From IMG/VR virus record IMGVR_UViG_3300029705_000039: a stretch of DNA of 64,000 nt, one strand, 5' to 3'. Made by a program: the position numbers and the translations under genes. The DNA is from a virus (lineage: Duplodnaviria; Caudoviricetes). Shown piece after piece: positions 1 through 64,000 of the stretch (position 1 is its first letter; the number at the start of each line of letters is the position of its first letter). The notes below the pieces were generated by a model. The model was not told the origin of the DNA. It searched no databases and worked only from the letters and a program-made list of their open reading frames with translations.

Positions 1-19
1 ACGTGTGCTCTTCCGATCT
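1..19 (+). other. Illumina TruSeq adapter remnant (assembly artefact)
   Basis: ACGTGTGCTCTTCCGATCT matches the 3' end of the TruSeq read-2 primer/adapter. Confidence 0.95.
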
Positions 20-319
20 AGGCTTGAAAGCTCTACTCGCATTGTGCATCACCCCGCTGTTGAAGGCACGGAGGAACAATGGCATTGGGAAGTTATTGCG
101 GAATACCCTAATGGCGGTAAAGACATAGAAAAGGTAATTGATGTTCCTGGAGTAATGACGCAAGACGCGTGGGATGAAGAAATCCCAATTAATATTTTCG
201 TGCCTTATACTGAGGAAGAGAAACAATTAATGGAAGAAGAAGCTAATAAGCCAACCGATGAAGAGCGTCTTGAAGCATTAGAAATGGCATTATTAGAACT
301 AATTGGGGTGAGCTTGTAA
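20..319 (+). CDS. 5'-truncated phage tail-region protein
   Basis: Open frame ending ...ERLEALEMALLELIGVSL; the ORF-track start lies in adapter sequence. Confidence 0.7.
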   Translation, partial: RLESSTRIVHHPAVEGTEEQWHWEVIAEYPNGGKDIEKVIDVPGVMTQDAWDEEIPINIFVPYTEEEKQLMEEEANKPTDEERLEALEMALLELIGVSL

Positions 320-417
320 TGATTAAATTTTTAGTAAATCAAATTCGTTTAAAGCGCATTACTTTAGAACAGGTTCCAGAAAAATATAGGGAACAAGTCG
401 CGGCGCAACTACAATAA
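319..417 (+). CDS. Small tail-region protein (CD1375/XkdX-like)
   Basis: MIKFLVNQIRLKRITLEQVPEKYREQVAAQLQ; ATG overlaps the previous TAA; TLEQVP..YREQV pattern. Confidence 0.6.
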   Translation: MIKFLVNQIRLKRITLEQVPEKYREQVAAQLQ

Positions 418-428
418 ATTAATCAAAA

Positions 429-451
429 GGGGCAGAGCGGTCCTCTGCCCC
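429..451 (+). terminator. GC-rich intergenic hairpin (terminator or processing site)
   Basis: GGGGCAGAG-CGGTC-CTCTGCCCC. Confidence 0.5.
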
Positions 452-483
452 ATTCTTATTAACATTATAGGAGAGATTTAAAT

Positions 484-1524
484 ATGTCATATTTAAAACC
501 ATAGAGTCCTATAAAGAACTCGAACGACCATATTTATCCCCTTACCACATATGACCAAATTATTATGCCAGATGGCAGTCGTTGGGATGGCGTGACTGCT
601 CCCACTGATAGCTTTGTTCAAAAATCTGGCGATGAAATGATTGGCACACTTACTACTCCGGGTTTAGTTCTTAAAGACGTAGGCGGCGGCAGCACTACTC
701 TTGCTTTTAGCGATGGGACAGGCGAAGTTTTGAGTTATTTACAAAGCAATACCGCCACAGGCGCGCTTACTTTTGGGCAACAAACCGCGGGTGCCAAGTA
801 TAAGGAATTATATAGATTCCCCACTGCTGATGAAACTTTAACCGAAGATACAGTTTATGAGCTATTAACTACAAAAAATAGCGTAAAGAGCGTTAATGGC
901 GAAAATGGAGAAGTTACTATTACTCCTGAGAAAATTGGCGCAGTTAAGACTACTGGCGATACTATGACAGGAGCACTTACTCTTCAAAATGCTGGTTTAC
1001 GATTCCGAAATGAAAGTGGCTCCTTAATAGGAAGAATTACGATATCTGCTGATTCAAAAAACTTTAGATTTTTACAAAATTATGCTGAAAATGAGCCTTA
1101 TGAATACTATGCCCTTCCCCCAGCTTCTCAAGTTAGTGGTGATAGTAATGTATTATATAGTATTCTAACTTCTAAGAACCCCGTCACTGTTGCTCAAGGT
1201 GGTACTGGTGCTACTGACGCGGCGACCGCTCGTACTAATTTAGGTATTACTCCCGGCAATATTGGCGCAGTAGTAATGCGGCTAGGCACAACAACTCTAA
1301 CAGCAGGTCAAACCAGTTGGCAAGCAACCGTAACTGGGGCTTCTTATTCTCCCGATGACAATCTTATTATTATGCCAGCTCCTGAAAGCCATACTGCCTA
1401 CCATAAAGCAGGCGTATATTGTACTGGTTTGGTGGAGGATTAGGTTCTTGCTTTTACTGCTTCTAAGGCTCCTGCCTCAGATTTAACAGTTTAGATTTTA
1501 ATTTTAAGTAATAACGGAGGTTAA
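484..1524 (+). CDS. Tail fibre/receptor-binding protein, copy A (code 15, 3 in-frame TAG)
   Basis: RBS GGAG then ATG 484; frame open through TAG at 502, 1441 and 1495 to TAA 1524; contains GDTMTG and VTVAQGGTGAT fibre motifs. Confidence 0.8.
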
Positions 1525-1530
1525 TAATAT

Positions 1531-2658
1531 ATGGCAATTTTTAATATGGGCAGCATAGTTAATGAGCCTCCTGTATTGGATAGTAATTATCCGGCTGATG
1601 TTACAGTAAGAGAAAGTGCCACAGCAAGCGCAACTTTCAAAATTGTCATTGCTACTCATGGTACTCCTGATGAGTACACTTATTAGTGGTATGTTAATGG
1701 AACTGCGGTAAGCGGAGCTACAGGTGCTTCTTATACTAAGAGCGACTTAACAAGAGTAGATACAACTGATACTTTGAAAGTAAAAACTTTTAGTGTATAT
1801 TGCGTAGTTACTAATGATGCCGGTAGCGTTGTAAGTAGAACAGCTACTTTAACTTTAAAGAGTGCTTTACCTACCTTAGCTTCTGGTAGTGCCGCGATTA
1901 CTCGTCGCAACAGTTACGATTGGGAGATGAAGGTGACTGGTACAACCACACTAAAATTCTCTGATTTAGGTAATTGTAATGGTACCGTTCAAGTATTCTG
2001 CGTCGGTGGCGGAGGCGGTGGTTCTCGCTTTACTGACAGCAACTATTATGGCGGCGGTGGTGGAGGTGGCGGTTATACCAAAACTGCTTCTACTTCTATT
2101 GCTGTTAATACTAACTATGTTATGACAATTGGTTCTGGTGGTGCTGGTGCTACTTCTGGTATGCCTGGCAGCGCTGGTACCGCAACTTAGGCTTTTAATA
2201 GCGCTGTTGTCGCTAACGGTGGTTCTGGCGGCGGAAACTGGTGTGCAGGCGGCGCAGGAGGTTCCGGTGGAGGTGGCGGCGGCTATAGTTCTAGTTCCTC
2301 TAATAAAGGCGGCAATGGCGGCACAAATGGAGGAAATGGCGCAGCTGGAAAGGCAGATGCTTCAGACCGCAAAGGTGGTTCTGGTCAGGGTACTACTACC
2401 AAGGCTTTCGGACTTAGTTCAGAGATTGCCTATGCTGGTGGAGGCGGAGGCGGAGCTGGTATAAATAGTAGCGGTTCAACCTCTGGCGGCTATGGCGTTG
2501 GTGGCACATATGGCGGTGGAGACGGTGGAAGATATGGGCCTGTCACTAACGCTTTGAATGGCATTGCCAACTCTGGTGGTGGCGGTGGTGGAGCTAAAGC
2601 TCAGAAAGCTGCCGGCGCGCAAGGCGGCTCTGGTATTATAATAGTTCGTAATAATTAA
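1531..2658 (+). CDS. Ig-like plus glycine-rich tail protein, copy A (code 15)
   Basis: Ig-like TY(TAG)WYVNG = YQWY; long GGGGG-rich C-terminus ending GGSGIIIVR; joins ORF-track fragments. Confidence 0.8.
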
Positions 2659-2669
2659 CGGAGGTCATT

Positions 2670-2924
2670 ATGGATTACGCTCAATTAGATGAAAATAATG
2701 TTGTAATCAACATCTTATATTTTGACCCTGCGTATGGTTGCTCTGAACAGTTAAAAACTGAATTAAATTTAGTATATGTCAATGGTTATCCAGTATATCA
2801 TGGAGATACCTATAATTTTGAAGAGCAACGTTTTTATCGTAATGGCGAAATAGTTTTATCTTATCAAGAAGAGTTAGAAATGGCTCTACATATCATTTTA
2901 ATGGGGGTGGATGTGAATGTATGA
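2670..2924 (+). CDS. Tail-associated hypothetical protein
   Basis: GGAGG RBS; N-terminus MDYAQLDENNVVINI, in the tail operon right after the Gly-rich gene. Confidence 0.7.
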   Translation: MDYAQLDENNVVINILYFDPAYGCSEQLKTELNLVYVNGYPVYHGDTYNFEEQRFYRNGEIVLSYQEELEMALHIILMGVDVNV

Positions 2925-3351
2925 TTTAATTAAAGAAGCACGTCGTGTACGCCCTTATATTGTAAAGGCCGCGATTTCTTTAGATGATAAGGAAATTAGC
3001 GAAGTTCCTGAGCTTTGTGATACTATGAAATATAGCGGTTCGCTTATTCCTTATCAAACTCGTATCAATTGGTATGGTAAAGTAAAGCGTGCTGTCGTTG
3101 ATTTATGGGATACCGAAGAAAATAACCCCGATAATGCGCCTTCTTTATGGGAAGATATTGCTTATAAACAAGGCTATCGTTATATTCCCGAAACTATCAC
3201 CGCGGCTTCTGCTTTTGTTAAAGATGAGCTTGGTTGGTGGAAGGAAACTTCACTATATAAGTCCCTCATTGACGCTAATGTCTGGACTCCCGAAGCATAT
3301 CCTGCTGGTTGGGAGTTAGTAAGAACTGAAGAATCTCCTATGATGGAATAA
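2917..3351 (+). CDS. Tail-associated protein with Trp-rich, carbohydrate-binding-like C-terminus
   Basis: NNPDNAPSLWEDI and LYKSLIDANVWTPEAYPAGW motifs. Confidence 0.65.
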   Translation: MYDLIKEARRVRPYIVKAAISLDDKEISEVPELCDTMKYSGSLIPYQTRINWYGKVKRAVVDLWDTEENNPDNAPSLWEDIAYKQGYRYIPETITAASAFVKDELGWWKETSLYKSLIDANVWTPEAYPAGWELVRTEESPMME

Positions 3352-3369
3352 TTTAAGGAGAGATAACAA

Positions 3370-4557
3370 ATGGCTGTTTTAAAATATAAAGACCAAACTG
3401 GTAAATTTATTTGTATTCCCGCCATTCAAGGTCCCGCGGGCGGTGTTGTAGACGTCGCCCAGAGTGCCACACCCGGCTATTTAACCGTTACTAATAGTGA
3501 TGGTACTACTGAAGAAATTTCCGTATGTTTAGGACACGGTGGCGGCGGAGAAGGCTCTGGAGTTTCTGAAATTATTGTAAATGTTTCTGAGCCTGCTTCT
3601 ACTGATATAAAGTTATGGATTGACCCCGATACTGGCGCGGGCTTAATGAAGTATCGCGGCACTGATAATACTTTCAGCGTAATGCCTGGTGTTTTTAGTG
3701 TAACTGAAAGCGCTACTAAGGGTTATATTACCGTAAAAAATAATGACGGAAACGTTAGCGAAGTTCCTGTCGGCGATCCCAATGCTCTAATTAAAACTGG
3801 CGATACCATGACTGGTGCTTTGAATATGAATGGCGCAGTTATTACTTACAAGACTGCTGAAAATGTTCCTATGGCACGTTTTGGTATTAGTGCTACAAAT
3901 CAGCTAAGATTCTGGGAGTTCAATAGTGCTGGTACTAATTATGAATATTATAATTTGCCTGCGCCTGATTTAAGTCGTACTTCTAATCAAGAGTATAAAA
4001 TCCTAACCAATAAACAAGCAGTATCCGTAGCAGAGGGTGGCACGGGCGCTACTACTGCCGCGCAGGCCGCCATTAATCTTAATGTGCTTCCGCTTACCGG
4101 TGGCACAATTACTGGCGACCTAAATGTTACCGGTAAAGTTACTGGCGCGGTCTGGAACGACTATGCTGAATATCGTAGCGCAGAGGTAATAGAGCCTGGC
4201 CGTGTAGTTGTAGAAGATAATGATGGCATTATGAAACTTGCGGCCCATCGCTTACAGCCTGGCGCAGAAATCATTTCTGATACTTTTGGCTTCTCTATTG
4301 GTGAGTCCAAAGACTGCCGCACTCCTATTGCTTGTAGTGGTCGTGTATTAGCTTATACCTACGAAGACCGTAATGAATTCCAACTTGGCGAAGCCGTATG
4401 TAGCGGCCCCAATGGTACTGTTAGTCGTATGACACGCGAAGAGATTCGTAATTATCCTGAACGTATCATCGGTACAGTATCTGAAATTCCTTCTTATGAA
4501 ACTTGGGGTGCTGGCGGCGTTAAAGTTGATGGCCGTATTTGGATTAGAATTAAATAA
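3370..4557 (+). CDS. Tail fibre with C-terminal intramolecular chaperone-like domain
   Basis: GDTMTG, YEYYNLP, GGTGATTA and GGTITGDL fibre motifs followed by WNDYAEY autoprocessing-like domain. Confidence 0.75.
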   Translation: MAVLKYKDQTGKFICIPAIQGPAGGVVDVAQSATPGYLTVTNSDGTTEEISVCLGHGGGGEGSGVSEIIVNVSEPASTDIKLWIDPDTGAGLMKYRGTDNTFSVMPGVFSVTESATKGYITVKNNDGNVSEVPVGDPNALIKTGDTMTGALNMNGAVITYKTAENVPMARFGISATNQLRFWEFNSAGTNYEYYNLPAPDLSRTSNQEYKILTNKQAVSVAEGGTGATTAAQAAINLNVLPLTGGTITGDLNVTGKVTGAVWNDYAEYRSAEVIEPGRVVVEDNDGIMKLAAHRLQPGAEIISDTFGFSIGESKDCRTPIACSGRVLAYTYEDRNEFQLGEAVCSGPNGTVSRMTREEIRNYPERIIGTVSEIPSYETWGAGGVKVDGRIWIRIK

Positions 4558-4602
4558 TTTATATGGGAGGGCATATGCCCTCCCTTATTTTGGAGGTAAT
4601 TT

Positions 4603-5592
4603 ATGTCAGATTACCAAGAATTAGCCAATAAAGTATATCCGCCTTCTAATTTTTAGGATGGTAATGTACTTTATGGAGCAGATTTAAACACAGTTGAGAA
4701 TAATATCATAGAAATGGAAAAGCGTTTGCGGACCGAGCCTTTTAGTGTAGAAAGACTCAGCGGCGGCGTTAATAATGCAAGAATTTCTATTGATTTGCTT
4801 CCCACGTCCTTAGATGACATTATGGAATTTGAAACTTGGGAAGCTTTAAATGCTTTTACTGAAAAAGCAGAAGGCAAATTATATATTATAAAGAATACTA
4901 ACGCTATTTATCGTTGGGATATTGCGACGGGTGTTTTTATTGAAATGTCCGCGGGAGACATTGTTCGTGGTGAACCCATTGAAGAAGAAGATTCTTATGG
5001 CTATAATAATGCCATTTCTAATAGTAGTGTTGTGAAATATTTTGCACGCACTAAAGATTTTGAAGAACAAGACCCCAATTGGACTGGTATCGACCCCAAC
5101 ACTCTATATTTATATAATTCTGATATGTTAGGTGGCCAGCCCGCAAGTGCTTACGTGCTAAAGTCTGAATTAGGCGATGATGACGGTAGCGGACAAATAG
5201 AATATGTTGCTACGGATACTCAAAAACTGGGCGGCATTGTAGCAAGTGCTTACGCTTTAAAAAATGATTTAGCTCCCTTGTCTAATAATATCAATACCCT
5301 TATAGAATAGCAAGTTACTCTTCAAACAAAAGTGAGCGAACACGATACAGATATTGCGACCCTACAAGATACTATCGCGGCCTTAGAAGCAGAAAATGAA
5401 GAATTTACTACACAAGTGGCGACTTTAACGAATGATAATACCGCATTAAAATCTCGTTTAGCCGAGGTAGAAGAAAATATTACTTCTCTTGCCGCGATTG
5501 TAGCTAATTGCGTCCAATACAGTAATATGACTGAAGAACAAAAAACTTCTCTTCGTACTGAATTAGATTTAGTTTATTTAGAAGAAGTATAA
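4603..5592 (+). CDS. Tail/baseplate-associated protein with coiled-coil C-terminus (code 15)
   Basis: GGAGG RBS, ATG 4603; two in-frame TAG link ORFs 4714-5310 and 5332-5592. Confidence 0.75.
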
Positions 5593-5608
5593 GTAAAGAG
5601 GTGAGAAT

Positions 5609-6883
5609 ATGGCTTTAACATTAGACCCAAGTAAAATCCTAAGACCTATTCATCCTCTTTCTTAGGATGGATATCAATTTTTCCCATTAACACACTATAG
5701 CCAAATTATTATGGCTGACGGTAGCAGATGGAATGGTATCTCTGTTGATAAAGTAGTTGATGAAGAAGGCAATGAAATCTTTAAAATGCCGACCGACAAA
5801 TCTTTATTAATCGATGGCGCGCCAGCAGATGCTAAAATCACTGGTCAAAGAATTGATGCTTGTTTATTAAAATCAGGTGGCATTATGACCGGTACTTTGA
5901 GTATCGATAGAACCACTGGCGTTGCCGCGACTATTGATTTCATAAATAATACTAAACCAATTGCTCGTCTTACTGCAAATACTAATGGCAATCGTTTTAC
6001 TTTTTGGCAATTTAATGCCGCAGGAGCTTATGAATACTATCAATTACCAATAGTAAAGGTAGATGAGGCGATACCCGAAGATAATCAGCATTTAATTTTG
6101 ACTTCCAAAATGCCCGTTACAATCGAATAGGGTGGCACAGGAGCAACTGATGCAACAACGGCTCTGGTTAATTTAGGTGCTTTACCTCTAGCTGGTGGTA
6201 CAATTACTGGTCCATTGGTAACTGATGATATAGTAACTTTGAATAAACAAGTATTTGCAAAAGGTATTTTTAATAGTCAAGGCACTTTCTATGCTGAGTC
6301 ATTATTCCATATTCGCAATGGCAACTATAAGCCTACCTTGCATTTTAGTACATATCAATTATAGAGAGGTCAAACTAGCGGTTCAATCGTATATGCGGCC
6401 CCAGATACTACAAATGGTTATACGGCCAGAAGTCGTTTCTAGTTTTAGCAATTTAGTTATAATGGTAGTCTTGATGCAGTAACTACTGTATCAGAAACTT
6501 TCAATTTGCCTGATACAGCAGAAGGATTAGCGTCTTCAGAATCCTATAATATCCTTACCACTAAATCTCCCGTGACTGTCGCCCAAGGTGGCACCGGTGC
6601 GACGACTGCGGCAGCGGCTCGTGCGGCACTGGGAGCGGTAAATAAATCAGATATCGAGATTGCTTTGCCTGTTTCTGGTTGGGATAGTAATGGTGTTTAG
6701 ACAGTTAGCGTAGAACAAATTACTACCGAAAGTAGTGTATTGGTTGCGCCAAATCCTAGTGTATATGCGAGCTATCATCAATATGGCGTTTATTGCTCTG
6801 ATTAGGGTGATGGTACATTATCTTTTAAATACAGAATTAAACCTGAAATAGATTTAGTCGTCAATACTGTTATCTTTAATTAA
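5609..6883 (+). CDS. Tail fibre/receptor-binding protein, copy B (code 15)
   Basis: Paralogue of 484-1524 (PLTHYSQIIMADGSRW); VTIE(TAG)GGTGATDA aligns with VTVAQGGTGATDA. Confidence 0.8.
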
Positions 6884-6897
6884 GGAGGACATATAAT

Positions 6898-7998
6898 ATG
6901 GGTATTTATAATATAGGCGGCCCTTCTTATAGTCTTCCTATTTTAGATATAAGTTATCCGAAAGATATCACTATGCGAGAATAGGCTAATGGTTAGGCTA
7001 CTTTTGAAGTTAAAATTACCAGAGACGGCTTTCCTAATGACTATAAGTATTAGTGGTATGTGAATAATACAATAGTAGATGGGGCAACTAATATTTCTTA
7101 TACAATGACTGGCTTGACAGAAACCTCTAATTACACGTTATATTGTGTTGTTTCTAATGATGCCGGCAAAGTTATTAGCAAAACTGCCAATCTTACTGTA
7201 ACTAGCGCCTTAGCTTCTTATACTTTAAATGGCACTTCATATACAGCTCTAAGAGATCCTTACAGTAATAGTGGATACGATTGGCTAATTACCTTGACGG
7301 GTTCCACAACTCTTAAATTCTCTGATTTGGGAAATTGTGATGGCACCATTGATGTTTTCCTTGTAGGAGGTGGAGGAGGCGGAGGTAGCTTCGCAGGAAC
7401 TAGTAATTACTATGGTGGTGGCGGAGCTGGAGGTGGATATACAAAGACTTTCACGATGCCAGCTAGTATAAATACTAATTATATTGCTGAAATTGGTAGC
7501 GGTGGAGCTGGAGGTAGTAAAGCTAATGGTGATTCAGGAGGAATTACTAGTTTTAACGGAACTTCTATAAATGGTGGTTCTGGCGGTGGCACTTGGTGTA
7601 CCGGTGGGAATGGTGGCTCTGGCGGCGGCGCAGGAGAAAAAGGTGATGATAAAGCCGGCAACGGAGGTAGTAACGGTGGCAATGGTGGTAGTACCTCAAT
7701 TGATGGTAGCACCATGGCCGGAGGTACGGGACAAGGAGGCACCACTCGTGGTTTTGGTTCATCTTCATATGATTTATATGCCGGTGGCGGCGGTGGTGGA
7801 CAAGGTATAACCAGTGGCTCTCCAGGCACAGCAGGTACACCAGGAAATCGTGGCGACGAGACCAGCGGCGGTTGGTATAATGGAAGTAAGGTAGCACCAT
7901 TAGCCAATAGAGGCGGTGGTGGATGTGGCGGTGGCAATAACCATGGAACTGGACAAACTGGCGGCTCTGGTGTTATCCTTATCCGCAATCATAGATAA
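6898..7998 (+). CDS. Ig-like plus glycine-rich tail protein, copy B (code 15)
   Basis: Paralogue of 1531-2658 (TTLKFSDLGNC, NYYGGGG); three TAG in the N-terminus including KY(TAG)WY. Confidence 0.8.
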
Positions 7999-8000
7999 AA

Positions 8001-8037
8001 AATAAAGAGCAACCATAAGGTTGCTCTTTATTTTTTT
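8001..8037. terminator. Bidirectional rho-independent terminator
   Basis: AATAAAGAGCAACC-ATAA-GGTTGCTCTTTATTTTTTT between convergent genes. Confidence 0.8.
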
Positions 8038-8045
8038 ATTCTTTT

Positions 8046-8480
8046 TTAAAAATTCTCCTGTCGAATAGCAAGACGCTCTTCATACAAATAACATTCTTCT
8101 GCCTTGTCTGCTGCCAATTTATAAAGTTTATGAAAAAGGTCGCTTACCTCATACATACAGTATTCCATATCCTTATAATAACTCATAAGGGCCTTATTAC
8201 GGGCGATTTCCTTCCCCTTTTCTACATCAAATTCATCATTAGGATGACAATGCGCGACACCATAATATTCTACACCAGCCATACGCTTCCTAAAAATAGG
8301 ATTCACTAAGTTATCTAGGTCCCAATAACAGTCTCTATTAGAAGCGCCCTTGACATAACGCCTTAGCTTCGCCATTGCCTGATTGCGGGCTTCTTCCCAA
8401 AGTTCATTAGGGTGACCATCTTCATGGGCAGGCATACGACAACATACAGCACGCTTTTCAGGATTAATGTGATAAATCAT
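8046..8480 (-). CDS. Phage hypothetical protein
   Basis: 144-aa ORF with GGAG RBS; GVAHCHPNDEFDVEKG motif. Confidence 0.7.
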   Translation of the reverse strand: MIYHINPEKRAVCCRMPAHEDGHPNELWEEARNQAMAKLRRYVKGASNRDCYWDLDNLVNPIFRKRMAGVEYYGVAHCHPNDEFDVEKGKEIARNKALMSYYKDMEYCMYEVSDLFHKLYKLAADKAEECYLYEERLAIRQENF

Positions 8481-8564
8481 ATTATTAATTACTCCTTTTC
8501 TTTTATATTTATATTATAGATTAATTTTTTATATTTGTCAAATTTATAAAAATGAAATATAAAA

Positions 8565-8593
8565 TTGACAATAATAAAAATTAAATATATAAT
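8565..8593 (+). promoter_or_regulatory. sigma70/sigmaA-type promoter (first of roughly 20 similar ones in the window)
   Basis: TTGACA-17 nt-TATAAT; similar TTGACN-17-TATAAT sites near 8952, 11799, 14425, 17650, 22694, 23820, 33163, 42425, 61459, 62902 and others. Confidence 0.8.
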
Positions 8594-8614
8594 AAAAGAA
8601 AAAAGGAGAATAAT

Positions 8615-8947
8615 ATGCGCACCAGACAAACGCTTGTAAATGGTTTTGAGGATATAAAAACTTTATTTCAATATCTTTATATGGATGAGGAACATAGTAT
8701 TACGGTTGATAATGGAATCACAAAACTTAATCTTAAATTAGCAGATAACTTAGAAACTTTACAGATGAATTTATCCTTTCCTCATTTAGGTTATACCCAT
8801 CGTCCTATGCGTATTGAAGAATGGCTGGCTTGTGTAGAGCAACTTAAAGAGCAGCCTTCTGATTGCGGCTATGGGAGTTTTAAAAATAAATGGGAAGAAA
8901 TTCAAACTATTACTATAATGCAAGTTGCTGTAAATAAAGATATATAA
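8615..8947 (+). CDS. Hypothetical protein
   Basis: ORF with AGGAG RBS just after the promoter. Confidence 0.65.
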   Translation: MRTRQTLVNGFEDIKTLFQYLYMDEEHSITVDNGITKLNLKLADNLETLQMNLSFPHLGYTHRPMRIEEWLACVEQLKEQPSDCGYGSFKNKWEEIQTITIMQVAVNKDI

Positions 8948-9209
8948 TAATTTGACAATTATAAAATTTCAATATATAATACTTATAGAAAGTGAGGAGA
9001 TGAATTATGGTAGTTAAAACTTTTCACGATATCTATTATAGTGATTATTGTACAGAACCCCTTAAAATGGCCTCTGTAGAACTCCAACGGTATCTGAATA
9101 GTAAAGCTATAATTAACCATCAAATTTTTTATAGCGTCGAGCGCGATAAGCGCGGTCGCCTTCATACCCACATTCTTCTTGTACATGATTAAAGAAAGGA
9201 ATTAACTCT

Positions 9210-9848
9210 ATGCACTTCATTATGCCCCGTTTCTTTGTGAATTGCGAACGTTGGAAGTGGAATGATGACCTTCGTATCTATGTTTCTACTCACGGTCATT
9301 TTAAAGATGAACATAAGCGTAATAAGGCGTGTAAAGTAAAAGATAATTATTTCTGGATTAATATTGACGGTAAATGGCTTCCCGCACATAGAGTCGTTCT
9401 TCTTACTTGGCGGCCGCTTCCTAATGATGGTGAGCCTATGACGGTAGATCATTTAAACTCTATTACTCGCGATAATCGTCTTTGTAATCTTGAATGGGTC
9501 ACGAGAGAAGAAAACTTGCGGCGAGCCAATAACAATGTTCTTAATGTCTCGAAGAAAGTTACCCCTCGCAATTCCATCCAAGAACTTCCTTTTGGTGTGC
9601 CTCTTCTTTCTAAAAATCTTGGTTTTGACAACCATGATTGCGTTCCCTATACCGATTTAAGGAAAAAGATTAATAATAATGAGGTTGTCTTTAAAGTAGC
9701 GGATGCTCTTTATACCGCAAATGAACTCTATGAAAAGTTTAATGCATGTGCGGCTCAGCGAGACAATTTTATTAAAAGGGCGTGTAGCCGTGCTTTTGAG
9801 GGAAAAGCATACGATGGTGTTTATATTGAACTCATTCGGGTGAAGTAA
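9210..9848 (+). CDS. HNH endonuclease
   Basis: AHRVV...VDHLNSITRDNRLCNLEWVTREEN (HNH_3-type motif). Confidence 0.85.
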   Translation: MHFIMPRFFVNCERWKWNDDLRIYVSTHGHFKDEHKRNKACKVKDNYFWINIDGKWLPAHRVVLLTWRPLPNDGEPMTVDHLNSITRDNRLCNLEWVTREENLRRANNNVLNVSKKVTPRNSIQELPFGVPLLSKNLGFDNHDCVPYTDLRKKINNNEVVFKVADALYTANELYEKFNACAAQRDNFIKRACSRAFEGKAYDGVYIELIRVK

Positions 9849-10081
9849 ATGAATATGAAATATTATACAGATTGTATAAACAATAGTAAAAAATGGCGTT
9901 TAGACCAATTAGAAGATCTAAATAATCCGTGGGATACGGTCGAACCTTGGGCCCAATCATTTATACGCTATGGTTATGACCCACGCTGCTTAATAAAAAT
10001 TTTGACCTCTTAAAACTTTACAAAGATGAAAAAATGATGTATAATAATAACGAAGAAAAAGAAAAGGAGAAAGAAACTAAT

Positions 10082-10678
10082 ATGTTTGATGCTTCTAATA
10101 TGATGAATAAGTATTTTGGTAAGGTCGCTAATGGTATGGTTCGTCTGTCTATGAATGGTGATATGGCTATTAAGACCTCTAATGGCTATAAGACCTATGA
10201 TGTTAAGACCGGTGCCCTAGTAAATTGTAGCGACTTTGTTTTCGCTGATGGTTCGGATTTCTTCTTCATCATCCCCACTAATAAGGTTGAAACTGGCGAT
10301 GTTATCCTGGCCGCGGGCAAGCCGCATTGCGTGATTAAGGCGGAAGCCAATCGTATTGAGGCTCTGCGTTATGAGGACGGTAATATTGTAAATATTGTTC
10401 CTGAACGGAATGTTATATTTGGCCGCACTTATTTCTATGGCAAGATTGTATCTATGTTCGGTAAGATTACTGGTGATAATAGCGACAAGGGCGTGAAAAA
10501 TATGATGAAGTATTTTATTATGTCCGAGATGATGGGTAAGAATAATAATAGTAATGGCAATATGAATTTTATGTTGCCTATGATGATGCTCATGGGTAAT
10601 AACAATATGGAAGATATGTTTGAAGGTATGTTTGACTTCAGCATAGATTCTTCTAAAGAAAATAAAGAAGAAAATTAA
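10082..10678 (+). CDS. Phage hypothetical protein with Met/Asn-rich C-terminus
   Basis: AAGGAG RBS before ATG 10082; codon usage resembles the apparently highly expressed genes. Confidence 0.65.
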   Translation: MFDASNMMNKYFGKVANGMVRLSMNGDMAIKTSNGYKTYDVKTGALVNCSDFVFADGSDFFFIIPTNKVETGDVILAAGKPHCVIKAEANRIEALRYEDGNIVNIVPERNVIFGRTYFYGKIVSMFGKITGDNSDKGVKNMMKYFIMSEMMGKNNNSNGNMNFMLPMMMLMGNNNMEDMFEGMFDFSIDSSKENKEEN

Positions 10679-10740
10679 TTTATCAGAAAAAATTGTCCTA
10701 AAAAGATGACAAGATAATCACTTATATTTTGGAGGCGGCT

Positions 10741-10935
10741 ATGCTTAAAGAAAAGGTAGAAAAATTTTTAGATGTTGGCGTTTCTTTAAAAGGCATAGCC
10801 GCGTTTTCTAATATTCATTATTCAACTTTATCTAAGTGGATTAATGGAACTAGAGAATTAACAGAACAAAATAAAGAAAAAGTGAGTATTGCTTTACAAA
10901 GTATTGTAAGAGTACTTACAGATATCGTGGAGTGA
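10741..10935 (+). CDS. Small helix-turn-helix protein
   Basis: SLKGIAAFSNIHYSTLSKWING (Cro/XRE-like HTH). Confidence 0.7.
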   Translation: MLKEKVEKFLDVGVSLKGIAAFSNIHYSTLSKWINGTRELTEQNKEKVSIALQSIVRVLTDIVE

Positions 10936-10939
10936 TTAT

Positions 10940-11707
10940 ATGGGTAATTTTATAGATTTGACTGGGCAAAAATTTTCACGGCTTACTGTAGTTGAACGCG
11001 ATTATAATTCAAAAATGGCTTAGAAATATAAAGTAGCATATTGGCTATGTAAATGTGATTGCGGTAATCCTAATTTAGTAAGTGTATCTTCTTCAAATTT
11101 ACGGCGTAATCAGGTTAAATCTTGCGGCTGTTTAAATCATGAAAAACGAGGACCGCGAGTTGTGCCTGATATGACTGGGCAAGTTTTTGGAGAATTAACT
11201 GTTTTAAGTCGTAACTTAGATTATTATGAATTAAAATAGAACGGAAGAAGTTATTGGAATTGTTTATGCTCTTGTGGTAATATTTGTGTTTATAGTAATA
11301 ATGCCTTAAAAACCGGACGTGCTATTTCTTGTGGTTGCTAGAAATCAAAAGGTGAGGCTTATATTAAAAGACTTTTATAGAAGGCTAATGTTGAATTCCA
11401 ATATTAGAGTAATCCATATAATTGGAAATTATCTTCTGGTTGGCAACCGCATTTTGATTTTTTCATTCATCATCCTATTACAAACAAGTGGTTCTTTTTA
11501 GAATATGATGGACGGTAGCATTATGAAGCTGATAAAAATGGATGGAATACAAATGAAAAATTAATTATTACTTAGCAACATGATTTAGAAAAGAATAAAC
11601 TTTGTTTTAAAAATCATATTCCTTTAAAACGTATCCCCTATTGGAAATTAGAAAATATAACAATTGAAAATATCTTAGATGATACATTTTTAATAAAGGA
11701 GAAGTAA
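10940..11707 (+). CDS. Putative homing endonuclease (repeated DLTGQKF/CKCDCG modules plus Vsr/PD-(D/E)XK-like nuclease domain), code 15
   Basis: MGNFIDLTGQKFSRLTV...WLCKCDCGN, second copy DMTGQVFGELTV; C-terminal FDF...LEYDGR(TAG)H; frame open only if TAG is read. Confidence 0.8.
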
Positions 11708-11852
11708 TTTATAGGCGGTATGTAAATTATATAAATCTAAATTATATGAATGATTATTGGGGCGAACCTTTTTAAGTGGCATTTGCCACTTTTATTTTTT
11801 GACTTTTTTTAAATTTTAGTATATAATATTCATATAAGGAGGAGAATATATA

Positions 11853-12875
11853 ATGAAAATCCCAACTCCTAACTTAATTGAATTATTGCGGCGACCCATT
11901 CCTCGAAATCGATGGGCGGGTGTTCCGTTATATGAGGATTTGACTAAAATCGAAAATATTATGAAAGAAGCCGCGGCTCAATTAGAGTGGTTTCTAAATT
12001 ATGTAGAGAAAGGAAAGAAAACTAATGAGAAAAAAGATAATGCCATATGATTGGCGTAAAAAGCACCCTCGATGTTGGTTTTGTAAATATTATAAACTTG
12101 CTATTCCCGCTGGAGCGCATGGTATGGGTTTGCCAGACTTTTTTAAGTGTTTGGTAAAAGAAAAAACAATTAATTGCCCTAAAATGCCGCGACCTTGGTG
12201 TAAATGTTATACTGTAGAACAAATTAAAATATTCGAAGAGGAGTTAGTTTCTAATGCGAAAAGTTGAATATTGGGAAGCCTTTGACGGTAAGAGATTTGA
12301 AGAAGAAAGTGCATGTGATGCTTATGAAAAAGCGCATCCTTTCTTTGACAACAAACGTATTCAGTTCTATTCTAATAATGGGCATTTAATTAGTAAACCT
12401 TGTGAAAATGTTTTCTTAGATAGTAATAGATTTGAAGTCTTTGATAAAGAGGCTTTAGAGGCTTATGCTGATTATTGTAATTTTTTACACATCAAAGCAC
12501 CGATGCGGCCCACTTTAGTGGCAGGCTTTCCGCTACACTATCTGTTTCTAAATGGAACATGGAAGTGTATTGAAGAAGAAATTTTTCGATTGCACGATTC
12601 TTTACTTAATGATTTTAATAGCAATGTCATTGAGGATATTGATGAGCATCACGATTTAATGGAGTTTAATAATGAAGAAGCATAAAATTAATTGGAAACG
12701 CCTATGGTGGGCTATTAAAGAAGAACTTGGCATTTTATTGTTTGTTGCCATTATGCTCATTTTTATCGCCATCCCTTGGGCTCTTATATTTTTCACTGGT
12801 TCTTATTGGTGGATTTTACTATATCCCGCGGCTTTCTTTATTGGTGGCGTATATGAAAAATATAATGGGAGATAA
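11853..12875 (+). other. Run of four small overlapping hypothetical genes (11853, 12025, 12254, 12672)
   Basis: Contiguous ORFs with RBS and overlaps downstream of a TTGACT/TATAAT promoter. Confidence 0.6.
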
Positions 12876-12877
12876 AT

Positions 12878-13465
12878 ATGAATATTAAGAATGTTTGGCT
12901 TCATCTTCGTAAAATCCAAATCCATCGTAAGTGGGTGAGACATTATTGCTTTGCTATTGGTCTTTATAAGCAAGGTTTGCTTCATGACCTTTCTAAATAT
13001 TCTCCTACGGAGTTTTGGGAGAGTGTAAAATACTATCAGGGCGCCAGTTCTCCCATTGATGCCTCTAAAGCAGAAAATGGCTATTCTATGGCATGGTTTC
13101 ATCACCGCGGCCGCAACTATCATCACTATGAAATGTGGCAGGATGACTTTGACCACGGCGGCAAGTCGCTTTTAATGCCTTATGAGTATTTCGCAGAAAT
13201 GATTTGTGATTATTTGGCGGCCGGTCGTGCTTATATGGGTGATAGGTTTTCTTTTGTAGCAGAAAACGAATGGTGGAAAAAGAAGAAAGCCAAGGGTTTG
13301 GCTATGCCAGCAAATCAGATAAAGATGATTGATTTTATTTTTAATCTGCTCGCTGAGCGTGAAGAACGAGACGGTATGACTTGGACAGAAAAATGGTTTA
13401 CCGAATCAATCAGCGGACAGACGTTAATTCTAATGACTTATAATTATTATAAGGAGCATAATTAA
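12878..13465 (+). CDS. DUF5662-like HD-domain-related protein
   Basis: GLLHDLSKYSPTEF...AWFHHRGRNYHHYE...EMICD. Confidence 0.7.
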   Translation: MNIKNVWLHLRKIQIHRKWVRHYCFAIGLYKQGLLHDLSKYSPTEFWESVKYYQGASSPIDASKAENGYSMAWFHHRGRNYHHYEMWQDDFDHGGKSLLMPYEYFAEMICDYLAAGRAYMGDRFSFVAENEWWKKKKAKGLAMPANQIKMIDFIFNLLAEREERDGMTWTEKWFTESISGQTLILMTYNYYKEHN

Positions 13466-13678
13466 TGGGTTTACAAATTTTTGTATTAGGTATTATATTT
13501 ACCCTACTTGGTTTCGCTATTAGTTGGATACTTGAAATGTGTCGCATTACTATCTATTGGAATTTTTGGGTGGCGTTTTTATTTATAACCTTAAGCACGG
13601 CGTTTATTGGCGGATGTATTTGGATTGTTGAGTGTTTTGTGATGTTTATTAATCTATTTATTTAAAGAAGGAAGAAAA

Positions 13679-14428
13679 ATGAAATATTATTGTTTCAGTG
13701 ATATTCACGGCCATAAAGCCCTATTCAAAAAAATCTTAAAATTCCTCCAAAAACAGTCCGAACCTTGGAAATGTGTCTTTTTAGGTGATGCCGCGGACAG
13801 AAAAGAAGATGGTTATGAGATTATTAAGTATCTTTTAAATGATAAAGAACATTTTATTTACCTTAAAGGCAATCACGAAGATATGTTGGTATTGGCGGCC
13901 AAAGCATTCTACAAGCACTTCGCCGAGGATAGATATACCCTAAAAGCACATTATGGCGAAAGTGAAGCCGAAGAACTGGCACTTTTATATTCTTACGATT
14001 GGGATATTAGTCTTTATCTCCAAAATGGCGGTCTTAGCACCTTTAAGGATTGGATTAGAGATGGCGCACCTATGCGCGTAATTAATGCTCTCGATAAGTT
14101 GCCCACCAGTTATGAATATATAAACAAAAGTGGCAAGAGTATCTATTGCTGTCACGCAGGCCATCTTCTTAACAAAAGTGATAGCCCTATTTGGAGCCGT
14201 GAGCATTTCCAAGAGGCTTGGCCGCGTGGTTTGATGATACATGGCCATACGCCAGTAAGAAGCCTAATGAAGTTAGGTATATCTATTAATCCTGCCGCAA
14301 CTAATCATCCAGCTTTTTATCAGGAAAATACCAAAGTAGATATTGATACTGGTTGCTTTTGTAGCGATACAATTAATCTAATGGACTTAGATACTTTGGA
14401 AAGTAAAGTTTTTACTACTCTAATTTGA
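13679..14428 (+). CDS. Metallophosphoesterase (Ser/Thr phosphatase-like)
   Basis: SDIHG, LGDAADR, KGNHE, HAG, HGHTP, IDTG motifs. Confidence 0.85.
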   Translation: MKYYCFSDIHGHKALFKKILKFLQKQSEPWKCVFLGDAADRKEDGYEIIKYLLNDKEHFIYLKGNHEDMLVLAAKAFYKHFAEDRYTLKAHYGESEAEELALLYSYDWDISLYLQNGGLSTFKDWIRDGAPMRVINALDKLPTSYEYINKSGKSIYCCHAGHLLNKSDSPIWSREHFQEAWPRGLMIHGHTPVRSLMKLGISINPAATNHPAFYQENTKVDIDTGCFCSDTINLMDLDTLESKVFTTLI

Positions 14429-14487
14429 CAAAAGTAAAATTTTAATATATAATATATTTGTAAATGAGAAAGGAAAGGACAATGTAT

Positions 14488-14964
14488 ATGAAGAAAATCT
14501 ATCTTGCTGGTTCTTGTGCTAAAGAAGAGCGTAGTCGTATGGAAGAAATTGCTGCGGCTTTGCGAGAAAAAGGATATAAAGTATATTGTCCTTTTGAACT
14601 GAAAATTCCTAATGCTTGGGATTATTCTCAGGAAACTTGGGCGCGAAAGGTTTTTGATGCCGATGTGGCCGCTATTGATGACTGCGATATTATGATAATG
14701 GTCTCTAAGGGCCGTATGTCGTCTGCCGGTACTAATTGGGAGCAAGGATATGCTTATGCTAAGAATAAACCTATCTTTGTATTTCAATATACGAATGATA
14801 CCACTAGTCTTATGACCTATAGTGGTTGTACAAGATTTATTAATCTTCCTGCGGAGGTTGATGAAAAATTAAATATGCCCGCTTGTATCGCAGAATATCC
14901 TTATGAAATGTGGATTCGCACCCGAAATCGCGGTCTTAATCCTTGTTGTACTATTCTAACTTAA
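14488..14964 (+). CDS. Nucleoside 2-deoxyribosyltransferase-like / dNMP N-hydrolase
   Basis: KIYLAG...D..AIDDCD...SAGTNWEQGYAYA. Confidence 0.8.
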   Translation: MKKIYLAGSCAKEERSRMEEIAAALREKGYKVYCPFELKIPNAWDYSQETWARKVFDADVAAIDDCDIMIMVSKGRMSSAGTNWEQGYAYAKNKPIFVFQYTNDTTSLMTYSGCTRFINLPAEVDEKLNMPACIAEYPYEMWIRTRNRGLNPCCTILT

Positions 14965-15014
14965 CGGTTCTTGCCTTAGAACCTTACAAATAATGAAAAG
15001 GAGAAGAATAATAT

Positions 15015-17614
15015 ATGAATACTTTTATGAATGGTCTAAAAAATACTACTAATTATGGTTATACCGAAAATGGAGCAATCAAGCATAATACTACTAAGTC
15101 CGCTCTATTGGATATGTTTGCTATGGGCGCTTCTATGCGTAATCGCAGTGATAATGATGTTATTCTGATGTTTAAGAATGCCTATGAGGAAAATCCCGAA
15201 TATGCTCTGAAGTGCCTATTCTATATCCGTGACATTCGCGGTGGTAAGCTCTTTGCCTGAGCCACCCTAAGCAGTAATGTTTAGTAAAAACTCTTTGAAC
15301 CCATGCTAAAGGGGTGTCGGTTTATCCGGCTAACGGTCCAGAAGTAAGTAATTACATTATGGGTAAGGGAACCTAAGTCCTAATAGGATACGGCAATACC
15401 GTGCTAAGCAACATTTTATCCAACAGAAAAATTTTCTATCTAAATAATCCCATTCTTTCACCTTTAAGGTGAAGGGGGTGAATTCTAAAATGGGATTCAT
15501 TTATAAGATTGAAAATTCAATTAATAATAAAATCTATATTGGTTTAACTAAAAAGGCTCGCCCGAGTGATAGATTTAGCCAGCACAGGTATTTAGCTCGT
15601 CACTTAAAAGAAAATGATAAATCTTTGCTACATAAGGCTATGGCAAAGTATGGAGTGGATAATTTCACTTTTACTGTCATTGAAGAAGTAGAAAATGAGT
15701 TAATGCCTATACGCGAATAGTATTGGATACAAGAATATAATTCGCAGCAACCTAATGGCTATAATATTACTGAAGGCGGCGAAGGAACGCCAGGTTTTTC
15801 TCGTCCTCAAGCTTAGGAAGAGCGTAAAAAACGCAGTATTAGTAATAAACAATTCTTCCAAGAACATCCCGAGGTTAGAGAAGTAGTTCGTGAAAGAACT
15901 AAACAATTATGGCAAAATGATGAATATAGATAGAAAGTAACTGAAAGCAATAAACGTTTTTATGCAGAACATCCAGATATGTTTCGTGGCGAAAATAATC
16001 CCTTTTATGGGAAGCATCACACAGAAGAAACTATTTAGAAAATTCGTTCTAAATCAAAATGCCAAGCTATAGCTCAGTTAAACAAAGATACCTATGAAGT
16101 AATTCAAGTATTTGACGGAGTAAAAGCAGCAGAAAAAGCATTAAGCGTTTCTCATGGCTGGCTTAGCAAAGCCGCACGAGCCGATAAAATTGCTTACGGT
16201 TTCCGTTGGAAATTTATTGAAAGTGTAACGACTAATTGTAATTCGGAGATTAGCACCGAATGAAGTGGAGAGCCCCTATATAGAATAGGGTGAAGAGATA
16301 GTCTGCGGAGCTATGAAAATAGCTTTTCAAGTGCAAGGAGAAAGACGCTTCTTCCGCGTTTGTATGAATTGGCTTGCAAAGAATGATGCTGCCGCCGCAG
16401 AGCGTAATATGAAATATATTGCAGAATTTGGTCGTTGGGATGACCTTTATACCTTTATTGATACCCCTCTGTCTGCTGAAGCTCTGGAAATTATTAAAAA
16501 GCAATTCATTCTTGACCTGTCTTGCGAGACTCCTTCTCTGCTTGCAAAGTGGATGAAGAGCGAAAATGCCTCTTCAAAGGAAACCAAGCGTCTTGCGGAA
16601 ATTACTCGTAAGTATATTGGTCTGTCTCATAAGGAATACCGTAAGGCCCTGTCTGTTCTACGTAAGCGCATCAATGTTCTTGAGCGTCTGATGTCTGCCG
16701 GTAAGTGGGACGAGATTGAGTTCGACAAGATTCCTTCTAAGGCAGGTCTAATTTACAAGAATGCCTTTGCTCGTCACGATATTATCAAGGAAAAGTATAA
16801 GGCTTTTGCGCAGGATAAGACTACTAAGGTAAATGCGGGCGCTCTGTATCCTTATGAAGTTGTAGAAAAGGCCCTTCGGTGCCGCTATAGTTTGATGGAT
16901 AATACTGACCGTCTGATGGTTAATAAGTATTGGGAAAATCTGCCTAATTGGGTAAAGGATGCGAATTTTAACGGTATTTGTGTTTGCGACACCAGCGGCA
17001 GTATGTCAGGAACTCCCATTAACGTGGCAATTTCTCTGTCTCTTTACTGCGCGGAACGTGCGGGTGGTCCTTTTGCGAACCATTATATCTCTTTTGCATC
17101 TCGTCCTCAGTTGATTGAAACTAAGGGTGTGGATTTTGTTGACAAGGTTCGTCGCATTTATGATACTAATCTTGTTGATAATACCAACATCGAGGCTGTA
17201 TTTGACTTATTGCTGGATACTGCCATTCAGAATAATTGTTCTCAGGAAGAAATTCCTCAGAACGTTGTGATTATTTCTGATATGGAATTTGATGCGGCCG
17301 CACATTCTTCCGATATCTATAGTTGGTATCGTAATGCCGCGCCTGCTCCTTCCTATAATCTTAATCGTAATAATGTTGAAACCGTAATGGAAGGCGTTGC
17401 TCATAAGTGGGCACAGCACGGTTATAAGATGCCTCATATTGTATATTGGAATTGTGATGCTCGTAATGATAATATTCCTATGATTGGTGAGGGCTTGATT
17501 TCTTATGTAAGTGGCTTTAGTCCCTCTATTTTCCAGACTATTCTTACTGGTAAAACTGGCTATGATTTGATGTTCGAAGCTTTGAATAATGAGCGTTATG
17601 CCGTAATTCACTAA
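15015..17614 (+). CDS. DUF2828-family vWA-domain protein (possibly Ro60/TROVE-like); two exons, 15015-15245 and 16334-17614
   Basis: Splicing gives FYIRDIRGG|QGERRFFR; TENGA N-terminus, GRWDDL, MIDAS-like DTSGSM and ISDMEFD; about 503 aa. Confidence 0.8.
15246..16333 (+). mobile_element. Group I intron carrying a homing endonuclease
   Basis: P1 GGTGGT/GCCACC with U.G at the 5' splice site, terminal G16333, R-like GTAACGACTA and S-like AAGAGATAGTCTG core elements; removal restores the frame. Confidence 0.85.
15490..16263 (+). CDS. Intron-encoded GIY-YIG homing endonuclease with NUMOD3 motif (code 15, 4 TAG)
   Basis: GFIYKIEN...IYIG; GYNITEGG; GENNPFYGKHHTEET; ends at TGA 16263. Confidence 0.85.
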
Positions 17615-17925
17615 TATATAACCCGATAGGTTTCCTATCGGGTTTAAAATTGACATTTTGAAAATTATAGTATATAATATTTATAGTAAATGAGAAAGGA
17701 AGTAGCCTAACGATGAAAGGTTCATTTAACTCAGATATGACTCAATATTACATCAAAGGCACGACCTTTGAAGAATTGGACTTTGTTGAAAATGTTTTAG
17801 ATGATGAACTATTTAAAATGGGATATAGATTTTCACAGTATAGAGCTATTCCTGTAAAACTGCCGCATATTGAATTCTGTGTTGTTTATGATGTTCCTTT
17901 TATTTATTGGTTTTCTTCTAAAAGT

Positions 17926-17954
17926 TTGACAATTTAAAAAATCTAATGTATAAT
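17926..17954 (+). promoter_or_regulatory. sigmaA-type promoter upstream of the tRNA-like element
   Basis: TTGACA-17-TATAAT. Confidence 0.75.
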
Positions 17955-18019
17955 ATATACATAAGATACGGGAAGCCAACCCATAAAATGCGGCCGACCC
18001 GGGCAACGTTCCCGGACAA

Positions 18020-18099
18020 GGGAAGATGGCGAAAATGGTATACGCGCCGCAAAGTCGGAGTAAGCGGTTTTATAGGTTCGAATCCTATTCTTCTCACCA
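18020..18099 (+). ncRNA. tRNA-like RNA without a canonical anticodon loop
   Basis: GGGAAGA/TCTTCTC acceptor stem plus ACCA, D arm, T arm ATAGG-TTCGAAT-CCTAT; anticodon arm is a 4-bp stem with a 13-nt loop. Confidence 0.7.
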
Positions 18100-18837
18100 T
18101 ATTGTAATAAGGAGTAAAAAAATGAGTAAATATATTATTGGTATTTTAATGGGGATTCTCTTGACTTTAATAGTTGTTTCTACTATTTATCCCAGTATTT
18201 ATACAGATATGCAAACTGGTAATTTTTGGCAAGATGTTGCTAATGTAATTAATAATTGGATTACTACTATAAGAGAGGCGGGTGCGCAGTAATGGCTAAT
18301 AAAAAGCCCAAAACTAATATTGAAATTATTCAATCTATGCGTAATGATTGGGGCGACATAAAGCCTTATACTCGTATCCACGAAAGTAAGAAATATAAGC
18401 GGCCTAAGCATAAGAAACGAGAGGAAGAACGAGATTATGAGTAAGTTTGATAAAATTTGTGACCGAATCCAAAAGACGGCTTCATTGTGTTATCTGTTTT
18501 TCATGGCTACTTATAGTTTTAGTATTTTCTCTCAAAACCCCGATAACTGGTTCCCATTTATTATTGGTAGTGTGCACGCTTTAGCTTTGTCTTTCATTAT
18601 GGTAATAAAGTGGGAGAAATAAAGTGAAAGAATATATCATTGTAGGCAATACTACACAATATCAAAATTGTCTTATTGCCGTTTGTGGCGTAAGTAAAGC
18701 ATACGCAAATGATTGTCTAAAACAATATCAAATTAATCCTGAGTATAAAGATTATACTAATATTCATATCGAAGAAACCGACATTAATGATTCGTGGTGG
18801 AAATATGAATACGACTAAAGAAAGGAAGTAAAATAAA

Positions 18838-19284
18838 ATGACTATTGAAACTCTCCAGTCCGAAATGATTACCGCAATGAAGAGCGGCAATAAAAACCGT
18901 AAGACCGCAATTTCTGGCTATATCGCTGCCATTAAAAAGGCGGCAATTGATAAGGGTTGTCGCGACAATATTGATGAAAAGTTTGTAAATACCGAACTTA
19001 TTAAGATTCAGAAGTCTGTAAAGGAACAGGTAGATACTTGCCCCGCTTCTCGTGCTGACCTACTGGAAAAGTATAAAGCCGAACTTGAAATTATTAATGA
19101 GTTTGCTCCTGCACTTATTAGTAATCCTAATCGTATTGCGGAAATTCTACGAGATGAGTATGAAGGCCCTGTTGATAAGAAAAATCTTATGAAGTTCCTT
19201 AATACGAATTTCCGCGGCCACATGGATATGAGTGTTGCCGCGAAAGTTGTGGATGTTTATATTAGTGAGGTTAAGGAAGTATGA
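18838..19284 (+). CDS. GatB/YqeY domain protein
   Basis: LQSEMITAMKSGNK...IAAIKKAAID...ELEIINEFAP. Confidence 0.75.
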   Translation: MTIETLQSEMITAMKSGNKNRKTAISGYIAAIKKAAIDKGCRDNIDEKFVNTELIKIQKSVKEQVDTCPASRADLLEKYKAELEIINEFAPALISNPNRIAEILRDEYEGPVDKKNLMKFLNTNFRGHMDMSVAAKVVDVYISEVKEV

Positions 19285-19905
19285 TGGAAGGTATTGAGAT
19301 TCTTTCTATTGGAGAAATTGGCGTTAATCCAGTATTTAATTGGACCGCCGCGATCATTGGTGGAGTATTAATTGGGTTAATTGCGGCGTTTTTTATTGGT
19401 TTGAGTGAAGACAGTCTAGGTCTTTTTATTATAATGTTTATCCTTTGGACGCCATTTTTTGGAGCTATATGCGGCTTTAGTATTGAGAAATATGCCGATA
19501 CAGCTCCAACTTATAAGGTTGTTATTGGCGATACAGTTAGCCTTAATGAGTTTTATGATAGATATGAAGTTTTGGAACAAGATGGTAAGATTTTTACAAT
19601 AATGGAGAGGATGCCAGATGCAGATTAAAACTTTTACTAAAGATACTGCATCCTTAGAAGAAATTGAACTTTTAAATAAAGTCATTGCTTATTCTATCGC
19701 AAATGGCGGCGATAGTGGTGGCCCGTATTTTAGTTGTGAGAATGATTTATATCAAATATTAAATGATTATCTTTGGTATCGTAATTGGCAAGATGGCTTT
19801 ATTATAAGACCTCAAGATGTGACTCTCACGCATAATAACTATAAAGTTATTTATTTTAATGTTCCTCAAATTGTAGGAATTGAATAAAAGAAAGGAATAA
19901 GAATT

Positions 19906-21381
19906 ATGGCATATTGTGGTTATATTACTCGTCTAAAGAATGTGCGTAAGCATTCTAATGCTGACCGTCTGCTTCTTGCGGATTGTTTTGGTAATACTGT
20001 AATTGTATCTTTAGATTATGTTGAAAATCAGTTGGGTGTCTACTTTCCTTGTGATTTGCAGCTATCCGAAGAGTTCTGCGCCGCCAACGACCTTGTTCGT
20101 CGTAAGGACGAAAATGGTAATCCCGCTGGTGGTTATCTTGACCCTGATAAGCGAAACATCAAGGCTATGAAGCTTCGCGGCGAAAAGTCTGATGGTCTGT
20201 TCTTGCCGCTTACTTCTCTGGCGAACTTTACTACTATTTCTGACCTAAAGGAAGGCGACACCATTACTATTTTGAATGGTGTAGAGATTTGTAAGAAGTA
20301 TATTCCTAAGGTTAAGAATCGCGGAGAATGGCATGGTGGCTCCAGGGGCCGCAAGACCAAGGTAAATTTTGCCCCTACCTTCGCACAGCACGTAGATACC
20401 GAGCAGTTGGCTTATCATTTAAATGATTTCCGTGCGGGTGATGTAGTTGAACTTACTTTGAAGATGCATGGCACCTCTGGCCGCACTGGCTACTTGCCGC
20501 TTATTAAAGGCTATGCTGACTCTTTTGGTTGCACCGCAGGCAACATTATTCGTAAGATTTCTGCTCGTCTATTGAAGCGGCCCATTCCTGAACTTCATCA
20601 CGATGGTAAGCCTATTTATGAATATGGCTATGTGACTGGCACTCGTCGTGTTGTGCTTGATGAAAAGCACGATGGTGGTTTCTATGATGATAATCAGTTC
20701 CGCCTTGAAATGGCTAAGAAGTTTGAAGGTAAGCTTCATAAGGGCGAGACTGTTTATTACGAGATTGTTGGTTTCGTAAATGAAAATACTCCTATTATGG
20801 CATCTGTGAAGAACTCTAAGATTAAGGATAAAGAGTTCTCTAAGATGTATGGTGAAGAAACTGTATTCTCTTATGGTTGCGACCCTCAGGGTCGTTGGGA
20901 AGAGGTGCGTTATACTGTTCCGGCCGATGAACCTGGCGATGATGGTATTCTTCCTCCCAAGTGCGAAGTTTATATTTATCGTATGACTATGTCTAATGAC
21001 GAAGGCGATGTTGTTGAAATGTCTCCCGAACAGATGCGTCTGCGTTGCGACCAGATGGGCGTAAAGTATGTGCCGGTATTTGAGAAGTTTATGATTCCGG
21101 ACATGGGTGTAGATGTTGATAAGGATGGTATCGCGGACGCTCATGTTATCTCTCCTGGCGAATATGTTCTGCGTAAGGTGGAGCAGTATTTTGATGGTCC
21201 CGATCCTATTGGTAAGACTCATATCCGCGAAGGCGTTGTAGCGAGAATTGTAAATCGTCCTACCATTGCGGTATACAAACACAAGAACTTTAACTTCAAA
21301 ATTCTCGAAGGAATTATTAAAGATGAAGCTTCCGCTCCTGATATGGAAGAAGCTCAGGATGTTATTAACGAAGGAGTATAA
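19906..21381 (+). CDS. ATP-dependent RNA ligase (DRB0094-like, with N-terminal OB-fold)
   Basis: N-terminal RKHSNADRL and KLRGEKSDG; nucleotidyltransferase motifs KMHGTS (I), EGVV (IV), YKHK (V). Confidence 0.75.
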   Translation: MAYCGYITRLKNVRKHSNADRLLLADCFGNTVIVSLDYVENQLGVYFPCDLQLSEEFCAANDLVRRKDENGNPAGGYLDPDKRNIKAMKLRGEKSDGLFLPLTSLANFTTISDLKEGDTITILNGVEICKKYIPKVKNRGEWHGGSRGRKTKVNFAPTFAQHVDTEQLAYHLNDFRAGDVVELTLKMHGTSGRTGYLPLIKGYADSFGCTAGNIIRKISARLLKRPIPELHHDGKPIYEYGYVTGTRRVVLDEKHDGGFYDDNQFRLEMAKKFEGKLHKGETVYYEIVGFVNENTPIMASVKNSKIKDKEFSKMYGEETVFSYGCDPQGRWEEVRYTVPADEPGDDGILPPKCEVYIYRMTMSNDEGDVVEMSPEQMRLRCDQMGVKYVPVFEKFMIPDMGVDVDKDGIADAHVISPGEYVLRKVEQYFDGPDPIGKTHIREGVVARIVNRPTIAVYKHKNFNFKILEGIIKDEASAPDMEEAQDVINEGV

Positions 21382-21386
21382 AAATA

Positions 21387-21899
21387 ATGAAGAAAGTGAT
21401 TAAAATTGCTATTATTGCAATTGTTGCTGTTATACTTTTTGCCGGTATCCCGACTTTTATTTTCACCGGCATGGTTCTTGACAATCTTAGCACTGAACTT
21501 AATGCCACTCCCGCGCCGGTAATGGCACATTCTTTAAATGAAATGGTTACTTTACCTAACCATAAAGTCTCTATCAGTAATCCTGCGGCCGCCGCGATTA
21601 ATGAATATATGCATGTCCCCGAGGGCATTGAAGTTATTGAAATTCCTTTAACCATTTATAATACTGATACTAATGAAATGTATGTAGCCGCATCTTCCTT
21701 TAAACTTTATAAAAATAATATGCTATGCGAAGATTATATTTACGGTGAAAAATGGTTTATGGGTGAGACTGTAGGCGGTGGCCGCGCTTTTCAGGGATAC
21801 TTATACTATCAGGTTCCTGTGAGCACTGGTGATAGTGTGCTTGAACTGGAATATATTTATGATTATCACGGTTCAAAGGTAATTTTTAAGATTAACTAA
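21387..21899 (+). CDS. Membrane-anchored DUF4352-like protein
   Basis: N-terminal TM helix, then SSFKL...GYLYYQVP beta-sandwich pattern. Confidence 0.55.
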   Translation: MKKVIKIAIIAIVAVILFAGIPTFIFTGMVLDNLSTELNATPAPVMAHSLNEMVTLPNHKVSISNPAAAAINEYMHVPEGIEVIEIPLTIYNTDTNEMYVAASSFKLYKNNMLCEDYIYGEKWFMGETVGGGRAFQGYLYYQVPVSTGDSVLELEYIYDYHGSKVIFKIN

Positions 21900-22747
21900 T
21901 TCTATTGGAGGCGGAGTAGTCCGCCTCCTAAGGAGATTTTATGGAGCCATTATATAAATTTCTAAAGTTATTAGATGACCATATTGGCAATTGGATTGCT
22001 GATGATGATGAAATGGATAACGCTTTACTTCATCACCACGACCATGTTTGTTGGCTAAATCCTACTGAGACTCTTCACTCTCGCCACACTCGTAGAATGT
22101 GTAAGAAATTTTGTAAAAGAAACAATGTGCCCAAAAATCCGGATTATCCTAAAGAATACGATTGCGATAATTGTTCTAACTTAATTATTCGTTATAAGTA
22201 TAAAAATGATTTTATCGCTGCCTTTGGTAATTCTTATTTATATAAAAAGGAAGGTAAAATGGAATGAAAAACTACCTCAATGTAAGCCATTTTCATGCTT
22301 CCGGCAAGGACGCCAAACGCCGCAAAAAGAAGTGGAAACGTCAACGTATTAGTCGCGGCTTTTCTGATTGGGATTGTTGGGATTTGGATTATTTTTTGTG
22401 TAATTTGTTGGCAACGTCTTTGAGGCACTATGCTATGCATACGATTGGTTATAGTTCAGCAGTTGCTTCCACTTTTGAGGAGTATCAAGAACGCATTCTT
22501 CGTCTTGCCGATATGTTTGAAGAGATGGCTAATTGGGAAGAAACTCATAATCCTACCGAGGAAGATATTGAAAATGGGTTTAATTGGTATAAAGAAAATA
22601 GTGAGCAATTGGACGCTCTTACTAAAAAGGCTTTTGCGGAAATGGCAGAAGTATTTTGGAGCCTATGGGATTAAATCGCATAGGCTTTTTAATTTGACAA
22701 AAATAAAATTTTATTATATAATGTATATAGAAAGTGAGGCAATAACT

Positions 22748-23491
22748 ATGACTAATGAAGAACTTACTAAAACCGTAGAACAGCATACTCTATTTGCCGC
22801 AGAACAGTCTGACCGTGTTCCGTTATTTGGCGCGCTTTATGGTTCCCAGAATTATGGCCTCGCTACTCCGGAATCTGACGTAGATACTAAGGTTTGGTTA
22901 ATGCCGTCTTTTCACGATCTTTATACCGCGGCCAAGCCTTATTCTAAAGAGCTTCATCTTGGTGATGCCCACGTAGAAGGTAAAAACTATCGCCTAATGG
23001 TGGGAGAACTCAAAAAGCAAAATATGAATTTCCTTGAAACTATCTTTACTCCCTACTATTGGTGCGGCGATACCTATAAGGCCGAATTTGACTATCTTCG
23101 TAATAATAGAGAATTAGTGGCTCGTTATGACGTAAATCGCGGAGCACACGCTTTTATGGGGCATATGTATAATATGTATAATCGTTTTAAGCGTGATGAA
23201 AAACCCAAGCAAGTTGCGCATCTGATGCGGCTTTATGATTGCTTACAGCGTTATGCTTTGACTGACGAACCATATGAAGATTTACTGTTTCATCCTAATT
23301 CTCTTGAATACCTAATGGCGGTCCGCCGCGGTGAAGTGCCTGTAGAAGAATTGCGGGATATGGCAGAAACCTATATGGGACTTGCTGATAATCTTATCAA
23401 AGAAATGCCGCAGTATGAAGTTAATAAGGACGCGGAAAATGTATTTGATATTTTTGGTAAAGCAATGCTGATGAAAAAGTTTGGAGTTTAA
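22748..23491 (+). CDS. Pol-beta superfamily nucleotidyltransferase
   Basis: LYGSQNYGLATPESDVDTK motif; own promoter at 22694. Confidence 0.8.
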   Translation: MTNEELTKTVEQHTLFAAEQSDRVPLFGALYGSQNYGLATPESDVDTKVWLMPSFHDLYTAAKPYSKELHLGDAHVEGKNYRLMVGELKKQNMNFLETIFTPYYWCGDTYKAEFDYLRNNRELVARYDVNRGAHAFMGHMYNMYNRFKRDEKPKQVAHLMRLYDCLQRYALTDEPYEDLLFHPNSLEYLMAVRRGEVPVEELRDMAETYMGLADNLIKEMPQYEVNKDAENVFDIFGKAMLMKKFGV

Positions 23492-25226
23492 TATGTATTG
23501 GTTTAAAGAGCGTTCTTATAAAACACTAGAGAGTGCTATCGCTGCTTATGAAGAATACAAAAAGAACGAACAAATTTTGAATGGTGAAGGATTGACGCCT
23601 TTTCCCAGAAATCTAAATTTTCATAATCACTATAAGGAAGTAGTTCCAGGCGTTATTGAAGAAGTATCAGCCTATGATACTTTGGGTAATAAAATTGCCA
23701 CCTGGACCGCCTATAAATCAACCGCGGCAAAAGATAATAAAAATATAACCAATTGCCGCAATTGCGGTGCGCCAGTATATGGATACCGGTGCGAGTATTG
23801 TGATACTCATTATTAAGATTTGACATTTATAAAATTTTAGTATATAATATATACATAAGATAAAGAAAGGAAGTAATCTACTATGAGCAAGCCCGCCAAC
23901 GAGTATCAATTTTTCTTTCCTCTCAAAAAGCGGTGCTTTTTGCTTAGAATTTGGGACTGGATTGAAGAAAAGGCGTTTTATCCTTGTCTTTTCACGGGAG
24001 CCTTCCTGTTTGGTTCTTTAATTATGTTTTTAACTTGTAAATTTTTCTAAAGAAAGGAAGTAATTTACTACGCGACGAAAGGGGATTGAGATTAGTGAAA
24101 ACTAAAATTGTAATTGAATTAGATAATTGTCTCAGATGCCCTTATTGTAAATATCGTAATATTAATACAGAAGTGGCTTATGATTATGTTTGTCTTAAAG
24201 CCAAAAAAGAAATTGCTTCTTATGTAGAGGATAGAAACGAATTTCCTGAAGAAGTTCCTGTATGATGTCCATGTAGATTGGAGAAATGGATGGAAGGAGA
24301 TTAAATAAATGAAAGTCAAAGTTGAATTTGAATGTGAAATCTTCCCCGACGGCACTACGCCTTGGTTTTTTATCTATGATGCTCTTAAACACTGCGGTGT
24401 AGAGTATGCAGAAACTCTTAAAGTATATGACGCAGAAACAGGAAAGGAACTCTAATGATATGAAAAAGAAAATTGCTTTGATTTTGGTTCTTTGCACTAT
24501 GGCTCTTATGTTGTGTAGTTGTTCTTCTTCTTATGAGGAAGCAAATACTAATCCCGATAATCATTTTAGTAAAGGTTATTTTACCGTTATTAAATCTTGG
24601 GATGGCGGCGTTGATTATCCCACTGAACGTATTGTTTATGCCAATGACACTAAAGTAATGTATTACGTTTTTCGTAGTAATTATACCGGCGGTATGACCC
24701 CTCTCTATAACGCCGATGGCACTTTACAGATTTATGAAGGAGACTAACTATGCGGTGGAATACTGTTGAAAAGCCTAAGCCTAAAGAACCTTATATTATT
24801 GAAAAATTTGCTCTTTTTCCGATTTGTATTAATAATGAATGCCGTTGGCTTGAACGAGTAAAAATTCAAGCGCACTACTGGATTGGTGGATTTAGCGGGA
24901 CTAAATATGTAGAATACGATAAGTTTATTGATGATTAAAAAGGATGGTATAAAATGAAGGCTATCTATCAATGTGATTGGTGCGGCAAACGTGATACAGA
25001 AGAAGAAATTCGTTGCCATGAACCGCTTTGCACTTACAACAAGGAATTACGTTCATGCTATACTTGTAAGAATCAAAAAGGATTTACAAAGTTAGAATGC
25101 TCCATCAAGGAAATTCCTGAAGGAAAATATATTTCTTTTTGCCCTCTGTGGGAGGATAATGGTAAAGACATGACTAAACCCGGCGGTTTTGAGGATATTT
25201 TTAATGGATTGTTTGGAGGTAAATAA
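23492..25226 (+). other. Cluster of small hypothetical genes, several with CxxC motifs and one lipoprotein-like
   Basis: Short ORFs with RBS; LCSC lipobox-like motif in the ORF ending at 24747. Confidence 0.55.
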
Positions 25227-25228
25227 TT

Positions 25229-26074
25229 ATGCGTAAGGATAGTCTTGGCGACCGTATGAAGTCGTATGAAAATATTACTAGAACTTATCTGCCGAGTCGC
25301 ATGCCTATTATTATTCGTATTGATGGTAAGGCATTTCATACCTTTACCAAGGGCTTTAAAAAGCCTTTTGATGATATTCTTATGCGGGCTATGGAAGAAA
25401 CTGCGGCGGTTCTGTGCCGCGAAATCGAAGGCGTAAAGATTGCCTATACTCAAAGTGATGAAATTTCCCTTCTTATCACTAATAATGATACTTGGGAAAC
25501 TCAACCCTGGTTTGGCAATAATATTCAGAAGATGGTAAGTGTCGCCGCGTCGATTGCTACTTGGATTTTTAATAAGGTTTTTTGGCAAGAATTGAATGAT
25601 TATAGAAATATCAGTCCCCTTGAAACAGCAGGTACTTCCGAAGAACATAGGTTCTTGGAGGCTTATTGCCGAGCTTGCGATAAAGGTGCTTTATTTGATG
25701 CCCGTGCTTTTGTTCTGCCCGCGGATGAAGTATGCAACTACTTTATTTTTCGGCAGCAGGATGCAATTCGCAATTCTATCCAATCTATGGGACAGGCGCA
25801 TTTTTCTCACAAGGAACTAATGAATAAGAATTGTGAAAATATCAAGCAAATGCTAGTCGAAAAGAACATCAAGTGGGAGAGTCTTCCCATTTCTCACCAG
25901 CGAGGCATTTGTGTTATTAAGAAGCCTACTAAGGTCAAGACGCAAATCGACATGAAAGCTATGACCTATATAGAAATGACTCGTAATCGTTGGACGGTAG
26001 ATGATAATATTCCTCTATTTTGGGAAGATAGAAAATATATTGATAGTCTATTTAACCATGGAGGCACATCCTGA
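25229..26074 (+). CDS. thg1: tRNA-His guanylyltransferase Thg1-like protein
   Basis: GDRMKSYE, RIDGKAFHTFT, YTQSDEIS, FDAR, RQQDA.RNS. Confidence 0.9.
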   Translation: MRKDSLGDRMKSYENITRTYLPSRMPIIIRIDGKAFHTFTKGFKKPFDDILMRAMEETAAVLCREIEGVKIAYTQSDEISLLITNNDTWETQPWFGNNIQKMVSVAASIATWIFNKVFWQELNDYRNISPLETAGTSEEHRFLEAYCRACDKGALFDARAFVLPADEVCNYFIFRQQDAIRNSIQSMGQAHFSHKELMNKNCENIKQMLVEKNIKWESLPISHQRGICVIKKPTKVKTQIDMKAMTYIEMTRNRWTVDDNIPLFWEDRKYIDSLFNHGGTS

Positions 26075-26151
26075 ACGTTATAGCATTGCTGATGATAAAG
26101 ATATGACTACAACTTGACGCAAGTATATTGTATATATTTATAAGGATAGAT

Positions 26152-27538
26152 ATGAAAGCAATTGACATCACTTATTTTCAAGAATTTATTAACAAATACA
26201 AAATCAAACAAGAAGAGCGGGCCAGTAAAGGATTGGGCTTACAATATTTTGGGCCAAAAGAAATGCAAATATTATTAGATAAAATGCCTATTATTGATGT
26301 CGAACCCGTGCGGCATGGGCGATGGATAAATCCCCGTCTGAATAAATACGGGCATCCCTGCCATCAGTGTAATCAATGTTTATTCGTGGCGTCGCAAAAA
26401 GATAAAAATTTCTGCCCCGATTGCGGAGCAAAAATGGATTTAAAGGAGTAAATATGTCTACTATTAAAAAGAAACGTAAGTATTACCGTAAGTGCGGGGT
26501 ATGCGGTGAACGATACGAACAATCCGACATGATTAGAACAAATAACTCTCCTAATGGATGGCTTTGTATGGAATGTCATTTACATTTTCATCCTGAATAT
26601 GATTGTGAGGAATGGTAATTATGAGAATTGACCCTTTATACAAATTATTTGATTATGCTTGCGACCGTTTTTATGTTGTTGATTATAATAAGGATGACCG
26701 GCCCTATGTTATTACAGGCTTTCTTTTAGATTGTGGCGGACCGCGTTATCGTGTTTTAACTGAATATGGGCTTTGTATTATTAAAACTAAAGATATTAAT
26801 ACTATGTTCCCTATTCCTATGCCAAAAGATTTACCCAATGACTTTAAGCAATTAATTGAAACCTACTTAAAAGAACGCGCGGAAGAAGCATTACATAATT
26901 GTGAGGAATAATAATTATGGTAGTAAACCATTTTAAAGAAAATCCTATGTGGCGTCTTTATGAATATGCTTGTAATAAATTGTATTATGTAGAATATGGA
27001 GAAATTCCTAAACATCTATTCGGTATACTTGTAAATTGCGGCAAATTATATGTTTTTTTGGGTGAAAAAGGACTTTATGTGATTAAAGTTGAGGATATCA
27101 CCAGTCTAGAGCCCGCGCCAATGCCAGAGAAGATTAGCGATGAATTTAGGAAGGTTATTGAAGATTATTTACAAGATAGCGCTACGTAGAAGATATAAAG
27201 CGGCTTGTTAAAATTATTGTATTTTATAATAAATATTATTAAAATAAGGAGAAAGGATTTATATGTTTTTAGCTAAACACGCTACTGAAATGACATTAAT
27301 TGCTAATAAGGAGAAAATGACAGAGGTATTTGAAATAGTAGCCAAAATTGAAGAGAAAGTCCGCAACGCTGCCTCTAACGGTGAAGATATAATGATTTGG
27401 GAATTAGAGACTCCATTAGATGAACGTTATATAGTTACTAAAGTTCTGCACATTTTAACTGAATGTGGTTATTCTGCTTCTTATTGTGGCTTTGGTCAGC
27501 ATTTTTCTTGGAAAGTAGCTTGGAATTCGCAAATTTAA
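26152..27538 (+). other. Small hypothetical genes including a paralogous pair (26621-26911 and 26917-27198)
   Basis: Shared LF/YEYAC...CG...GL..IK..DI...P.PMP pattern; the second gene reads through TAG 27187 to TAA 27198. Confidence 0.55.
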
Positions 27539-27630
27539 AGATAACGGTTTGTTAAAATTTTAACAAGCCGATTTATTTTTGACTTTTTGTAATTTTTGTG
27601 CTATAATAAATATATAAAGGAGTGATAAGT

Positions 27631-28425
27631 ATGACTACCATAAATCGTGTATTCGTTCGTGGCGATACACACGGTGATTTTGATTGGCTTCCTGATTGGT
27701 GTCGTGAAAATAAAACCACCACTAATGATATCCTTATTCTTCTTGGCGACCATGCTCTCCGCTTTGAGGGTATTAAGAAGCCGCGTGAGGTAATGAGAAA
27801 ACAATTAGTTGCGGCCCAGCCTATTACTATTTTTGCGCTTCGTGGTAATCATGATAGACCCTATTATAAAGAAGATGATAGTGAGTGGGATGATATAGAG
27901 TTAAAGGTCTGCCCTCTTCTTACGCAAGAATATATGAGTTCTAATTTAAAATGCTATGATGATGAAATGTGGCACGACAAAAACTATCCTAATATCTGGT
28001 ATTTTCAAGATGGCGGGCATTATTGTATTAAAAATAAAACTTTCTTTACCTATGGCGGCGCATATAGTGTAGATAAAGAATGGCGGCAACTTATGCATTG
28101 GACATGGTATCCTAATGAAATTGTAAGTTCGCAACGTCATTGTGAAATTTTGGATATCATCGACCATCGGCATTTTGATTATGTTTTAACCCATACTTGC
28201 CCTACTGAGTGGCAACCGACTGATTTATTTATGAAAAATATAGACCAAAGTAAAATAGACCCTACCATGGAAGAGTATCTAAGTGATGTTTTACGCCATA
28301 TAGGTGGGTATGATTATTGGTATTTCGGCCATTATCACGATAATAGGAATTATGGTAAGATGAGTGAGTATGAGTGGAATGGTGAAACTATTATGTTATT
28401 TGATAGAATAGTGAGGATTATATGA
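27631..28425 (+). CDS. Metallophosphoesterase
   Basis: GDTHG, LGD, RGNHD, GGAYSVDK, THTCP, FGHYH. Confidence 0.85.
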   Translation: MTTINRVFVRGDTHGDFDWLPDWCRENKTTTNDILILLGDHALRFEGIKKPREVMRKQLVAAQPITIFALRGNHDRPYYKEDDSEWDDIELKVCPLLTQEYMSSNLKCYDDEMWHDKNYPNIWYFQDGGHYCIKNKTFFTYGGAYSVDKEWRQLMHWTWYPNEIVSSQRHCEILDIIDHRHFDYVLTHTCPTEWQPTDLFMKNIDQSKIDPTMEEYLSDVLRHIGGYDYWYFGHYHDNRNYGKMSEYEWNGETIMLFDRIVRII

Positions 28426-28710
28426 ACGCACTTACAAGACGACGAGTAATAACATTAGGGCAAAAGATTCATAACTTTTTTCAAATTTGGCGTGCCATTA
28501 AAGAGATTAATAAAGAAATAAATATGGCTATGCGCTATAATGTATCACAAACTACTTCTCTTATTCATTTTGATTCATACATAACTCGCGAACAGTGCGG
28601 CAAAATAGTCAAATATTTTACTAAACGCGGCTACTCTGTTAAGCACGATTATGATATAAATGGTCGCAATTTAGCCGAACTGACGCTTACTATTTCTTGG
28701 GAGAAATTAG

Positions 28711-29568
28711 ATGGTTAATTTTTATTTACCTGATTTTTACGAACAATTTAAGTTAAATCATTCCCTTATCTTGCTCCTCAAGGAGCATCCCGAGTATTTT
28801 ATTGATGGTCTTCGCATTGGTGCCGTCTATGGCAGTTATCCTGGTGCCATTTGGAATGGCGGCCGTTTATATTATGGCAGCACCAGTAATGAAAACATTA
28901 TTAACACTACTGCCGCATTTAATGAGTTAGATGTTCCCTTGCGCTTTACTTTTACTAATAATCAACTCTTGCCGCGCCATTTTTATGATAATTATTGTAA
29001 TCTAATTATGGAATTATGTAGTAATAATATGAATGAAGTATTAGTAAATGATATTGGTTTAGAGAATTATATTAGAATGAATTATCCTAATTATAAAATA
29101 GTTGCTTCTACTACCAAATGCGAGCGTAATATAGAGGAAATTAATAAATTTACTAAGCGCTATGATCTTGTTGTGCTTGATTATAATGATAATCATAACG
29201 AGGAATTTCTAAATAAGATTAATGATATCGAGAAAATTGAACTCCTTATTAATGCCTATTGCTATCCAAATTGTCAATATCGTAAGGAACATTATACGCA
29301 ACTATCTAAAGACCAATTAAATTGCGCCTACGGCACTACCTTTGAATGTGATGCTATGAAGCACGGATTTTACGATATTTTAGATTTTTCCACTATTATT
29401 ACGCCACAACAAATTCAAGAATATTATATTCCCAAAGGCTTTCAGCACTTTAAAATTGAAGGTAGAACCCTCCATCCAGTTGATATTTTAGAAAGTTATA
29501 TTTATTATCTTGTAAAAGATGAATATAAAGATAAAGTTAGATACAAATTACTTAAGGAGATATGGTAA
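28711..29568 (+). CDS. U32 peptidase-like protein
   Basis: WNGGR, ELLINAYC..C, FKIEGR motif. Confidence 0.55.
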   Translation: MVNFYLPDFYEQFKLNHSLILLLKEHPEYFIDGLRIGAVYGSYPGAIWNGGRLYYGSTSNENIINTTAAFNELDVPLRFTFTNNQLLPRHFYDNYCNLIMELCSNNMNEVLVNDIGLENYIRMNYPNYKIVASTTKCERNIEEINKFTKRYDLVVLDYNDNHNEEFLNKINDIEKIELLINAYCYPNCQYRKEHYTQLSKDQLNCAYGTTFECDAMKHGFYDILDFSTIITPQQIQEYYIPKGFQHFKIEGRTLHPVDILESYIYYLVKDEYKDKVRYKLLKEIW

Positions 29569-30585
29569 ATGCTTTTTAATAATAAATATGTAGGTCTAAT
29601 TATTTATGGTATTTTTTCTCTTACTTTTTATTATGGGGCTTTATTTTCTAACGAAATTCCTCTGATGAAAATCGCTTATTTCTTTCTGGCTTTAATGAAT
29701 ACAGATTATTTCATTCAATATTGGCGTAGATAATACTACGCCTCTTTTTGACTTTTATTAATTTTTAGTGTATAATATATATAAGAAATGAAGGGAGAAT
29801 TGCTATGGATAACTATTATGCCGCAGGACGTCAAGAGGTAATCGATAAGGTCAGACAGTATTTGATTAATTGTATCGAAGAATGGAATAGTCTTGGCGAC
29901 CGTAAATATGAATTGGCTAATATTCAGGTATATAATCATATTAGAAAGTGCTTGGATGATTTAGAGGAATATGAAAATGGTTGATTTTTATTTTAGTATC
30001 AAATTATTCGCGGAATTAGCACCGGTTATCTTTTTTCTAGTGATGTTTATTATTACGCTAATTATAACTTCGATAAAGTCTTTTAAATATAATCGTAAAA
30101 TCAAATATCTTCAATCCATCGGCTTTGAACGTTATCTAATTAATGTCGCCAGTGTGGGCAATAAGGCATGGTATGGTTGGCGGCGTGATGATAAAAATGA
30201 ATATTTACATATTAGTGAGAAAGATTTAACAAGAATAAATTATAAAGAATTAAAAAAGAGGTTTTCGTTATGATGGTATGGAACGTTTGGCAGCACAATA
30301 TCAATAGTGGTTTAATGGAAACATGGAATATTTTTGAGCATTATGACTTTAACAAAGATACCATTTGTGATTTGCGGGACTTTAACGATAAAGAAGAATT
30401 TGCACGTCATCTCCAATCTAATTTAATGTATTGTTTTTGGTGTAAAGCAGAGTATGAAATTATTCTTTCTCCCTGGTGCCGCGGCTCTGAGGATAAAGAT
30501 AAAAAGATTGATATTTATACACAAGTGATGGTTAATTGGAGTAGATTTGTAGATTACGTGTGGAGTTTTAAGAAAGGAGACTAAT

Positions 30586-31086
30586 ATGTATAAGCCTACT
30601 TTATACATTTTATGCGGCATACCAGGATGTGGCAAGAGCACGTGGGCCCGCGAAAAATTGAAGGAAAACATGAATCCTATTGAACCTAAATGGACATATG
30701 TTTCTCGTGATGAAGTGCGCTTTTCTATGATTAAAGAGGAAGATGATTACTTTGCCAAAGAAAAGCAGGTTTTTGGAGAATATGTAAGACGCATTTGTGA
30801 GTCTCTGAAAGATACCTATACGGTCAATACTATCGCGGACGCGACACATCTTAACAAGATTTCTCGTGACAAGCTTATTAATGCTATTTATCGTATGTGC
30901 CCTGAATTAGATTTTGATATTGTAATGGTATATTTCGATATTCCGGTAGAAGTATGTATTTTTCGCAATAATAAGCGTAGCGGCCGCGCCCGTGTTCCTG
31001 AAAACGTAATTAAAAATATGTATGCCACTTTGGAGTTTCCTAAGTGCCGCAAAAATCTTATTAGAGTGGAGATTGTGAGAGACTAA
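30586..31086 (+). CDS. P-loop kinase, polynucleotide kinase-like (AAA_33)
   Basis: CGIPGCGKSTW, SRDEVR, DATHL, RNNKR...RVPENVI. Confidence 0.8.
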   Translation: MYKPTLYILCGIPGCGKSTWAREKLKENMNPIEPKWTYVSRDEVRFSMIKEEDDYFAKEKQVFGEYVRRICESLKDTYTVNTIADATHLNKISRDKLINAIYRMCPELDFDIVMVYFDIPVEVCIFRNNKRSGRARVPENVIKNMYATLEFPKCRKNLIRVEIVRD

Positions 31087-31631
31087 TGAGTATTTACATA
31101 ACGTCCGATTTACATTTCGGGCATAATCAGCCTTTTTTATATGAACCTCGCGGCTTTGGTAGTATTGAGGAACATGATAAAATTATTATTGCCAATATCA
31201 ATGAAACAGTAGAAGAAGAGGATACGCTCTATATTCTTGGCGACCTTATGCTTAATGATACCGCATATGGTATGGAATGCTTAAAGCAAATTAAATGTCA
31301 AAATATTCATATTATTCTTGGTAATCATGATTCTAACGCCCGCATAGAGCTATATAAAACTTTACCAAATATTCGCGCTATAAATTATGCAACTCTGCTA
31401 AAATATAAGAAATGGAACTTTATGCTTTCGCATTACCCTATGCTAACTAATAATTTTGACGATGATAAAAAACCTTTTTGTCGCGTTTGGAATCTTTGCG
31501 GGCATAGTCATACAAAAGAAATTATTGACCCAATAACCAATTCTATTCACTGTGAATTGGACGCATGGGGAAATTATCCTGTAAATTTAGAACAGATAAA
31601 AGAATTTATCAAGGAGCATTATAGTGTCTAA
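31086..31631 (+). CDS. Calcineurin-like phosphoesterase coupled to the kinase
   Basis: TSDLHFGH, LGDL, LGNHD, SHYP, GHSH; start overlaps the kinase stop. Confidence 0.85.
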   Translation: MSIYITSDLHFGHNQPFLYEPRGFGSIEEHDKIIIANINETVEEEDTLYILGDLMLNDTAYGMECLKQIKCQNIHIILGNHDSNARIELYKTLPNIRAINYATLLKYKKWNFMLSHYPMLTNNFDDDKKPFCRVWNLCGHSHTKEIIDPITNSIHCELDAWGNYPVNLEQIKEFIKEHYSV

Positions 31632-31836
31632 TATTTTGGCAATTATGCTTACAATAGGAATTTTATTTTGTATTACAGGATTCTTGGCTTTATGTATGTA
31701 TATCTCTTATATAAAGAGGGATAAGAATGTTTGAATTAATTTTTAATACTATAATTAATTTTCTTGTTATGCTTTTTGGTGGTTCTATCGTGGCAATAAT
31801 TCTTACTTTAATTTTTGGAGAAGGGAGTCTTAGTAA

Positions 31837-34673
31837 TTGGTAAATGTAATTAATCCAGTTAATGTAAATGATATCCTGGCTGTTCTAAATGAAACAAGAG
31901 CCTCTCTTCGTGAAGTTATAGAAGAAAAGCCAGACCAAAAAGAAGTTATTGAACGAATTGTTATTCCTATGATTAATGTAATCCAAGCAACCGCGCTTCA
32001 ATTGCCTACTGTAAAAGCATATAAAGATGTTGAAGACTATGGCTATTGGATGCCTGGTAGTGGTCTAAAGGTGAAATGTTCCTCATGTAAAGAAGAAACC
32101 TATGGCGGCAAAACTAAATTTTGTCCGCACTGCGGCATTGAAATGAAGGAGAAGCAAGATGTATTGGCGAGATTGTGTTAAAGACCCGCCCGCAAATGAT
32201 ATCGAATGTGAAGTATTGGTTTTAGACCATAATATTTATCGCGGCACTAGATGGCTTCGAACTTTTGCACGATATAATTCAAAAGATGGTAATTGGGATT
32301 TATGGATAGATGGATTTGGTTGGTCGAGTGATTCAGGATATACGCCGTCTTATTGGATAGAATTGCCGTCCCTCCCACCTCTTCCTTATGAAGGACCAAA
32401 ATGTGGTTATCTTTATGGTAATAGTTATTGTATGGCTCAAAAAAATATGCCCCGTTGTTATTGTCAAGGGGATAAAAATAAATGTGAAAAGTGAGGAAAA
32501 TTTTATTATGTCTAATTACAATTATATTATTGGCGGCCGCAGCACTGGTAAAACTCGTAGGCTTCTTGAACACGCTAAAGAAAATAATGCCCTTGTTATT
32601 TGTAAAAACCCGGCCGCGATGGCCCGTAAGGCAGAGGCGTATGGCATTTTTGGTCTTGCTTTTGCCAGTTATGAAGATACCTTAAATAATATTTTAGATG
32701 TATCTATTGGCAATGCAGAAAATTGTGAAGACGTAGTTGTGGATGAAATGAAGGAATATTTTAAGTATCTTCTTGCGGCTGACTGTATTGGTTTTACGTT
32801 GACGGAGGATGATTAATATGTTTGAAAAGCATATTTGTCCGGTCTGTTGGGCTTTTCAAGACCCTGATACTGGAAAGTGTTTAATATGCGGCAAACGCTA
32901 TCATATATTAGATATTCCTGAGCCTATTGGTGATTTTATCGTGCCTCTTTCAAATGGCTTTTTAACATTTAAGGCATCAGTAGAAACGAGAATAGAGGAA
33001 AAAGCAGATACCATACTAGACCCCAGATGTGGAGAAATATTAATTCCTCCTACTTATGACGCTAAAATAATTTTTCATTTTCTTGCTGACGATAATAATA
33101 CTTTATATCAATTTTATAGTGGGCGGCACTTTAGTTGACTAAAGTGTCGCTTATAATAAAATTTGACAAAAATATATTTTTATTGTATAATTATTATGTT
33201 AAATGAAAGGGGAAAAGAAAATGTCAGTAGCCAAGTCTTACGCAAATCGTGAAATTGTTGGCGAGCCCTATGAACATGACAAACGGCAATATGTGAAAAT
33301 CAAATATCCCTGTTGCCGCAAATCTTCTTGTTCTAAATGTGGCGGCGAAGGCTATTATCTTAAAGAAGTAAGATGGTATGATGAACCTATTATTTTTGAT
33401 GGACGTAAGGGTTTTGGTTTCTTTGAAGCAGGTTATATTACCTTGTTTAAAGGCAATAGTAGCGAAATAGAAGAATTTTGTAAAGAGCACCTTCTTCGGA
33501 AAGCGCGATATAATCTGTTATTTTCTTGGTATTTGCCTTCATCTTATATTATTCCCGACAACCTCCCTTCCTCAATTATTCCTATTAAACTAACTTGGGA
33601 AGAGATTACTCTTAACAATCAATTAAAAGATTATGATATTATCCGTAATTACGTTGGCAGCCTTATAAATAAATCTTTCTGCTCCCAATATGTAGGGGTA
33701 ATAAATGGAAAGATTGAAAAAGATTTTGTTGTAATCGAAGATACCCTTAATTCCGGCTATTATGGTGATACCCATACTTATATTTTAGAAGATGAAGATG
33801 GCAATCGTTATATTTGGAAAACTGCGGCGAGAAAATTAGAAGTAGAAGAAATCTATCATTTAAAAGGCACTATTAAAGAACACAAAAAAATAGAAGAAAT
33901 AAAATATACTGTTTTAACTCGTTGTAGGGAGGGTTAAAGAATGGAATTAATTAAGGCAACTGAGGCTTATGCCAGCACGCTTTTAGCGCGGCGTTTAAAG
34001 ATGGAGAAATTAGCTTTATATTTTAATAAAGTCATTACAGGAGCCGCGGCAAAGGGTAATACAACTTGTATTATTCGCTGGAAAGATTTCGATATGGATG
34101 AAGAATTAGCCACCGATGAAGATACTACCATTCAATTAATTGATAGTATTGTGTCCGCAGGTTATGACGCTGAATTTTGTTATAATAATCCATATGCCTT
34201 CAATCCTTGCGGTATTATCATTGCTTGGGGTGAAGGGACCGAGGAACTTCTAAATGAAGTGTTTGCGCAGGTTGAAGGCCAACTTTATAGAGGAGAATAA
34301 TATGGAGTTTAACAATCTTGAAAGACAATGGATAAAAGAAATTGATACATATGCCTTTAAAGAAGAAATCGAAAGACTTGATATGATTTATTCCTCCGCG
34401 CAAATTGAAACCTATGAGCACACTATGGATAATTTTACATTAGACTCGTCTTTCGGTAAAACCCTACATAATCTCCGAAGTAATGGATATGCTTTTATGG
34501 GCATTGGCCGCGCCCCTTGGATACATAGCGGACGAGAGATGGCAGTAATTTTTGAGGATGTAGATACCTTTCAGAAATATTGGTATCATATCAATGCCTT
34601 TATCATTGAATGGTGGCAAGAACAAGTTGCTTTGTATTTAAGAAAGGAGCCTAATGCGCTAGGAATTCTTTGA
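31837..34673 (+). other. Cluster of hypothetical genes (Zn-finger proteins, a short P-loop GGRSTGKT protein at 32508, a possible OB-fold protein at 33221)
   Basis: Contiguous ORFs with RBS in the ORF track. Confidence 0.55.
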
Positions 34674-35073
34674 GGCCGCACGAAAATGTGCAGAACAATC
34701 TGATTATAATGGGGCATCGAGTGCAAAAATTGGTGCGGTTGCCGTTTTCCGAAGAACCATTATTGCGCGCGGCCACAATCAAAACAAAACGCATCCCCTA
34801 CAACAGCGTTATAATATTTATAGATATGATGTAAATGGAGATCATTACTATCCCAGTAAAATGCACGCTGAGATAGAATTGATTTCTAAAATTAGATACC
34901 TTGACATTAATTTCAGCGAAGTTGAAATTTATGTATATAGAGAAACCAAGGGCGGCCGCAAGGCATTGGCGAGACCATGTGCGGCTTGTACAAAGGCTTT
35001 GCGGGACCTTGGGATTAAAAAAGTTTGCTATACTACTAATGATGGATATTGTGAAGAAAGGTATGAGGATTAA
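34654..35073 (+). CDS. Cytidine/dCMP-type zinc deaminase (code 15, TAG at codon 3)
   Basis: AAGGAG RBS then ATG CGC TAG; KIGAV...GHN...HAE...RPCAAC. Confidence 0.8.
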
Positions 35074-35075
35074 TT

Positions 35076-35609
35076 ATGGAAAGACAGAAACACGGTTTTG
35101 ATTATCAAGCAGAAGTGATTGAGCGATTTGGATTAGTTAAAGATGAAAATTACACTGGTAAATGGGATGCTTATTGTGAAGGGGTTCCAGTGTCAATTAA
35201 AAGTCCTAAAATTGGTAGTGATATTGAATTAGCAGATTTTTTTAGACAAAGTAATATTAATGAAGATTTTTATATGATCGTAGGTTTTCATGATCACGAA
35301 AATAAAAACAGTATTATTGAAGAATATGTCTTATATATTCCTAAAGAAAAATGGGCCGCACTTTTTAATCCTTCATTTAATGCGCGATTTAAAGAATTAC
35401 TTGATAATTGTTCAAATGAACATTCGTATGATTCAATTTGGGCAGAAAAAGTTAAACTTTTAAAAGCAGATTGGAAGAAGAGTACTTCTAACTTAATTCG
35501 CCCTCGTTTTAAGCGCGACCATAAAACTCAAAGACGTATTCAGTGTGCAATTAATAATAAAGATTTTTATAAGTATTTTATTCCACAGTATGTGGTCGGA
35601 GTTGTTTAA
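35076..35609 (+). CDS. Possible PD-(D/E)XK nuclease (restriction endonuclease-like)
   Basis: QKHGFDYQ...WDA...VSIKS pattern; adjacent to a methyltransferase. Confidence 0.45.
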   Translation: MERQKHGFDYQAEVIERFGLVKDENYTGKWDAYCEGVPVSIKSPKIGSDIELADFFRQSNINEDFYMIVGFHDHENKNSIIEEYVLYIPKEKWAALFNPSFNARFKELLDNCSNEHSYDSIWAEKVKLLKADWKKSTSNLIRPRFKRDHKTQRRIQCAINNKDFYKYFIPQYVVGVV

Positions 35610-35612
35610 TTA

Positions 35613-36428
35613 ATGAAAGGAACAACAAAATCATTAGGACAAAAAGATCTTAATGATAAATTTTATACTAAATCAGCCATTGCTAAACAATTAATTGGTT
35701 ATCTTGATTTACAAAAATATGATTTAATTATAGAACCTTCCGCGGGAAATGGTAGTTTTTCTAAAAACCTGACTAATTGTTTAGCTTTAGACTTATTTCC
35801 GGAAGATGAATCTATTTTGCAACAAGACTTTTTTTCTTTTGTTCCACCTCAAGCGAATAATTGTTTAGTAATAGGAAATCCCCCTTTTGGGCAACAAGCA
35901 AAATTAGCAATTGCTTTTTTCAGATATGCAGCGAGTTTTGCCAATACTATCGCTTTTATTTTGCCAAAATCCTTTAAAAAACATTCTATACAAAATAGAT
36001 TACCGCTTAATTTTCACTTAGAACAAGAATATGAGCTTCCCGAAAACAGTTTTACTTTAATGGGACAAGATTATAACGTTCCCTGTGTTTTTCAGATTTG
36101 GATTAAAAAAGAAAACGAAAGAAAGAAATATATCTATCCCATGAAAACCTCCTTATTTACTTTTACTAAGAATCCTTTAGAAGCTCATTTTCGTGTTCAA
36201 AGAGTTGGTGGTTCCGCAGGAAAAGCTTTTATAGATAAAAACGGTGCTATTTCTTCGAATTATTATTTAATTAATACAAGTGATTACAATGTTGAATATT
36301 TAGTTGATAGCATTAATTCTATTGAATTTCCTTCTATTAGCGATACTGTTGGACCAAAGTCTTTACCAAAAGGCGAATTTATTTATGAAATTGAAAATTT
36401 TTTACAAAAAAATAAAGAGGAAGCCTAA
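35613..36428 (+). CDS. SAM-dependent N6-adenine DNA methyltransferase-like protein
   Basis: KFYT, IEPSAGNGSF, IGNPPFG. Confidence 0.8.
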   Translation: MKGTTKSLGQKDLNDKFYTKSAIAKQLIGYLDLQKYDLIIEPSAGNGSFSKNLTNCLALDLFPEDESILQQDFFSFVPPQANNCLVIGNPPFGQQAKLAIAFFRYAASFANTIAFILPKSFKKHSIQNRLPLNFHLEQEYELPENSFTLMGQDYNVPCVFQIWIKKENERKKYIYPMKTSLFTFTKNPLEAHFRVQRVGGSAGKAFIDKNGAISSNYYLINTSDYNVEYLVDSINSIEFPSISDTVGPKSLPKGEFIYEIENFLQKNKEEA

Positions 36429-36488
36429 GCTTCCTCTTTGGTTTAACTACTACAACTATTAGCATAACATTCCGGTCCTAGTATGCCT

Positions 36489-37127
36489 TTAACTGGGAGT
36501 GGTCGTTCCTGTAGCATTAGTGCTATTACCTGATTGTCCGCTCCCATTATTGGAACTGCCATTGGAATTTGTTCCTTGTTCGTATTGATTTCTCGGATAT
36601 GTATATTGGTTATATTGGTCTTGCCCACGTCCTCCACGTCCACCACGTTCGTAGCGAAAAGGAGGCATATAATACTCGCCATAGCCCCAATCCATATCAT
36701 CCATGTAATCAGCATCGTCATGAGGGAATGGTAAATAGTGATACTAAGTAGGCATATAATTATAGTTTTGGCGCATTCCACCATTACGTCTCATGCGAGG
36801 GGCCATTGCATAATCATTAGGCTCCCACTCACGACCATACTTATGTGCTTTCTTTTTCATTTTCTTCCATTCTTCTTCCTCATCGTCGTCATCTTCTTCC
36901 TCATCCATATCATAACTATGCGGCATTTTATGCTTCATCTTTTTCATTTTCTTTTTAAGATGCTCTTTGCCGCCACCATTTTCCATTTCTTCTAAGCATT
37001 TTAAACCCATTAGAAGTTCTTCTAAAGCTTCCGCGTGCTTAGGAGTCCATTTCTTTTCATACATAATTTCGTCAATTTCCCGTTCTAAACGGTCTTTAAT
37101 ATGATTAAAATCACGCATCGTTATCAC
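36489..37127 (-). CDS. Low-complexity, charged hypothetical protein (code 15)
   Basis: TAG at 36746-36744 joins ORFs 36744-37127 and 36489-36704 in frame. Confidence 0.7.
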
Positions 37128-37128
37128 C

Positions 37129-37539
37129 TCACTTTAGACGGAAAATTACAATGTTGCCACTGGATAGAGTGCCAGGCTCTTCAGAAGTCACTACAAGACG
37201 AAGATTTACTTCATTATCTACATAGCAACAAGAAGGCGCAACATTAACAATTGTTCCTAAAGATAGAGTTTGTTCATCTCCTGCGGCAGTTGATGTAATT
37301 GTAGTTTCTACACCGGGAACGGCAACATTATTCAAATACAAAGCAACTGTAAAAGGAGATGCTGCCGTATTGGAAGCGCCAACGCCGTGGAACTCCACGT
37401 AGTAGCGACCAGGTGTTACAATCCTAAAGGAAGTAGGAGTAGCAGTTGTGATACGGCAGTCACGATAACGAATATCGGTAAAGGCAATCGCAGCATCGGT
37501 TTCATAAACCGCTGATGTAGTTGTATAGGCTTCAAACAT
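37129..37539 (-). CDS. beta-sandwich (BclA-C/C1q-like) protein
   Basis: FRIVTPGRYYVEF...VALYLNNVAVPG pattern. Confidence 0.55.
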   Translation of the reverse strand: MFEAYTTTSAVYETDAAIAFTDIRYRDCRITTATPTSFRIVTPGRYYVEFHGVGASNTAASPFTVALYLNNVAVPGVETTITSTAAGDEQTLSLGTIVNVAPSCCYVDNEVNLRLVVTSEEPGTLSSGNIVIFRLK

Positions 37540-37617
37540 TTCTCATCTCTCCTTGCGGCTGACCCGCATCTAAAATTGAGGAGAGGGTGGCAACCCTCTC
37601 CTCAAGAAAGGTTCATA

Positions 37618-38505
37618 TTAGGTGAAATAGTTGCCACAGCCGCAAGGATTGGGATTGCAAGTGGGCATCTGATACTGATAGATTCCAAAAGCATAATTGT
37701 TTGCGTACTGTGGAGCAGGATAAGCAGGGATTGGTAACTGAGGAACACGAGCGTCCAAAGAAGCTACACGGTTCATAATAGGAGTTACCGCGGCATTTAC
37801 ATAAGCATTAATCGCGGCAGTCTGATTAGCATTATTAGCAGCGTTCTCAAGAGTAGTAACTTTCTGGCGTAGACCGTCAATCTTTTCAGAAGTTAGATAA
37901 TCTTGTAGACCCTGGAAGCCCGCATCTAAGCGGTTCTGGACGCCGGCGAAGCCCGCATTCATTACGCCAGTTAGATGTTCGGTTTGCTGCATGTTAGCAA
38001 TACGATTTTCATAATTAAGAGTTGTGACTAATTGTTTCATTTCGCAGCAGCAGTTCGCTAACTGGCTAGTGAGTGCGCAATTACCAGACTGGATAGCATT
38101 GATAATTTGCTGTCCGCTCATACCTAACTGGCTGCTTAGTTGTAGAATAGACTTGTCAATACTGCAAATAGCATTGCGTAGGTCACCAATACCGCAATTT
38201 AGAGTAGAAGCAATCTGCGCTAGAGCGGCATCATTGCCATGAATGGCATCAAGAACCACCTGGTCAGATAGGCCAGCAGCGCGAGCTTCAACGACAGCTT
38301 TTTCGACTGCCTGGGGACCAGCACCACCATCACCGTTGCCGCCCCAGCCATTGCCCCAGCGGCCGCCCATCATTAGGAATAGAAGTAGCCAGAGGAAGCC
38401 GTTGCCTCCGCCCCAGCCTTCATCGCCGCCGAAACCGCCGCCTCCACGACAGGCGCTGTTAATAAAAGTAGCAAGATCTAAACCGTTTCCTTCAGTAAAC
38501 ATCAT
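37618..38505 (-). CDS. Gly-rich / CCCE coiled-coil protein of Clostridiales-phage type
   Basis: GGWGG-rich N-terminus with a hydrophobic stretch, LANCCCE, PIPAYP...CGCG C-terminus; GGAGG RBS. Confidence 0.7.
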   Translation of the reverse strand: MMFTEGNGLDLATFINSACRGGGGFGGDEGWGGGNGFLWLLLFLMMGGRWGNGWGGNGDGGAGPQAVEKAVVEARAAGLSDQVVLDAIHGNDAALAQIASTLNCGIGDLRNAICSIDKSILQLSSQLGMSGQQIINAIQSGNCALTSQLANCCCEMKQLVTTLNYENRIANMQQTEHLTGVMNAGFAGVQNRLDAGFQGLQDYLTSEKIDGLRQKVTTLENAANNANQTAAINAYVNAAVTPIMNRVASLDARVPQLPIPAYPAPQYANNYAFGIYQYQMPTCNPNPCGCGNYFT

Positions 38506-38595
38506 AGAGAAAACCTCCTTAAAAATAAGATTTTGTTGATTTATAATTACGCGCCTAGGTTCGCGGAATTATCATTAAGCATCCCATGGAATGGG

Positions 38596-38955
38596 CTATT
38601 GAGGGGATTGTTCTTTCGCGGCTCGTGTGTCATTTTTATTTAATGCCGCGATTAAAGAACTTAGTTGTTGTTCCATTGAGGATAAACGTTGTTCTAAGTT
38701 ATTATTGCTGTCATTGGTTTTTACAGGCTCTACATATGGAGTTAGTTTATATGTAGCAGTACCATTATTAGCAGATTTTAAGTATAGTAAATTTTCTTGC
38801 ATATTAATGGCCGCCACAATTCCTGCGGCAACAGGAATAGCATTAACTTCCATACTATTTTGAACCTAATAAACCATACCAGAAGGCTAGAGTGGAGGCG
38901 TTAACGCTCCGAAATAATTTTGATTTCCATATGGATTGTTGTTTTGTCCATACAT
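38596..38955 (-). CDS. Hypothetical protein (code 15, 2 TAG)
   Basis: ATG 38955 with AGGGGTG RBS, reading through two TAG into ORF 38596-38853. Confidence 0.7.
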
Positions 38956-39137
38956 TTCTATCACCCCTTTCATACAATAAGTGAAAAAGTTGGAGGGCTA
39001 TTTGGATTTTTAATACTGAAAATTATTAACTTTCACTTATAAAAATCTTTACAAAATTTTTAAAAAAATAACAATTTTATTACAAATTGAAAAGTTGTTT
39101 TTTTAATTTTTTCACTTTATAATTAAATCGTAAAGAG

Positions 39138-39464
39138 GTGATAAAAGTGATTAATCATGCAGTAATTGTTAAGGACGATTTTATTGTAAGCCAAGAAATA
39201 GAATATATTTATGAGGGACAGCTTACAGTACAGTGCAATGCAATTTTAAAAGCGTTCTTAGCAAGTAGGCAAAGTGAAGTCGAGGGTGGCATTTTATTCG
39301 TTACCGGATGTCCAGGGCTAACTTCTGTTAGTCTGATAATCGCGGCAAAGCTATCTAAAGTAGTCTATAACCGTGAGCCAGCTGATTCAGATGAAATGTG
39401 CGCCATTGAATTATTAAGAGAACGAGGAATTGAAACAGTTTGTAATCCTTCAATTATTTTATAA
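39138..39464 (+). CDS. Degenerate deaminase-fold protein
   Basis: LFVTGCPGLTSVSLIIAAKLSKVVY resembles the dCMP deaminase C-terminal motif but lacks HxE and CxxC. Confidence 0.4.
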   Translation: MIKVINHAVIVKDDFIVSQEIEYIYEGQLTVQCNAILKAFLASRQSEVEGGILFVTGCPGLTSVSLIIAAKLSKVVYNREPADSDEMCAIELLRERGIETVCNPSIIL

Positions 39465-39473
39465 GGTGATTTT

Positions 39474-39899
39474 ATGGAACTATCTAATATTATCTTTCTT
39501 GTAATTAGCCTTTTATTACTTACTGGTATTGGATTGGCTTATTACTTCAAAAAAGACTATTTATCTTATAGTAAACTCATTACTCCCATCTTAATGGCAT
39601 TACTGGAAGTTCTTAAGGCAGTAGGCGGCCTGTTTCCTAATGAAACTGTATTAAATACTTTAATTGTAGTTATCTCTTCTGCAATCAAAGCCGCTGGCAA
39701 TGCAGAAGATTTATGGTTAAAGGGGGAAATTGATAAAGATAAACGACCAGACCACGCCGCTAATTATATCTATGAAGCTTTAAAAGATGCGAATATTACT
39801 ATTACAGATAATATTTTAACAATTATTAATGGTGTGGTTGCAATTACTTGTTATCTTATGCCGCATCACGATACGGATAAAAAGGAGGAAGAGGTATAA
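39474..39899 (+). CDS. Holin-like membrane protein
   Basis: Hydrophobic N-terminal helices; sits ahead of the lysin genes. Confidence 0.55.
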   Translation: MELSNIIFLVISLLLLTGIGLAYYFKKDYLSYSKLITPILMALLEVLKAVGGLFPNETVLNTLIVVISSAIKAAGNAEDLWLKGEIDKDKRPDHAANYIYEALKDANITITDNILTIINGVVAITCYLMPHHDTDKKEEEV

Positions 39900-39976
39900 T
39901 TCTCTTCCTTCTTTTTTTATTTGAAGAAAAATTGTTTTACTAAGATGCGCCGGAACTTTACTTATAAAGTGAAAAG

Positions 39977-40684
39977 GTGGTGAAAATAATGAAAATCCGT
40001 CAAGCCCCTGTGGCTGATTTACTGAAATATATTGGAGAATTATATGCTAATCGCAACCATAATAAACAAAAGAGTATTTTTGATGTTATTAATAACTATT
40101 ATTGCTCTTTAAGTAAGCATAAGACTATTATGCCAGTTGCGGGCGACTATTTTAACGATTGGTGCGATTTAAATTGGAGTCCCACTATGAAGAATTGCCC
40201 TAATATTCCTGGTATTATTATTTATAAAGATAATCCAAATGGCACAAGAAAATATGGACTAATCTATCATAGTGGCTATATTATTTCCGAGCCACTTCAA
40301 ACTAATTATATGTCTTTTTATGAAATTGATAATAATGGTCGTGTATCTTCCCATGTTTATTGTAAGGATGATTGGGATGGTTGGGGCGCGCCTATAAGAT
40401 TTTTTAGCTTCCCGCCAGAAGATTATGTTGATAGTAGCACTTGGACTTTAGGTGAACGTGTATTATCAAAAGATGTATTTGGCCACGACGTAAGGCAATT
40501 ATAGGCTTTATTACATAGAGCGCACGAGGAAGTGCCATTACATGGCTACTTTGAAGACCAAACCCTAAAAGCACTACATTTAACGCAATATTGGTGTAAT
40601 ATTCCTCAAACCAATAGCTTCAACTTAAATAGTGTTGAAGGCAAAAAAATTATTGAGTATTTAACCAATGGTAATAAAGATTAA
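39977..40684 (+). CDS. Protein with C-terminal peptidoglycan-binding domain (code 15)
   Basis: GHDVRQL(TAG)ALL...GYF...T..A matches the PG_binding_1 pattern DV..LQ..L. Confidence 0.7.
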
Positions 40685-42125
40685 ACTATCTAGAGAAGAG
40701 AATATCAATTATTATGGCTCTTCTGAAATTGAACTTGATATTGAGGAATATTTAAAAGGTGTAGTTCCAAGCGAAATTGGTAATGCTCATATTGAAGCGT
40801 GCGCGGCCTAGGCTGTATGCGCTCGCACCTATGCGGTAATTAAAATTAATTCCAAAGGCTATATTACTGATGAGTCCGCAAAAGATTAGGCATTTCGGAC
40901 TTCTCGTTTAACTGGCTATCCCAATGCTTATGAAGGAATTAAAAAGACAGCGGGAGAAATATTATATTATAATAATAAAATTGCTCACTGCTATTATAGT
41001 TCTTCTAATGGCGGCCGCACTACTTCTTCAAAGGAGCGTTGGGGCGGAGACTATCCTTATCTAATTAGTTAGGATGACCCCTATGATAGTGGTAGCGGTA
41101 ATGGCCATGGTGTGGGCATGAGCCAATTAGGAGCAAAGAATCGTGCGGCCGCGGGTCAAACTTATAATGAAATTTTAAGCTTCTATTTTCCCGGCACATA
41201 TGTGCGAGGAGATGAATCTAAAGTAATGACAATCGAACAATTTATTTTAAATTGGTGTAAAGAAAGAGTAGGAAATCCTTATATTTATGGTGCAACTCAA
41301 AAGAAATGTACCGTTTCTTATCGTAAGGAACGCATGGCACAATATCCAAGCTTTGCCGCGAATATTAAAAAATATTGTTATGTCTTAAGTGGCAAGGGCT
41401 CTGCCTGTTCCAACTGTAAATGGTATGACAAAGAGCGCAATACTCATAAATATGCTTATGACTGTGCTCAATTTATTCGTTGGGGCGCAAACGCCGCGGG
41501 CCTGCCACCTGTGAAAAGTGGCGCAACAAGTCAGTGGAAAAGTGATATTTGGCAAGAGAAAGGCGATTTTAAGGATATTCCTACTAATAAGTTATGTTGT
41601 GTTTTCCGTGACAAAAATGGTACAAAAGAACATGTTGGATGGTATTATAATGGCATTGCCTATCACGCCCAAGGACATTCCACTGGTGTGGTAGCGACTG
41701 ATAATAAATAGTACAAATCTTGGACACATTATGCCATTATGACAGGTATTTATACCTCTAATGGTGTTCCTATTGAACTTAGTAATAATATTTAGCCTGA
41801 AACTTAGGATGTGATTAAAGTGCTTTATCAAGCAAAAGTAAAATCTACCGATACAAAATTAAATATGCGCAAGGAGCCTAATAAGTCTTCCGAGCGTATT
41901 ATGTATATTCCACCTCAAGGTATGGTTGATGTTATTGAAGAAACTAATGCAGATTGGTGGAAAGTTATTTATGCTGGCGAGACTGGCTATGTAATGTAGG
42001 AATACTTAACTAAGGAGTTAAGTGATACTTCTAAGGACTATTATATTAAAATAAAATGCGGGAGTGAGGCAGATGCAAGGCTTATAGCAAAAGCGCTCCA
42101 AGGCGCAGCAGTCATAGAGGGGTAA
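40668..42125 (+). CDS. Modular endolysin: SpoIID/LytB-like, NlpC/P60-like and SH3b domains (code 15, 7 TAG)
   Basis: EEYLKGVVPSE...AA(TAG)AVCARTYA, GHGVGMSQLGA; GNPYIYG..DCAQF..HVG; LNMRKEP...WWKVIY..GYVM. Confidence 0.85.
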
Positions 42126-42420
42126 AGGATTAATTTCTATTCTCCTTGGAAATGCTGAGTTTTCCAAAAAAATGGCAGTTTTTGATACAATTTATTATAT
42201 TGTTTTCGCAATTGCTTCTATAACTTTAGCGTGTATTTGGCAACCCTTTGCCGCGATTTGCCCTGAGTTATTGACCATTTTTACTACTGGTTTAGTAACT
42301 TTGCGGCTCGGCTATGTTGCTAAGGCAGGAGCGGAAAACTTCGCAAAAATTAAGAGCACCTTTGATTCCGCGCGTGGCTTATAGGAAGAGATTAATGCGG
42401 AAGAAGAGGAAGCAGGCTAA
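42073..42420 (+). CDS. Second holin-like two-TM protein (code 15)
   Basis: EFSKK followed by two hydrophobic helices and KAGAEN; start uncertain (42073 or 42172). Confidence 0.5.
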
Positions 42421-42486
42421 AAATTGACTTTTTTAAAAAAATGGATTATAATGTATATGTAATAAATAAAAGGAGAGTAATATAAA

Positions 42487-42786
42487 ATGAAGTTCTATTC
42501 GGAATTAACTAACAAACTATATGATACTGCTGATGAATGTAGTGTTGAAGAAGCAAAGTTCCGCCAGGCAAAAGAGGAAGAAGAGAAGACTTACTCTATG
42601 GCTATTGCTGATTTGGACGACATTACCGCTCTATTTAAACAGTGTCAAAAGGAACAGGAAGCAGCTTATAATAAGATGGTAGAAGTTTCTCGTGAAATGC
42701 ATAAGAAATATCGTGATTTCCAGCATAGATTTGGCCGTCTACCGGAAAAGTATTATACAAATTATATAATGTCTAAAATACTTTAA
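42487..42786 (+). CDS. Coiled-coil hypothetical protein
   Basis: Promoter and AGGAG RBS; MKFYSELTNKLYDT. Confidence 0.65.
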   Translation: MKFYSELTNKLYDTADECSVEEAKFRQAKEEEEKTYSMAIADLDDITALFKQCQKEQEAAYNKMVEVSREMHKKYRDFQHRFGRLPEKYYTNYIMSKIL

Positions 42787-42794
42787 TTGTGATT

Positions 42795-42854
42795 GAGGCG
42801 CATACAGCAATCTTTTATGGTATGAATAGCATATTTATAATATAACTGTGCCTC
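42795..42854 (+). ncRNA. CAGCAA stem-clamped ncRNA, copy 1
   Basis: GAGGCGCA-T-ACAGCAA...TGTGCCTC. Confidence 0.6.
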
Positions 42855-42861
42855 GTTTTAT

Positions 42862-42956
42862 GGTTGTGTACCCAAGCGGTTATAAGGGGACTGACTCGAA
42901 ATCAGTTAGGGCGGTTCATAGCCGCTGCGTGGGTTCAAATCCCACCGCAACCGCCA
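42862..42956 (+). tRNA. tRNA-Ser(CGA)
   Basis: Cloverleaf, ACTGA-CTCGAAA-TCAGT, long variable arm, CCA. Confidence 0.9.
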
Positions 42957-43266
42957 AATGGAGAAAAAATGGAACATTTAGATACTATTATGAAAGAATC
43001 CGTCTGTGGTAGATGCGGCAATTTACGATATTGGGATGGATATTTTTGCAGTAATTTGCCAGAGGAATTTAATAAATACGTAGAATATACTGAATTAGAT
43101 GAATTATATCATTTTAAATTTGGTATTCAAATTAAAGAGTGTAAGCATTTTATTCCTCGCATTCCTTGTAATGTGGCGCCTGCGAATCACGAATGCCAGT
43201 TCTGGTGCTTGGGATTGCCTGGTAAGAATAAGTGTGTTTATGCTGATTTATTTTTACATTAAAAAT

Positions 43267-43295
43267 TTGACAAAAATAAAAAATCATTATATAAT
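43267..43295 (+). promoter_or_regulatory. sigmaA-type promoter for the Leu / ncRNA / suppressor tRNA unit
   Basis: TTGACA-17-TATAAT. Confidence 0.8.
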
Positions 43296-43328
43296 ATATT
43301 TATAAGGTTGAGGAAAACTCAACCATAT

Positions 43329-43415
43329 GCCCGGATGGCGGAATTGGCGAGACGCGCTCGACTCAAAATCGAGTACATTGATACACTGTGGGTTCAAATC
43401 CCACTCTGGGTACCA
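43329..43415 (+). tRNA. tRNA-Leu(CAA)
   Basis: CTCGA-CTCAAAA-TCGAG, CCA end. Confidence 0.9.
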
Positions 43416-43419
43416 TTTT

Positions 43420-43539
43420 TAGACGTTTACAGCAAATTTTGATAGTAATCAAAGTGTCGTTGGTTCGATCCCAACATTGCAAGCCAATAATTTTGCAGTT
43501 CGCCCAGTAGGTAGGGCATTTGACTAAAAAGAACGTCTA
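43420..43539 (+). ncRNA. CAGCAA ncRNA, copy 2, containing a circularly permuted tRNA-like domain
   Basis: TAGACGTT/AACGTCTA clamp; internal order T arm, acceptor stem closed by a loop, D arm. Confidence 0.7.
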
Positions 43540-43556
43540 GTTTTATATAATTAAAT

Positions 43557-43647
43557 TGGGGATTGGTGTAATGGCAGCACGGCGGACTCTAAATCCGTGA
43601 GCCCCCTGAAGGCGTAAGTCAGGGTTCAAATCCCTGGTCCCCAGCCA
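43557..43647 (+). tRNA. Amber suppressor tRNA (anticodon CTA) with Gln-type acceptor and long variable arm
   Basis: TGGGGAT/GTCCCCA-G-CCA; GCGGA-CTCTAAA-TCCGT with CTA at 43589-43591; 21-nt variable region. Confidence 0.9.
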
Positions 43648-43654
43648 TTATATT

Positions 43655-43717
43655 TAGACACAACCAGCAAGTTATTTGTATTGCTAATAGAGAATTGATA
43701 CGACTAAATTGTGTCTA
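43655..43717 (+). ncRNA. CAGCAA ncRNA, copy 3
   Basis: TAGACACAA-CCAGCAA...TTGTGTCTA. Confidence 0.6.
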
Positions 43718-43775
43718 GTTTAAGTAAAAATATAAGCGCCTATATGGCGCTTTCTTTGTATAAGGAGTGATTCCC

Positions 43776-44387
43776 ATGGCTGTTTAGGGTGAAAAAATTT
43801 CATATTCTGAATTATTAAATTGGTATGAAGTATTTAATAATCTTGCTACCAATTATAGTGAAAATGTTACCGCTTTATCAATTCCTGTTTCTGGTAAAAA
43901 GGCTGAGCCTTCAGATATTAATAACCTTCATGAAAAAATTAATCAATTTCGTTCTGATACTTATCTCGGCACAAAGGCAGAATGGTTCCCTATTGGAACT
44001 GATGTAAGTAAAAATGAATATATTCGCGCTATTGACCCTACTGCTATTCTTGGCGTAGTTTCTAATGCTACTTTAGTAAAATGTCGAAATGTAGCTACTA
44101 ATACTTGTGGCGTTCATGGCAGTGGTTCTTTAAGCCACGGCAGTAAAGGGAATGGTACGTGGGGCAATACACAAAAATCTTGTGGCACAAAGTCGCATGG
44201 AGACTGGCACAATGAAGGTAATACCGATGGATGGTATTCTAGTGGTAAGAAAACGAATGGATGGTGGAGCCATAGTACCCGCAGTTGCGGAGAGCATGGT
44301 TGCGGCACTAATAATCATGCCAGCAAAGGCAACACAACTGTAATTGATATTACCTGTGTCCATTCTACAAAAGTTAATCAAGCCTAA
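43776..44387 (+). CDS. 203-aa protein with 16 C-terminal pentapeptide repeats; candidate radical SAM substrate (code 15, TAG at codon 4)
   Basis: AAGGAG RBS, ATG GCT GTT TAG, open to TAA 44387; absent from the ORF track. Confidence 0.8.
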
Positions 44388-44395
44388 GGAGTATT

Positions 44396-45772
44396 ATGGA
44401 ACATCTTTATAAAAATCTTTCTACTGTAGTTTTTTATACTTGCGGCACCTGTAATCTTAAATGCCGTTATTGTGGTATTAATAAAAATCCAATATTAAAA
44501 GATATAGATAGTGCTCTTGCCAAAAGTTTTGAAGGAGATTATTACTTTCGACGAGTAAAAGATTATTTCCCCCGTAAAGATATGCTACTTAACTTTGAAA
44601 CTTGGGGCGGCGAACCTTTTCTCCATATGGAGCGTTTATATCCAGTTTTAAAAACTCTATTGGATTATTATCCTTACTTACAAAATGGTTATTCTTCTAC
44701 CAATTTTTCTTTTGAAAATTGGAATGAAAAATTTTTTGGTTTAATGGACTGTTTTGGACAATATCCAAATCGCTTATTTAAATATTGTCTACAGCTTTCA
44801 GTAGATGGCCCTGAATATATTAACGATGCTGGCCGCGGAACAGGTGTAACTAAAAAATGCTTGGCTAATTTTAATAAATTAGTAGCGCTTTTAGCGGCGG
44901 GCCGCCTACCTAAAAATGTAGACCTAACCATTACCCTAAAGGGAACTTTAGATAATGACACTATTAAACAACTTTGTCAAAAAGATAAGATTATAGAGTA
45001 TTTTCAATTTTATGAAAATAATTTTATAAATCCTATCAAACAACTAAATTTATCTAATGTTGATATCATTCCCACAATTCCTAATACTGCGGTCCCTTCT
45101 CCTGTTACTAAAGAAGATGGAAAAATCTTTGCTAAACTAGTTAAGCTTTGTCGCGAAATCGAAGAAGAGAATAAGACTTGTAATTATTTTAATTATTATA
45201 ATATAATTACACCTTATTATAGTAATATCTGCCAAAATTGTTTAACCTACAAATATGGTTGGCATACTTGCGGCACAGGAGATAGCGTTATCGGTTTATT
45301 ACCTGATAATATGGTTTCTACCTGCCATGAGGGTTTTACCCAAATTGTAGAAGAATATCAAAAATTAGCGGCACAAGATAAGAATCTTAATTCTACGATT
45401 ACTTTCGATAAATTTAGAGATGAACAAGCGATTAGTTTATGCGTCGATGACGAAGGATTTTATGAACATCACTATAAAATGTCTTTATATCAACACGATG
45501 ATGCCACAGCACGTGTCGCAACTAGTGCTAGTTTAATTGTAGCATTAGCTCTTGCCAAACAAATTGATGAATGCTATATTAATCAGACTAACGCTTTAAA
45601 GGCCGCGATTTTTATTCAAAGTCATACTTCTTATTGTATTAAAGACAACTACAATAAGACTGGTTCTTACACTCTACCGCCCGTAGGTTTATATAAATTA
45701 TTACTTAACGGTGCGATGGAATACATACAAGGAGAAGGAGAACTAAAAGTTAATGATGTTAGAAAAGACTAA
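44396..45772 (+). CDS. Radical SAM protein 1
   Basis: CNLKCRYC, WGGEP, LSVDG, downstream CGTG...TCH (SPASM/twitch-like). Confidence 0.9.
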   Translation: MEHLYKNLSTVVFYTCGTCNLKCRYCGINKNPILKDIDSALAKSFEGDYYFRRVKDYFPRKDMLLNFETWGGEPFLHMERLYPVLKTLLDYYPYLQNGYSSTNFSFENWNEKFFGLMDCFGQYPNRLFKYCLQLSVDGPEYINDAGRGTGVTKKCLANFNKLVALLAAGRLPKNVDLTITLKGTLDNDTIKQLCQKDKIIEYFQFYENNFINPIKQLNLSNVDIIPTIPNTAVPSPVTKEDGKIFAKLVKLCREIEEENKTCNYFNYYNIITPYYSNICQNCLTYKYGWHTCGTGDSVIGLLPDNMVSTCHEGFTQIVEEYQKLAAQDKNLNSTITFDKFRDEQAISLCVDDEGFYEHHYKMSLYQHDDATARVATSASLIVALALAKQIDECYINQTNALKAAIFIQSHTSYCIKDNYNKTGSYTLPPVGLYKLLLNGAMEYIQGEGELKVNDVRKD

Positions 45773-47165
45773 AAATATATTTCAAAAGGAGCAAGATGCT
45801 CTTTTACAAACTGTCTTGGGGCTAAGATTCTTAGACCCCTGGACAGATAAAGAATATGATGATTTCTCATTGGTAGCAGATGCTAACCTAGAAATCTTTA
45901 TTACTAGCGCTTGTAATCAAAAATGCGAATATTGCTATCTAATTAAACATAAAGATTTATATCCGCAAGAATTTCGAGATAAAAGTTTAATATTAGATAA
46001 TTTAAGAAAATTATATGATTGGATTTATGATAATAATTATCATATCCCTCTTTGTACTTTTTTCTCTGGTGAAATTTGGCATATCAATTTTGGTTTGGAA
46101 GTATTAGATATTACTTTAGAATATTTAAAGAAGGGAATTAATATCGATAGATTTATGATTCCTTCTAATTGTTCTTTTGTCTTAGATGAATCTCAACTAG
46201 AAAAAATTCAAACCTATATTGATCTATTTGATAAATATGGATATCCTCTACAATTTTCTATTTCAGTAGATGGCGCTATTTTAGAATCTGAAACGAGACC
46301 ATTAAATAATGGAATTGCCAAAACAGAAGATTATTATGATAGATTATTTCTATTTGCTAAACATAATAATTATTATTTTCATCCAATGGTCAGCGCCTTT
46401 AGCGTGGAAAAGTGGATAGAAAATTACAAATGGTGGGAAAAACAATTTAACAAATGGGATATGAATATTTCAGCCTTAATGATGTTAGAGGTTAGAAATG
46501 ATGATTGGACAGAAGAAAAAATCACCGCTTATACATCCTTTCTTAATTTTTTAATTGATAAATATTTTGAAGAAGAATGTGGAAAAAATGTAGAAGTGTT
46601 TTCTAATCGTCTAATGAATATTCGCAATTATATTCCACAAAAAATTCATCCTGCCGAATTAGCCGGTTATACTCCTTGGGCATTACCAGAAACTGACAGT
46701 TTTATTGGTTGTACCTGCGCTAATGAACTAACTGTACGGCTTGGCGATTTGGCAATTATACCTTGCCATAGATTGGGATATAATAAATATAAATATGGCA
46801 ACTTTACATTAAAAAATAATCATATTGACACAATTGAAGCAAATAATCCTCAAATGGCAGTTAAAATCTTAATGAGCAACTTTAATCTTGCTAGTTTTGG
46901 TTGCGATACTTGTTTATTTAATCATTATTGCCTTAAAGGGTGCTATGGTAGCCAATATGAAAATATGGGCGATCCATTTATTCCTGTTCCGAATATTTGT
47001 AACTTCTTTAAAAAGAAATATAGTTTTCTTTTACAAAAGTATAAGGATATGGGAGTATTTGATTATTACAAAACTATTGCACCGCAGGAATTAGAATATC
47101 CGCGTATTAAGAAATTATTAGACCTTTTTGAAGAGTGGGAGGTTTCGCCGCTATGCAATGGATAA
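45753..47165 (+). CDS. Radical SAM/SPASM protein 2
   Basis: CNQKCEYC, ISVDG, PCH...CDTC....YCLKGC.......IC. Confidence 0.9.
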   Translation: MMLEKTKNIFQKEQDALLQTVLGLRFLDPWTDKEYDDFSLVADANLEIFITSACNQKCEYCYLIKHKDLYPQEFRDKSLILDNLRKLYDWIYDNNYHIPLCTFFSGEIWHINFGLEVLDITLEYLKKGINIDRFMIPSNCSFVLDESQLEKIQTYIDLFDKYGYPLQFSISVDGAILESETRPLNNGIAKTEDYYDRLFLFAKHNNYYFHPMVSAFSVEKWIENYKWWEKQFNKWDMNISALMMLEVRNDDWTEEKITAYTSFLNFLIDKYFEEECGKNVEVFSNRLMNIRNYIPQKIHPAELAGYTPWALPETDSFIGCTCANELTVRLGDLAIIPCHRLGYNKYKYGNFTLKNNHIDTIEANNPQMAVKILMSNFNLASFGCDTCLFNHYCLKGCYGSQYENMGDPFIPVPNICNFFKKKYSFLLQKYKDMGVFDYYKTIAPQELEYPRIKKLLDLFEEWEVSPLCNG

Positions 47166-47497
47166 ACGGTATGAAAATGTTCCCTTATGGGCGAACTCCA
47201 GTACAAAATATTACTCTAGAACAATTAGAGAATGATAATATAGAAGAAATTAATATGTATCTCTTGAAAATGGCGCGCCAAATGATTATTTATTAGGAAT
47301 TAGTTAGTTGGAAAGCTGATGGAACTCGCTCTAATAAGTATGCTTACAATATTTTCCCTGATGATTTGCCTGATAATGTATCTTGTTTAAGTGCTTATGG
47401 TCAAAAGATGGTTAATGATTGGTATTCTAGAAATAAATACCATGGCGATAAAGGAGTAAAGCAGACAGATGTTGGATTTAATTATACCGGTATATAA
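47153..47497 (+). CDS. Small hypothetical protein in the radical SAM operon (code 15)
   Basis: GGGAGG RBS, one in-frame TAG, overlaps both neighbours. Confidence 0.65.
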
Positions 47498-48479
47498 TAA
47501 TTTGGAAGGGTTGTATAGAACTTTGTTATCTATTGGTGCGGAAACTAAGCAAAAAGTTTACGTGACTATTGTAGATGATGCCTCAGATATTAACTATGAT
47601 GAAGTGATTCCGCTATTCCAAAAACTTTTCCCTATTCGTATTCTAAAATTAAGTGAAAATATGGGTCCTGGTGTGGCAAGACAGCAAGGCATACGAGAGA
47701 CTAATAACCCATATTTTTCTTTTATTGATTGCGGCGATACATTTTATTCTCCTTTAATATTGCCTACGATGTTAGAAGCAATAGAAAAGCATCCTCAAGC
47801 AATGATGTTTTCTTGGGCTCATATAGAAGAGAATAGCGATGGAAGTTTGGATATGGTTAATTCTTATCATAATCGCATTCATGGTAAAATTTATAATAGG
47901 GAGTTTATAAATAAACATAATATTACTTTTTCTCAATTATCCCCGTATGCAAACGAAGACATCGGCTTTAATCTTGCGTGTCGTATGATATTAAAATCTT
48001 TATATCCTGAAACAGCATTGTATTCTAATGAAGATGCGGCAGTTGTATGGAAATGGAGCGGTCCTTCTATTGTTCGTGCGAATGACTGTGAATTCTATTA
48101 TAGAAAACAACATTTAGGATTGGCTTTGAACAGTTTACACGCGATTAATATAGCAAAAGAAAATAATGTATTAGAGCGTATAATTATAGAAGAAATATAT
48201 ACAACAATGATATATTTATATATGTTCTATTTACAAACTTTATATGTAAGGCCGCAATTTAAAGATGAGGCTTATATGGGTTGCAAATATTATTATTCAA
48301 AAATTTTTAGAGAATATGGGATAAAAAACCCATCTTTATTTAGAGATTATTACTATAAAGTGCTACTTTCTTTCCTCTCCGATGAAGATGACCCAATGCT
48401 ACAATCTCTTGTAAGTTTTGATGTTCTTAAATTCTTACAAGAATTGGAGGAAAATACGCATGAGGGACTTAAAAATTAA
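47469..48479 (+). CDS. Glycosyltransferase family 2
   Basis: LIIPVYN, VDDAS, GPGVARQ.G, FIDCGD, NEDIGF. Confidence 0.9.
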   Translation: MLDLIIPVYNNLEGLYRTLLSIGAETKQKVYVTIVDDASDINYDEVIPLFQKLFPIRILKLSENMGPGVARQQGIRETNNPYFSFIDCGDTFYSPLILPTMLEAIEKHPQAMMFSWAHIEENSDGSLDMVNSYHNRIHGKIYNREFINKHNITFSQLSPYANEDIGFNLACRMILKSLYPETALYSNEDAAVVWKWSGPSIVRANDCEFYYRKQHLGLALNSLHAINIAKENNVLERIIIEEIYTTMIYLYMFYLQTLYVRPQFKDEAYMGCKYYYSKIFREYGIKNPSLFRDYYYKVLLSFLSDEDDPMLQSLVSFDVLKFLQELEENTHEGLKN

Positions 48480-49221
48480 ATAGGGCTTTGTAACCTTATT
48501 ATCTTCTGAAAATTATATAGAAGCGGTTTTAATTCTGAATGCCAGCCTAAAAGCAGTGCAATCTAAATATCCCTTAATAGTTGCCTGTACTCCTTCTGTA
48601 ATAAAAAATGAACGCATTATTGCGGCTCTGCTAGCAGAAAATTGTATAGTAGAGCCAATAGCACCATTACGTTTTCCAGAAGGTTTAGAACATCTTCTAC
48701 AAAAAGATTATCCTAATTTGCCAAATCTTTTAAATACCGGCGCGAAATTAGAAGTATTTTCTTTGAAACATTATGATAAACTCGTCTTTATCGACGCAGA
48801 TGGATTTTTGGTAAAAAATATAGATTTTTTATTTAATAAAAAAGATGGCTCTTCTACTATTCAAAAAGACGAGCGCGATGAAATTAGTAGTAATTGTAGT
48901 GTTTTTGTTTTTTGCCCTCGTAATCATAATATAAATTTTTATCGAGGCCTAGTATTTAAAATGGGGCACAATGATGGCGCAGTTTTTGAAAGTATGTGGT
49001 TTTAGGTTAAAGACAATGAAGATTATAGAATAAAAGATAATATCTATTATCTTCCTTTTGATGAAAATATACATACTGAAGTCTATGGTTATCATTTATG
49101 GAAACCGCATTTAAAATATTGGTTATTAAAAGATATGCCTAATACAGATTTAGCTAATTTGTATAAAAACTTTTTAATACCAATTAGAGCCAAATATAAA
49201 TTTGACTTTTCTCAAAAATAA
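48460..49221 (+). CDS. Glycosyltransferase family 8 (glycogenin-like), code 15
   Basis: GFVTLL...Y...VLILNASL...SKYPL; KLEVF...YDKLVFIDAD; two TAG. Confidence 0.8.
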
Positions 49222-49259
49222 CTTTATAATATATGTAAGATGAAAGAAAGGAGTATTGT

Positions 49260-49511
49260 ATGAATAATCATATTCGTGCCCATATCCAATTAACTACCTT
49301 AGCCGATATTAACAATTTCGTAAATGAACTTAATAAAGATAATTTCACTAATTGTTATACTCTTGAAAATTTCGATGGCTCTCTACGTGTCAATGCACGC
49401 TCAATTCACGGTATAATTTATGCCGCGAGCGATTATAATGATGAAATGTTTTTAGTTAATGAAAGTAATGATGGTGCTTTCCCGTCAAGCATTGATAAAT
49501 ACAGAGTTTAA
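49260..49511 (+). CDS. HPr-like protein
   Basis: RVNARSIHGI resembles the HPr VNAKSIMG motif. Confidence 0.55.
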   Translation: MNNHIRAHIQLTTLADINNFVNELNKDNFTNCYTLENFDGSLRVNARSIHGIIYAASDYNDEMFLVNESNDGAFPSSIDKYRV

Positions 49512-49514
49512 AAT

Positions 49515-49543
49515 TTGACAATTTTAAAAAAATAGTATATAAT
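49515..49543 (+). promoter_or_regulatory. sigmaA-type promoter of the main tRNA array
   Basis: TTGACA-17-TATAAT. Confidence 0.8.
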
Positions 49544-49581
49544 ATTTATACAAGGTTGAGGGAGATAACTCCCTCAAATAT

Positions 49582-49657
49582 GGGTATATAGTCCAGTTGG
49601 TAGAACGGTAGACTGTTAATCTATATGTCGGGGGTTCGAGTCCCTCTATACCCGCCA
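49582..49657 (+). tRNA. tRNA-Asn(GTT)
   Basis: GTAGA-CTGTTAA-TCTAT, CCA. Confidence 0.9.
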
Positions 49658-49916
49658 CTTGTATCATCTAATGATACTAACCCTTAACACGGATTTTGAG
49701 AGTTTAAACTACCACCGGCCAGAACGACAAATGACGGATATGTGGCTAGCGGAAAAGGGTATATAAAGAAGCGAAGCAAAACTCTCAGCTGTACAGCGGG
49801 CTTGGCCCTTACCGATACAAGGCTCCTAATGCGGCTAAGTATGGGAAGAAGCGGACATTAGCGTTATGAGTGATGTGAAAATCACCATCATCCCGGGACG
49901 AGACGCCGGATCATTT

Positions 49917-49992
49917 GCCTGAGTCGAATAAAGGTAAGTTCGCGGGCCTTTCAAGCCCGTAATGTCGGGTTCGAGTCCCACCTCAGGTGCCA
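49917..49992 (+). tRNA. tRNA-Glu(TTC)
   Basis: CGGGC-CTTTCAA-GCCCG, CCA. Confidence 0.85.
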
Positions 49993-49998
49993 ATTTTA

Positions 49999-50062
49999 AG
50001 GCGGCCACAGCAATTTTTCAAGCATCTGTTATTGTAGAACTGATATAACTTGAAAGCCGCCT
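49999..50062 (+). ncRNA. CAGCAA ncRNA, copy 4
   Basis: AGGCGGC-C-ACAGCAA...TTTCAAG/CTTGAAA inner stem...GCCGCCT. Confidence 0.6.
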
Positions 50063-50071
50063 AGTTTTTAT

Positions 50072-50147
50072 GCCGAATTAGCTCAATTGGCAGAGCAATC
50101 GCCTTGTAAGCGATAGGTTAAGAGTTCAAGTCTCTTATTCGGCTCCA
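50072..50147 (+). tRNA. tRNA-Thr(TGT)
   Basis: ATCGC-CTTGTAA-GCGAT, CCA. Confidence 0.9.
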
Positions 50148-50263
50148 TCGTGCGTTGGAACGTAGCGATACGGTTTAGGCGAACCACCCATAAAATCGCT
50201 CACGCAGAAAGGGGTACAAGATGATTCCAACCGTCGAAAGAGACCGTTAGCCTTTCAACTTTT

Positions 50264-50378
50264 TAGGCACATACAGCAAAACAGTAGTCCAATTGGGCCG
50301 GTAGCTCAGATGGTAAGAGCATTAGATTGATAATCTGAAGGTCGTTGGTTCGAGTCCAACCTGTTAAATATGTGTCTA
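50264..50378 (+). ncRNA. CAGCAA ncRNA, copy 5, enclosing a tRNA-Ile(GAT)-like body without a 3' acceptor or CCA
   Basis: TAGGCACATA/TATGTGTCTA clamp; D arm, TTAGA-TTGATAA-TCTGA, T arm GTTGG-TTCGAGT-CCAAC. Confidence 0.7.
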
Positions 50379-50520
50379 GCAAAACATAACACTTGAGGTT
50401 ATGTTGAGTAATGAAATAATTCCCCGTCCCAAGCCGCGGTGAATTATGGAACTCTAAGGGGGTTTTAGTGTAGAACCACAACTTGGGTAGGCTTAAATGC
50501 CGAAGGAAAAACACTTTTAT

Positions 50521-50639
50521 GGAAACGTGGTGTAACGGTAGCACTTAAACAAGTCGGTATAGGCCGCGGACCGGTCAGCAATCTTTCTTTAGACGATTCT
50601 GCAAAAATTGAGGAGTTGGTTCGAATCCAACCGTTTCCA
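50521..50639 (+). ncRNA. tRNA-like RNA with the anticodon arm replaced by about 65 nt
   Basis: GGAAACG/CGTTTCC acceptor, D arm, T arm GTTGG-TTCGAAT-CCAAC; insert contains CAGCAA. Confidence 0.65.
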
Positions 50640-50658
50640 AATTAGCGGCATTCATTGT

Positions 50659-50733
50659 GTGGGTATCGTCCAGCGGATAGGGCATGGAGCTTCTACCTCC
50701 ATAACGTGGGTTCGATTCCTACTACCCATACCA
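50659..50733 (+). tRNA. tRNA-Arg(TCT)
   Basis: TGGAG-CTTCTAC-CTCCA, CCA. Confidence 0.85.
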
Positions 50734-50738
50734 TTCAT

Positions 50739-50814
50739 AGCAGAGTAGAGAAGAGGTCATCTCGCCATGTTCATAACTTGGAGATCGTAGGTTCGAATCC
50801 TACCCCTGCTCCCA
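50739..50814 (+). tRNA. tRNA-Met(CAT), atypical
   Basis: CCATG-TTCATAA-CTTGG; mismatches in two stems. Confidence 0.7.
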
Positions 50815-50818
50815 TTAT

Positions 50819-50894
50819 GCTTCCTTTGCCAAGATGGTAAGGCGGCGGATTGCAAATCCGTGATTCATTGGTTCGACTCCAATAGGAAGCTCCA
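50819..50894 (+). tRNA. tRNA-Cys(GCA)
   Basis: GCGGA-TTGCAAA-TCCGT, U73, CCA. Confidence 0.9.
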
Positions 50895-50898
50895 TTAT

Positions 50899-50974
50899 CT
50901 CCCGTTAGTCTAACTGGATAAAACATATGGCTACGGACCATAGTATGTGGGTTCAAGTCCTGCACGGGAGGCCA
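50899..50974 (+). tRNA. tRNA-Arg(ACG)
   Basis: TATGG-CTACGGA-CCATA, CCA. Confidence 0.9.
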
Positions 50975-50980
50975 ATATAT

Positions 50981-51056
50981 GCCTAGGAAGCTCATAAGGA
51001 TGAGCAGCGGACTCATATCCCGCAGGTAGTTAGTTCGAATCTAACGCTAGGCACCA
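50981..51056 (+). tRNA. tRNA with CAT anticodon (Met or Ile2)
   Basis: GCGGA-CTCATAT-CCCGC, CCA. Confidence 0.75.
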
Positions 51057-51280
51057 AAGGTTTTATGGAGTTCCTTAATAACCATATGACTTATTGCTTC
51101 AATAGGTAAGCAACGTTTTAGAGAAGGTATCATACAACTCCCCACTGAGTTCCGTGAAAACTCGAAGGTGCCGATGTATGCGTTGGGCTAACCCACATGT
51201 AAGTCTGTGGTTAGGGGATAGTCACCAAAAGACATGTAGGAATCAGCTGATGCCTGCGCTAGCAAAGAAGAAAGCTTTTT

Positions 51281-51372
51281 GGAGAGATACCCAAGTTGGT
51301 GAAGGGGCGAGTTTGCTAAACTTGTAGGTCAGCTTGCCTGGCGCGTGGGTTCGAGTCCCACTCTTTCCGCCA
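51281..51372 (+). tRNA. tRNA-Ser(GCT)
   Basis: CGAGT-TTGCTAA-ACTTG, long variable arm, CCA. Confidence 0.9.
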
Positions 51373-51820
51373 AAGGTTATTTCACCTTGTAATAAAAAGG
51401 AACGCAAAAATCACAATTGGGCGAAACGAAGTAGTGACGCTTCTAGCAGAAAGCGAACAAAGGGACTAATCAACCCATTCTGTAGTCGTAAAAGGTGCGG
51501 CCACACCTATTACGCAAATGCGACGGACAAGGCTTTGGCAGGTGAGACTTGTAATAACCAAAAAGGTCAACAGACTGGTGGGACGCGAGTGGTCGCAAAC
51601 TGTAGGGATTAAAAATCGAGCACTAAGCTGTAATAATGGGATACTTCATATGGGTAAAGTTATAGGCAATTCCCATAGCCTGACTTAGAGGTATGGAGTG
51701 CTGACTTTATGAGCGGTTGGGTCAGCAACCTACAGTTATAGTAAGTTGCAATTTACTAATAATTAACTCTTGAGCGGTACAAAGATTAGAGGCGGCCCAG
51801 CCTATACCGTAGGGCGTATA
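51373..51820 (+). ncRNA. Candidate large structured ncRNA (GOLLD/ROOL-like context)
   Basis: About 450 nt of GC-enriched non-coding sequence between tRNAs with several helices (e.g. AACTGTAGG/CCTACAGTT). Confidence 0.4.
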
Positions 51821-51821
51821 T

Positions 51822-51898
51822 AGTGCCGTAGAGAAGTTGGAGTTCTCGCCAGTCTGTCACACTGGAGATCGCGGGTCCGAGTCCCGTCGGCACTGCCA
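51822..51898 (+). tRNA. tRNA-Asp(GTC)
   Basis: CCAGT-CTGTCAC-ACTGG; T loop TCCGAGT. Confidence 0.9.
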
Positions 51899-51901
51899 TA
51901 T

Positions 51902-51977
51902 GATGTATTAGCTCAGAAGGTAGAGCGCTGGTCGTTAAGAGTTGAGGTCATAGGTTCAAGTCCTATATACATCACCA
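51902..51977 (+). ncRNA. tRNA-like RNA with a disrupted anticodon arm
   Basis: Perfect acceptor, D and T arms and CCA; anticodon stem CTGGT/AGTTG largely unpaired. Confidence 0.65.
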
Positions 51978-52048
51978 ATAGTATACGTCGGTTCAAACCC
52001 GGCACCGTCAATAGCTGGCGGTTAGTTTAAAAGGTAAAAACATACTAT
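51978..52048 (+). ncRNA. Second circularly permuted tRNA-like element
   Basis: ATAGTAT/ATACTAT closing stem; T arm GTCGG-TTCAAAC-CCGGC, then ACCGTCA-ATAGC-TGGCGGT, then a D arm with GG. Confidence 0.65.
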
Positions 52049-52088
52049 ACCAGTTCTTACTGCGGTATCCTACGGGGCCGCAGATTTT

Positions 52089-52164
52089 GCTCCAATACCT
52101 CAGTTGGTAGAGGGCGCGCTTGGTAAGTGCGATGTCGCCAGTCCGATTCTGGCTTGGAGCTCCA
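52089..52164 (+). tRNA. tRNA-Thr(GGT)
   Basis: CGCGC-TTGGTAA-GTGCG; T loop TCCGATT. Confidence 0.85.
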
Positions 52165-52309
52165 GGGGATTAAGCTAACCCTTCTAAAAACACGCGCTGT
52201 GGTAAATAGAGAAGTGAGACGCAAGGGTATCCGGCATAAGGTATCTCTAAGCCTGACCGGTAGAGTAGCGCCCGGAGAGTTTTTACGCCTGTTCTCTCCA
52301 ACTTAATAT

Positions 52310-52395
52310 GGGTAGATATACCGTAAGTGGTAGCGGGGCAGGCTGTAAACTTGCTGTCAATGACTCGGGTGGTTCGACTCCATCTCTGCCCACCA
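52310..52395 (+). tRNA. tRNA-Tyr(GTA)
   Basis: GCAGG-CTGTAAA-CTTGC, variable arm, CCA. Confidence 0.9.
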
Positions 52396-52423
52396 ATTTA
52401 AATAAAAGAAAGGAATTAATTTT

Positions 52424-52645
52424 ATGGAAAAGGAAACTAAGTTTGAAACCTATACTTTTACTCATTCTAATGAAAATGATGTTCTTACTTCCCTGAACTT
52501 CACTGTTCCCCCTGTAGGTGTAACTATTGAAACTTTCCTCTCTATGTGTCGCAAATTTGCCTATGCTCTTGGTTATGCTGAAAAGAGTATTGATGAATGG
52601 TTTGGCGAAGATGGAGACGAATCCTTTACAGAGTTTATGGAATGA
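52424..52645 (+). CDS. Small acidic hypothetical protein
   Basis: AAGGA RBS, 73 aa. Confidence 0.6.
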   Translation: MEKETKFETYTFTHSNENDVLTSLNFTVPPVGVTIETFLSMCRKFAYALGYAEKSIDEWFGEDGDESFTEFME

Positions 52646-52697
52646 CCGCGGCAAAGGAATATATATTCATTTTTATCATAATGGAGAGTGAATAAAT

Positions 52698-53252
52698 ATG
52701 TATTCGCAAGCATTGTCCGCGGGATGTATGTTAGGCTTTGCCGCTCTTCTTTCTTGCTGTGTTGAGAATCAAATTTTAGCGGCGTTATTCTTTTCAATAG
52801 GACTTTTGTATATACGAATAAGTAAATTTTATCTATATACAGGCCAAATTCAAAATCTAAAAGACCATTCTACTTCTTTAAAAGAATTAGGAATTGGCTT
52901 ATTTGGCAATATTAGCGGCGTTACGCTTTTCTTCTCTTTATTTTTCTTCCTTGATTTTCACGCGGCCGCAGATAAATATTTTGCTATTACTGCTGTAAAA
53001 TGGTCTTATCCTTGGTATCATTATATTGCTTCTAGTATGTGTTGCGGTATTTTGATGACAATTGCAACAAAAAAAGAAAGTCCTTTATGGTTAAGTAGTT
53101 TATGTGTAATGGCTTTTATTCTTGCTGGTTTTAATCATTGTGTTGCTGATTGGTTCTATGTTTTCGGAAGCATGAGCCCGTTAAAATATTTCTATTGGTC
53201 TTTAACTGTTATTGGTAATTTTCTTGGTGGTTATTTGGCCGCAACCAAATAA
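52698..53252 (+). CDS. Formate/nitrite transporter-family protein (short)
   Basis: FSIGL...LYTG...GN...FILAGFNHCVAD...GNFLGG. Confidence 0.75.
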   Translation: MYSQALSAGCMLGFAALLSCCVENQILAALFFSIGLLYIRISKFYLYTGQIQNLKDHSTSLKELGIGLFGNISGVTLFFSLFFFLDFHAAADKYFAITAVKWSYPWYHYIASSMCCGILMTIATKKESPLWLSSLCVMAFILAGFNHCVADWFYVFGSMSPLKYFYWSLTVIGNFLGGYLAATK

Positions 53253-53261
53253 CCCTTACTT

Positions 53262-53818
53262 CGGGGTGTAGCGCAGTTTGGCTAGCGCATTCGCTTTGGG
53301 AAAAGAGATTTTTGCTGATATAAAATGTTAGATAATACTCAACAAAAAGGAACTATTACTGAATTACACTGTATCTTAGATTTAACTAATTTGGGTTATC
53401 GGTGTTTAAAACCAGTAGATGAAAGTTCTAAATATGATATAGTTGTCGATTTAGGGCAAGGAAAATTTAAACGCATACAATGTAAAACTGCTTCTTGGGC
53501 TAATGATACAAAACAAGAGCATGTTGCGTTTCAAATTAATACTTGCAGTCAAACCACTAATACAAAAACGACTACTCGTCATAAATATTCTAAAGATGAT
53601 ATTGATTATTTTTACACTTGGTTTGAAGGTCAAGGATATTTAGTCTCCATTGAAGAAGCAACGGGAATTGGCTTTAGATGGCGGTATGAATATCCTGAAA
53701 CGAATCAGAAACAGGGAATTCATATCGCTAGTGAATATAAAATTGAGGAGGTTTTAAAGGCAATCTAAGATTTTCCTGGAGCGAAGGGTCGTGAGTTCAA
53801 ATCTCACCTCCCCGACCA
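53262..53818 (+). tRNA. tRNA-Pro(TGG) split by a 479-nt insertion (exons about 53262-53301 and 53781-53818)
   Basis: 5' half CGGGGTG...TTCGC-TTTGGGA and 3' half GCGAA-GGGTC-GTGAG-TTCAAAT-CTCAC-CTCCCCG-ACCA reconstitute a cloverleaf. Confidence 0.85.
53325..53768 (+). CDS. PD-(D/E)XK endonuclease of the group I intron-associated (I-Ssp6803I-like) type, inside tRNA-Pro
   Basis: KGTITE...YDIVVD...RIQCKT...YSKDDIDYF. Confidence 0.8.
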   Translation: MLDNTQQKGTITELHCILDLTNLGYRCLKPVDESSKYDIVVDLGQGKFKRIQCKTASWANDTKQEHVAFQINTCSQTTNTKTTTRHKYSKDDIDYFYTWFEGQGYLVSIEEATGIGFRWRYEYPETNQKQGIHIASEYKIEEVLKAI

Positions 53819-53826
53819 ATTAAAAT

Positions 53827-53855
53827 TTGACATTTTTCAAATTTTATAATATAAT
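53827..53855 (+). promoter_or_regulatory. sigmaA-type promoter
   Basis: TTGACA-17-TATAAT. Confidence 0.75.
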
Positions 53856-53949
53856 ATATACATAAGGTAAGGAACTTAATCAAATGCTCTCACCTCACGC
53901 TACACGCACCTCCTTGGGCTTTGTTCTATTACTTCCTTACCTTTTATGA

Positions 53950-54026
53950 TGCGGAGTGGAGCAGTTGGTAGCTCGTTAGCCCCATAAGCTAAAGGTCGCA
54001 GGTTCGAGTCCTGCCTCTCGCACCCA
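53950..54026 (+). tRNA. Initiator-like tRNA-Met(CAT), atypical (C33, acceptor bulge)
   Basis: fMet-like D arm; TTAGC-CCCATAA-GCTAA. Confidence 0.7.
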
Positions 54027-54030
54027 ATAA

Positions 54031-54700
54031 TAATTACAACAAAAAGGTATGCTTAGAAGCAGCAATCCTCTAAGGAGTAGGTCAAGCACCATAAGTGCAA
54101 ATAAAGTAGTGTAATGTCGGGCTGAATCACAGTGGCATATGGCTATGAAGTGCTTGTGGGAAAATGTGAGTAATCTTTTGGCGTAATAGCACATTTGTTG
54201 TAATTGCCTATCTACTAGCGTAGAAAAGGTTCCTGGATACGTCTAGGCGTATCCTATATGGAAAGGTTAAGGTCGCTACTTGACCTTTCCACTCACCGAC
54301 TTGCGGACGTAATCCGCTAAGGAAGAAACCGACTTTAGAAGATAAGTAGACGCGCAGGATGGCCACCATGGAGAGTGCGAGGTTCAAGTCCTCGGCGGTT
54401 AAATATACTTTATCTTTGGTTAGTCCTCAGCCAGGCGTTTGCGGAAACGTCGTGACAAACATAGATTATGGCAAAATGGCAAAAGGAATCCGCATTCTTA
54501 GTAGCCTATGGTGGGAAGAGGATGCCCCACTTTAGACGGAAATAGCTACCCGTCGGAGCCGCGTGTGCAGGATTCGCGGCGAATAAAATAAATAAATCGC
54601 TGTATGCGGCGAAGGCCGTTGAAGCACCTGTTAGCTAAAGGTGGTCTTTCGAAAGTCTATCGTAGAATAAATTTCTACGCGGTGCGGAGATAGCCGTATA
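54031..54700 (+). ncRNA. Hairpin-rich non-coding region; candidate structured RNA(s)
   Basis: AATTACAACAAA/TTTGTTGTAATT long-range stem, many local hairpins, isolated T-loop CGAGG-TTCAAGT-CCTCG. Confidence 0.4.
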
Positions 54701-54714
54701 AACTCCTTTTATAT

Positions 54715-54788
54715 GGGGTCATGATGTAATGGTAACATAATTGCCCTGCAAGCAATTTTTCGGGATTCGAATTCCCGTGGCTCCACCA
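54715..54788 (+). tRNA. tRNA-Ala(TGC)
   Basis: G3:U70; ATTGC-CCTGCAA-GCAAT. Confidence 0.85.
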
Positions 54789-55135
54789 TTTAAAATTAAT
54801 GAAAGGAAGTACAATAATATGACCAATGAAACCAAGGTTGCTCTTCTCACCGCTCGAAAGAATCTTCTTAATGACCGCAATCCCGCGGAAAATATTCATA
54901 TTATTCATAAAATTGAAAGGCTGATTAGAAAATATTCTAAGGAGTGATTTCAATGGAAAAATTATGGAAATGGTTAAGAGCGCATTTTTGTATTCACGAT
55001 TATGTACATCAAGAAACTCATACCATTCGTAATTTTAAAACTCAACCTCCCTATTTTCTGGCAACCTATAAATGCTCTAAGTGCGGCAAAGTAATTAGCA
55101 AATATATTGGTTAAGCGGCTTTGCCGCCGTTTTAT

Positions 55136-55291
55136 AGCCGAGTAGCCAAGTGGAAAGGCACGGGACTTCGTAAAGTAGTGTAATTGGTAGCAATGTTTCC
55201 GGTTAGCGCGCAGGGGACGGTGTTGGTTCGAATCCAACCTTTACGGCCATGACTCCCGCATTCGCTGGTTCGAGCCCAGCCTCGGCTGCCA
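55136..55291 (+). tRNA. tRNA-Gln(TTG) split in its anticodon by a nested tRNA-like element (exons 55136-55168 and 55250-55291)
   Basis: Joining CGGGA-CTT | TGAC-TCCCG gives a normal cloverleaf with AGCCGAG/CTCGGCT-G-CCA. Confidence 0.85.
55169..55249 (+). ncRNA. Nested 81-nt tRNA-like element ending in CCA
   Basis: CGTAAAG/CTTTACG-G-CCA, D arm, T arm GTTGG-TTCGAAT-CCAAC, non-canonical anticodon arm (7-bp stem, 12-nt loop). Confidence 0.8.
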
Positions 55292-55542
55292 AAGGGATAA
55301 CAATGCCCTTGTATGAAAACTTTCTTGCCCCAGTTTGTATAGATGCGGGATAATTCCTTCGTCTTAGTTTTGGACAAGAATCGTGCAAACCTTATAGAAC
55401 TGTAGGTTTATATGGAGGTCCGCGGCTTCCTAATTTAGAACAGTTCTTTTAGATTTGGTGCTTACCAAACTAAACCTATCGAGGACGTGTGAGGCGGGAA
55501 TGTTTGAGCCTGATTAAGTTCAGGGTGTAGATAGGTTTTTAT

Positions 55543-55618
55543 GCGAGGTTAGCTCAGTTGGGAGAGCACCTGCCCTACAAGCAGGGTGTCGGCGGTTCGA
55601 GCCCGTCACTTCGCACCA
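55543..55618 (+). tRNA. tRNA-Val(TAC)
   Basis: CCTGC-CCTACAA-GCAGG, CCA. Confidence 0.85.
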
Positions 55619-55622
55619 TTAT

Positions 55623-55707
55623 GGGGAGTTGGTGGAATTGGCAGACACGCTAGACTCAGGATCTAGTGCCGCAAAGCATAAGGGTTCAAGTCCCTTACTC
55701 CCTACCA
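55623..55707 (+). tRNA. tRNA-Leu(CAG)
   Basis: CTAGA-CTCAGGA-TCTAG, CCA. Confidence 0.9.
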
Positions 55708-55713
55708 TTTTAA

Positions 55714-55791
55714 CGGGCATTAGTTCAGTAGGTTTAGAACGCAGTCCTGATAAGACTGAGGTCCCTGGTTCAAATCCATCATCCCCTGCCA
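55714..55791 (+). tRNA. tRNA-Ile(GAT), degenerate acceptor and T stems
   Basis: CAGTC-CTGATAA-GACTG; several mismatches in the acceptor and T stems. Confidence 0.6.
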
Positions 55792-55795
55792 ACTT

Positions 55796-55869
55796 GCCGG
55801 CGTAGCTTAATGGCAAAGCTCCTGCCTTCCAAGCAGGCTACGTGGGTTCGATTCCCATCGCTGGCTCCA
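55796..55869 (+). tRNA. tRNA-Gly(TCC)
   Basis: CCTGC-CTTCCAA-GCAGG, CCA. Confidence 0.9.
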
Positions 55870-55870
55870 T

Positions 55871-55944
55871 GCAGGTATAGTATAGTGGTAATACCCCTCC
55901 TTGCCAAGGAGGTATCGCGGATTCGAATTCCGCTACTTGCTCCA
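55871..55944 (+). tRNA. tRNA-Gly(GCC)
   Basis: CCTCC-TTGCCAA-GGAGG, CCA. Confidence 0.9.
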
Positions 55945-56031
55945 TTTTGTGAAATTCAAGCCTGTCGACCCTACTGGGCGGACCGTAACAGCCGGTTTAA
56001 TTTTTTAATTTAATACTTAAGGAGTGATTCT

Positions 56032-56331
56032 ATGTACGAGAATGGACGAAAAGTTTCCCGTTATCACCGTATGCGCGAGCACAAACGCCGCCTAAAGGAC
56101 CGCTTCTTAAAGAACTCCTGGCGGCACAAGGGATTATCCTATGAAGAATATTTAGCAAATCTTACTGAAGAAGAACTAAATTATCGTTCAGGCGGGAATA
56201 TGATGCCTTGTTGCCTCCAATACTGGACACATTATTATGGCGGGGAACAGGAGAAAATTGCTAAACGGCAAACCTCTCGTGCTATTCGCAATTACTGGCG
56301 AAAGGAACTTAATAATTGGGAAGAACTTTAA
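56032..56331 (+). CDS. Basic hypothetical protein
   Basis: AAGGAG RBS, 99 aa. Confidence 0.6.
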   Translation: MYENGRKVSRYHRMREHKRRLKDRFLKNSWRHKGLSYEEYLANLTEEELNYRSGGNMMPCCLQYWTHYYGGEQEKIAKRQTSRAIRNYWRKELNNWEEL

Positions 56332-56421
56332 TGCTAGTATAAATATTAAAAATATGTTGTTTGGTAAAATTTTAGCGGATAGAGGAATCTATCCGCTTAT
56401 TTTTATAGGTAGGTGAAAAAG

Positions 56422-58284
56422 ATGGTTCCATATTCATAGAATATTTATGGGTATCCCTATAGTGTTATTTTAAAAGGCAGCGACATTCAAGCCCAATCAG
56501 GTCAACTTTTAAATAATTCTGAATCTGGGATACTAGAAAATTATAATATAAGTAGATTTCAAAGAATAATTGATGGCGTGATTTCTAAGCTATAGCGAAT
56601 TATTAATAATTAGCGAAATATTTATGAAGAAATTTAGGGAATGAAAAATGGCAAGGGAGCATAGCTACTTAATGATATTTTACATAATAGAAATATTACT
56701 GTAGATGAAAATGGCAATATTAAAGGAATTGCACAAACTTATGAAGAAATGTTTACTGAAGATATAAAAAAGAGAAAAGCGACATTAAAAGAGATGAATG
56801 ATTATAAAGTTCAATATAATCAAGTTATAGAATATATAAATACAGCCTTAAAAAAAGTCAATGTAAACAACTTAAATCCATCTACTTTATAGGACGTTAT
56901 TTCTAAAATAAAAATTAACAATGATAAACAAAGAGGTATCCAAAAATAGATGCTAACCTTATTTGAAGATGAAAATAATGCGAATAGTTTTAGTAAATTA
57001 TTCATGAAATCCGGAACATTATCTAATGATAATCTACGCAAACAATATGCTACATTAATTAAAGATTATAATAACGTTCGTGAGGATTATAAGCGTATTG
57101 CAAAGGATGAGTTGCCGCAAAAAATAGGAAAAGACCTAAATACAAATTTGCAAAAGTTATCTAAAGATTTAGCAGAAGTCTATGACGTAGAATCTGATGA
57201 ATTACGAGAAGCCCTAATAGATTATTTACAGGCGAATATTGATTCATCAGCTGAATTATCAAGTCCCTAGAATTTTACTTTTACAGTTCCAAGAAAAGCA
57301 AAAGGTTTCGAGGCCGTTGAATATACAGCCTCCTTAAGTGTTCCTATTTTAACGCATAATGATTTAGAAAATATTGTTATTTCTGCTATACAAACTGGTG
57401 CTGTTACTGACCGTGTATCTTCGCAAATAAGATGCGAGGTTAAATTTAAAGATCAAGAAGCTTTAACTCGAATTTCAAGAGAAAGATATGATCAAATAAT
57501 TCAAGGTACTTTAAAATTAGAGAAAGAAATTGATTATTTGGCCCTTGATACAGTAACTACTCATGTATCTAATAAAATAGACGATATTATTACTATAATG
57601 AATGAAGACCCTAAAAATGGAAATAAAAAATATAATTTAAAATTTTCAGACAAATTAATCTTTAATGAAACGTATAATGGAGCGGGCGGTCTAGCTAATG
57701 TTAAAATGGAAGGCGGCACTTTATATTCATTAATTAATTTATTACAGGGCGATAATTTAGGTAAGTTAGGCAAAAACCCAAATAATGACAATTTTGAAGA
57801 ATTAATTTTTACCATCCTCAATATGTCTTCTGTATCTAAATTAGCAGGAGATTTAAATAAAATTGAAGTTGATAATTTTATTAAAGCTTTATTAATTTCT
57901 GAAATCTATACTTTAGCATTTAATCCAGAAAGTTTTATTGTAGATTTAGAAACATTAGATGAACGTAATTTATATTTCCATCATATAGATACAATGATTC
58001 TACCTTCTTATAACTTATTACAAAAAACAATAAATTAGTTAGAAGAAATTAAAGAAACCTTACTGACTTCAGAAGGAGCGTAGAATAATTATATAAAAGC
58101 ATCAATTACTCCTAGCACTTCTTATACGGCCTCGTAGTTATATACTCAATATGTTAAGACTCCTAATTTTTAGAACGATCCAGCAGGACAATGGAAAATT
58201 GTGGCAGATTTAATTGCTTCCGACACCGCTATTTCTGTAATGTTGGATATACCAGCTATTTTAGGTTCAGTCGCGGGAAAATAA
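56422..58284 (+). CDS. 620-aa hypothetical protein (code 15, 12 TAG)
   Basis: AGGTG RBS; single frame with only TAG interruptions until TAA 58284. Confidence 0.8.
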
Positions 58285-58340
58285 ATTTGACTTTTTCCAA
58301 ATTTTATTATACAATAAAAGAAAAAAGGAGTAAAAGTCAA

Positions 58341-58973
58341 ATGACAAACAAAACCCTTCCCTTAGGTTATGTCGGTGGCGATATTATGACCCACGGCAGT
58401 CAACTTGCCCGCCAGGAAGAATGTGATAAGATGGATGCGGCGGGGCTAAAGGTTCAGTATTATAGTCCCGCACAAAATAAGTCTATCAACGATAAATCCA
58501 ATATGACTGAAGAACAGAATAACTGCCTTGCTGAAAAAATTACGGCGGCAGATATTGAGCGTCTTTGGAATAGCGACTTCGCAGTAATGTGTACCGAACA
58601 GTCCGCCATTGGTACGATGTGCGAATTAGGTTGCTTATATGGTTGGAAGTATATGGCAGATAGGCTAATGGAAGTATTGAGTAAAGTTGGCTCGCTAGAG
58701 GATTTTGAAAAATCACAGTTAATTCGCTCTGAGGGATGTATTGCTTTATTCAACGAAATCTATCGTATTGCCAATAAAAATATCTTCGCCCATTACTTTG
58801 ATATTCGTACTAACCATCTAAATGAAAAGGACTGGCGTCGTAGTTTTAGCATCAATCAGCTTCTATATGGTATGATTTTAGATTGCACCACAGACCACAA
58901 ACTTCACGAAAACTTTGATAGTGTCCTTGAAGAACTAAAGAAACTCTATAAGGAGGGCACTACTAATGAGTAA
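58341..58973 (+). CDS. Nucleoside deoxyribosyltransferase-like / dNMP hydrolase, second copy
   Basis: YVGG...YSPAQN...ADIERLWNSD...IGTMCELG...INQLLYG. Confidence 0.7.
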   Translation: MTNKTLPLGYVGGDIMTHGSQLARQEECDKMDAAGLKVQYYSPAQNKSINDKSNMTEEQNNCLAEKITAADIERLWNSDFAVMCTEQSAIGTMCELGCLYGWKYMADRLMEVLSKVGSLEDFEKSQLIRSEGCIALFNEIYRIANKNIFAHYFDIRTNHLNEKDWRRSFSINQLLYGMILDCTTDHKLHENFDSVLEELKKLYKEGTTNE

Positions 58974-60258
58974 TCTAATTTATCCCATCAACCAAAAACC
59001 CGCAACCGCTCGTGAATGGATTATGTATACAATTCAATTCACCTTCGCAGTTCTAACTGCTACGGTTCTAATTTCCACTATCTGCGGCACTAATATTGCC
59101 GCAGGTATGGTGGCCGCGGGTATTTCTACTTTAGTTTTCCTATGTATTACTAAGTTTAGAGCCCCTATTGTTATTTCCAATTCAGGTGCTACCGTAAGTG
59201 CGGTTTTGGGTGCAATTGCTTTATCTAACGCAGTAGAAACCAACCTACTTGGCGTTGTGCTTGGCGGCCTAACCATTATGATTATTTATAGCGTTGCCGC
59301 GTTCTTGATTAAAAAGTTTGGAATTGCTTGGCTTACAAAGTTAATTCCCCCTGTTATTAGCGGCACAACTATTATCGTAATTGGCGCTACTCTTGCTGGT
59401 TTTATTCCTACTTATGCACAGGTTGCTGGTTCTTATTCTCTTGTCGGTTGTGCTGCCGCAATTTTTACAATGTTGGTAATTGTTCTTTGTATGCACTATG
59501 GTAAAGGTATGGTTAAGACACTACCTTTCCTAATTGGCCTACTTGCCGGCTATGGTTTATCACTAATTTTAACAATTACCGGTGTTGCTCCTCTTGTTAA
59601 TATCGCGGCCCTGGACTTCAATCGTATTATTGCTATGCCAGATTTTGCTTTCCTACATCTAAATTTTGCCGCGTTTGATTGGAGCACTTTGCCGCAAATT
59701 ATTATGCTGTTCGGTCTTGTAAGCCTTGCCGCTATGACGGAACATATTGGCGATATGATGACTGCCTCCGCCGCATCAGAGCGGAAATTACTCGAAGACC
59801 CAGGTTTGCATCGCACTCTACTTGGTGATGGCGTTGGCTCTTTTATTGGCACTTTAATTGGCGCTCAACCTAATACAACTTATTCTGAATATACTTCCAC
59901 GATTGTTGTAAGTAAAGTTGCCAGTGTTTATGTTACTTTTACTACCGCCTGTGCTCTTATTTTACTTGGTATCTTCGGTCCTTTTAATCAGTTTATTACC
60001 AGTTTGCCTAACTGCGTTTTCGCAGGAGTATCTATGGTGGCCTATGGTATGATTGCTATGGCGGGATTAAGAACGATTATTGATAATAAAATTGACTTCT
60101 CTAATAATAAAAACGTCGCTATTTTCGCAACTATGTTGGCTTGTGGCGTAAGTGGTTTTGGTATTACATATGGTTCATTTAATTTAAGCGGCATTGCACT
60201 TGCTATGGTTGTAGGTATTATTCTAAATCTAATCTTAAAAGATTCTAAGAAGGCGTAA
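58966..60258 (+). CDS. NCS2 nucleobase (uracil/xanthine) permease
   Basis: Many TM helices; EHIGD, PGLHRTLLGDG, PNTTYSE signature. Confidence 0.9.
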   Translation: MSNLIYPINQKPATAREWIMYTIQFTFAVLTATVLISTICGTNIAAGMVAAGISTLVFLCITKFRAPIVISNSGATVSAVLGAIALSNAVETNLLGVVLGGLTIMIIYSVAAFLIKKFGIAWLTKLIPPVISGTTIIVIGATLAGFIPTYAQVAGSYSLVGCAAAIFTMLVIVLCMHYGKGMVKTLPFLIGLLAGYGLSLILTITGVAPLVNIAALDFNRIIAMPDFAFLHLNFAAFDWSTLPQIIMLFGLVSLAAMTEHIGDMMTASAASERKLLEDPGLHRTLLGDGVGSFIGTLIGAQPNTTYSEYTSTIVVSKVASVYVTFTTACALILLGIFGPFNQFITSLPNCVFAGVSMVAYGMIAMAGLRTIIDNKIDFSNNKNVAIFATMLACGVSGFGITYGSFNLSGIALAMVVGIILNLILKDSKKA

Positions 60259-60320
60259 GCCTTCTTTTTTTTGACTTTTTTTAATTTTTATGTTATACTT
60301 TATATAAAGGAGTGATATAA

Positions 60321-60918
60321 ATGCCAAAAAAGTTTATACCTGATGCCGCATTACTCAAGACAATTCTAACTCGTTATAAGGAAACTAATAGTTATGCCGC
60401 GGTTTCAAGAGAAACAGGACTTAGTGCCGCAATTATTAAGAGAATTATTACAGAAAATACAGAAAAATCTGATGGAGAAGTTAGTGCCCCTTCATTGAAA
60501 AAACCTCAAACCGCTTCTCAAATACTAGGGCAACGAGTTAAATATAATTATTGCGGCCCCGCGCCCATAGAGACATCTTTGCCGCGAAAATTTATGTTTT
60601 ATAATCAATTAATTCAATTGATGAAGGAGCATCTAAATGTTCAAGATTGAAGAAAAACAAGATAAATATTATGTTATCCCAACGGCAGATTACCTATTGA
60701 AGCATTTTGATAAGTTTGATTTTCCTTATGATTCAAATTGGGAAATTTATAAGTTATTTAACTATTCAGCGGAAGATTTCTTAAAATATATTATCGCGGC
60801 CCATAATGGAACAGTAGTGTTTCAATATGAATTTCCTTATATAAATTTTTATTTTACTAAATATTCAGATGCTGAAATTTTTAAAAATGAATTAATAAAA
60901 CGCGCACAAGCAGCGTGA
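60321..60918 (+). other. Two hypothetical genes (HTH-like 60321-60650; 60637-60918)
   Basis: SYAAVSRETGLSAAIIKR HTH-like pattern; overlapping ORFs. Confidence 0.55.
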
Positions 60919-60975
60919 AAAATTTTACCAAACTCACTTACCTAAAATAACCTAAATGGTGAGGAGGTGAGTAAA

Positions 60976-61425
60976 ATGGGCGACAAAGTTATGAAATTTT
61001 TAAAATTCATTAAAGATTTTTTCACCGGCCTCTTTAACTTGGCTTCTTTTTCACAATGGAAAGAATAGGTTGATACCACTTTTACAAGCGTAGCAACGCA
61101 AATGTCTAAAATCTCAAAAGACTTAAAAAAGAATACAACCGCTATGACGACTCTTTCCGGTTAGATTACTACTCTTGGAGAAGAAATTACTAAGATTAAA
61201 GATGGTCTTTAGATTGAACTTTTCGGAAGCCTACAAACACTACACGCACGTTTGGTAGAACAAAAGTTTGCTACTATTGAATAGAAATTAGAAGCCAAAC
61301 TTTATTATGACCAAATCCATAATCTTGGAAAAGATGGATGGAGTCAAAAATATTATGATGAAATTATCGCTATGTCCGAAAGCCGCGCTGAATATTGGGA
61401 ATGGGTAAAGTAGGGTAAGATTTAA
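60976..61425 (+). CDS. Coiled-coil phage protein (code 15, 5 TAG)
   Basis: GGAGG RBS; frame open only if TAG is read; absent from the ORF track. Confidence 0.7.
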
Positions 61426-61513
61426 TATACGAGCCGCTTATAGCGGCTCTTTATTTTTTTGACTTTTTTAAAATTTTGTGTTATAATAAATAAAAGTGGA
61501 GGTTAAATAAAGT

Positions 61514-61993
61514 ATGAATAAATCAGTTATTAATTATGAAATTTATACTGATGGCGCCGCTAAGGGTAATGATGCGGCCCACCGTAGTGGTGGTTGGGCT
61601 TATTGTGTTTTATTCGATGGTGATATTATTCGTAAGGATAGCGGCACAGTATTAGACACTACCAACCAACGTATGGAATTACAAGCAGTGATTGAAGGTT
61701 TAAAGGCTTGCGAATTTTTTTGGAATGAAGATTATGAATATCATTTCTATTGTGATAGTGCCTATGTAATTAATTGCTATCACCAAGGTTGGTATATTAA
61801 TTGGGAACAAAATGGTTATAAAAACGCCAAGAAGCAACCAATTGCCAATATGGATTTGTGGAGCCAAATTATTCCTTATTTTAAACGTAAGTCTTTTTTC
61901 TTCCATAAAGTAGAAGGACACGCAAATAATTATTATAATAATTTCGTAGATAAGATGGCACAGGCGGCCGCGGCTTCTATGAGTAAGAGGTAA
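61514..61993 (+). CDS. rnhA: Ribonuclease HI
   Basis: IYTDGA, TTNQRMEL, DSAY, N.DLW, KVEGH, N..VD. Confidence 0.9.
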   Translation: MNKSVINYEIYTDGAAKGNDAAHRSGGWAYCVLFDGDIIRKDSGTVLDTTNQRMELQAVIEGLKACEFFWNEDYEYHFYCDSAYVINCYHQGWYINWEQNGYKNAKKQPIANMDLWSQIIPYFKRKSFFFHKVEGHANNYYNNFVDKMAQAAAASMSKR

Positions 61994-61994
61994 T

Positions 61995-62336
61995 ATGGAG
62001 ATTAATTTTTCTAAAGATATTGATATTTTTGAAGTAGAAAAACCTGACTATGATGCTTATTTTTATCGTCTTCCCGCAAAAGATTTGATGAAAACTACTC
62101 CGCGTGAAGGATTAACTGTTTATAAGGATGTAATTGAAAACGAACCTATTTGCGGCATCCTGACTGAAAATATAATGGCAACGTCCGCAAATAGATATTT
62201 TATTTTCAATTTTATGGACGAAACGCGACTTGGCTCACATAAAACTTATAAACATATTCATATGTCTGAAGAAGAATATATTAACTTTTTAAAACGACTT
62301 CAAGAAATAATCAAGGAGAAAGGGGAGAATGCTTGA
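61995..62336 (+). CDS. Hypothetical protein
   Basis: ORF coupled to both neighbours. Confidence 0.6.
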   Translation: MEINFSKDIDIFEVEKPDYDAYFYRLPAKDLMKTTPREGLTVYKDVIENEPICGILTENIMATSANRYFIFNFMDETRLGSHKTYKHIHMSEEEYINFLKRLQEIIKEKGENA

Positions 62337-62898
62337 AAGAATTTACTTATTACATGCCCATGCGCAAAGCGGTAAAGATACTTGCGCCGCTATTATGAAA
62401 GAAGAATATGAAAAGCGCGGCAAAAGGGTAATTGTAATTGCCTTCGCAGATTATGTAAGATGGTGTTTAGATAAATATTATGGCGTAAAAGATTATAAAA
62501 CTCCCGAAGGCCGCACAATAATCCAGCATTTTGCTACCGACCTTGTGCGTAAAAATGACCCAACTTTCTGGGGCCGCACGGTAGGAGATTTGTTATTAGC
62601 AATTGAAGATGATTTTGATTATGCTATAATTCCTGACTGGCGTTTTTATAATGAATATGATGTGCTTGCTACTCGTTTTGCTCCGCATATTATAGTTCAG
62701 GTTCTAATTGACAGACCCAATAATGAATTAACTGATAATATGACTACTGAACAACGTAGTCATCAATCTGAGTCAGAAATGAATGATTATAAGAACTTTG
62801 ATTATAATATAATTAATGAGTATGGTAAATTAGAAGAAACAAAAAAACAAATAATTAAAATGATAGAAAAAGAAGATAAACTTTTTGAGGGTGATTAA
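62329..62898 (+). CDS. Deoxynucleoside monophosphate kinase-like protein
   Basis: SGKDT, AFAD, IPDWRF.NE, HQSE. Confidence 0.75.
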   Translation: MLERIYLLHAHAQSGKDTCAAIMKEEYEKRGKRVIVIAFADYVRWCLDKYYGVKDYKTPEGRTIIQHFATDLVRKNDPTFWGRTVGDLLLAIEDDFDYAIIPDWRFYNEYDVLATRFAPHIIVQVLIDRPNNELTDNMTTEQRSHQSESEMNDYKNFDYNIINEYGKLEETKKQIIKMIEKEDKLFEGD

Positions 62899-62950
62899 GA
62901 TTTGACTTTTATAATATTTTGAATTATAATATTGTAAAGGAAGTGATGAT

Positions 62951-63739
62951 ATGGGATTAATTTATATGCTAACCAGCCCCAGTGGAAGATCTTATATTGG
63001 ATAGACAAAGCGACCCTTTACTATACGATGGAATCAGCATAAAAGAGAGGCGGAAACTGGAAATGATACTCCTCTTTATAAAGCCATACGAAAATATGGC
63101 GCCGATTCTTTTTAGCATACAATATTAATAGAAACAGATAATGACAAATTAAATGAGTTAGAATAGTATTATATTAAATAGTATAATACGTATAATAATG
63201 GTTATAATTGCACTATCGGTGGCGAAGGAAATTGCAAAATTTCTGATGAGACTATTATTCAACTTTGGGAGAGTGGGTTGTGCTCAGCAGATATAGCACG
63301 GCAATTAAATGTATAGGGACATACTATTGAAAATAGAATTAAAAGTCTTTATTCTGATGCTGAAATATAGGAACGTCGATACGCTTCAATTGGGAAAAAA
63401 CTTCAATTAAAAGATAATAATATAAAAACTCTATGGGATTAGGGCTATAGTGTTACTTAGATTTCGGATATATTATCCTATGATAGACATACAGTAAGCC
63501 GTGTTTTATAGAGACTGGGAATTACTCCTGAACAGTTAGAATATTCTAGAAAGGCCCACAGCGGTGATAAGAAAAATTCTCCCATAATACAATATGATAA
63601 AAATGGTAATTTTATATAGGAATGGTTTTCAATTAGTGAAGCGGCGAGACAATTAAATATTCACGCTGGTAATATTTGCAAAGTTCTAAAAAAAGAAAGA
63701 AAAACTACTGGTGGTTATATATTTAAATATAAGGAGTAA
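62951..63739 (+). CDS. Free-standing GIY-YIG homing endonuclease with HTH/NUMOD1 domains (code 15)
   Basis: GLIY...SYIG(TAG)T = YIGQT; NGYNCTIGG; many TAG. Confidence 0.85.
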
Positions 63740-63741
63740 TT

Positions 63742-64000
63742 ATGATTAAGATTAATGATGTTGATGAATTATTTGAAATGGAGCCTATGCGCTATTGGAG
63801 TCTGCCTTCTGGTCTTACTGATATCGAACGTCAGGAAAAATTAAATATGGCACTTTCTACGGGTGAATATATTTATAGCCTTAAAACAGATGGCAATCTG
63901 ATTCGTGCTGTTATCACTCCTGACCGTTTTGCTCTTCAAACTCGCGGTAGAGGAAGAAATACCGGTGTATTTGGTGAAATTCAAGATAAAGTTTTTTGGG
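63742..64000 (+). CDS. ATP-dependent DNA ligase, N-terminal part (runs off the window)
   Basis: YSLKTDGN (KxDG motif I) followed by QTRG. Confidence 0.65.
   Translation, partial: MIKINDVDELFEMEPMRYWSLPSGLTDIERQEKLNMALSTGEYIYSLKTDGNLIRAVITPDRFALQTRGRGRNTGVFGEIQDKVFW

Follow-up and report, generated by a model that had tools for sequence, protein, structure and literature searches.

A stop-codon-recoded phage cassette predicted to mature a hypervariable repeat protein with two radical SAM enzymes

In a 64,000-nucleotide stretch of a Caudoviricetes gut phage (IMG/VR record IMGVR_UViG_3300029705_000039; hereafter, the window) we found a gene block in which a repeat protein, Rep, is followed by two radical SAM (rSAM) enzymes and a small partner protein (Table 1). 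The best reading of this block is a phage-encoded, RiPP-like maturation system that acts on a protein and falls in no defined family. We lean, with somewhat better than even confidence, towards Rep, rSAM1, rSAM2 and the ~110-aa partner forming a dedicated phage maturation cassette with Rep as its predicted substrate; in this reading Rep, a real phage protein, is expressed late. To our knowledge, maturation of ribosomal products by rSAM enzymes is known almost solely from bacterial peptide natural products. HXS, described only in 2026, is the first protein effector known to be matured by rSAM enzymes in the conflict between phages and bacteria, and phages would here follow a logic of the HXS type. 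The family is large and almost entirely unnamed, with 414 rSAM1 clusters (90% identity) and 237 Rep clusters (50% identity), and TAG recoding hides part of it from standard gene calling, a concrete example of what annotation with table 11 misses in recoded phages. These sequence data point to a widespread, uncharacterised phage system that chemically modifies one of the phage's own proteins. The cassette offers a defined, testable substrate-enzyme set for finding new chemistry by rSAM enzymes, with a simple tripeptide as the target unit, and possibly a new phage route to hypervariable surface or effector proteins.

Table 1. Features of the cassette and of its surroundings in the window
Feature	Position	Strand	Remarks
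U32-like homologue	28711..29568	+	37% identity, E 1e-56 to the L005 protein
Sigma-70-type promoter match	43267..43295	+	perfect 12/12 consensus match; upstream of tRNA-Leu(CAA), suppressor tRNA and Rep block
tRNA, anticodon CUA (amber suppressor)	43557..43647	+	91 nt, long variable region; directly upstream of Rep
GC-rich hairpin, weak T tract	43734..43752	+	24 nt before Rep start codon
Rep, repeat protein (predicted cassette substrate)	43776..44387	+	203 aa; TAG at codon 4
Rep N-domain, residues 1-105	43776..44090	+	helices 10-27, 45-60, 64-70, 89-100
KCRN junction, Rep residues 102-105	44079-44090	+	end of N-domain; invariant
Rep repeat region, residues 109-188	44100..44339	+	16 pentapeptides x-[S/G/T]-[N/C/H/S/D]-G-x; predicted disordered
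Rep conserved C-terminal motif	44340..44384	+	V-I-D-I-T-C ... T-K-x-N; predicted strand 187-191 reaches into it
rSAM1, radical SAM enzyme	44396..45772	+	458 aa; CX3CX2C at C19/C23/C26
rSAM2, radical SAM/SPASM enzyme	45753..47165	+	470 aa; CX3CX2C at C54/C58/C61
Small partner ORF	47153..47497	+	114 aa; TAG at codon 48; N-terminal W-x-N-x-D-K-[IM]-F motif
GT2 glycosyltransferase	47469..48479	+	336 aa; PF00535
GT8-like protein	48460..49221	+	253 aa from ATG 48460 (267 aa from TTG 48418); weak call

The order of the genes is what ties Rep to the enzymes. Our set comprised 17 loci, one of which (L025) is cut at rSAM1; the other 16, the window included, are independent and retain their upstream sequence. 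In 16/16, rSAM1 and then rSAM2 come after a Rep-family ORF, MAG contigs and a divergent clade included, and the order persists even where the enzymes are only about 40% identical. A single phage contig has two complete but divergent cassettes (L010 and L023). Homologous rSAM pairs lacking a repeat ORF, a finding that would have refuted the original prediction, did not appear among these 16 loci. That prediction had also expected a 5-periodic ORF ahead of such pairs: the upstream Rep-family ORF is there in all 16, but 5 is simply the commonest period in the family, and periods of 4, 8, 9 and 10 occur as well. The tight coupling of the block was confirmed, with a gap of 8 nt between Rep and rSAM1 and overlaps of 13-29 nt between later genes, a spacing from which the genes are judged to be translationally coupled. 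The small partner ORF had no match among domain-family models; it is conserved after rSAM2 in several clades, with homologues of ~110 aa in most cassette loci, and probably belongs to the core as its fourth component.

Rep itself is built of a folded N-terminal domain, a repeat region and a short conserved C-terminus. The first ~105 aa had been described as leader-like. Their conservation agrees with this, but AlphaFold2 models residues 11-100 at a pLDDT of about 90 or more, as a confidently folded helical domain rather than a disordered leader. In the junction that ends this domain, C103 and N105 are invariant among 55 sequences. The 16 in-register pentapeptides match those originally listed exactly, and the residues at position 3 (N5/C4/H4/S2/D1) and the predominance of Gly at position 4 (11/16) agree with what had been claimed. 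Gly-Gly autocorrelation in the repeats is 8 for lags of 5, 10 and 15 and does not exceed 4 at other lags, and the periodicity was matched in 0/20,000 shuffles. The 15-nt periodicity of the underlying DNA is weak (0.38 vs about 0.27), which points to a pattern maintained in the protein and not to a recent duplication. AlphaFold2 places the repeats below pLDDT 50, with no strands in residues 114-181, although a model of such low confidence cannot exclude a fold. Predicted strands at residues 105-109 and 187-191 flank the repeats and pair with moderate confidence (pLDDT about 64-79). The Rep tail holds 6 Cys with no CXXX period.

The label "pentapeptide-repeat protein", if meant in the PF00805 sense, had to be given up. 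Rep matched no Pfam family at E<=0.01, nor at E<=1. PF00805 proteins (Rfr-type quadrilateral beta-helix) likewise have a five-residue period, which in Rep spans 80 residues, but Rep lacks their central hydrophobic L/F, which faces the beta-helix core, and its repeats are predicted to be disordered rather than beta-helical. Nor is it an A(D/N)LXX repeat, for the 80 repeat residues hold one Leu and no Phe, and their centre is N/C/H/S/D, followed mostly by G.

The Rep family is large and unnamed: a profile of the N-domain retrieved the 237 cluster representatives mentioned above, 111 of them at E<=1e-10, and nearly all have the N-domain at residue 1, the KCRN junction and an I-D-I C-terminus. The common plan is a ~105-aa helical N-domain, a (K/R)CRN junction, a hypervariable polar tail and a C-terminal T-x-I-D-I strand. 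Among 103 family tails the tripeptide [S/T]-[N/C/H]-G was counted 474 times where 119 would be expected (z=34.6); neither aromatic-x-small (cyclophane) motifs nor N-x-S/T sequons are enriched in the tails, and H-x-S is rarer than expected (61 vs 80.7, z=-2.5). Most tails are net basic (82%), and 10/103 have at most one Cys. Between Rep and its nearest relative, identity is 101/108 (93.5%) in the N-domain, 15/15 in the C-terminus and only 58/80 (72.5%) in the repeats (Fisher p=2e-5), with repeat position 3 interchanging among N, C, H and S. A conserved N-region followed by hypervariable repeats is the pattern seen in RiPP precursors, and in this respect the loci match RiPP pathways: a precursor-like gene lies beside the maturase genes (16/16 loci), with a putative recognition region that is conserved and a core that varies.

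CX3CX2C is invariant in six sequences of each rSAM family, which places both enzymes in the radical SAM superfamily. Beyond this motif, rSAM1 has conserved C155, C252, C292, C310 and C414, and no N-terminal extension; with just 4-5 extra conserved Cys its auxiliary site is twitch-like, and the twitch rSAM model NF033640 matches the rSAM1 family at best at 5.7e-15. In rSAM2 the seven-Cys SPASM motif (C-x(9-17)-G-x4-C, then C-x2-C-x5-C-x3-C, then C; TIGR04085) is full and invariant (C320, C338, C384, C387, C393, C397 and C416); the TIGR04085 domain model scores 22.3 bits vs a cut-off of 27, PF04055 scores 26.4 bits, just under its cut-off of 29.5, and the best PDB sequence match is the SPASM region of CteB (E=0.024). 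All six members of each family match peptide or protein maturase models, such as PapB (1.9e-11), nif11-rSAM, QhpD, HxsB and twitch rSAM, and the best single NCBIfam match of rSAM2 is QhpD (3.2e-9, in the SPASM region; 35.9 bits vs 453). All of these matches lie far below the family cut-offs, and the chemistry can therefore not be transferred from them. CX3CX2C lies so near the N-terminus, from residue 19 of rSAM1 and residue 54 of rSAM2, that a fused RRE would not fit ahead of it, and no RRE/PqqD-like domain was detected.

The sequences establish the gene, its family, the motifs, the synteny and the enzyme superfamily, whereas the modification of Rep, its chemistry and the role of its product are what we infer. 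In this proposal, docking would rely on the folded N-domain together with the invariant (K/R)CRN junction, and rSAM1 and rSAM2 would act by hydrogen abstraction on the [S/T]-[N/C/H]-G repeats, which are disordered and hypervariable. Covalent changes would thus be placed in the repeats, for example cross-links or C-alpha/C-beta chemistry including epimerisation, and glycosyltransferases may afterwards add sugars to the side chains of Ser, Thr, Cys or Asn. A product that keeps its N-domain, as HxsA or QhpC does, would be more likely than a small cleaved peptide, and it could be freed at lysis or mounted on the virion. Tentatively, we also consider that a new kind of post-translational chemistry might act on [S/T]-[N/C/H]-G units of a hypervariable loop held between the two conserved strands of a folded scaffold, yielding an enzymatically cross-linked, glycosylated and rapidly diversifying display loop: either a receptor-binding or adhesion tip of the virion, or a phage-made counterpart of HxsA that blocks the entry of competing phages. 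Such a loop would be served by an rSAM pair private to large stop-codon-recoded gut phages, with YcaO, U32-like and glycosyltransferase tailoring optional.

It is possible, but in our view rather unlikely, that the cassette is instead a classical RiPP locus, in which the N-domain is a structured leader (NHLP/Nif11-like) and the repeats are a core, cut at or near KCRN to release one or several small bioactive peptides at lysis. Peptides of this kind would be bacteriocin-like or signalling. It is indeed a RiPP hallmark for the N-region to be conserved and the core hypervariable, the invariant KCRN marks the exact boundary of the two, a YcaO gene adjoins Rep in 6/17 loci, rSAM2 matches nif11-leader and PapB maturase models, and part of the family has true CXXX arrays (P0092, L012) or Cys-every-fifth-like arrays. 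However, we found no protease or transporter family in the window block or in the relatives' cassettes, weak U32-like matches (E=0.003) apart, and tails run up to 450 aa. The conserved C-terminal strand is predicted to lie next to the one at the junction, an arrangement that suggests a repeat loop within one folded unit. Moreover, in a 702-aa protein, the 1 clear fusion among the 237 clusters, the Rep module sits behind InlB B-repeat domains within a multidomain protein, which argues for a Rep-type protein staying intact. The RiPP-like pathway of the original prediction is partly supported, by synteny, maturase-type rSAM matches and the division into conserved N-region and variable repeats, but the searches of the block and the relatives' cassettes gave no genes for leader removal or export.

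We regard it as improbable that Rep is an unmodified low-complexity protein and that the rSAM enzymes act on a nucleotide, a tRNA or a metabolite, their adjacency reflecting shared placement in a late operon. The enzyme-substrate link is not given directly by sequence, the block is embedded in tRNA arrays, and both enzymes weakly match prokaryotic viperin models through the rSAM core; yet those matches cover the CX3CX2C region only, whereas the best and most consistent ones are to SPASM/twitch peptide maturases. The strict Rep-rSAM1-rSAM2 order across independent, diverged loci and the duplication of the whole cassette as a unit within one phage also speak against this explanation and for the dedicated cassette.

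The closest architectural analogue of the cassette is the HXS antiphage system, which consists of the HxsA effector, the radical SAM enzymes HxsB and HxsC and the small protein HxsD, and in which a ~200-aa short-repeat protein is matured by two rSAMs and a small partner (PMC13128918). The two systems have these components in common, and in HXS, as we propose for Rep, the product is a matured protein and not a small peptide; the mostly net basic tails of the Rep family are a further likeness. HXS is encoded by bacteria whereas the Rep cassette is encoded by phages, the gene order differs, and the Rep repeats are hypervariable and extend over a much longer region. The Rep cassette gave no match to HxsD. 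Membership in HXS by the HxsB (TIGR03978) and HxsC (TIGR03977) equivalogs was rejected, the window's rSAM2 scoring 19.2 bits vs a cut-off of 370, with best HxsB-model matches of 8.5e-8 and 4e-6 among the rSAM family members. An HxsA-type effector was also rejected, given the scarcity of H-x-S and a Pfam search that shows no peptidoglycan-binding domain in Rep.

The SPASM/twitch RiPP maturases (PapB ranthipeptides, SCIFF/CteB, the CXXX-repeat target system TIGR04115/PF27846, Cys-every-fifth CefA/CefB, GrrM/OscB and other cyclophane formers) likewise pair a precursor gene with an rSAM, with conserved recognition and a variable core. The Rep cassette differs from them in having two rSAMs per substrate and a folded ~105-aa N-region, in being phage-borne and TAG-recoded, and in showing no enrichment of aromatic-x-N/S motifs. 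The CXXX-repeat system TIGR04115 was rejected (window rSAM1 16.8 bits vs 350; best family member 2e-6); in Atlas clusters near Rep, 23-25% of members carry the PF27846 label, whereas scans with the Pfam copy used, which may lack this model, gave no PF27846 match even for members with CXXX arrays. In QhpC/QhpD a SPASM rSAM cross-links a protein subunit (quinohemoprotein amine dehydrogenase gamma), so that its target, like the one proposed here, is a protein and not a small peptide, but the Rep cassette is without dehydrogenase subunits or a QhpE protease, and Rep is unrelated to QhpC.

The claim that the gene at 43776 is invisible in the standard code was borne out. The ATG lies 8 nt 3' of an AAGGAG ribosome-binding site and codon 204 is TAA; table 11 cannot call the gene because codon 4 is TAG and no other ATG, GTG or TTG is present in the frame. 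TAG also occurs in the small partner ORF and in the GT8-like gene (codons 8 and 182), and TAA, never TAG, terminates 7/7 genes of the block. In relatives, the TAG columns hold Q in 15/15, 14/16 and 13/16 other sequences. This usage fits genetic code 15 (TAG = Gln), the amino acid being read across from relatives in the case of this phage, and tRNA(CUA) is predicted to decode the TAG codons of Rep, the small ORF and the GT8-like gene. That Rep is merely a chance frame opened by reading TAG as sense would agree with its invisibility under table 11, but is effectively refuted by hundreds of homologues in a profile family, some of them TAG-free (L003, L005), and by an N-domain that folds with pLDDT above 90, as well as by the ribosome-binding site, the adjacent tRNA(CUA) and the alignment of TAG to invariant Gln columns in relatives. 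No second strong plus-strand promoter was found between the sigma-70-type match and the Rep start, and this putative promoter is likely the start of the Rep transcription unit; the hairpin between the tRNAs and Rep may act in leaky termination or in processing.

The genes that had been named downstream of Rep (two rSAMs, the 114-aa ORF, GT2 and GT8) were all found, the GT8 call being weak. The GT2 product matches PF00535 at 65.7 bits vs a gathering threshold of 23.3 (residues 4-127), which places it in GT2, and finds GT-A relatives in the PDB at about 8e-6; the GT8-like product has a D-A-D (D-x-D-like) motif and scores 20 bits vs 24.3 with PF01501. The two had been proposed as enzymes of the pathway and are indeed present in the window, but GT2 occurs in 7/17 loci, and beyond the window the GT8-like gene is known only from a weak match on one other contig. 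Together with the YcaO and U32-like genes they are optional accessories. U32-like accessory genes sit inside the cassette in other phages; the homologue in the window lies 15 kb from the cassette, and its link to it is therefore uncertain. In a point that weighs against the maturation reading, the cassette adjoins lysis genes and tRNA arrays, outside the tail-fibre module at 0-8 kb.

Rep occupies a 203-codon open reading frame (translation table 11 modified to read TAG as an amino acid) that carries TAG at codon 4 and TAA at codon 204, with an AAGGAG ribosome-binding site 8 nt before its ATG. As the frame offers no further ATG, GTG or TTG, the gene is undetectable by any gene caller on the standard code, in agreement with the original prediction of a 203-aa gene hidden by its early TAG. 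The 16 predicted pentapeptides (residues 109-188) were recovered exactly, with N, C, H, S and D at position 3 (5, 4, 4, 2 and 1 times, respectively) and Gly at position 4 in 11/16, and the genes downstream follow Rep with the tight coupling also expected. Gly-Gly pairs in Rep occur 8 times each at lags of 5, 10 and 15 and at most 4 times at other lags, a periodicity reached by 0/20,000 shuffles. The 15-nt signal at the DNA level is weak (0.38 vs ~0.27), indicating that the pattern is maintained in the protein sequence and is not the outcome of a new duplication.

Features of the Rep block, its surroundings and related loci (positions refer to the locus named)
Feature	Locus	Position	Strand	Remark
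HNH homing-endonuclease gene	window	10940-11707		7 in-frame TAG
RNA-binding protein (phrog_850)	window	16265-17614
RNA ligase (phrog_968)	window	19906-21381
U32-like protein	window	28711-29568		15 kb from cassette
SpoIID-plus-SH3 protein, probably endolysin	window	40668-42125		7 in-frame TAG; just upstream of cassette
Sigma-70-type promoter	window	43267-43295	+	perfect 12/12; ahead of tRNAs
tRNA, anticodon CUA	window	43557-43647		91 nt; directly upstream of Rep
Weak hairpin	window	43734-43752		sole separation of suppressor tRNA from Rep
Rep	window	43776-44387	+	203 aa
rSAM1	window	44396-45772		8-nt gap after Rep
rSAM2	window	45753-47165		20-nt overlap with rSAM1
Small ORF (114 aa)	window	47153-47497		overlaps rSAM2
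GT2	window	47469-48479		overlaps small ORF
GT8-like gene	window	48460-49221		overlaps GT2
83-aa ORF	window	49260-49511		adjoins cassette
Second sigma-70-type promoter	window	49515-49543		perfect 12/12; ahead of a tRNA array
tRNA, four-base anticodon (agcg)	window	55169-55249		ARAGORN; inside second tRNA array
GIY-YIG homing-endonuclease gene	window	62951-63739		10 in-frame TAG
YcaO-domain protein	L003	3144-4946		beside Rep
YcaO-domain protein	L007	6203-7981		beside Rep; likewise in L012, L017, L023, L024
U32-like protein	L003	9225-10172
U32-like protein	L005	10043-11814
Rep plus rSAM1	L022	5933-8395		one frame once TAG is read through

Searches of Pfam, NCBIfam, PHROGs and PADLOC assigned neither Rep nor the small ORF to a family, and searches against GenBank phages gave no match for Rep (tblastn) and one weak match for rSAM1. 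We reached the relatives of Rep through IMG/VR homologues of rSAM1, the Rep-like ORFs upstream of these, and a profile of the N-terminal 110 residues, which retrieved 17 proteins in one database and 237 cluster representatives (111 at E<=1e-10) in a library of 1.84 billion proteins. These proteins form a large, unnamed family founded by Rep. The N-domain begins at residue 1 in nearly all members, the (K/R)CRN junction behind it is invariant (C103 and N105 are unchanged in 55 aligned sequences), and a polar low-complexity tail and a conserved C-terminal motif, T-x-I-D-I-[T/L]-[C/N] ... T-K-x-N, complete the plan. Between Rep and its nearest relative, P0003, identity is 101/108 in the N-domain and 15/15 in the C-terminal motif, as against 58/80 in the repeats (Fisher p=2e-5), where changes at position 3 are confined to N, C, H and S. 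Among close relatives of the related locus L001, expansion of the repeats takes the length from 201 to 287 aa. A DGR was considered and rejected, as the window holds no template-repeat copy of the repeat region.

The rival reading of a classical cleaved RiPP would make the N-domain a disposable leader. Two variant forms fit more readily with a folded domain that is kept: in the 702-aa member P0145 the whole Rep module follows InlB-type B-repeat domains, and in P0108 and P0123 there are insertions within the N-domain. In an AlphaFold2 model built from a 55-sequence alignment, which replaced a poor five-sequence model (pLDDT 64), this domain is predicted with high confidence (pLDDT of ~90 or more over residues 11-100), and its helices span 10-27, 45-60, 64-70 and 89-100. 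Disorder is predicted for the repeat region (residues 114-181, pLDDT <50), and short strands of moderate confidence lie on either side of it (105-109 and 187-191); the repeats may form one long loop, which the junction strand and the conserved C-terminal strand would close. The model has no convincing fold relative in our searches and we assign it no fold: Foldseek against the PDB returned nothing at E<=0.001, BFVD gave weak matches only, to uncharacterised phage proteins, and the best hit of a wide VIA fold search (Z=6.1; IglD, TssK neck) was under the noise level for helical domains. Matches by shape in the ESM Atlas included clusters of hypothetical viral proteins, a cluster in which 23% of members carry the label PF27846 ("rSAM target Cxxx repeat"), and phage proteins with fn3 or Flg_new repeats that bear similar modules at their N-termini.

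According to a second rival reading, the two radical SAM enzymes act on a substrate other than Rep. We surveyed synteny by HMM searches of six-frame ORFs in 17 independent loci: the window itself, 12 from IMG/VR or metagenomes, and 4 on MAG-binned contigs (Faecalibacterium, Bacilli, Clostridium, Lachnospiraceae). As had been anticipated for other phages with such an enzyme pair, a Rep-family ORF lies immediately 5' of rSAM1-rSAM2 wherever upstream sequence exists (in L025 the sequence ends at rSAM1); in L019, from the most divergent clade (~40% enzyme identity), a divergent Rep is found 1 kb upstream. The 193-kb phage contig IMGVR_UViG_3300028591_000087 carries two complete, mutually divergent Rep-rSAM1-rSAM2 cassettes (L010 and L023), of which one encodes a 559-aa Rep and lacks YcaO, and the other encodes a 257-aa Rep along with YcaO. 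The link of Rep to the radical SAM pair is strict. The weakest alternative, that Rep is a spurious ORF, is effectively excluded.

The small ORF after rSAM2 is homologous in several clades, with an N-terminal W-x-N-x-D-K-[IM]-F. Both glycosyltransferases of the original prediction are present in the window's block, but they are variable accessories, GT2 being found in 7/17 loci (with a GT-like protein in 3 more) and the GT8-like gene in the window and, weakly, in one other contig. YcaO-domain proteins (PF02624, E=1.7e-30) directly adjoin Rep in 6/17 loci, and none is encoded in the 64-kb window. Proteins of ~300 aa that are rich in Cys and bear a weak Peptidase_U32 signature are found repeatedly within the cassette, in 6/17 loci, and a homologue lies elsewhere in the window. 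The U32 family includes oxygen-independent hydroxylases, and these proteins might also have a tailoring function. In the window, L007 and L012, the cassette is closely preceded by lysis genes. The 83-aa ORF has no family match; its homologues also adjoin the cassette in L001/L009 and L027, there upstream (44% identity).

Neither radical SAM enzyme, judging from its sequence, would have room for a fused N-terminal recognition domain. In rSAM1 the CX3CX2C spans residues 19-26, and five other Cys are conserved; in rSAM2 it spans 54-61, alongside a complete seven-Cys SPASM pattern. Single sequences and family members alike matched only peptide- or protein-maturase models (PapB, nif11-rSAM, QhpD, HxsB, WgkB, SCIFF, twitch-rSAM, YhhB, DynA, CcpM, GggB and CXXX-target maturase), every score being far under the curated cut-off; the enzymes therefore belong to the SPASM/twitch maturase superfamily and to no defined family, and chemistry is not transferable. 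PDB searches with single sequences and profiles gave marginal matches only, to the CteB SPASM (E=0.024) and ChlB. At 90% identity the rSAM1 family falls into 414 clusters, nearly all without a name. Our literature searches yielded no relevant work on phage rSAM RiPPs, "CXXX repeat" or "Cys-every-fifth".

N, S, G, T and C make up 63% of the family's tails, whose period is mostly 5, 10 or 15 and also 9, 8, 7 and 4, the last representing true CXXX arrays. When motifs were counted in 103 tails and compared with shuffled tails, the common denominator was [S/T]-[N/C/H]-G (474 observed vs 119 expected, z=34.6), with S-N-G alone reaching z=27.8. Motifs of other chemistries were rejected on the same counts: the N-glycosylation sequon N-x-S/T (z=-1.3), three-residue cyclophanes (aromatic-x-N, z=1.3; aromatic-x-polar, z=2.0) and streptide-type K-x3-W (z=0); H-x-S gave z=-2.5. 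Universal thioether-only chemistry is unlikely, since 10/103 tails have at most one Cys.

The best-supported interpretation is a phage-encoded maturation cassette acting on a protein substrate. The enzymes would dock on the N-domain and the KCRN junction, the two radical SAM proteins would modify the [S/T]-[N/C/H]-G repeat loop, and the glycosyltransferases would tailor it further, as YcaO or U32-like enzymes would in other phages. Among working systems the nearest analogue is HXS, a defence system in which HxsB and HxsC, together with the small HxsD, mature the short-repeat protein HxsA (214 aa); HxsA undergoes a site-specific +8 Da change and then acts as a protein (PMC13128918). Membership tests do not assign the cassette to HXS or the CXXX-target system, or Rep to the pentapeptide-repeat family; the likeness to HXS lies in the way the system works, not in family. 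The product could serve as a virion tip or adhesin, act as an effector in exclusion or counter-defence, or be released as a peptide.

All seven genes of the block terminate at TAA, and TAG codons occur in Rep, the small ORF and the GT8-like gene, with none in rSAM1, rSAM2 or GT2. In related phages, rSAM genes have in-frame TAG in columns that are otherwise Gln in 15/15, 14/16 and 13/16 sequences, which supports TAG=Gln (code 15) in this lineage; from these relatives we infer the amino acid at TAG in the window's own phage. Since only a weak hairpin separates the suppressor tRNA from Rep and there is no other strong + strand promoter between them, Rep is probably co-transcribed with the tRNA needed at its codon 4.

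The suppressor tRNA has a variable region of ~21 nt (class II length), although TAG behaves as Gln in relatives; so long an extra arm would be unusual in a Gln suppressor. Two perfect promoters bracket the Rep block, each ahead of a tRNA array, which suggests that transcription of the block starts at a tRNA promoter and runs through the weak hairpin. In-frame TAG in the homing-endonuclease genes shows that the window's recoding is not limited to structural or lysis genes. In L022, where Rep and rSAM1 form one frame on readthrough, TAG may be the true stop of Rep, and recoding may not be common to all cassette carriers. Finally, the genome encoding the phrog_850 and phrog_968 proteins has 25 tRNA genes, which suggests a tRNA repair module.

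What the first reader, a model, noticed from the sequence alone, without database searches (positions are those of the whole stretch)
53262..53818. tRNA-Pro interrupted by an endonuclease gene with no room for a group I ribozyme
Seen: a 479-nt insertion lies in the anticodon loop, with the junction ambiguous over a GGA repeat. Of this, 444 nt is the PD-(D/E)XK ORF, leaving only about 23 and 12 nt of flank. The flanks pair (GGAAAA/TTTTCC and AGATT/AATCT) as an extension of the anticodon stem. Established: related endonucleases such as I-Ssp6803I sit in self-splicing group I introns of tRNA genes, which need a core of roughly 200 nt or more. Inference: this is either a protein-spliced, archaeal-style intron relying on nuclease cleavage plus the phage ligase, or a homing element that destroyed the tRNA. 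Both halves look intact, which favours function.
Basis: partly seen in the sequence, partly recalled or inferred. Interest (0 to 1): 0.8.

Follow-up and report, generated by a model that had tools for sequence, protein, structure and literature searches.

The report
Ribozyme-less endonuclease insert splitting phage tRNA-Pro
A phage proline-tRNA gene is split right after its anticodon by a mobile 479-base insert that holds only a DNA-cutting "homing" enzyme gene and a conserved RNA rod, with no self-splicing RNA; so either proteins cut it out and rejoin the tRNA, which is unknown in bacteria and their viruses, or a selfish gene is switching phage tRNAs off.

Summary
Window 53262-53818 is a tRNA-Pro(UGG) gene split at 36|37 by a 479-nt insert. 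Of this, 444 nt is a PDDEXK_5 (I-Ssp6803I family) endonuclease ORF.

- **No group I intron.** Rfam finds no core, although it scores three distant relatives of the same ORF family above threshold. Synonymous sites show no ribozyme-sized constraint. The 5' exon ends in G, not U.
- **No archaeal-type intron.** There is no bulge-helix-bulge, and related phages encode no EndA, RtcB or RNase III.
- **A covarying RNA rod.** In 39 distinct homologues the insert ends extend the anticodon stem. The last three insert bases pair with the anticodon. A conserved 7x7 internal loop follows, then a second helix.
- **The same architecture in other tRNAs.** It occurs at 36|37 in Asp, Asn, Lys, Ser, Val, Arg and Trp.
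- **Mobile.** Insert-free alleles with identical exons exist. Identical inserts sit in tRNA-Pro genes differing at 13-14 exon positions, so intact halves do not prove function.

My best reading is protein-dependent splicing (staggered cut, then phage RNA ligase), at about 0.4. The rival, an unspliced selfish insert, is at about 0.35.

This scan has already reported the same class on other DNA. I found no published description.

The parts
53262..53299 (+). 5' exon of tRNA-Pro(UGG): acceptor 5' strand, D arm, anticodon stem 5' strand (53290-53294) and loop positions 32-36 (53295-53299, UUUGG)
   Evidence: ARAGORN with introns allowed. Cloverleaf stems covary in 39 homologues. Joined exons match insert-free phage tRNA-Pro genes.
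53300..53778 (+). 479-nt mobile insert (ribozyme-less intervening sequence) at 36|37
   Evidence: Clean presence/absence between L001 and L194, whose flanks are 99-100% identical. No Rfam ribozyme hit.
53300..53304 (+). Rod helix H1, insert 5' strand (GAAAA). It pairs with 53771-53775.
   Evidence: Columns 39-43 with 533-537 of alignment A3. Four of the five pairs show double changes.
53305..53311 (+). 5' strand of the conserved 7x7 internal loop (GAGAUUU)
   Evidence: G(A/C)GAUU(U/C) in 39/39 homologues. The second base covaries with the sixth base of the opposite strand: A with G in 26 sequences, C with A in 13.
53312..53316 (+). Helix H2, 5' strand (UUGCU). It pairs with 53759-53763.
   Evidence: Columns 51-62 with 514-525 of A3. 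Ten of 12 pairs show double changes, and the helix reaches 12-13 bp in some homologues.
53325..53768 (+). Homing-endonuclease ORF, 147 aa, PD-(D/E)XK, I-Ssp6803I family
   Evidence: Pfam PF11645, E 6.9e-22, 78.4 bits (cut-off 26.1). PDB 2OST, E 8.2e-6, with the YD...D and Q-x-K motifs aligned. 326 homologous clusters found.
53759..53763 (+). Helix H2, 3' strand (GGCAA), lying inside the last codons of the ORF
53764..53770 (+). 3' strand of the conserved 7x7 internal loop (UCUAAGA). It contains the ORF stop codon TAA at 53766-53768.
   Evidence: (U/C)(C/U)UAA(G/A)A in 39/39 homologues, and the stop is always TAA.
53771..53778 (+). Rod helix H1, insert 3' strand. UUUUC pairs with the insert 5' end. 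The last three bases, CUG, pair with anticodon UGG (C-G, U.G, G.U).
   Evidence: The same anticodon complementarity occurs in seven other tRNA families.
53779..53818 (+). 3' exon of tRNA-Pro: G37, A38, anticodon stem 3' strand, variable loop, T arm, acceptor 3' strand, ACCA
19906..21381 (+). Phage RNA ligase. It is a candidate sealing enzyme acting in trans; the link to this insert is inferred, not shown.
   Evidence: phrog_968 'RNA ligase', E 1.3e-67. Weak PF09414 hit. Clear homologues in 4 of 5 related phage genomes and a weak hit in the fifth.

Best explanation
This is a member of a large, apparently undescribed family of mobile intervening sequences in phage tRNA genes.

Shown:
- A PDDEXK_5 homing endonuclease gene has inserted precisely between tRNA positions 36 and 37.
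- It moves between tRNA-Pro alleles with almost no co-conversion of the exons.
- It carries no ribozyme.
- Its two short ends are selected at the RNA level to form a rod that continues the anticodon stem: 32:38, 33:37, three pairs between the anticodon and the last three insert bases, five insert-insert pairs, a conserved 7x7 non-Watson-Crick loop, then a second helix.

Inferred:
- The rod exists so that the insert can be removed from the pre-tRNA by proteins.
- A two-fold symmetric endonuclease would cut both strands at the 3' side of the 3-bp anticodon duplex, that is after G36 and after the last insert base. This leaves 3-nt 3' overhangs.
- An ATP-dependent RNA ligase, with the phage's own phrog_968 ligase as the candidate, would then seal G36 to G37.
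- The most economical nuclease candidate is the insert's own protein. The two RNA cut sites coincide with the two positions at which, as I recall without having verified it, this enzyme family cuts the insert-free DNA (either side of the anticodon, 3-nt 3' overhangs).
For: No self-splicing core:
- Only 35 nt of the insert is non-coding.
- There is no group I or other ribozyme hit at E up to 10 in the window, nor at E up to 1 in ten related loci.
- The same search scores Intron_gpI at 59-65 bits beside distant PDDEXK_5 ORFs in L161, L167 and L168.
- Synonymous-site diversity is flat along the ORF in 37 homologues.
- The 5' exon ends in G.

RNA-level selection on the rod:
- 98.3% of cells are paired, against 40-49% when the partners are slid. 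34 of 43 pairs show double changes.
- The U34.G and G35.U wobble pairs are kept in 36-39 of 39 sequences. This works only in sense-strand RNA.
- The 7x7 loop is conserved, with a perfect A/G to C/A covariation.

Generality: the last three insert bases complement the anticodon in Pro, Asp, Asn, Lys, Ser, Val, Arg and Trp inserts, all consistent with 36|37. The group I controls lack this feature.

Cost argument:
- 4 of 17 tRNA genes in G001 and 4 of 21 in G002 are interrupted (2 and 2 by this ~470-nt endonuclease type).
- The Pro, Val and Asp genes interrupted by this type are the only copies of their isoacceptors.
- Interrupted alleles show no excess of stem mismatches: 0.77% of stem cells are mismatched.

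Sealing capacity: an RNA ligase is present in this window and in 4-5 of 5 related genomes.
Against:
- No bacterial or phage enzyme is known to cut inside a continuous RNA helix with a 3-nt stagger.
- PD-(D/E)XK DNA endonucleases are not known to cut double-stranded RNA.
- The RNA ligase lies in an RNA-repair-type cassette (Ro-like protein, nucleotidyltransferase). It is explained equally well as a defence against host tRNA nucleases.
- One related complete genome (G004) has only a weak ligase hit.
- Intact exons are not evidence of function, because identical inserts sit in different alleles.
No reasons were given.
- The DNA cleavage geometry of I-Ssp6803I is recalled from Bonocora & Shub 2001 and could not be checked. 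The relevant papers are not held.
Confidence: 0.4

Rival explanations
1. The insert is selfish and never spliced. The endonuclease gene homes into the anticodon loop and switches the tRNA off. The RNA rod serves the endonuclease gene, not the tRNA. One option is that the flanking cloverleaf plus a closed rod acts as a tRNA scaffold: RNase P and RNase Z trim it, and it protects the embedded mRNA. Another is that the rod is an RNA mimic of the DNA target, which the endonuclease binds to regulate its own translation.
For: - Presence/absence polymorphism occurs with 99-100% identical flanks.
- Identical inserts lie in alleles differing at 13-14 exon positions. Insert and exon divergence do not correlate (Spearman 0.05, p 0.25). 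The element therefore spreads fast enough to persist even if it is harmful, and its exons are always young.
- This reading needs no unknown enzyme.
- Phage tRNAs are often dispensable (general knowledge).
- This window's copy has a U-U mismatch in the acceptor stem.
- A target-mimic rod would also explain why the anticodon triplet must be paired.
Against: - About a fifth of the tRNA genes in two near-complete genomes carry some insert (two each of this type). The Pro, Val and Asp genes hit by this type have no spare copy.
- No decayed exon was seen among 37 distinct interrupted alleles.
- Simple stabilisation would favour Watson-Crick pairs, yet the two wobble pairs at the anticodon are conserved.
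- A stabilising hairpin could be built from insert sequence alone, yet every family pairs its last three bases with the exon anticodon.
Confidence: 0.35
2. The rod, with its conserved 7x7 loop, is a small undescribed ribozyme. It cleaves at one or both junctions, leaving 2',3'-cyclic phosphate and 5'-OH ends. A host RtcB-type ligase, or reversal of the reaction, then joins the exons.
For: - A strongly conserved non-Watson-Crick internal loop sits 5 and 8 nt from the two junctions and is flanked by covarying helices.
- Sub-threshold twister-like and HDV-like hits occur in related tRNA arrays, so small ribozymes are used there.
Against: - The 7x7 loop is specific to the Pro family. The Ser, Arg and Trp rods are almost fully paired.
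- No known small-ribozyme model matches the insert.
- The inferred cleavage sites lie in paired regions.
Confidence: 0.08
3. A cryptic group I (or group II) ribozyme overlaps the ORF.
For: The closest studied relative, I-Ssp6803I, sits in a group I intron at the same tRNA position. Rfam models can miss divergent introns: the ~735-nt HNH-bearing tRNA inserts in related phages also gave no hit.
Against: - Only 35 nt is non-coding.
- The synonymous-site profile is flat.
- No hit at E up to 10, while the positive controls score above gathering.
- The base before the 5' splice site is G, not U.
- The 5' exon pairs with the insert's 3' end, not with an internal guide near its 5' end.
Confidence: 0.02

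Closest known systems
Group I intron of the Synechocystis PCC 6803 tRNA-fMet gene encoding I-Ssp6803I (PDB 2OST, Pfam PF11645)
   Same: Same endonuclease family. Same host-gene type and, as I recall, the same insertion point after anticodon position 36. Mobile. True group I versions with PDDEXK_5 ORFs were found here in L161, L167 and L168.
   Different: That intron has a ribozyme core of about 200 nt and self-splices. This insert has 35 non-coding nt, no core and G rather than U before the splice site. Instead it has a rod that pairs its 3' end with the anticodon.
Archaeal bulge-helix-bulge introns (some carrying homing endonuclease genes), spliced by EndA and RtcB
   Same: A protein-spliced intron in or near the anticodon loop. 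Intron bases pair with anticodon-loop bases. Two symmetric cuts are made by a two-fold symmetric enzyme of the PD-(D/E)XK fold class.
   Different: There are no 3-nt bulges and no 4-bp central helix. The position is 36|37, not 37/38. Five related phage genomes contain no EndA or RtcB, and the hosts are bacteria.
'Enigmatic' tRNA introns of Lak megaphages (Devoto et al. 2018/2019, bioRxiv 10.1101/356790; PMC6784885)
   Same: Gut phage tRNA genes interrupted in the anticodon loop by inserts that match no Rfam intron, with insert-free alleles in relatives. This window also holds a tRNA-like 81-nt insert in tRNA-Arg at 55136-55291.
   Different: The Lak introns are short, have no ORF and some look like tRNAs. 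This one is an endonuclease gene plus a rod.
Free-standing homing endonuclease genes in phage tRNA regions (for example T4 SegB)
   Same: Selfish nuclease genes that target tRNA gene clusters and spread on co-infection.
   Different: Those sit between genes. This one sits inside the anticodon loop and has RNA ends adapted to the tRNA.
RNase III-excised intervening sequences of bacterial 23S rRNA
   Same: A ribozyme-less insert whose ends form a long helix. It is removed by a host protein.
   Different: Those fragments are not religated. RNase III leaves 2-nt overhangs, whereas the rod here is centred on a base pair, which forces an odd (3-nt) stagger if the 7-nt loop is to be restored.

Membership tests
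Group I intron | Conserved catalytic core (P3-P9) detectable by covariance model | tested here: not met
   No Intron_gpI hit at gathering score or at E up to 10, and none in ten related loci. The same model scores 59-65 bits in L161, L167 and L168.
Group I intron | Room for a core of about 200 nt, or RNA constraint overlapping the ORF | tested here: not met
   25 + 10 nt are non-coding. Synonymous diversity is flat at 0.35-0.65 along the ORF, with only a 13-codon dip.
Group I intron | U before the 5' splice site in a U.G pair with an internal guide; G as the last intron base | tested here: not met
   The 5' exon ends in G35 or G36. The exon end pairs with the insert's 3' end. The last insert base is G in 37 of 39 sequences, which fits, but that alone is not diagnostic.
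Group I intron | GTP-dependent self-splicing | not testable with these tools
   Needs an in vitro transcript.
PDDEXK_5 / I-Ssp6803I homing endonucleases | Sequence membership above the curated threshold | tested here: met
   PF11645, 78.4 bits against a 26.1 cut-off, covering residues 4-139. 2OST, E 8.2e-6.
PDDEXK_5 / I-Ssp6803I homing endonucleases | Catalytic motif residues present and conserved | tested here: met
   Y37-D38, D42 and Q52-x-K54 align with the YD...D and Q-x-K of 2OST. They are invariant in 26 homologues.
PDDEXK_5 / I-Ssp6803I homing endonucleases | Cleaves the insert-free tRNA gene at the anticodon | not testable with these tools
   Needs an enzyme assay. Insert-free target alleles are in hand (L194, L248, L176).
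Archaeal BHB intron | Two 3-nt bulges separated by a 4-bp helix at the splice sites | tested here: not met
   The junctions lie in a continuous, covarying helix. Positions 32-35 cannot pair with the four bases that a BHB would require (read from the sequence).
Archaeal BHB intron | EndA-type splicing endonuclease available | tested here: not met
   PF01974 is absent from five related phage genomes, while the archaeal controls are positive. Host genomes were not examined.
Mobile (homing) element | Precise presence/absence between near-identical flanks | tested here: met
   L001 against L194: 99.4% and 100% identical flanks, with a clean indel of 470-480 nt. The exons are 77/77 identical to insert-free alleles.
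Mobile (homing) element | Same element in different target alleles | tested here: met
   L003 against L102: 0 insert differences and 14 exon differences. L001 against L098: 1 against 13.

The most novel reading that the evidence does not exclude
The homing endonuclease doubles as the splicing endonuclease. The RNA rod rebuilds, in duplex RNA, the enzyme's DNA cleavage site around the anticodon triplet. The same dimer that cuts insert-free DNA would therefore cut the pre-tRNA after G36 and after the last insert base, and a phage RNA ligase would seal the tRNA. This would be the first protein-only tRNA splicing pathway in bacteria or their viruses, and a mobile intron that brings its own splicing nuclease instead of a ribozyme.
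Probability: 0.15. Interest if true: 0.95.

Novelty: new variant of a known kind. Interest (0 to 1): 0.72.

Why it matters
Bacterial and phage tRNA introns are textbook group I ribozymes, and protein-only tRNA splicing is considered a trait of archaea and eukaryotes. This family is large: 326 protein clusters for the Pro type alone, and at least eight tRNA isoacceptors. It keeps a homing endonuclease in the classic tRNA site but has replaced the ribozyme with a short covarying rod that pairs with the anticodon.

If the insert is spliced, phages have a protein-based tRNA splicing route, possibly driven by the endonuclease itself. That would be a missing link between selfish nuclease genes and protein-spliced introns.

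If it is not spliced, selfish genes are silencing about a tenth of the tRNA genes in abundant gut and rumen phages (two genes each in the two genomes read in full), using the tRNA as an RNA scaffold or target mimic. That is also undescribed.

Either way, standard annotation misses these tRNA genes. Default ARAGORN and Rfam did so here. The question can be settled with one Northern blot or RT-PCR and a three-component in vitro assay.

Tried and rejected
- **I-Ssp6803I cleavage geometry.** PMC1864971 and PMC3008403 are not held. Reviews that are held do not give the overhang. The geometry is therefore quoted from memory.
- **Wasted scan.** It was corrected.
- **BHB motif.** Rejected by reading the junctions.
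- **RNase III.** Rejected as the precise nuclease. The rod is centred on base pair 35, so symmetric cuts that restore a 7-nt loop must be staggered by an odd number, not 2. No phage RNase III was found.
This insert has no acceptor or T-arm mimic. Treating either half of the rod as an acceptor stem puts the cuts at the wrong positions.
- **Transposon reading** (GGA as a target duplication plus terminal inverted repeats). Rejected because the complementarity relies on G.U wobbles and covaries, which points to RNA rather than DNA.
- **Sticky-end cut-and-paste insertion.** Rejected because the right-hand overhangs would not be complementary as DNA.
- **Exon covariation as proof that the interrupted tRNA works.** I held this view until searches showed that the insert hops between alleles.
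No covariation support.
- **Structure prediction and complex prediction.** Not run, because they would not discriminate between the readings.

Full report
**What is there**

Default ARAGORN and Rfam see no tRNA between 52395 and 53950. With introns allowed, ARAGORN calls tRNA-Pro at 53262-53818.

Reading the sequence gives a complete cloverleaf:
- acceptor CGGGGUG/CUCCCCG, with one U-U mismatch at 6:67;
- D stem GCGC/GCGC;
- anticodon stem UUCGC/GCGAA;
- T stem GUGAG/CUCAC;
- A73 followed by CCA.

The anticodon loop UUUGGGA is interrupted by 479 nt. The ORF at 53325-53768 (147 aa) matches Pfam PF11645 (PDDEXK_5) at E 6.9e-22. It matches the I-Ssp6803I structure 2OST at E 8.2e-6, with the YD...D and Q-x-K motifs aligned.

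**Where the junction lies**

The GGA repeat allows four possible junctions in this window. In homologues L116, L123, L130 and L134 the base after G36 is A, with a compensating change opposite it, while the 3' GGA is invariant. The 5' exon therefore ends at 35 or 36.

Sister inserts in other tRNAs give sensible anticodons and isotypes only with a 36|37 junction. These are Lys UUU, Ser GCU with a long variable arm, Val UAC, Arg ACG and Trp CCA.

With 36|37 the parts are: 5' exon 53262-53299, insert 53300-53778, 3' exon 53779-53818.

**Not a group I intron, not an archaeal intron**

Evidence against group I:
- Only 25 + 10 nt of the insert is non-coding.
- Rfam 15 gives no intron or ribozyme hit at gathering score, or at E up to 10 over 52300-55600. 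It gives none at E up to 1 in ten related loci.
- The search can detect such introns. Three distant PDDEXK_5 loci (L161, L167, L168) score Intron_gpI at 58.8-64.8 bits, above the gathering score of 50, directly beside the ORF.
- In a codon alignment of 37 homologues, synonymous-site entropy is flat at 0.35-0.65 of its maximum. The only dip covers 13 codons rich in two-fold codons. No ribozyme-sized RNA constraint overlaps the ORF.
- The base before the 5' splice site is G, not U.

Evidence against an archaeal-type intron:
- There is no bulge-helix-bulge. Both junctions lie in a continuous helix.
- Five related phage genomes encode no EndA, RtcB or RNase III, while control genomes are positive.

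**A large family**

The ORF has 326 homologous clusters in the protein collection.
- Five IMG/VR loci carry it at 78-81% identity. A sixth locus, L028, was found through a DNA pattern search.
- A further 43 metagenome loci carry it at 59-85% identity.
- Wherever the contig allows a call, the ORF sits inside tRNA-Pro (UGG, or CGG in L131 and L133) with a 470-495 nt insert.
- The sources are human-gut and, judging from sample names, other animal-gut or rumen-type metagenomes. The contigs are 118-190 kb, carry amber-suppressor tRNAs and show signs of TAG recoding.

**The RNA rod**

I tested a structure on alignment A3 (39 distinct sequences). It comprised:
- the four cloverleaf stems;
- a 15-pair helix made of the anticodon stem, 32:38, 33:37, three anticodon-insert pairs and five insert-insert pairs;
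- a second helix, H2.

Results:
- 98.3% of cells pair, against 40-49% with slid partners and 76.8% in shuffles.
- 34 of 43 pairs show double changes.

Between the two insert helices lies a 7x7 internal loop, G(A/C)GAUU(U/C) opposite (U/C)(C/U)UAA(G/A)A. It contains the invariant TAA stop. Its second and sixth positions covary perfectly: A with G in 26 sequences and C with A in 13. That pattern suggests a structured non-Watson-Crick motif; this is an inference.

The pairs U34.G and G35.U are wobbles, conserved in 36-39 of 39 sequences. Selection therefore acts on sense-strand RNA, not on DNA.

**The same rule in other tRNAs**

Endonuclease-bearing inserts of about 450-490 nt (737 nt for the Trp case) occur in tRNA-Asp, Asn, Lys, Ser(GCU), Val, Arg(ACG) and Trp of related phages. 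All show in-register pairing from 33:37 onward. In all of them the last three insert bases complement the anticodon:

| tRNA (anticodon) | Last three insert bases |
|---|---|
| Pro (UGG) | CUG |
| Asp (GUC) | GGC |
| Asn (GUU) | AGC |
| Lys (UUU) | AAA |
| Ser (GCU) | AGC |
| Val (UAC) | GUA |
| Arg (ACG) | CGU |
| Trp (CCA) | UGG |

The group I controls show no such pairing. The 7x7 loop is specific to the Pro family; other rods are almost fully paired.

**Mobility**

- Insert-free tRNA-Pro genes in L194, L248 and L176 are 77/77 identical to the joined exons of L001 and L094.
- L001 and L194 align at 99.4% and 100% on either side of a clean indel.
- L003 and L102 have identical inserts, with 0 differences over about 500 columns. 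Their exons differ at 14 positions, including three of the five anticodon-stem pairs.
- L001 and L098 differ at 1 insert position and 13 exon positions.
- Across 36 sequences, insert distance does not correlate with distal-exon distance (Spearman 0.05, p 0.25). It correlates only weakly with the anticodon stem (0.22, p 0.012).

The element therefore hops between diverged alleles with almost no co-conversion. The consequence matters: the intact, covarying exons, with a stem mismatch rate of 0.77%, may be recently captured from working genes. They do not prove that the interrupted tRNA functions.

**How it might work**

If the 7-nt loop is to be restored, the RNA must be cut after G36 and after the last insert base. 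In the rod these two sites flank the 3-bp anticodon duplex on opposite strands and would leave 3-nt 3' overhangs. The centre of symmetry is on base pair 35.

This geometry fits a two-fold symmetric nuclease and excludes a precise RNase III cut, which leaves 2 nt. In the Pro family both strands even read G|GA at the cut.

As I recall from Bonocora & Shub 2001, I-Ssp6803I cuts the insert-free DNA on each side of the anticodon triplet and leaves 3-nt 3' extensions. The papers are not held, so I could not verify this. If it holds for this family, the two RNA sites are exactly the two DNA cut positions once the rod is laid over the target. That would explain why every family pairs its last three bases with the anticodon. 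A metal-dependent cut would leave 3'-OH and 5'-P ends, which are direct substrates for an ATP-dependent ligase.

The window encodes an RNA ligase at 19906-21381 (phrog_968, E 1.3e-67). It lies between a Ro-like RNA-binding protein (phrog_850) and a nucleotidyltransferase (phrog_388). Homologues are clear in four of five related genomes and weak in the fifth. That cassette is, however, equally well explained as repair of tRNAs cut by host defences.

**Weighing the readings**

For splicing:
- the anticodon-pairing rule in eight tRNA families;
- the conserved wobble pairs and the conserved loop;
- the burden on the phage: 4 of 17 and 4 of 21 tRNA genes are interrupted in two near-complete genomes, two in each by this endonuclease type, and the Pro, Val and Asp genes hit by that type are sole copies;
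- the absence of decayed exons.

Against splicing:
- no RNA data;
- no precedent for such an enzyme activity;
- high mobility makes a harmful element sustainable;
- the rod could instead stabilise or regulate the endonuclease mRNA, either as a tRNA scaffold or as an RNA mimic of the DNA target;

| Reading | Odds |
|---|---|
| Protein-dependent splicing (endonuclease itself as the RNA nuclease: about 0.15) | about 0.4 |
| Unspliced selfish insert | about 0.35 |
| Undescribed small ribozyme | about 0.08 |
| Cryptic group I intron | about 0.02 |

**Literature and earlier scan notes**

- Williams 2020 (bioRxiv 10.1101/2020.01.27.920355) catalogues only tRNA introns that hit a group I model.
- Devoto et al. 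2018 (bioRxiv 10.1101/356790) report short 'enigmatic' introns in Lak phage tRNAs.
- A 2025 paper on zeta crAss-like phages mentions homing endonucleases and introns but not this class.
- I found no description of ribozyme-less, endonuclease-bearing tRNA inserts with an anticodon-pairing rod.
- This scan has reported the same class several times on other DNA, including a tRNA-Pro(UGG) case.

Noticed in passing
It is split at 36|37 by an 81-nt insert. ARAGORN calls that insert a tRNA at 55169-55249, with a 4-base anticodon and an encoded CCA; Rfam scores it 36 bits over 55169-55246. The inner acceptor stem uses outer anticodon bases C35 and G36. This is a tRNA-in-tRNA arrangement like the Lak phage 'enigmatic introns'.
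   Followed up: partly
window 16265-23488: An RNA-repair-type cassette: a Ro-like RNA-binding protein (phrog_850; DUF7788 + DUF2828), a tRNA-like element at 18020-18099 (called Pro-CGG or Thr depending on settings, possibly a Y-RNA-like partner), an RNA ligase (phrog_968) and a nucleotidyltransferase (phrog_388, weak RlaP hit). Sub-threshold YrlA hits occur in related tRNA arrays (L130 2960-3072; L119 917-1032).
   Followed up: partly
window 50406-50640: A drum RNA (RF02958, 75.8 bits) sits inside the tRNA array. It is directly followed by a stretch that ARAGORN calls tRNA-Lys(CUU) with a 31-nt insert. That insert shows no rod pairing, so the call may be spurious.
   Followed up: no
window 43557-43647 and whole window: An amber-suppressor tRNA (anticodon CUA). 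Reading TAG through raises the total length of + strand ORFs of 100 aa or more from 12,248 to 16,595 aa, which suggests TAG recoding in part of the genome. In L130 the endonuclease ORF itself has an in-frame TAG aligned with a conserved Gln codon, so the mobile gene follows its host phage's code.
   Followed up: partly
window 52698-53252: A 184-aa ORF with a formate/nitrite transporter family hit (PF01226, E 9e-19) sits inside the tRNA array, immediately upstream of the split tRNA-Pro.
   Followed up: no
L028:1241-2065; L223:6256-7075; L194:6359-7182; G001:C1:1543-2366; G002:C1:23116-23934: A second class of tRNA insert, about 735 nt long. In L028 it holds a 99-aa HNH-type ORF (HNH judged by eye from its CxxC/HH motifs, not by a family search) and about 430 non-coding nt. 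The L028, L223 and L194 copies, which sit in different tRNAs, share a conserved 3' end. None gives an Rfam group I hit, so these may be divergent ribozymes or another unknown class.
   Followed up: partly
L103:1989-2043; L109:2304-2392: A sub-threshold HDV-like hit (27 bits) lies immediately 3' of the split tRNA-Pro. A twister-P1-like hit (43 bits, E 2e-6) lies in a related tRNA array. Small self-cleaving ribozymes may process these tRNA transcripts.
   Followed up: no
window 53861-53948: A long imperfect hairpin (10-bp perfect base, z -2.5) lies between the split tRNA-Pro and the next tRNA-Met. It matches no Rfam family.
   Followed up: partly
window 62951-63739: A GIY-YIG homing endonuclease with NUMOD and HTH domains: a second, unrelated selfish nuclease gene in the window.
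   Followed up: no
L002 vs L003 (alignments A1, A3): Two otherwise near-identical interrupted tRNA-Pro genes differ mainly by compensatory changes in the anticodon stem, next to the insertion site. This is the opposite of a co-conversion gradient. It may reflect target-site evasion in an arms race with the endonuclease.
   Followed up: partly

Follow-up and report, generated by a model that had tools for sequence, protein, structure and literature searches.

Why should a tRNA-Gln gene of a phage carry, inside its own anticodon, a second element that is itself shaped like a tRNA? We addressed this question at positions 55136-55291 of a 64,000-nucleotide stretch of phage DNA (IMGVR_UViG_3300029705_000039), the whole of which is called the window below. 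The reading that we favour, with a probability of roughly 0.55, is that this locus encodes a tRNA-Gln(UUG) interrupted by a mobile, tRNA-shaped and ribozyme-free intron, which would be released by RNase P and by a cut after its CCA, the exons being joined by an RNA ligase. The anatomy, conservation and mobility of the element can be read from the sequence, and from these we infer each of the enzymatic steps.

Results

The phage and its tRNA genes

The window has about 36% G+C, all of its genes lie on one strand, and 24 ordinary tRNA genes were counted in it. CCA is encoded in every one of these tRNA genes (24/24), a T at position -1 precedes 21 of the 24, and the genes are packed into tight arrays with spacers of 1-6 nt. 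TAG is a sense codon in this phage: 12 TAG codons must be read through to keep the ORF at 56413-58284 open, and 10 in the case of the GIY-YIG homing-endonuclease gene at 62951-63739, and the reassignment found is that of code 15 (TAG = Gln). A suppressor tRNA(CUA) with a Gln-type acceptor stem is located at 43557-43647. In 11 ORFs we counted 83 CAA, 44 CAG and 23 TAG codons, so that CAA is the commonest codon for glutamine. No second tRNA-Gln was found in the window or in the complete genome of a relative (G003). The window phage is a large stop-codon-recoding phage, belonging to a group with genomes of about 170-180 kb in which TAG means glutamine and an RNA ligase is carried. The neighbourhood of the split tRNA-Gln is rich in homing-endonuclease genes, including, besides the GIY-YIG gene, one of the PDDEXK_5 type (53325-53768). 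For a 623-aa protein encoded beside the tRNA locus no relatives were found in IMG/VR or among GenBank phages.

Anatomy of the split gene

Deletion of 55169-55249 joins 55136-55168 to 55250-55291 and yields a 75-nt sequence that ARAGORN calls as tRNA-Gln(ttg). The deleted segment of 81 nt lies between U34 and U35, hence within the UUG anticodon, and its placement has no sliding ambiguity because its end bases differ from the adjacent exon bases. The 5' exon (55136-55168, plus strand, as are all features described here) comprises the 5' strand of the acceptor stem, the D arm, the 5' strand of the anticodon stem and positions 32-34, its last base being the wobble U34. The 3' exon (55250-55291) holds positions 35-76, namely U35 and G36, the 3' strand of the anticodon stem, the T arm, the 3' strand of the acceptor stem, G73 and CCA. 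The assignment of both exons follows from ARAGORN on the joined sequence and from homology: the tRNA-Gln(TTG) gene of Phass-1, a phage of the code-15 clade, is uninterrupted and shares about 87% identity with the joined exons, and the differences in the stems are compensated. When run in intron mode ARAGORN shifts the cut by 1 nt and reads an Arg(TCG) tRNA, which we reject on the strength of the homology to the Phass-1 tRNA-Gln and which is also refuted by uninterrupted orthologues having the same anticodon loop at the same site.

The insert opens with the first base of an acceptor stem of its own and closes with its own CCA. Taken alone it is called by ARAGORN as a CCA-ended, 81-nt "tRNA-???", the sole call made at 55136-55291 in the sequence as deposited, and it scores 36.0 bits against the Rfam tRNA model (gathering score 29), the lowest of the 23 tRNA matches of the window. 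The 5' strand of its acceptor stem (55169-55175) pairs with 55239-55245, which is followed by the discriminator G (55246), CCA (55247-55249) and, immediately after, the 3' junction. Between the two strands lie a D arm with a 3-bp stem and a loop containing GG (55178-55193), an "anticodon" arm with a 6-bp stem and a 12-nt loop without a usable anticodon (55195-55218), and a T arm with a 5-bp stem and a canonical 7-nt T loop (55222-55238). Hence the anatomy proposed by the sequence-only reading, a normal tRNA-Gln cut at 34/35 by an element with D and T arms but no usable anticodon that runs exactly from its first acceptor base to its CCA, was borne out in every particular. In the minimum free energy fold the 156-nt unit forms a cloverleaf nested in a cloverleaf. 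The z-scores of the folds are not significant thermodynamically, as is usual for tRNAs, and we gave them no weight either way. The element has T at -1 and T after its CCA, so that its junctions resemble those between neighbouring tRNAs in the packed arrays of the phage. An 18-mer of its T arm recurs identically at 50615-50632, in another tRNA-like element of the window. As a working elongator tRNA the insert was rejected: where an elongator has a 5-bp anticodon stem under a 7-nt loop with U33 and a legible anticodon that its orthologues share, the stem of 6 bp here carries a loop of 12 nt, the loops of its orthologues are unrelated to it and not conserved, and one of them (L023) has C at position 33. 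A scan of all possible 81-nt deletions between 42000 and 56500 proved uninformative, ARAGORN also calling chimeras of adjacent tandem tRNAs, and was not used as evidence.

Short-read metagenome assembly can collapse or mis-join tRNA arrays, and one contig (L006) begins at 55292, directly after the locus. Nevertheless, the locus is 100% identical in two independent JGI assemblies of other samples (L004, L005), and the nested arrangement has orthologues among ENA scaffolds, contigs from SPAdes, MEGAHIT and Logan, and IMG/VR genomes from other groups, assemblers and samples. On this evidence from independent assemblies misassembly was rejected, and we regard the chance of an artefact or chimera as negligible. 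An exact 25-mer of the insert had no match in IMG/VR, a metagenome scan with the outer 3' end returned only one unrelated contig end, and nested homologues of the Gln or Ile units were absent from GenBank phages.

Conservation in related phages

Syntenic contigs of relatives were gathered through neighbouring small proteins, and three whole IMG/VR genomes through the RNA ligase. This search for tRNA-Gln with and without the insert recovered both types of allele. A tRNA-Gln split at the same bond was recovered from five sources: the 171-kb contig L010, whose surrounding DNA matches the window at about 74% identity; L023 and its independent Logan twin L024 (about 69%); L026; and G003 (the same as L052), a complete IMG/VR genome of 181 kb. 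The Gln inserts measure 81, 77, 77, 78 and 91 nt and their interiors are unrelated. All pairs of the two exons are kept in four relatives. A four-way alignment (A8) covering the 35 base pairs of both cloverleaves has standard pairs in 140 of 140 cells, with compensatory changes on both sides at 11 pairs (outer acceptor 4, outer anticodon 1, outer T 3, inner acceptor 2, inner T 1) and neither one-sided changes nor broken pairs, a covariation pattern drawn from four or five sequences only. As a control the partner strand was slid by 1-3 columns, whereupon pairing fell to 29-46%.

The acceptor stem of the insert keeps 7/7 pairs in all five relatives, and a third compensatory pair in G003 adds to the two of the alignment. 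The D arm recurs in the insert of L026. The stem of the "anticodon" arm differs in sequence by lineage and is always paired, with 5-6 bp in the relatives; the loop varies from 7 to 12 nt, and the L023 copy lacks U33. The 91-nt insert of G003 has lost the canonical T arm and is not recognised as a tRNA by Rfam, while its 7-bp terminal stem, a stacked hairpin and ACCA are kept. Among the inserts both junctions are invariant, as are CCA and acceptor end, and most of them retain T and D arms. From the drift of its anticodon arm it follows that the insert would serve as a processing shape and not as a decoder. Judged by these comparisons, the locus is conserved and under selection across diverged phages.

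Empty sites and spread

In the closest relative found (L020), whose DNA matches the window at about 95% identity across 967 nt upstream and at about 90% downstream, the corresponding site holds a tRNA-Gln without insert, and the alignment with the window breaks exactly at 55168/55244. The tRNA-Gln site is empty in L025 and L019 too, so that insert-free alleles (L020, L025, L019) coexist among relatives with insert-bearing ones (the window, L010, L023, L026, G003). The insert-bearing Gln alleles share the anticodon-stem block CGGGA/UCCCG, with one pair compensated to A-U in L026, whereas the empty alleles of this lineage have UGCGG/CCGCA; the D arm is identical in the window and L020. Since the anticodon-stem block tracks the presence of the insert and the D arm does not, about 12 nt of exon on each side appear to travel with it. 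Such co-travelling bases bear the signature of co-conversion seen in intron homing or recombinational spread, and the insert has probably passed between phages by recombination or homing that carried these flanking exon bases along.

The conserved bond, the full covariation and the empty-site alleles together support a maintained, intron-like element and not a dead scar. For removal of the insert at the RNA level, the complete covariation of the outer tRNA lends indirect support. The proposal of the sequence-only reading that the insert is a tRNA-shaped intron thus stands as far as a maintained intron-like element is concerned; the enzymes that it named for the excision are a matter of inference. 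The scar that it offered as an alternative is disfavoured by the conservation of the bond and of both cloverleaves.

A wider family of tRNA inserts

At all fetched loci, each inner tRNA called by ARAGORN was deleted exactly from base 1 to CCA. An outer tRNA reappeared in six cases, tRNA-Gln in the window, L010, L023 and L024, tRNA-Val(UAC) in L010 and tRNA-Ile(GAU) in L017; tRNA-Gln of the later added L026 was restored likewise. The tRNA-Val of L010 is split at 34/35 by a 75-nt insert, again running from its own base 1 to CCA, whose placement is unambiguous because the exons are identical to the uninterrupted tRNA-Val of L020; the tRNA-Val of the window itself (55543-55618) is an empty site. 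The Ile insert of 72 nt lies at 35/36, with an ambiguity of one base, and is 98.6-100% identical among L010, L016, L017, L018 and L023; empty Ile genes are present in the window, L008, L019 and L020. The inner elements all score above the Rfam tRNA threshold, but only just (34.8-43 bits). By sequence comparison, the Gln insert belongs to a mobile family residing within the anticodons of tRNA-Gln, tRNA-Val and tRNA-Ile. The near-identical Ile inserts and the identical exon blocks bespeak recent spread, so that part of the conservation of the outer tRNA may predate insertion.

For the outer genes the intron mode of ARAGORN sets the cut one or two bases away from the true bond, which yields Pro, Met or Arg in error. 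Standard tRNA finders report such split genes wrongly, here as an unknown tRNA or, in intron mode, as Arg, Pro, Met or His, so that tRNA inventories and inferences on codon use in recoded phages will be wrong until inserts are removed at the right bond.

The same phages also contain inserts that are not tRNA-shaped. One kind, a short hairpin ending near CAGCAA, was found in G001 and in the tRNA-like element at 50520-50640 of the window, a free-standing paralogue sharing the T arm of the Gln insert. Inserts of another kind are 430-480 nt long and filled by a PD-(D/E)XK or other ORF, leaving no room for a ribozyme (window 53262-53818, L008, L017, L019, L028, L029, G002). RNase P could not use either kind; therefore some other splicing activity must exist, and it could act on the tRNA-shaped inserts as well.

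The RNA ligase and its neighbours

The RNA ligase that the sequence-only reading had placed at 19906 is real. The gene (19906-21381) encodes an ATP-dependent RNA ligase with an N-terminal OB fold and a nucleotidyltransferase domain (PHROG 968, E 1.3e-67), a candidate for the enzyme sealing the exons. It scored 43 bits, below the cutoff, against the DRB0094-type NCBIfam model, and the Pfam domains PHA02142 OB and RNA_ligase each give a weak match to the window protein and reach the threshold in its homologues; a sequence search against PDB gave no match. On its domain architecture we assign the enzyme to the N-terminal-OB type of Deinococcus DraRnl and not to the T4 Rnl1 type. Among the best 120 homologues listed, several of them on contigs of 120-200 kb, identity is 73-94%, whereas in comparable relatives the proteins adjoining the tRNA locus reach only 46-67%. 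Such conservation would fit an indispensable role of the ligase and is not proof of a role in splicing. Besides the ligase, the window codes for phosphoesterases, among them metallophosphoesterases at 13679 and 27622, a Thg1-like enzyme, a nucleotidyltransferase and a Ro-like protein. Of a T4-type repair set (Pnkp and Rnl), no kinase domain was identified in the window; ligase and metallophosphoesterases are present.

Discussion

A possible splicing route

Splicing of the insert probably needs tRNA-trimming enzymes and an RNA ligase. A substrate of RNase P has stacked acceptor and T helices of some 12 bp in all, a 3' RCCA and preferably U at -1; the insert presents these features, with helices of 7 + 5 bp, GCCA and U at -1, and the base before it is U as it is before 21 of the 24 ordinary tRNAs of the window. 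RNase P would thus handle the insert like any other tRNA of the phage and cleave just before its first base. As RNase P leaves a 5'-phosphate on the tRNA and a 3'-OH on the leader, U34 would be left with a 3'-OH. An endonuclease cutting directly after the CCA of the insert would generate a 5'-phosphate on U35 of the 3' exon. The two halves would be held together by the outer acceptor and anticodon stems (7 + 5 bp), and the anticodon loop would be resealed by an ATP-dependent RNA ligase, likely the phage ligase at 19906-21381. Ligases of the Rnl type seal breaks with 3'-OH and 5'-phosphate ends, and T4 Rnl1 does so in anticodon loops. The proposed chemistry is therefore coherent, the predicted 3'-OH/5'-phosphate ends being the substrate of an ATP-dependent ligase. 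The product would be a tRNA reading CAA, the commonest glutamine codon of the phage, and the insert would act as a processing handle whose "anticodon" arm is free to drift.

Several points speak against this route. In the usual maturation route, in which 3'-to-5' trimming starts from a downstream cut, the 3' exon would be lost. We know of no general bacterial enzyme that cuts exactly after an encoded CCA; RNase Z of Thermotoga does cut precisely there. After cleavage by RNase P, the single-stranded 3' end of the 5' exon would be exposed to exonucleases. Moreover, the insert of G003 keeps only the acceptor stem, a stacked hairpin and ACCA, and the same phage group holds tRNA inserts that are not tRNA-shaped.

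Alternative explanations

These last two points lend themselves to another explanation, namely that the insert is spliced by a dedicated phage-encoded system, in which an endonuclease would read the junction helix formed by the paired ends of the insert beside the anticodon stem, RNase P and host 3' nucleases playing no part. Such a system might leave cyclic-phosphate/5'-OH ends, to be healed by a phage phosphoesterase and a kinase before the ligase seals them. We keep it as the main rival because the inserts that are not tRNA-shaped, those with a hairpin and CAGCAA (G001, window 50520-50640) and those bearing ORFs (e.g. 53262-53818), have ends that RNase P could not define and need some other activity. 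The G003 insert, which did without a canonical T arm yet retained paired ends and ACCA, points the same way, as do the phosphoesterases, the Thg1-like enzyme, the nucleotidyltransferase and the Ro-like protein encoded along with the ligase. However, no candidate for a splicing endonuclease was identified, the geometry of a bulge-helix-bulge is absent, and an enzyme reading the junction helix would need none of the CCA end, discriminator, D and T arms or D-loop GG that most copies keep. A dedicated system is for these reasons unlikely in our estimate, although it deserves more credit than any of the explanations that follow. One of them dispenses with splicing altogether: the insert would be a selfish mobile element that inactivates the tRNA gene, with host tRNA-Gln covering the loss. 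The patchy distribution, down to a closest relative without insert, and the signs of recent spread in the identical exon blocks and near-identical Ile inserts of diverged phages are what such a parasite would produce. It is nevertheless improbable, since the strongly diverged Gln inserts all sit at the exact bond with all 35 pairs and a restorable 7-nt anticodon loop intact in every copy, although a gene out of use would be expected to decay no more slowly than the anticodon arm of the insert does; the complete genome of G003 has no other tRNA-Gln; and an exact start at base 1 and an end at CCA are worthless to a parasite of DNA.

It is about equally improbable that the transcript is processed and not religated, releasing a stable CCA-ended tRNA-like RNA, tRNA-Gln halves or both, which might serve as a regulator or as a decoy for anticodon nucleases or other defences that target tRNAs. 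Cleavage at 34/35 of tRNAs modified at U34 is known of anticodon nucleases (the zymocin gamma-toxin and colicin E5 types), much of the phage's coding effort goes into RNA repair, and the free-standing paralogue with the same T arm at 50520-50640 would suit such a role. A decoy for anticodon nucleases would, however, depend on the loop of the insert, which is not conserved, and religation alone accounts for exons that in every case rebuild a perfect anticodon loop of tRNA-Gln, tRNA-Val or tRNA-Ile. Most improbable of these explanations is a functionless relic, that is, a mature tRNA-like RNA ligated into a tRNA-Gln that an anticodon nuclease had broken at 34/35 and then copied back into DNA. 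It would account at one stroke for the mature ends with CCA and the classic anticodon-nuclease bond, and an RNA ligase is at hand; yet it requires reverse transcription and integration, for neither of which evidence was found, and the presence in three different host tRNAs, together with compensatory changes in no fewer than five diverged Gln copies, speaks for an element that selection has long maintained. The relic idea may describe how the family originated and not what the element is at present.

Implications

If the reading as a tRNA-shaped intron is true, the supply of phage tRNA-Gln, tRNA-Val and tRNA-Ile depends on a phage enzyme, and tRNA splicing can be built from housekeeping tRNA end-processing and an RNA repair ligase alone. 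Phage RNA ligases would gain a constitutive job beyond mending the damage done by anticodon nucleases, which would explain why the ligase of this phage group is conserved far above its neighbours. The insert would represent a new kind of mobile genetic element whose sole "gene" is an RNA shape, and it would bear on the origin of split and intron-bearing tRNAs. We propose more tentatively, at somewhat less than even odds, that this is a third route of tRNA splicing in bacteria and their phages, needing neither a ribozyme nor a splicing endonuclease and combining an intron that mimics a tRNA, the enzymes of tRNA end maturation and a conserved phage ligase.

Relation to known systems

The sequence-only reading implied more novelty than the case has, since tRNA introns that "may encode a tRNA" had been described from Lak phages by 2019 (PMC6784885). 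In that study of Lak megaphages, "enigmatic introns" in tRNAs are presented in Fig. 4 and Table S6, and an insert in tRNA-Thr, missing in some genomes and (nearly) identical where present, was noted to "itself encode a possible tRNA" (Devoto et al. 2019, Nat Microbiol, PMC6784885). The two systems share phages in which TAG is Gln, short ribozyme-free inserts near the tRNA anticodon and alleles with and without them. In contrast to the window insert, which is a tRNA shape alone from base 1 to CCA and splits the anticodon at 34/35, the Lak inserts as printed in Table S6 have a 5' hairpin and a spacer before the tRNA-like part and no CCA end, the tRNA genes lack an encoded CCA, and tRNAscan places the inserts after the anticodon; no mechanism was put forward (PMC6784885). 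For 262 alternatively coded jumbo phages, a 2026 survey likewise states that introns in their tRNAs "could encode another tRNA" (PMC13037316). This is the same phenomenon at the level of a census and tied to alternative genetic codes, but it is given in one sentence, without anatomy, boundaries, covariation or mechanism, and the group of the window phage, at about 170-180 kb, falls below the jumbo threshold. Full-text literature searches found no paper proposing or testing a mechanism for tRNA-in-tRNA introns. The class is already known but unexplained, and the window case adds a clean and well-documented member to it.

Group I introns in tRNAs of bacteria, plastids and phages, such as that of tRNA-Leu(UAA), resemble the insert in the bond at 34/35, the patchy distribution, the co-conversion of flanking exon and the homing-endonuclease genes nearby. 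Some of them carry homing endonucleases, for instance I-Ssp6803I of the PD-(D/E)XK family. A group I intron has a conserved catalytic core (P3-P9) and usually exceeds 200 nt, whereas the insert has only 81 nt, no group I core and no match to an Rfam intron family at the locus; it cannot self-splice, and this candidate was rejected. With the introns and the split or permuted tRNAs of archaea and eukaryotes, which are handled by EndA and by RtcB or Trl1, the putative intron would share protein-dependent removal and the ligation of halves held by the stems of the mature tRNA. An intron of the archaeal type was likewise rejected: a bulge-helix-bulge has, at the splice sites, a 4-bp helix with a 3-nt bulge on either side, whereas here a 3-by-8-nt internal loop, flanked by the anticodon stem and a 7-bp helix, contains the two junctions opposite one another. 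The insert is furthermore of bacterial or phage context, and its predicted ends are 3'-OH/5'-phosphate in place of cyclic phosphate/5'-OH.

In the repair system of phage T4 (PrrC, Pnkp, Rnl1), too, a phage ligase reseals a break in the anticodon loop while the body of the tRNA holds the ends. T4 mends damage to a host tRNA at 33/34, whereas the break in the window would be a programmed step in the maturation of the phage's own tRNA, and the enzyme is Rnl1 in T4 as against an N-terminal-OB (DraRnl-like) ligase here. tRNA shapes that decode nothing and only mark where RNase P and RNase Z should cut are familiar from the tRNA punctuation of mitochondria, MALAT1 mascRNA and the tRNA-snoRNA units of plants; those cuts separate adjacent RNAs, none lies within another tRNA and none has its flanks rejoined. 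By analogy, the insert would work most like a signal of tRNA punctuation combined with ligation of the anticodon loop in the manner of T4.

Small structured RNAs around the nested tRNA

Small structured RNAs are dense in the tRNA regions of the window phage and its relatives. Immediately 3' of the interrupted tRNA-Gln, the non-coding stretch 55292-55500 is 80-90% conserved in the metagenome contigs L020 (the closest relative), L025 and L019, in which the tRNA-Gln site is empty, and in L010, which carries an insert there; its conservation is independent of the presence of the insert. It has no match in Rfam and may be an unknown structured RNA. On the other side, a terminator-like GC-rich 5-bp hairpin followed by a T run (55115-55135), kept in relatives, ends a few bases 5' of the first base of tRNA-Gln. 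The 8.5-kb contig L006 (JGI Ga0216341_10025936), from a different sample, has as its first base the equivalent of window position 55292, the base directly 3' of the outer CCA. This start could reflect chance, a break in the assembly graph or, if the sample was RNA, a processing site.

A further nested tRNA was found at 54589-54732 of G001 (IMGVR_UViG_3300022661_000062), a related genome. The intron mode of ARAGORN reports it as tRNA-His(GTG) with a 71-nt intron, while an insert bounded by the first base of its own acceptor stem and its CCA would give an outer tRNA with anticodon GTT (Asn), split between positions 35 and 36.

The window also holds a free-standing tRNA-like element without CCA (50520-50640), adjoining a drum RNA (50406-50519). 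Its 18-nt T arm is identical to that of the tRNA-shaped insert in tRNA-Gln and the D arms are similar, and a 31-nt hairpin ending in CAGCAA replaces the expected anticodon loop. Inserts with the same motif split three tRNA-like genes of G001 (56966-57071, 57079-57193 and 57198-57325). In addition, Rfam identified a partial tRNA missed by ARAGORN (50299-50363; model positions 5-66) and, in L010, two "skipping-rope" RNAs (524-605 and 3320-3395).

Suppressor tRNA and RNA-repair-type genes

In the 91-nt suppressor tRNA(CUA) (43557-43647), labelled Pyl by ARAGORN, the acceptor stem is of the Gln type and G73 is present, but the variable arm is long; this tRNA fits recoding of TAG as Gln. RNA-repair-type genes are clustered at 13679-28425, encoding two metallophosphoesterases (13679-14428 and 27622-28425), a Ro/TROVE-like protein (16265-17614), an RNA ligase (19906-21381), an RlaP-like nucleotidyltransferase (22430-23491) and a Thg1-like 3'-5' polymerase (25229-26074).

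ORF-bearing inserts in tRNA genes

In a tRNA-Pro gene (53262-53818), about 477 nt are inserted in the anticodon loop. No Rfam intron family matched this insert, and the ORF (53325-53768) that fills nearly all of it leaves no space for a group I core. Comparable ORF-bearing inserts occur in the contigs L008 (4753-5290), L017 (1188-1696), L019 (264-814, 2069-2597 and 2825-3332), L028 (1072-1599) and L029 (430-1175), as well as in G002, another related genome. The tRNA-Pro ORF encodes a PD-(D/E)XK endonuclease (PDDEXK_5) of the I-Ssp6803I type.
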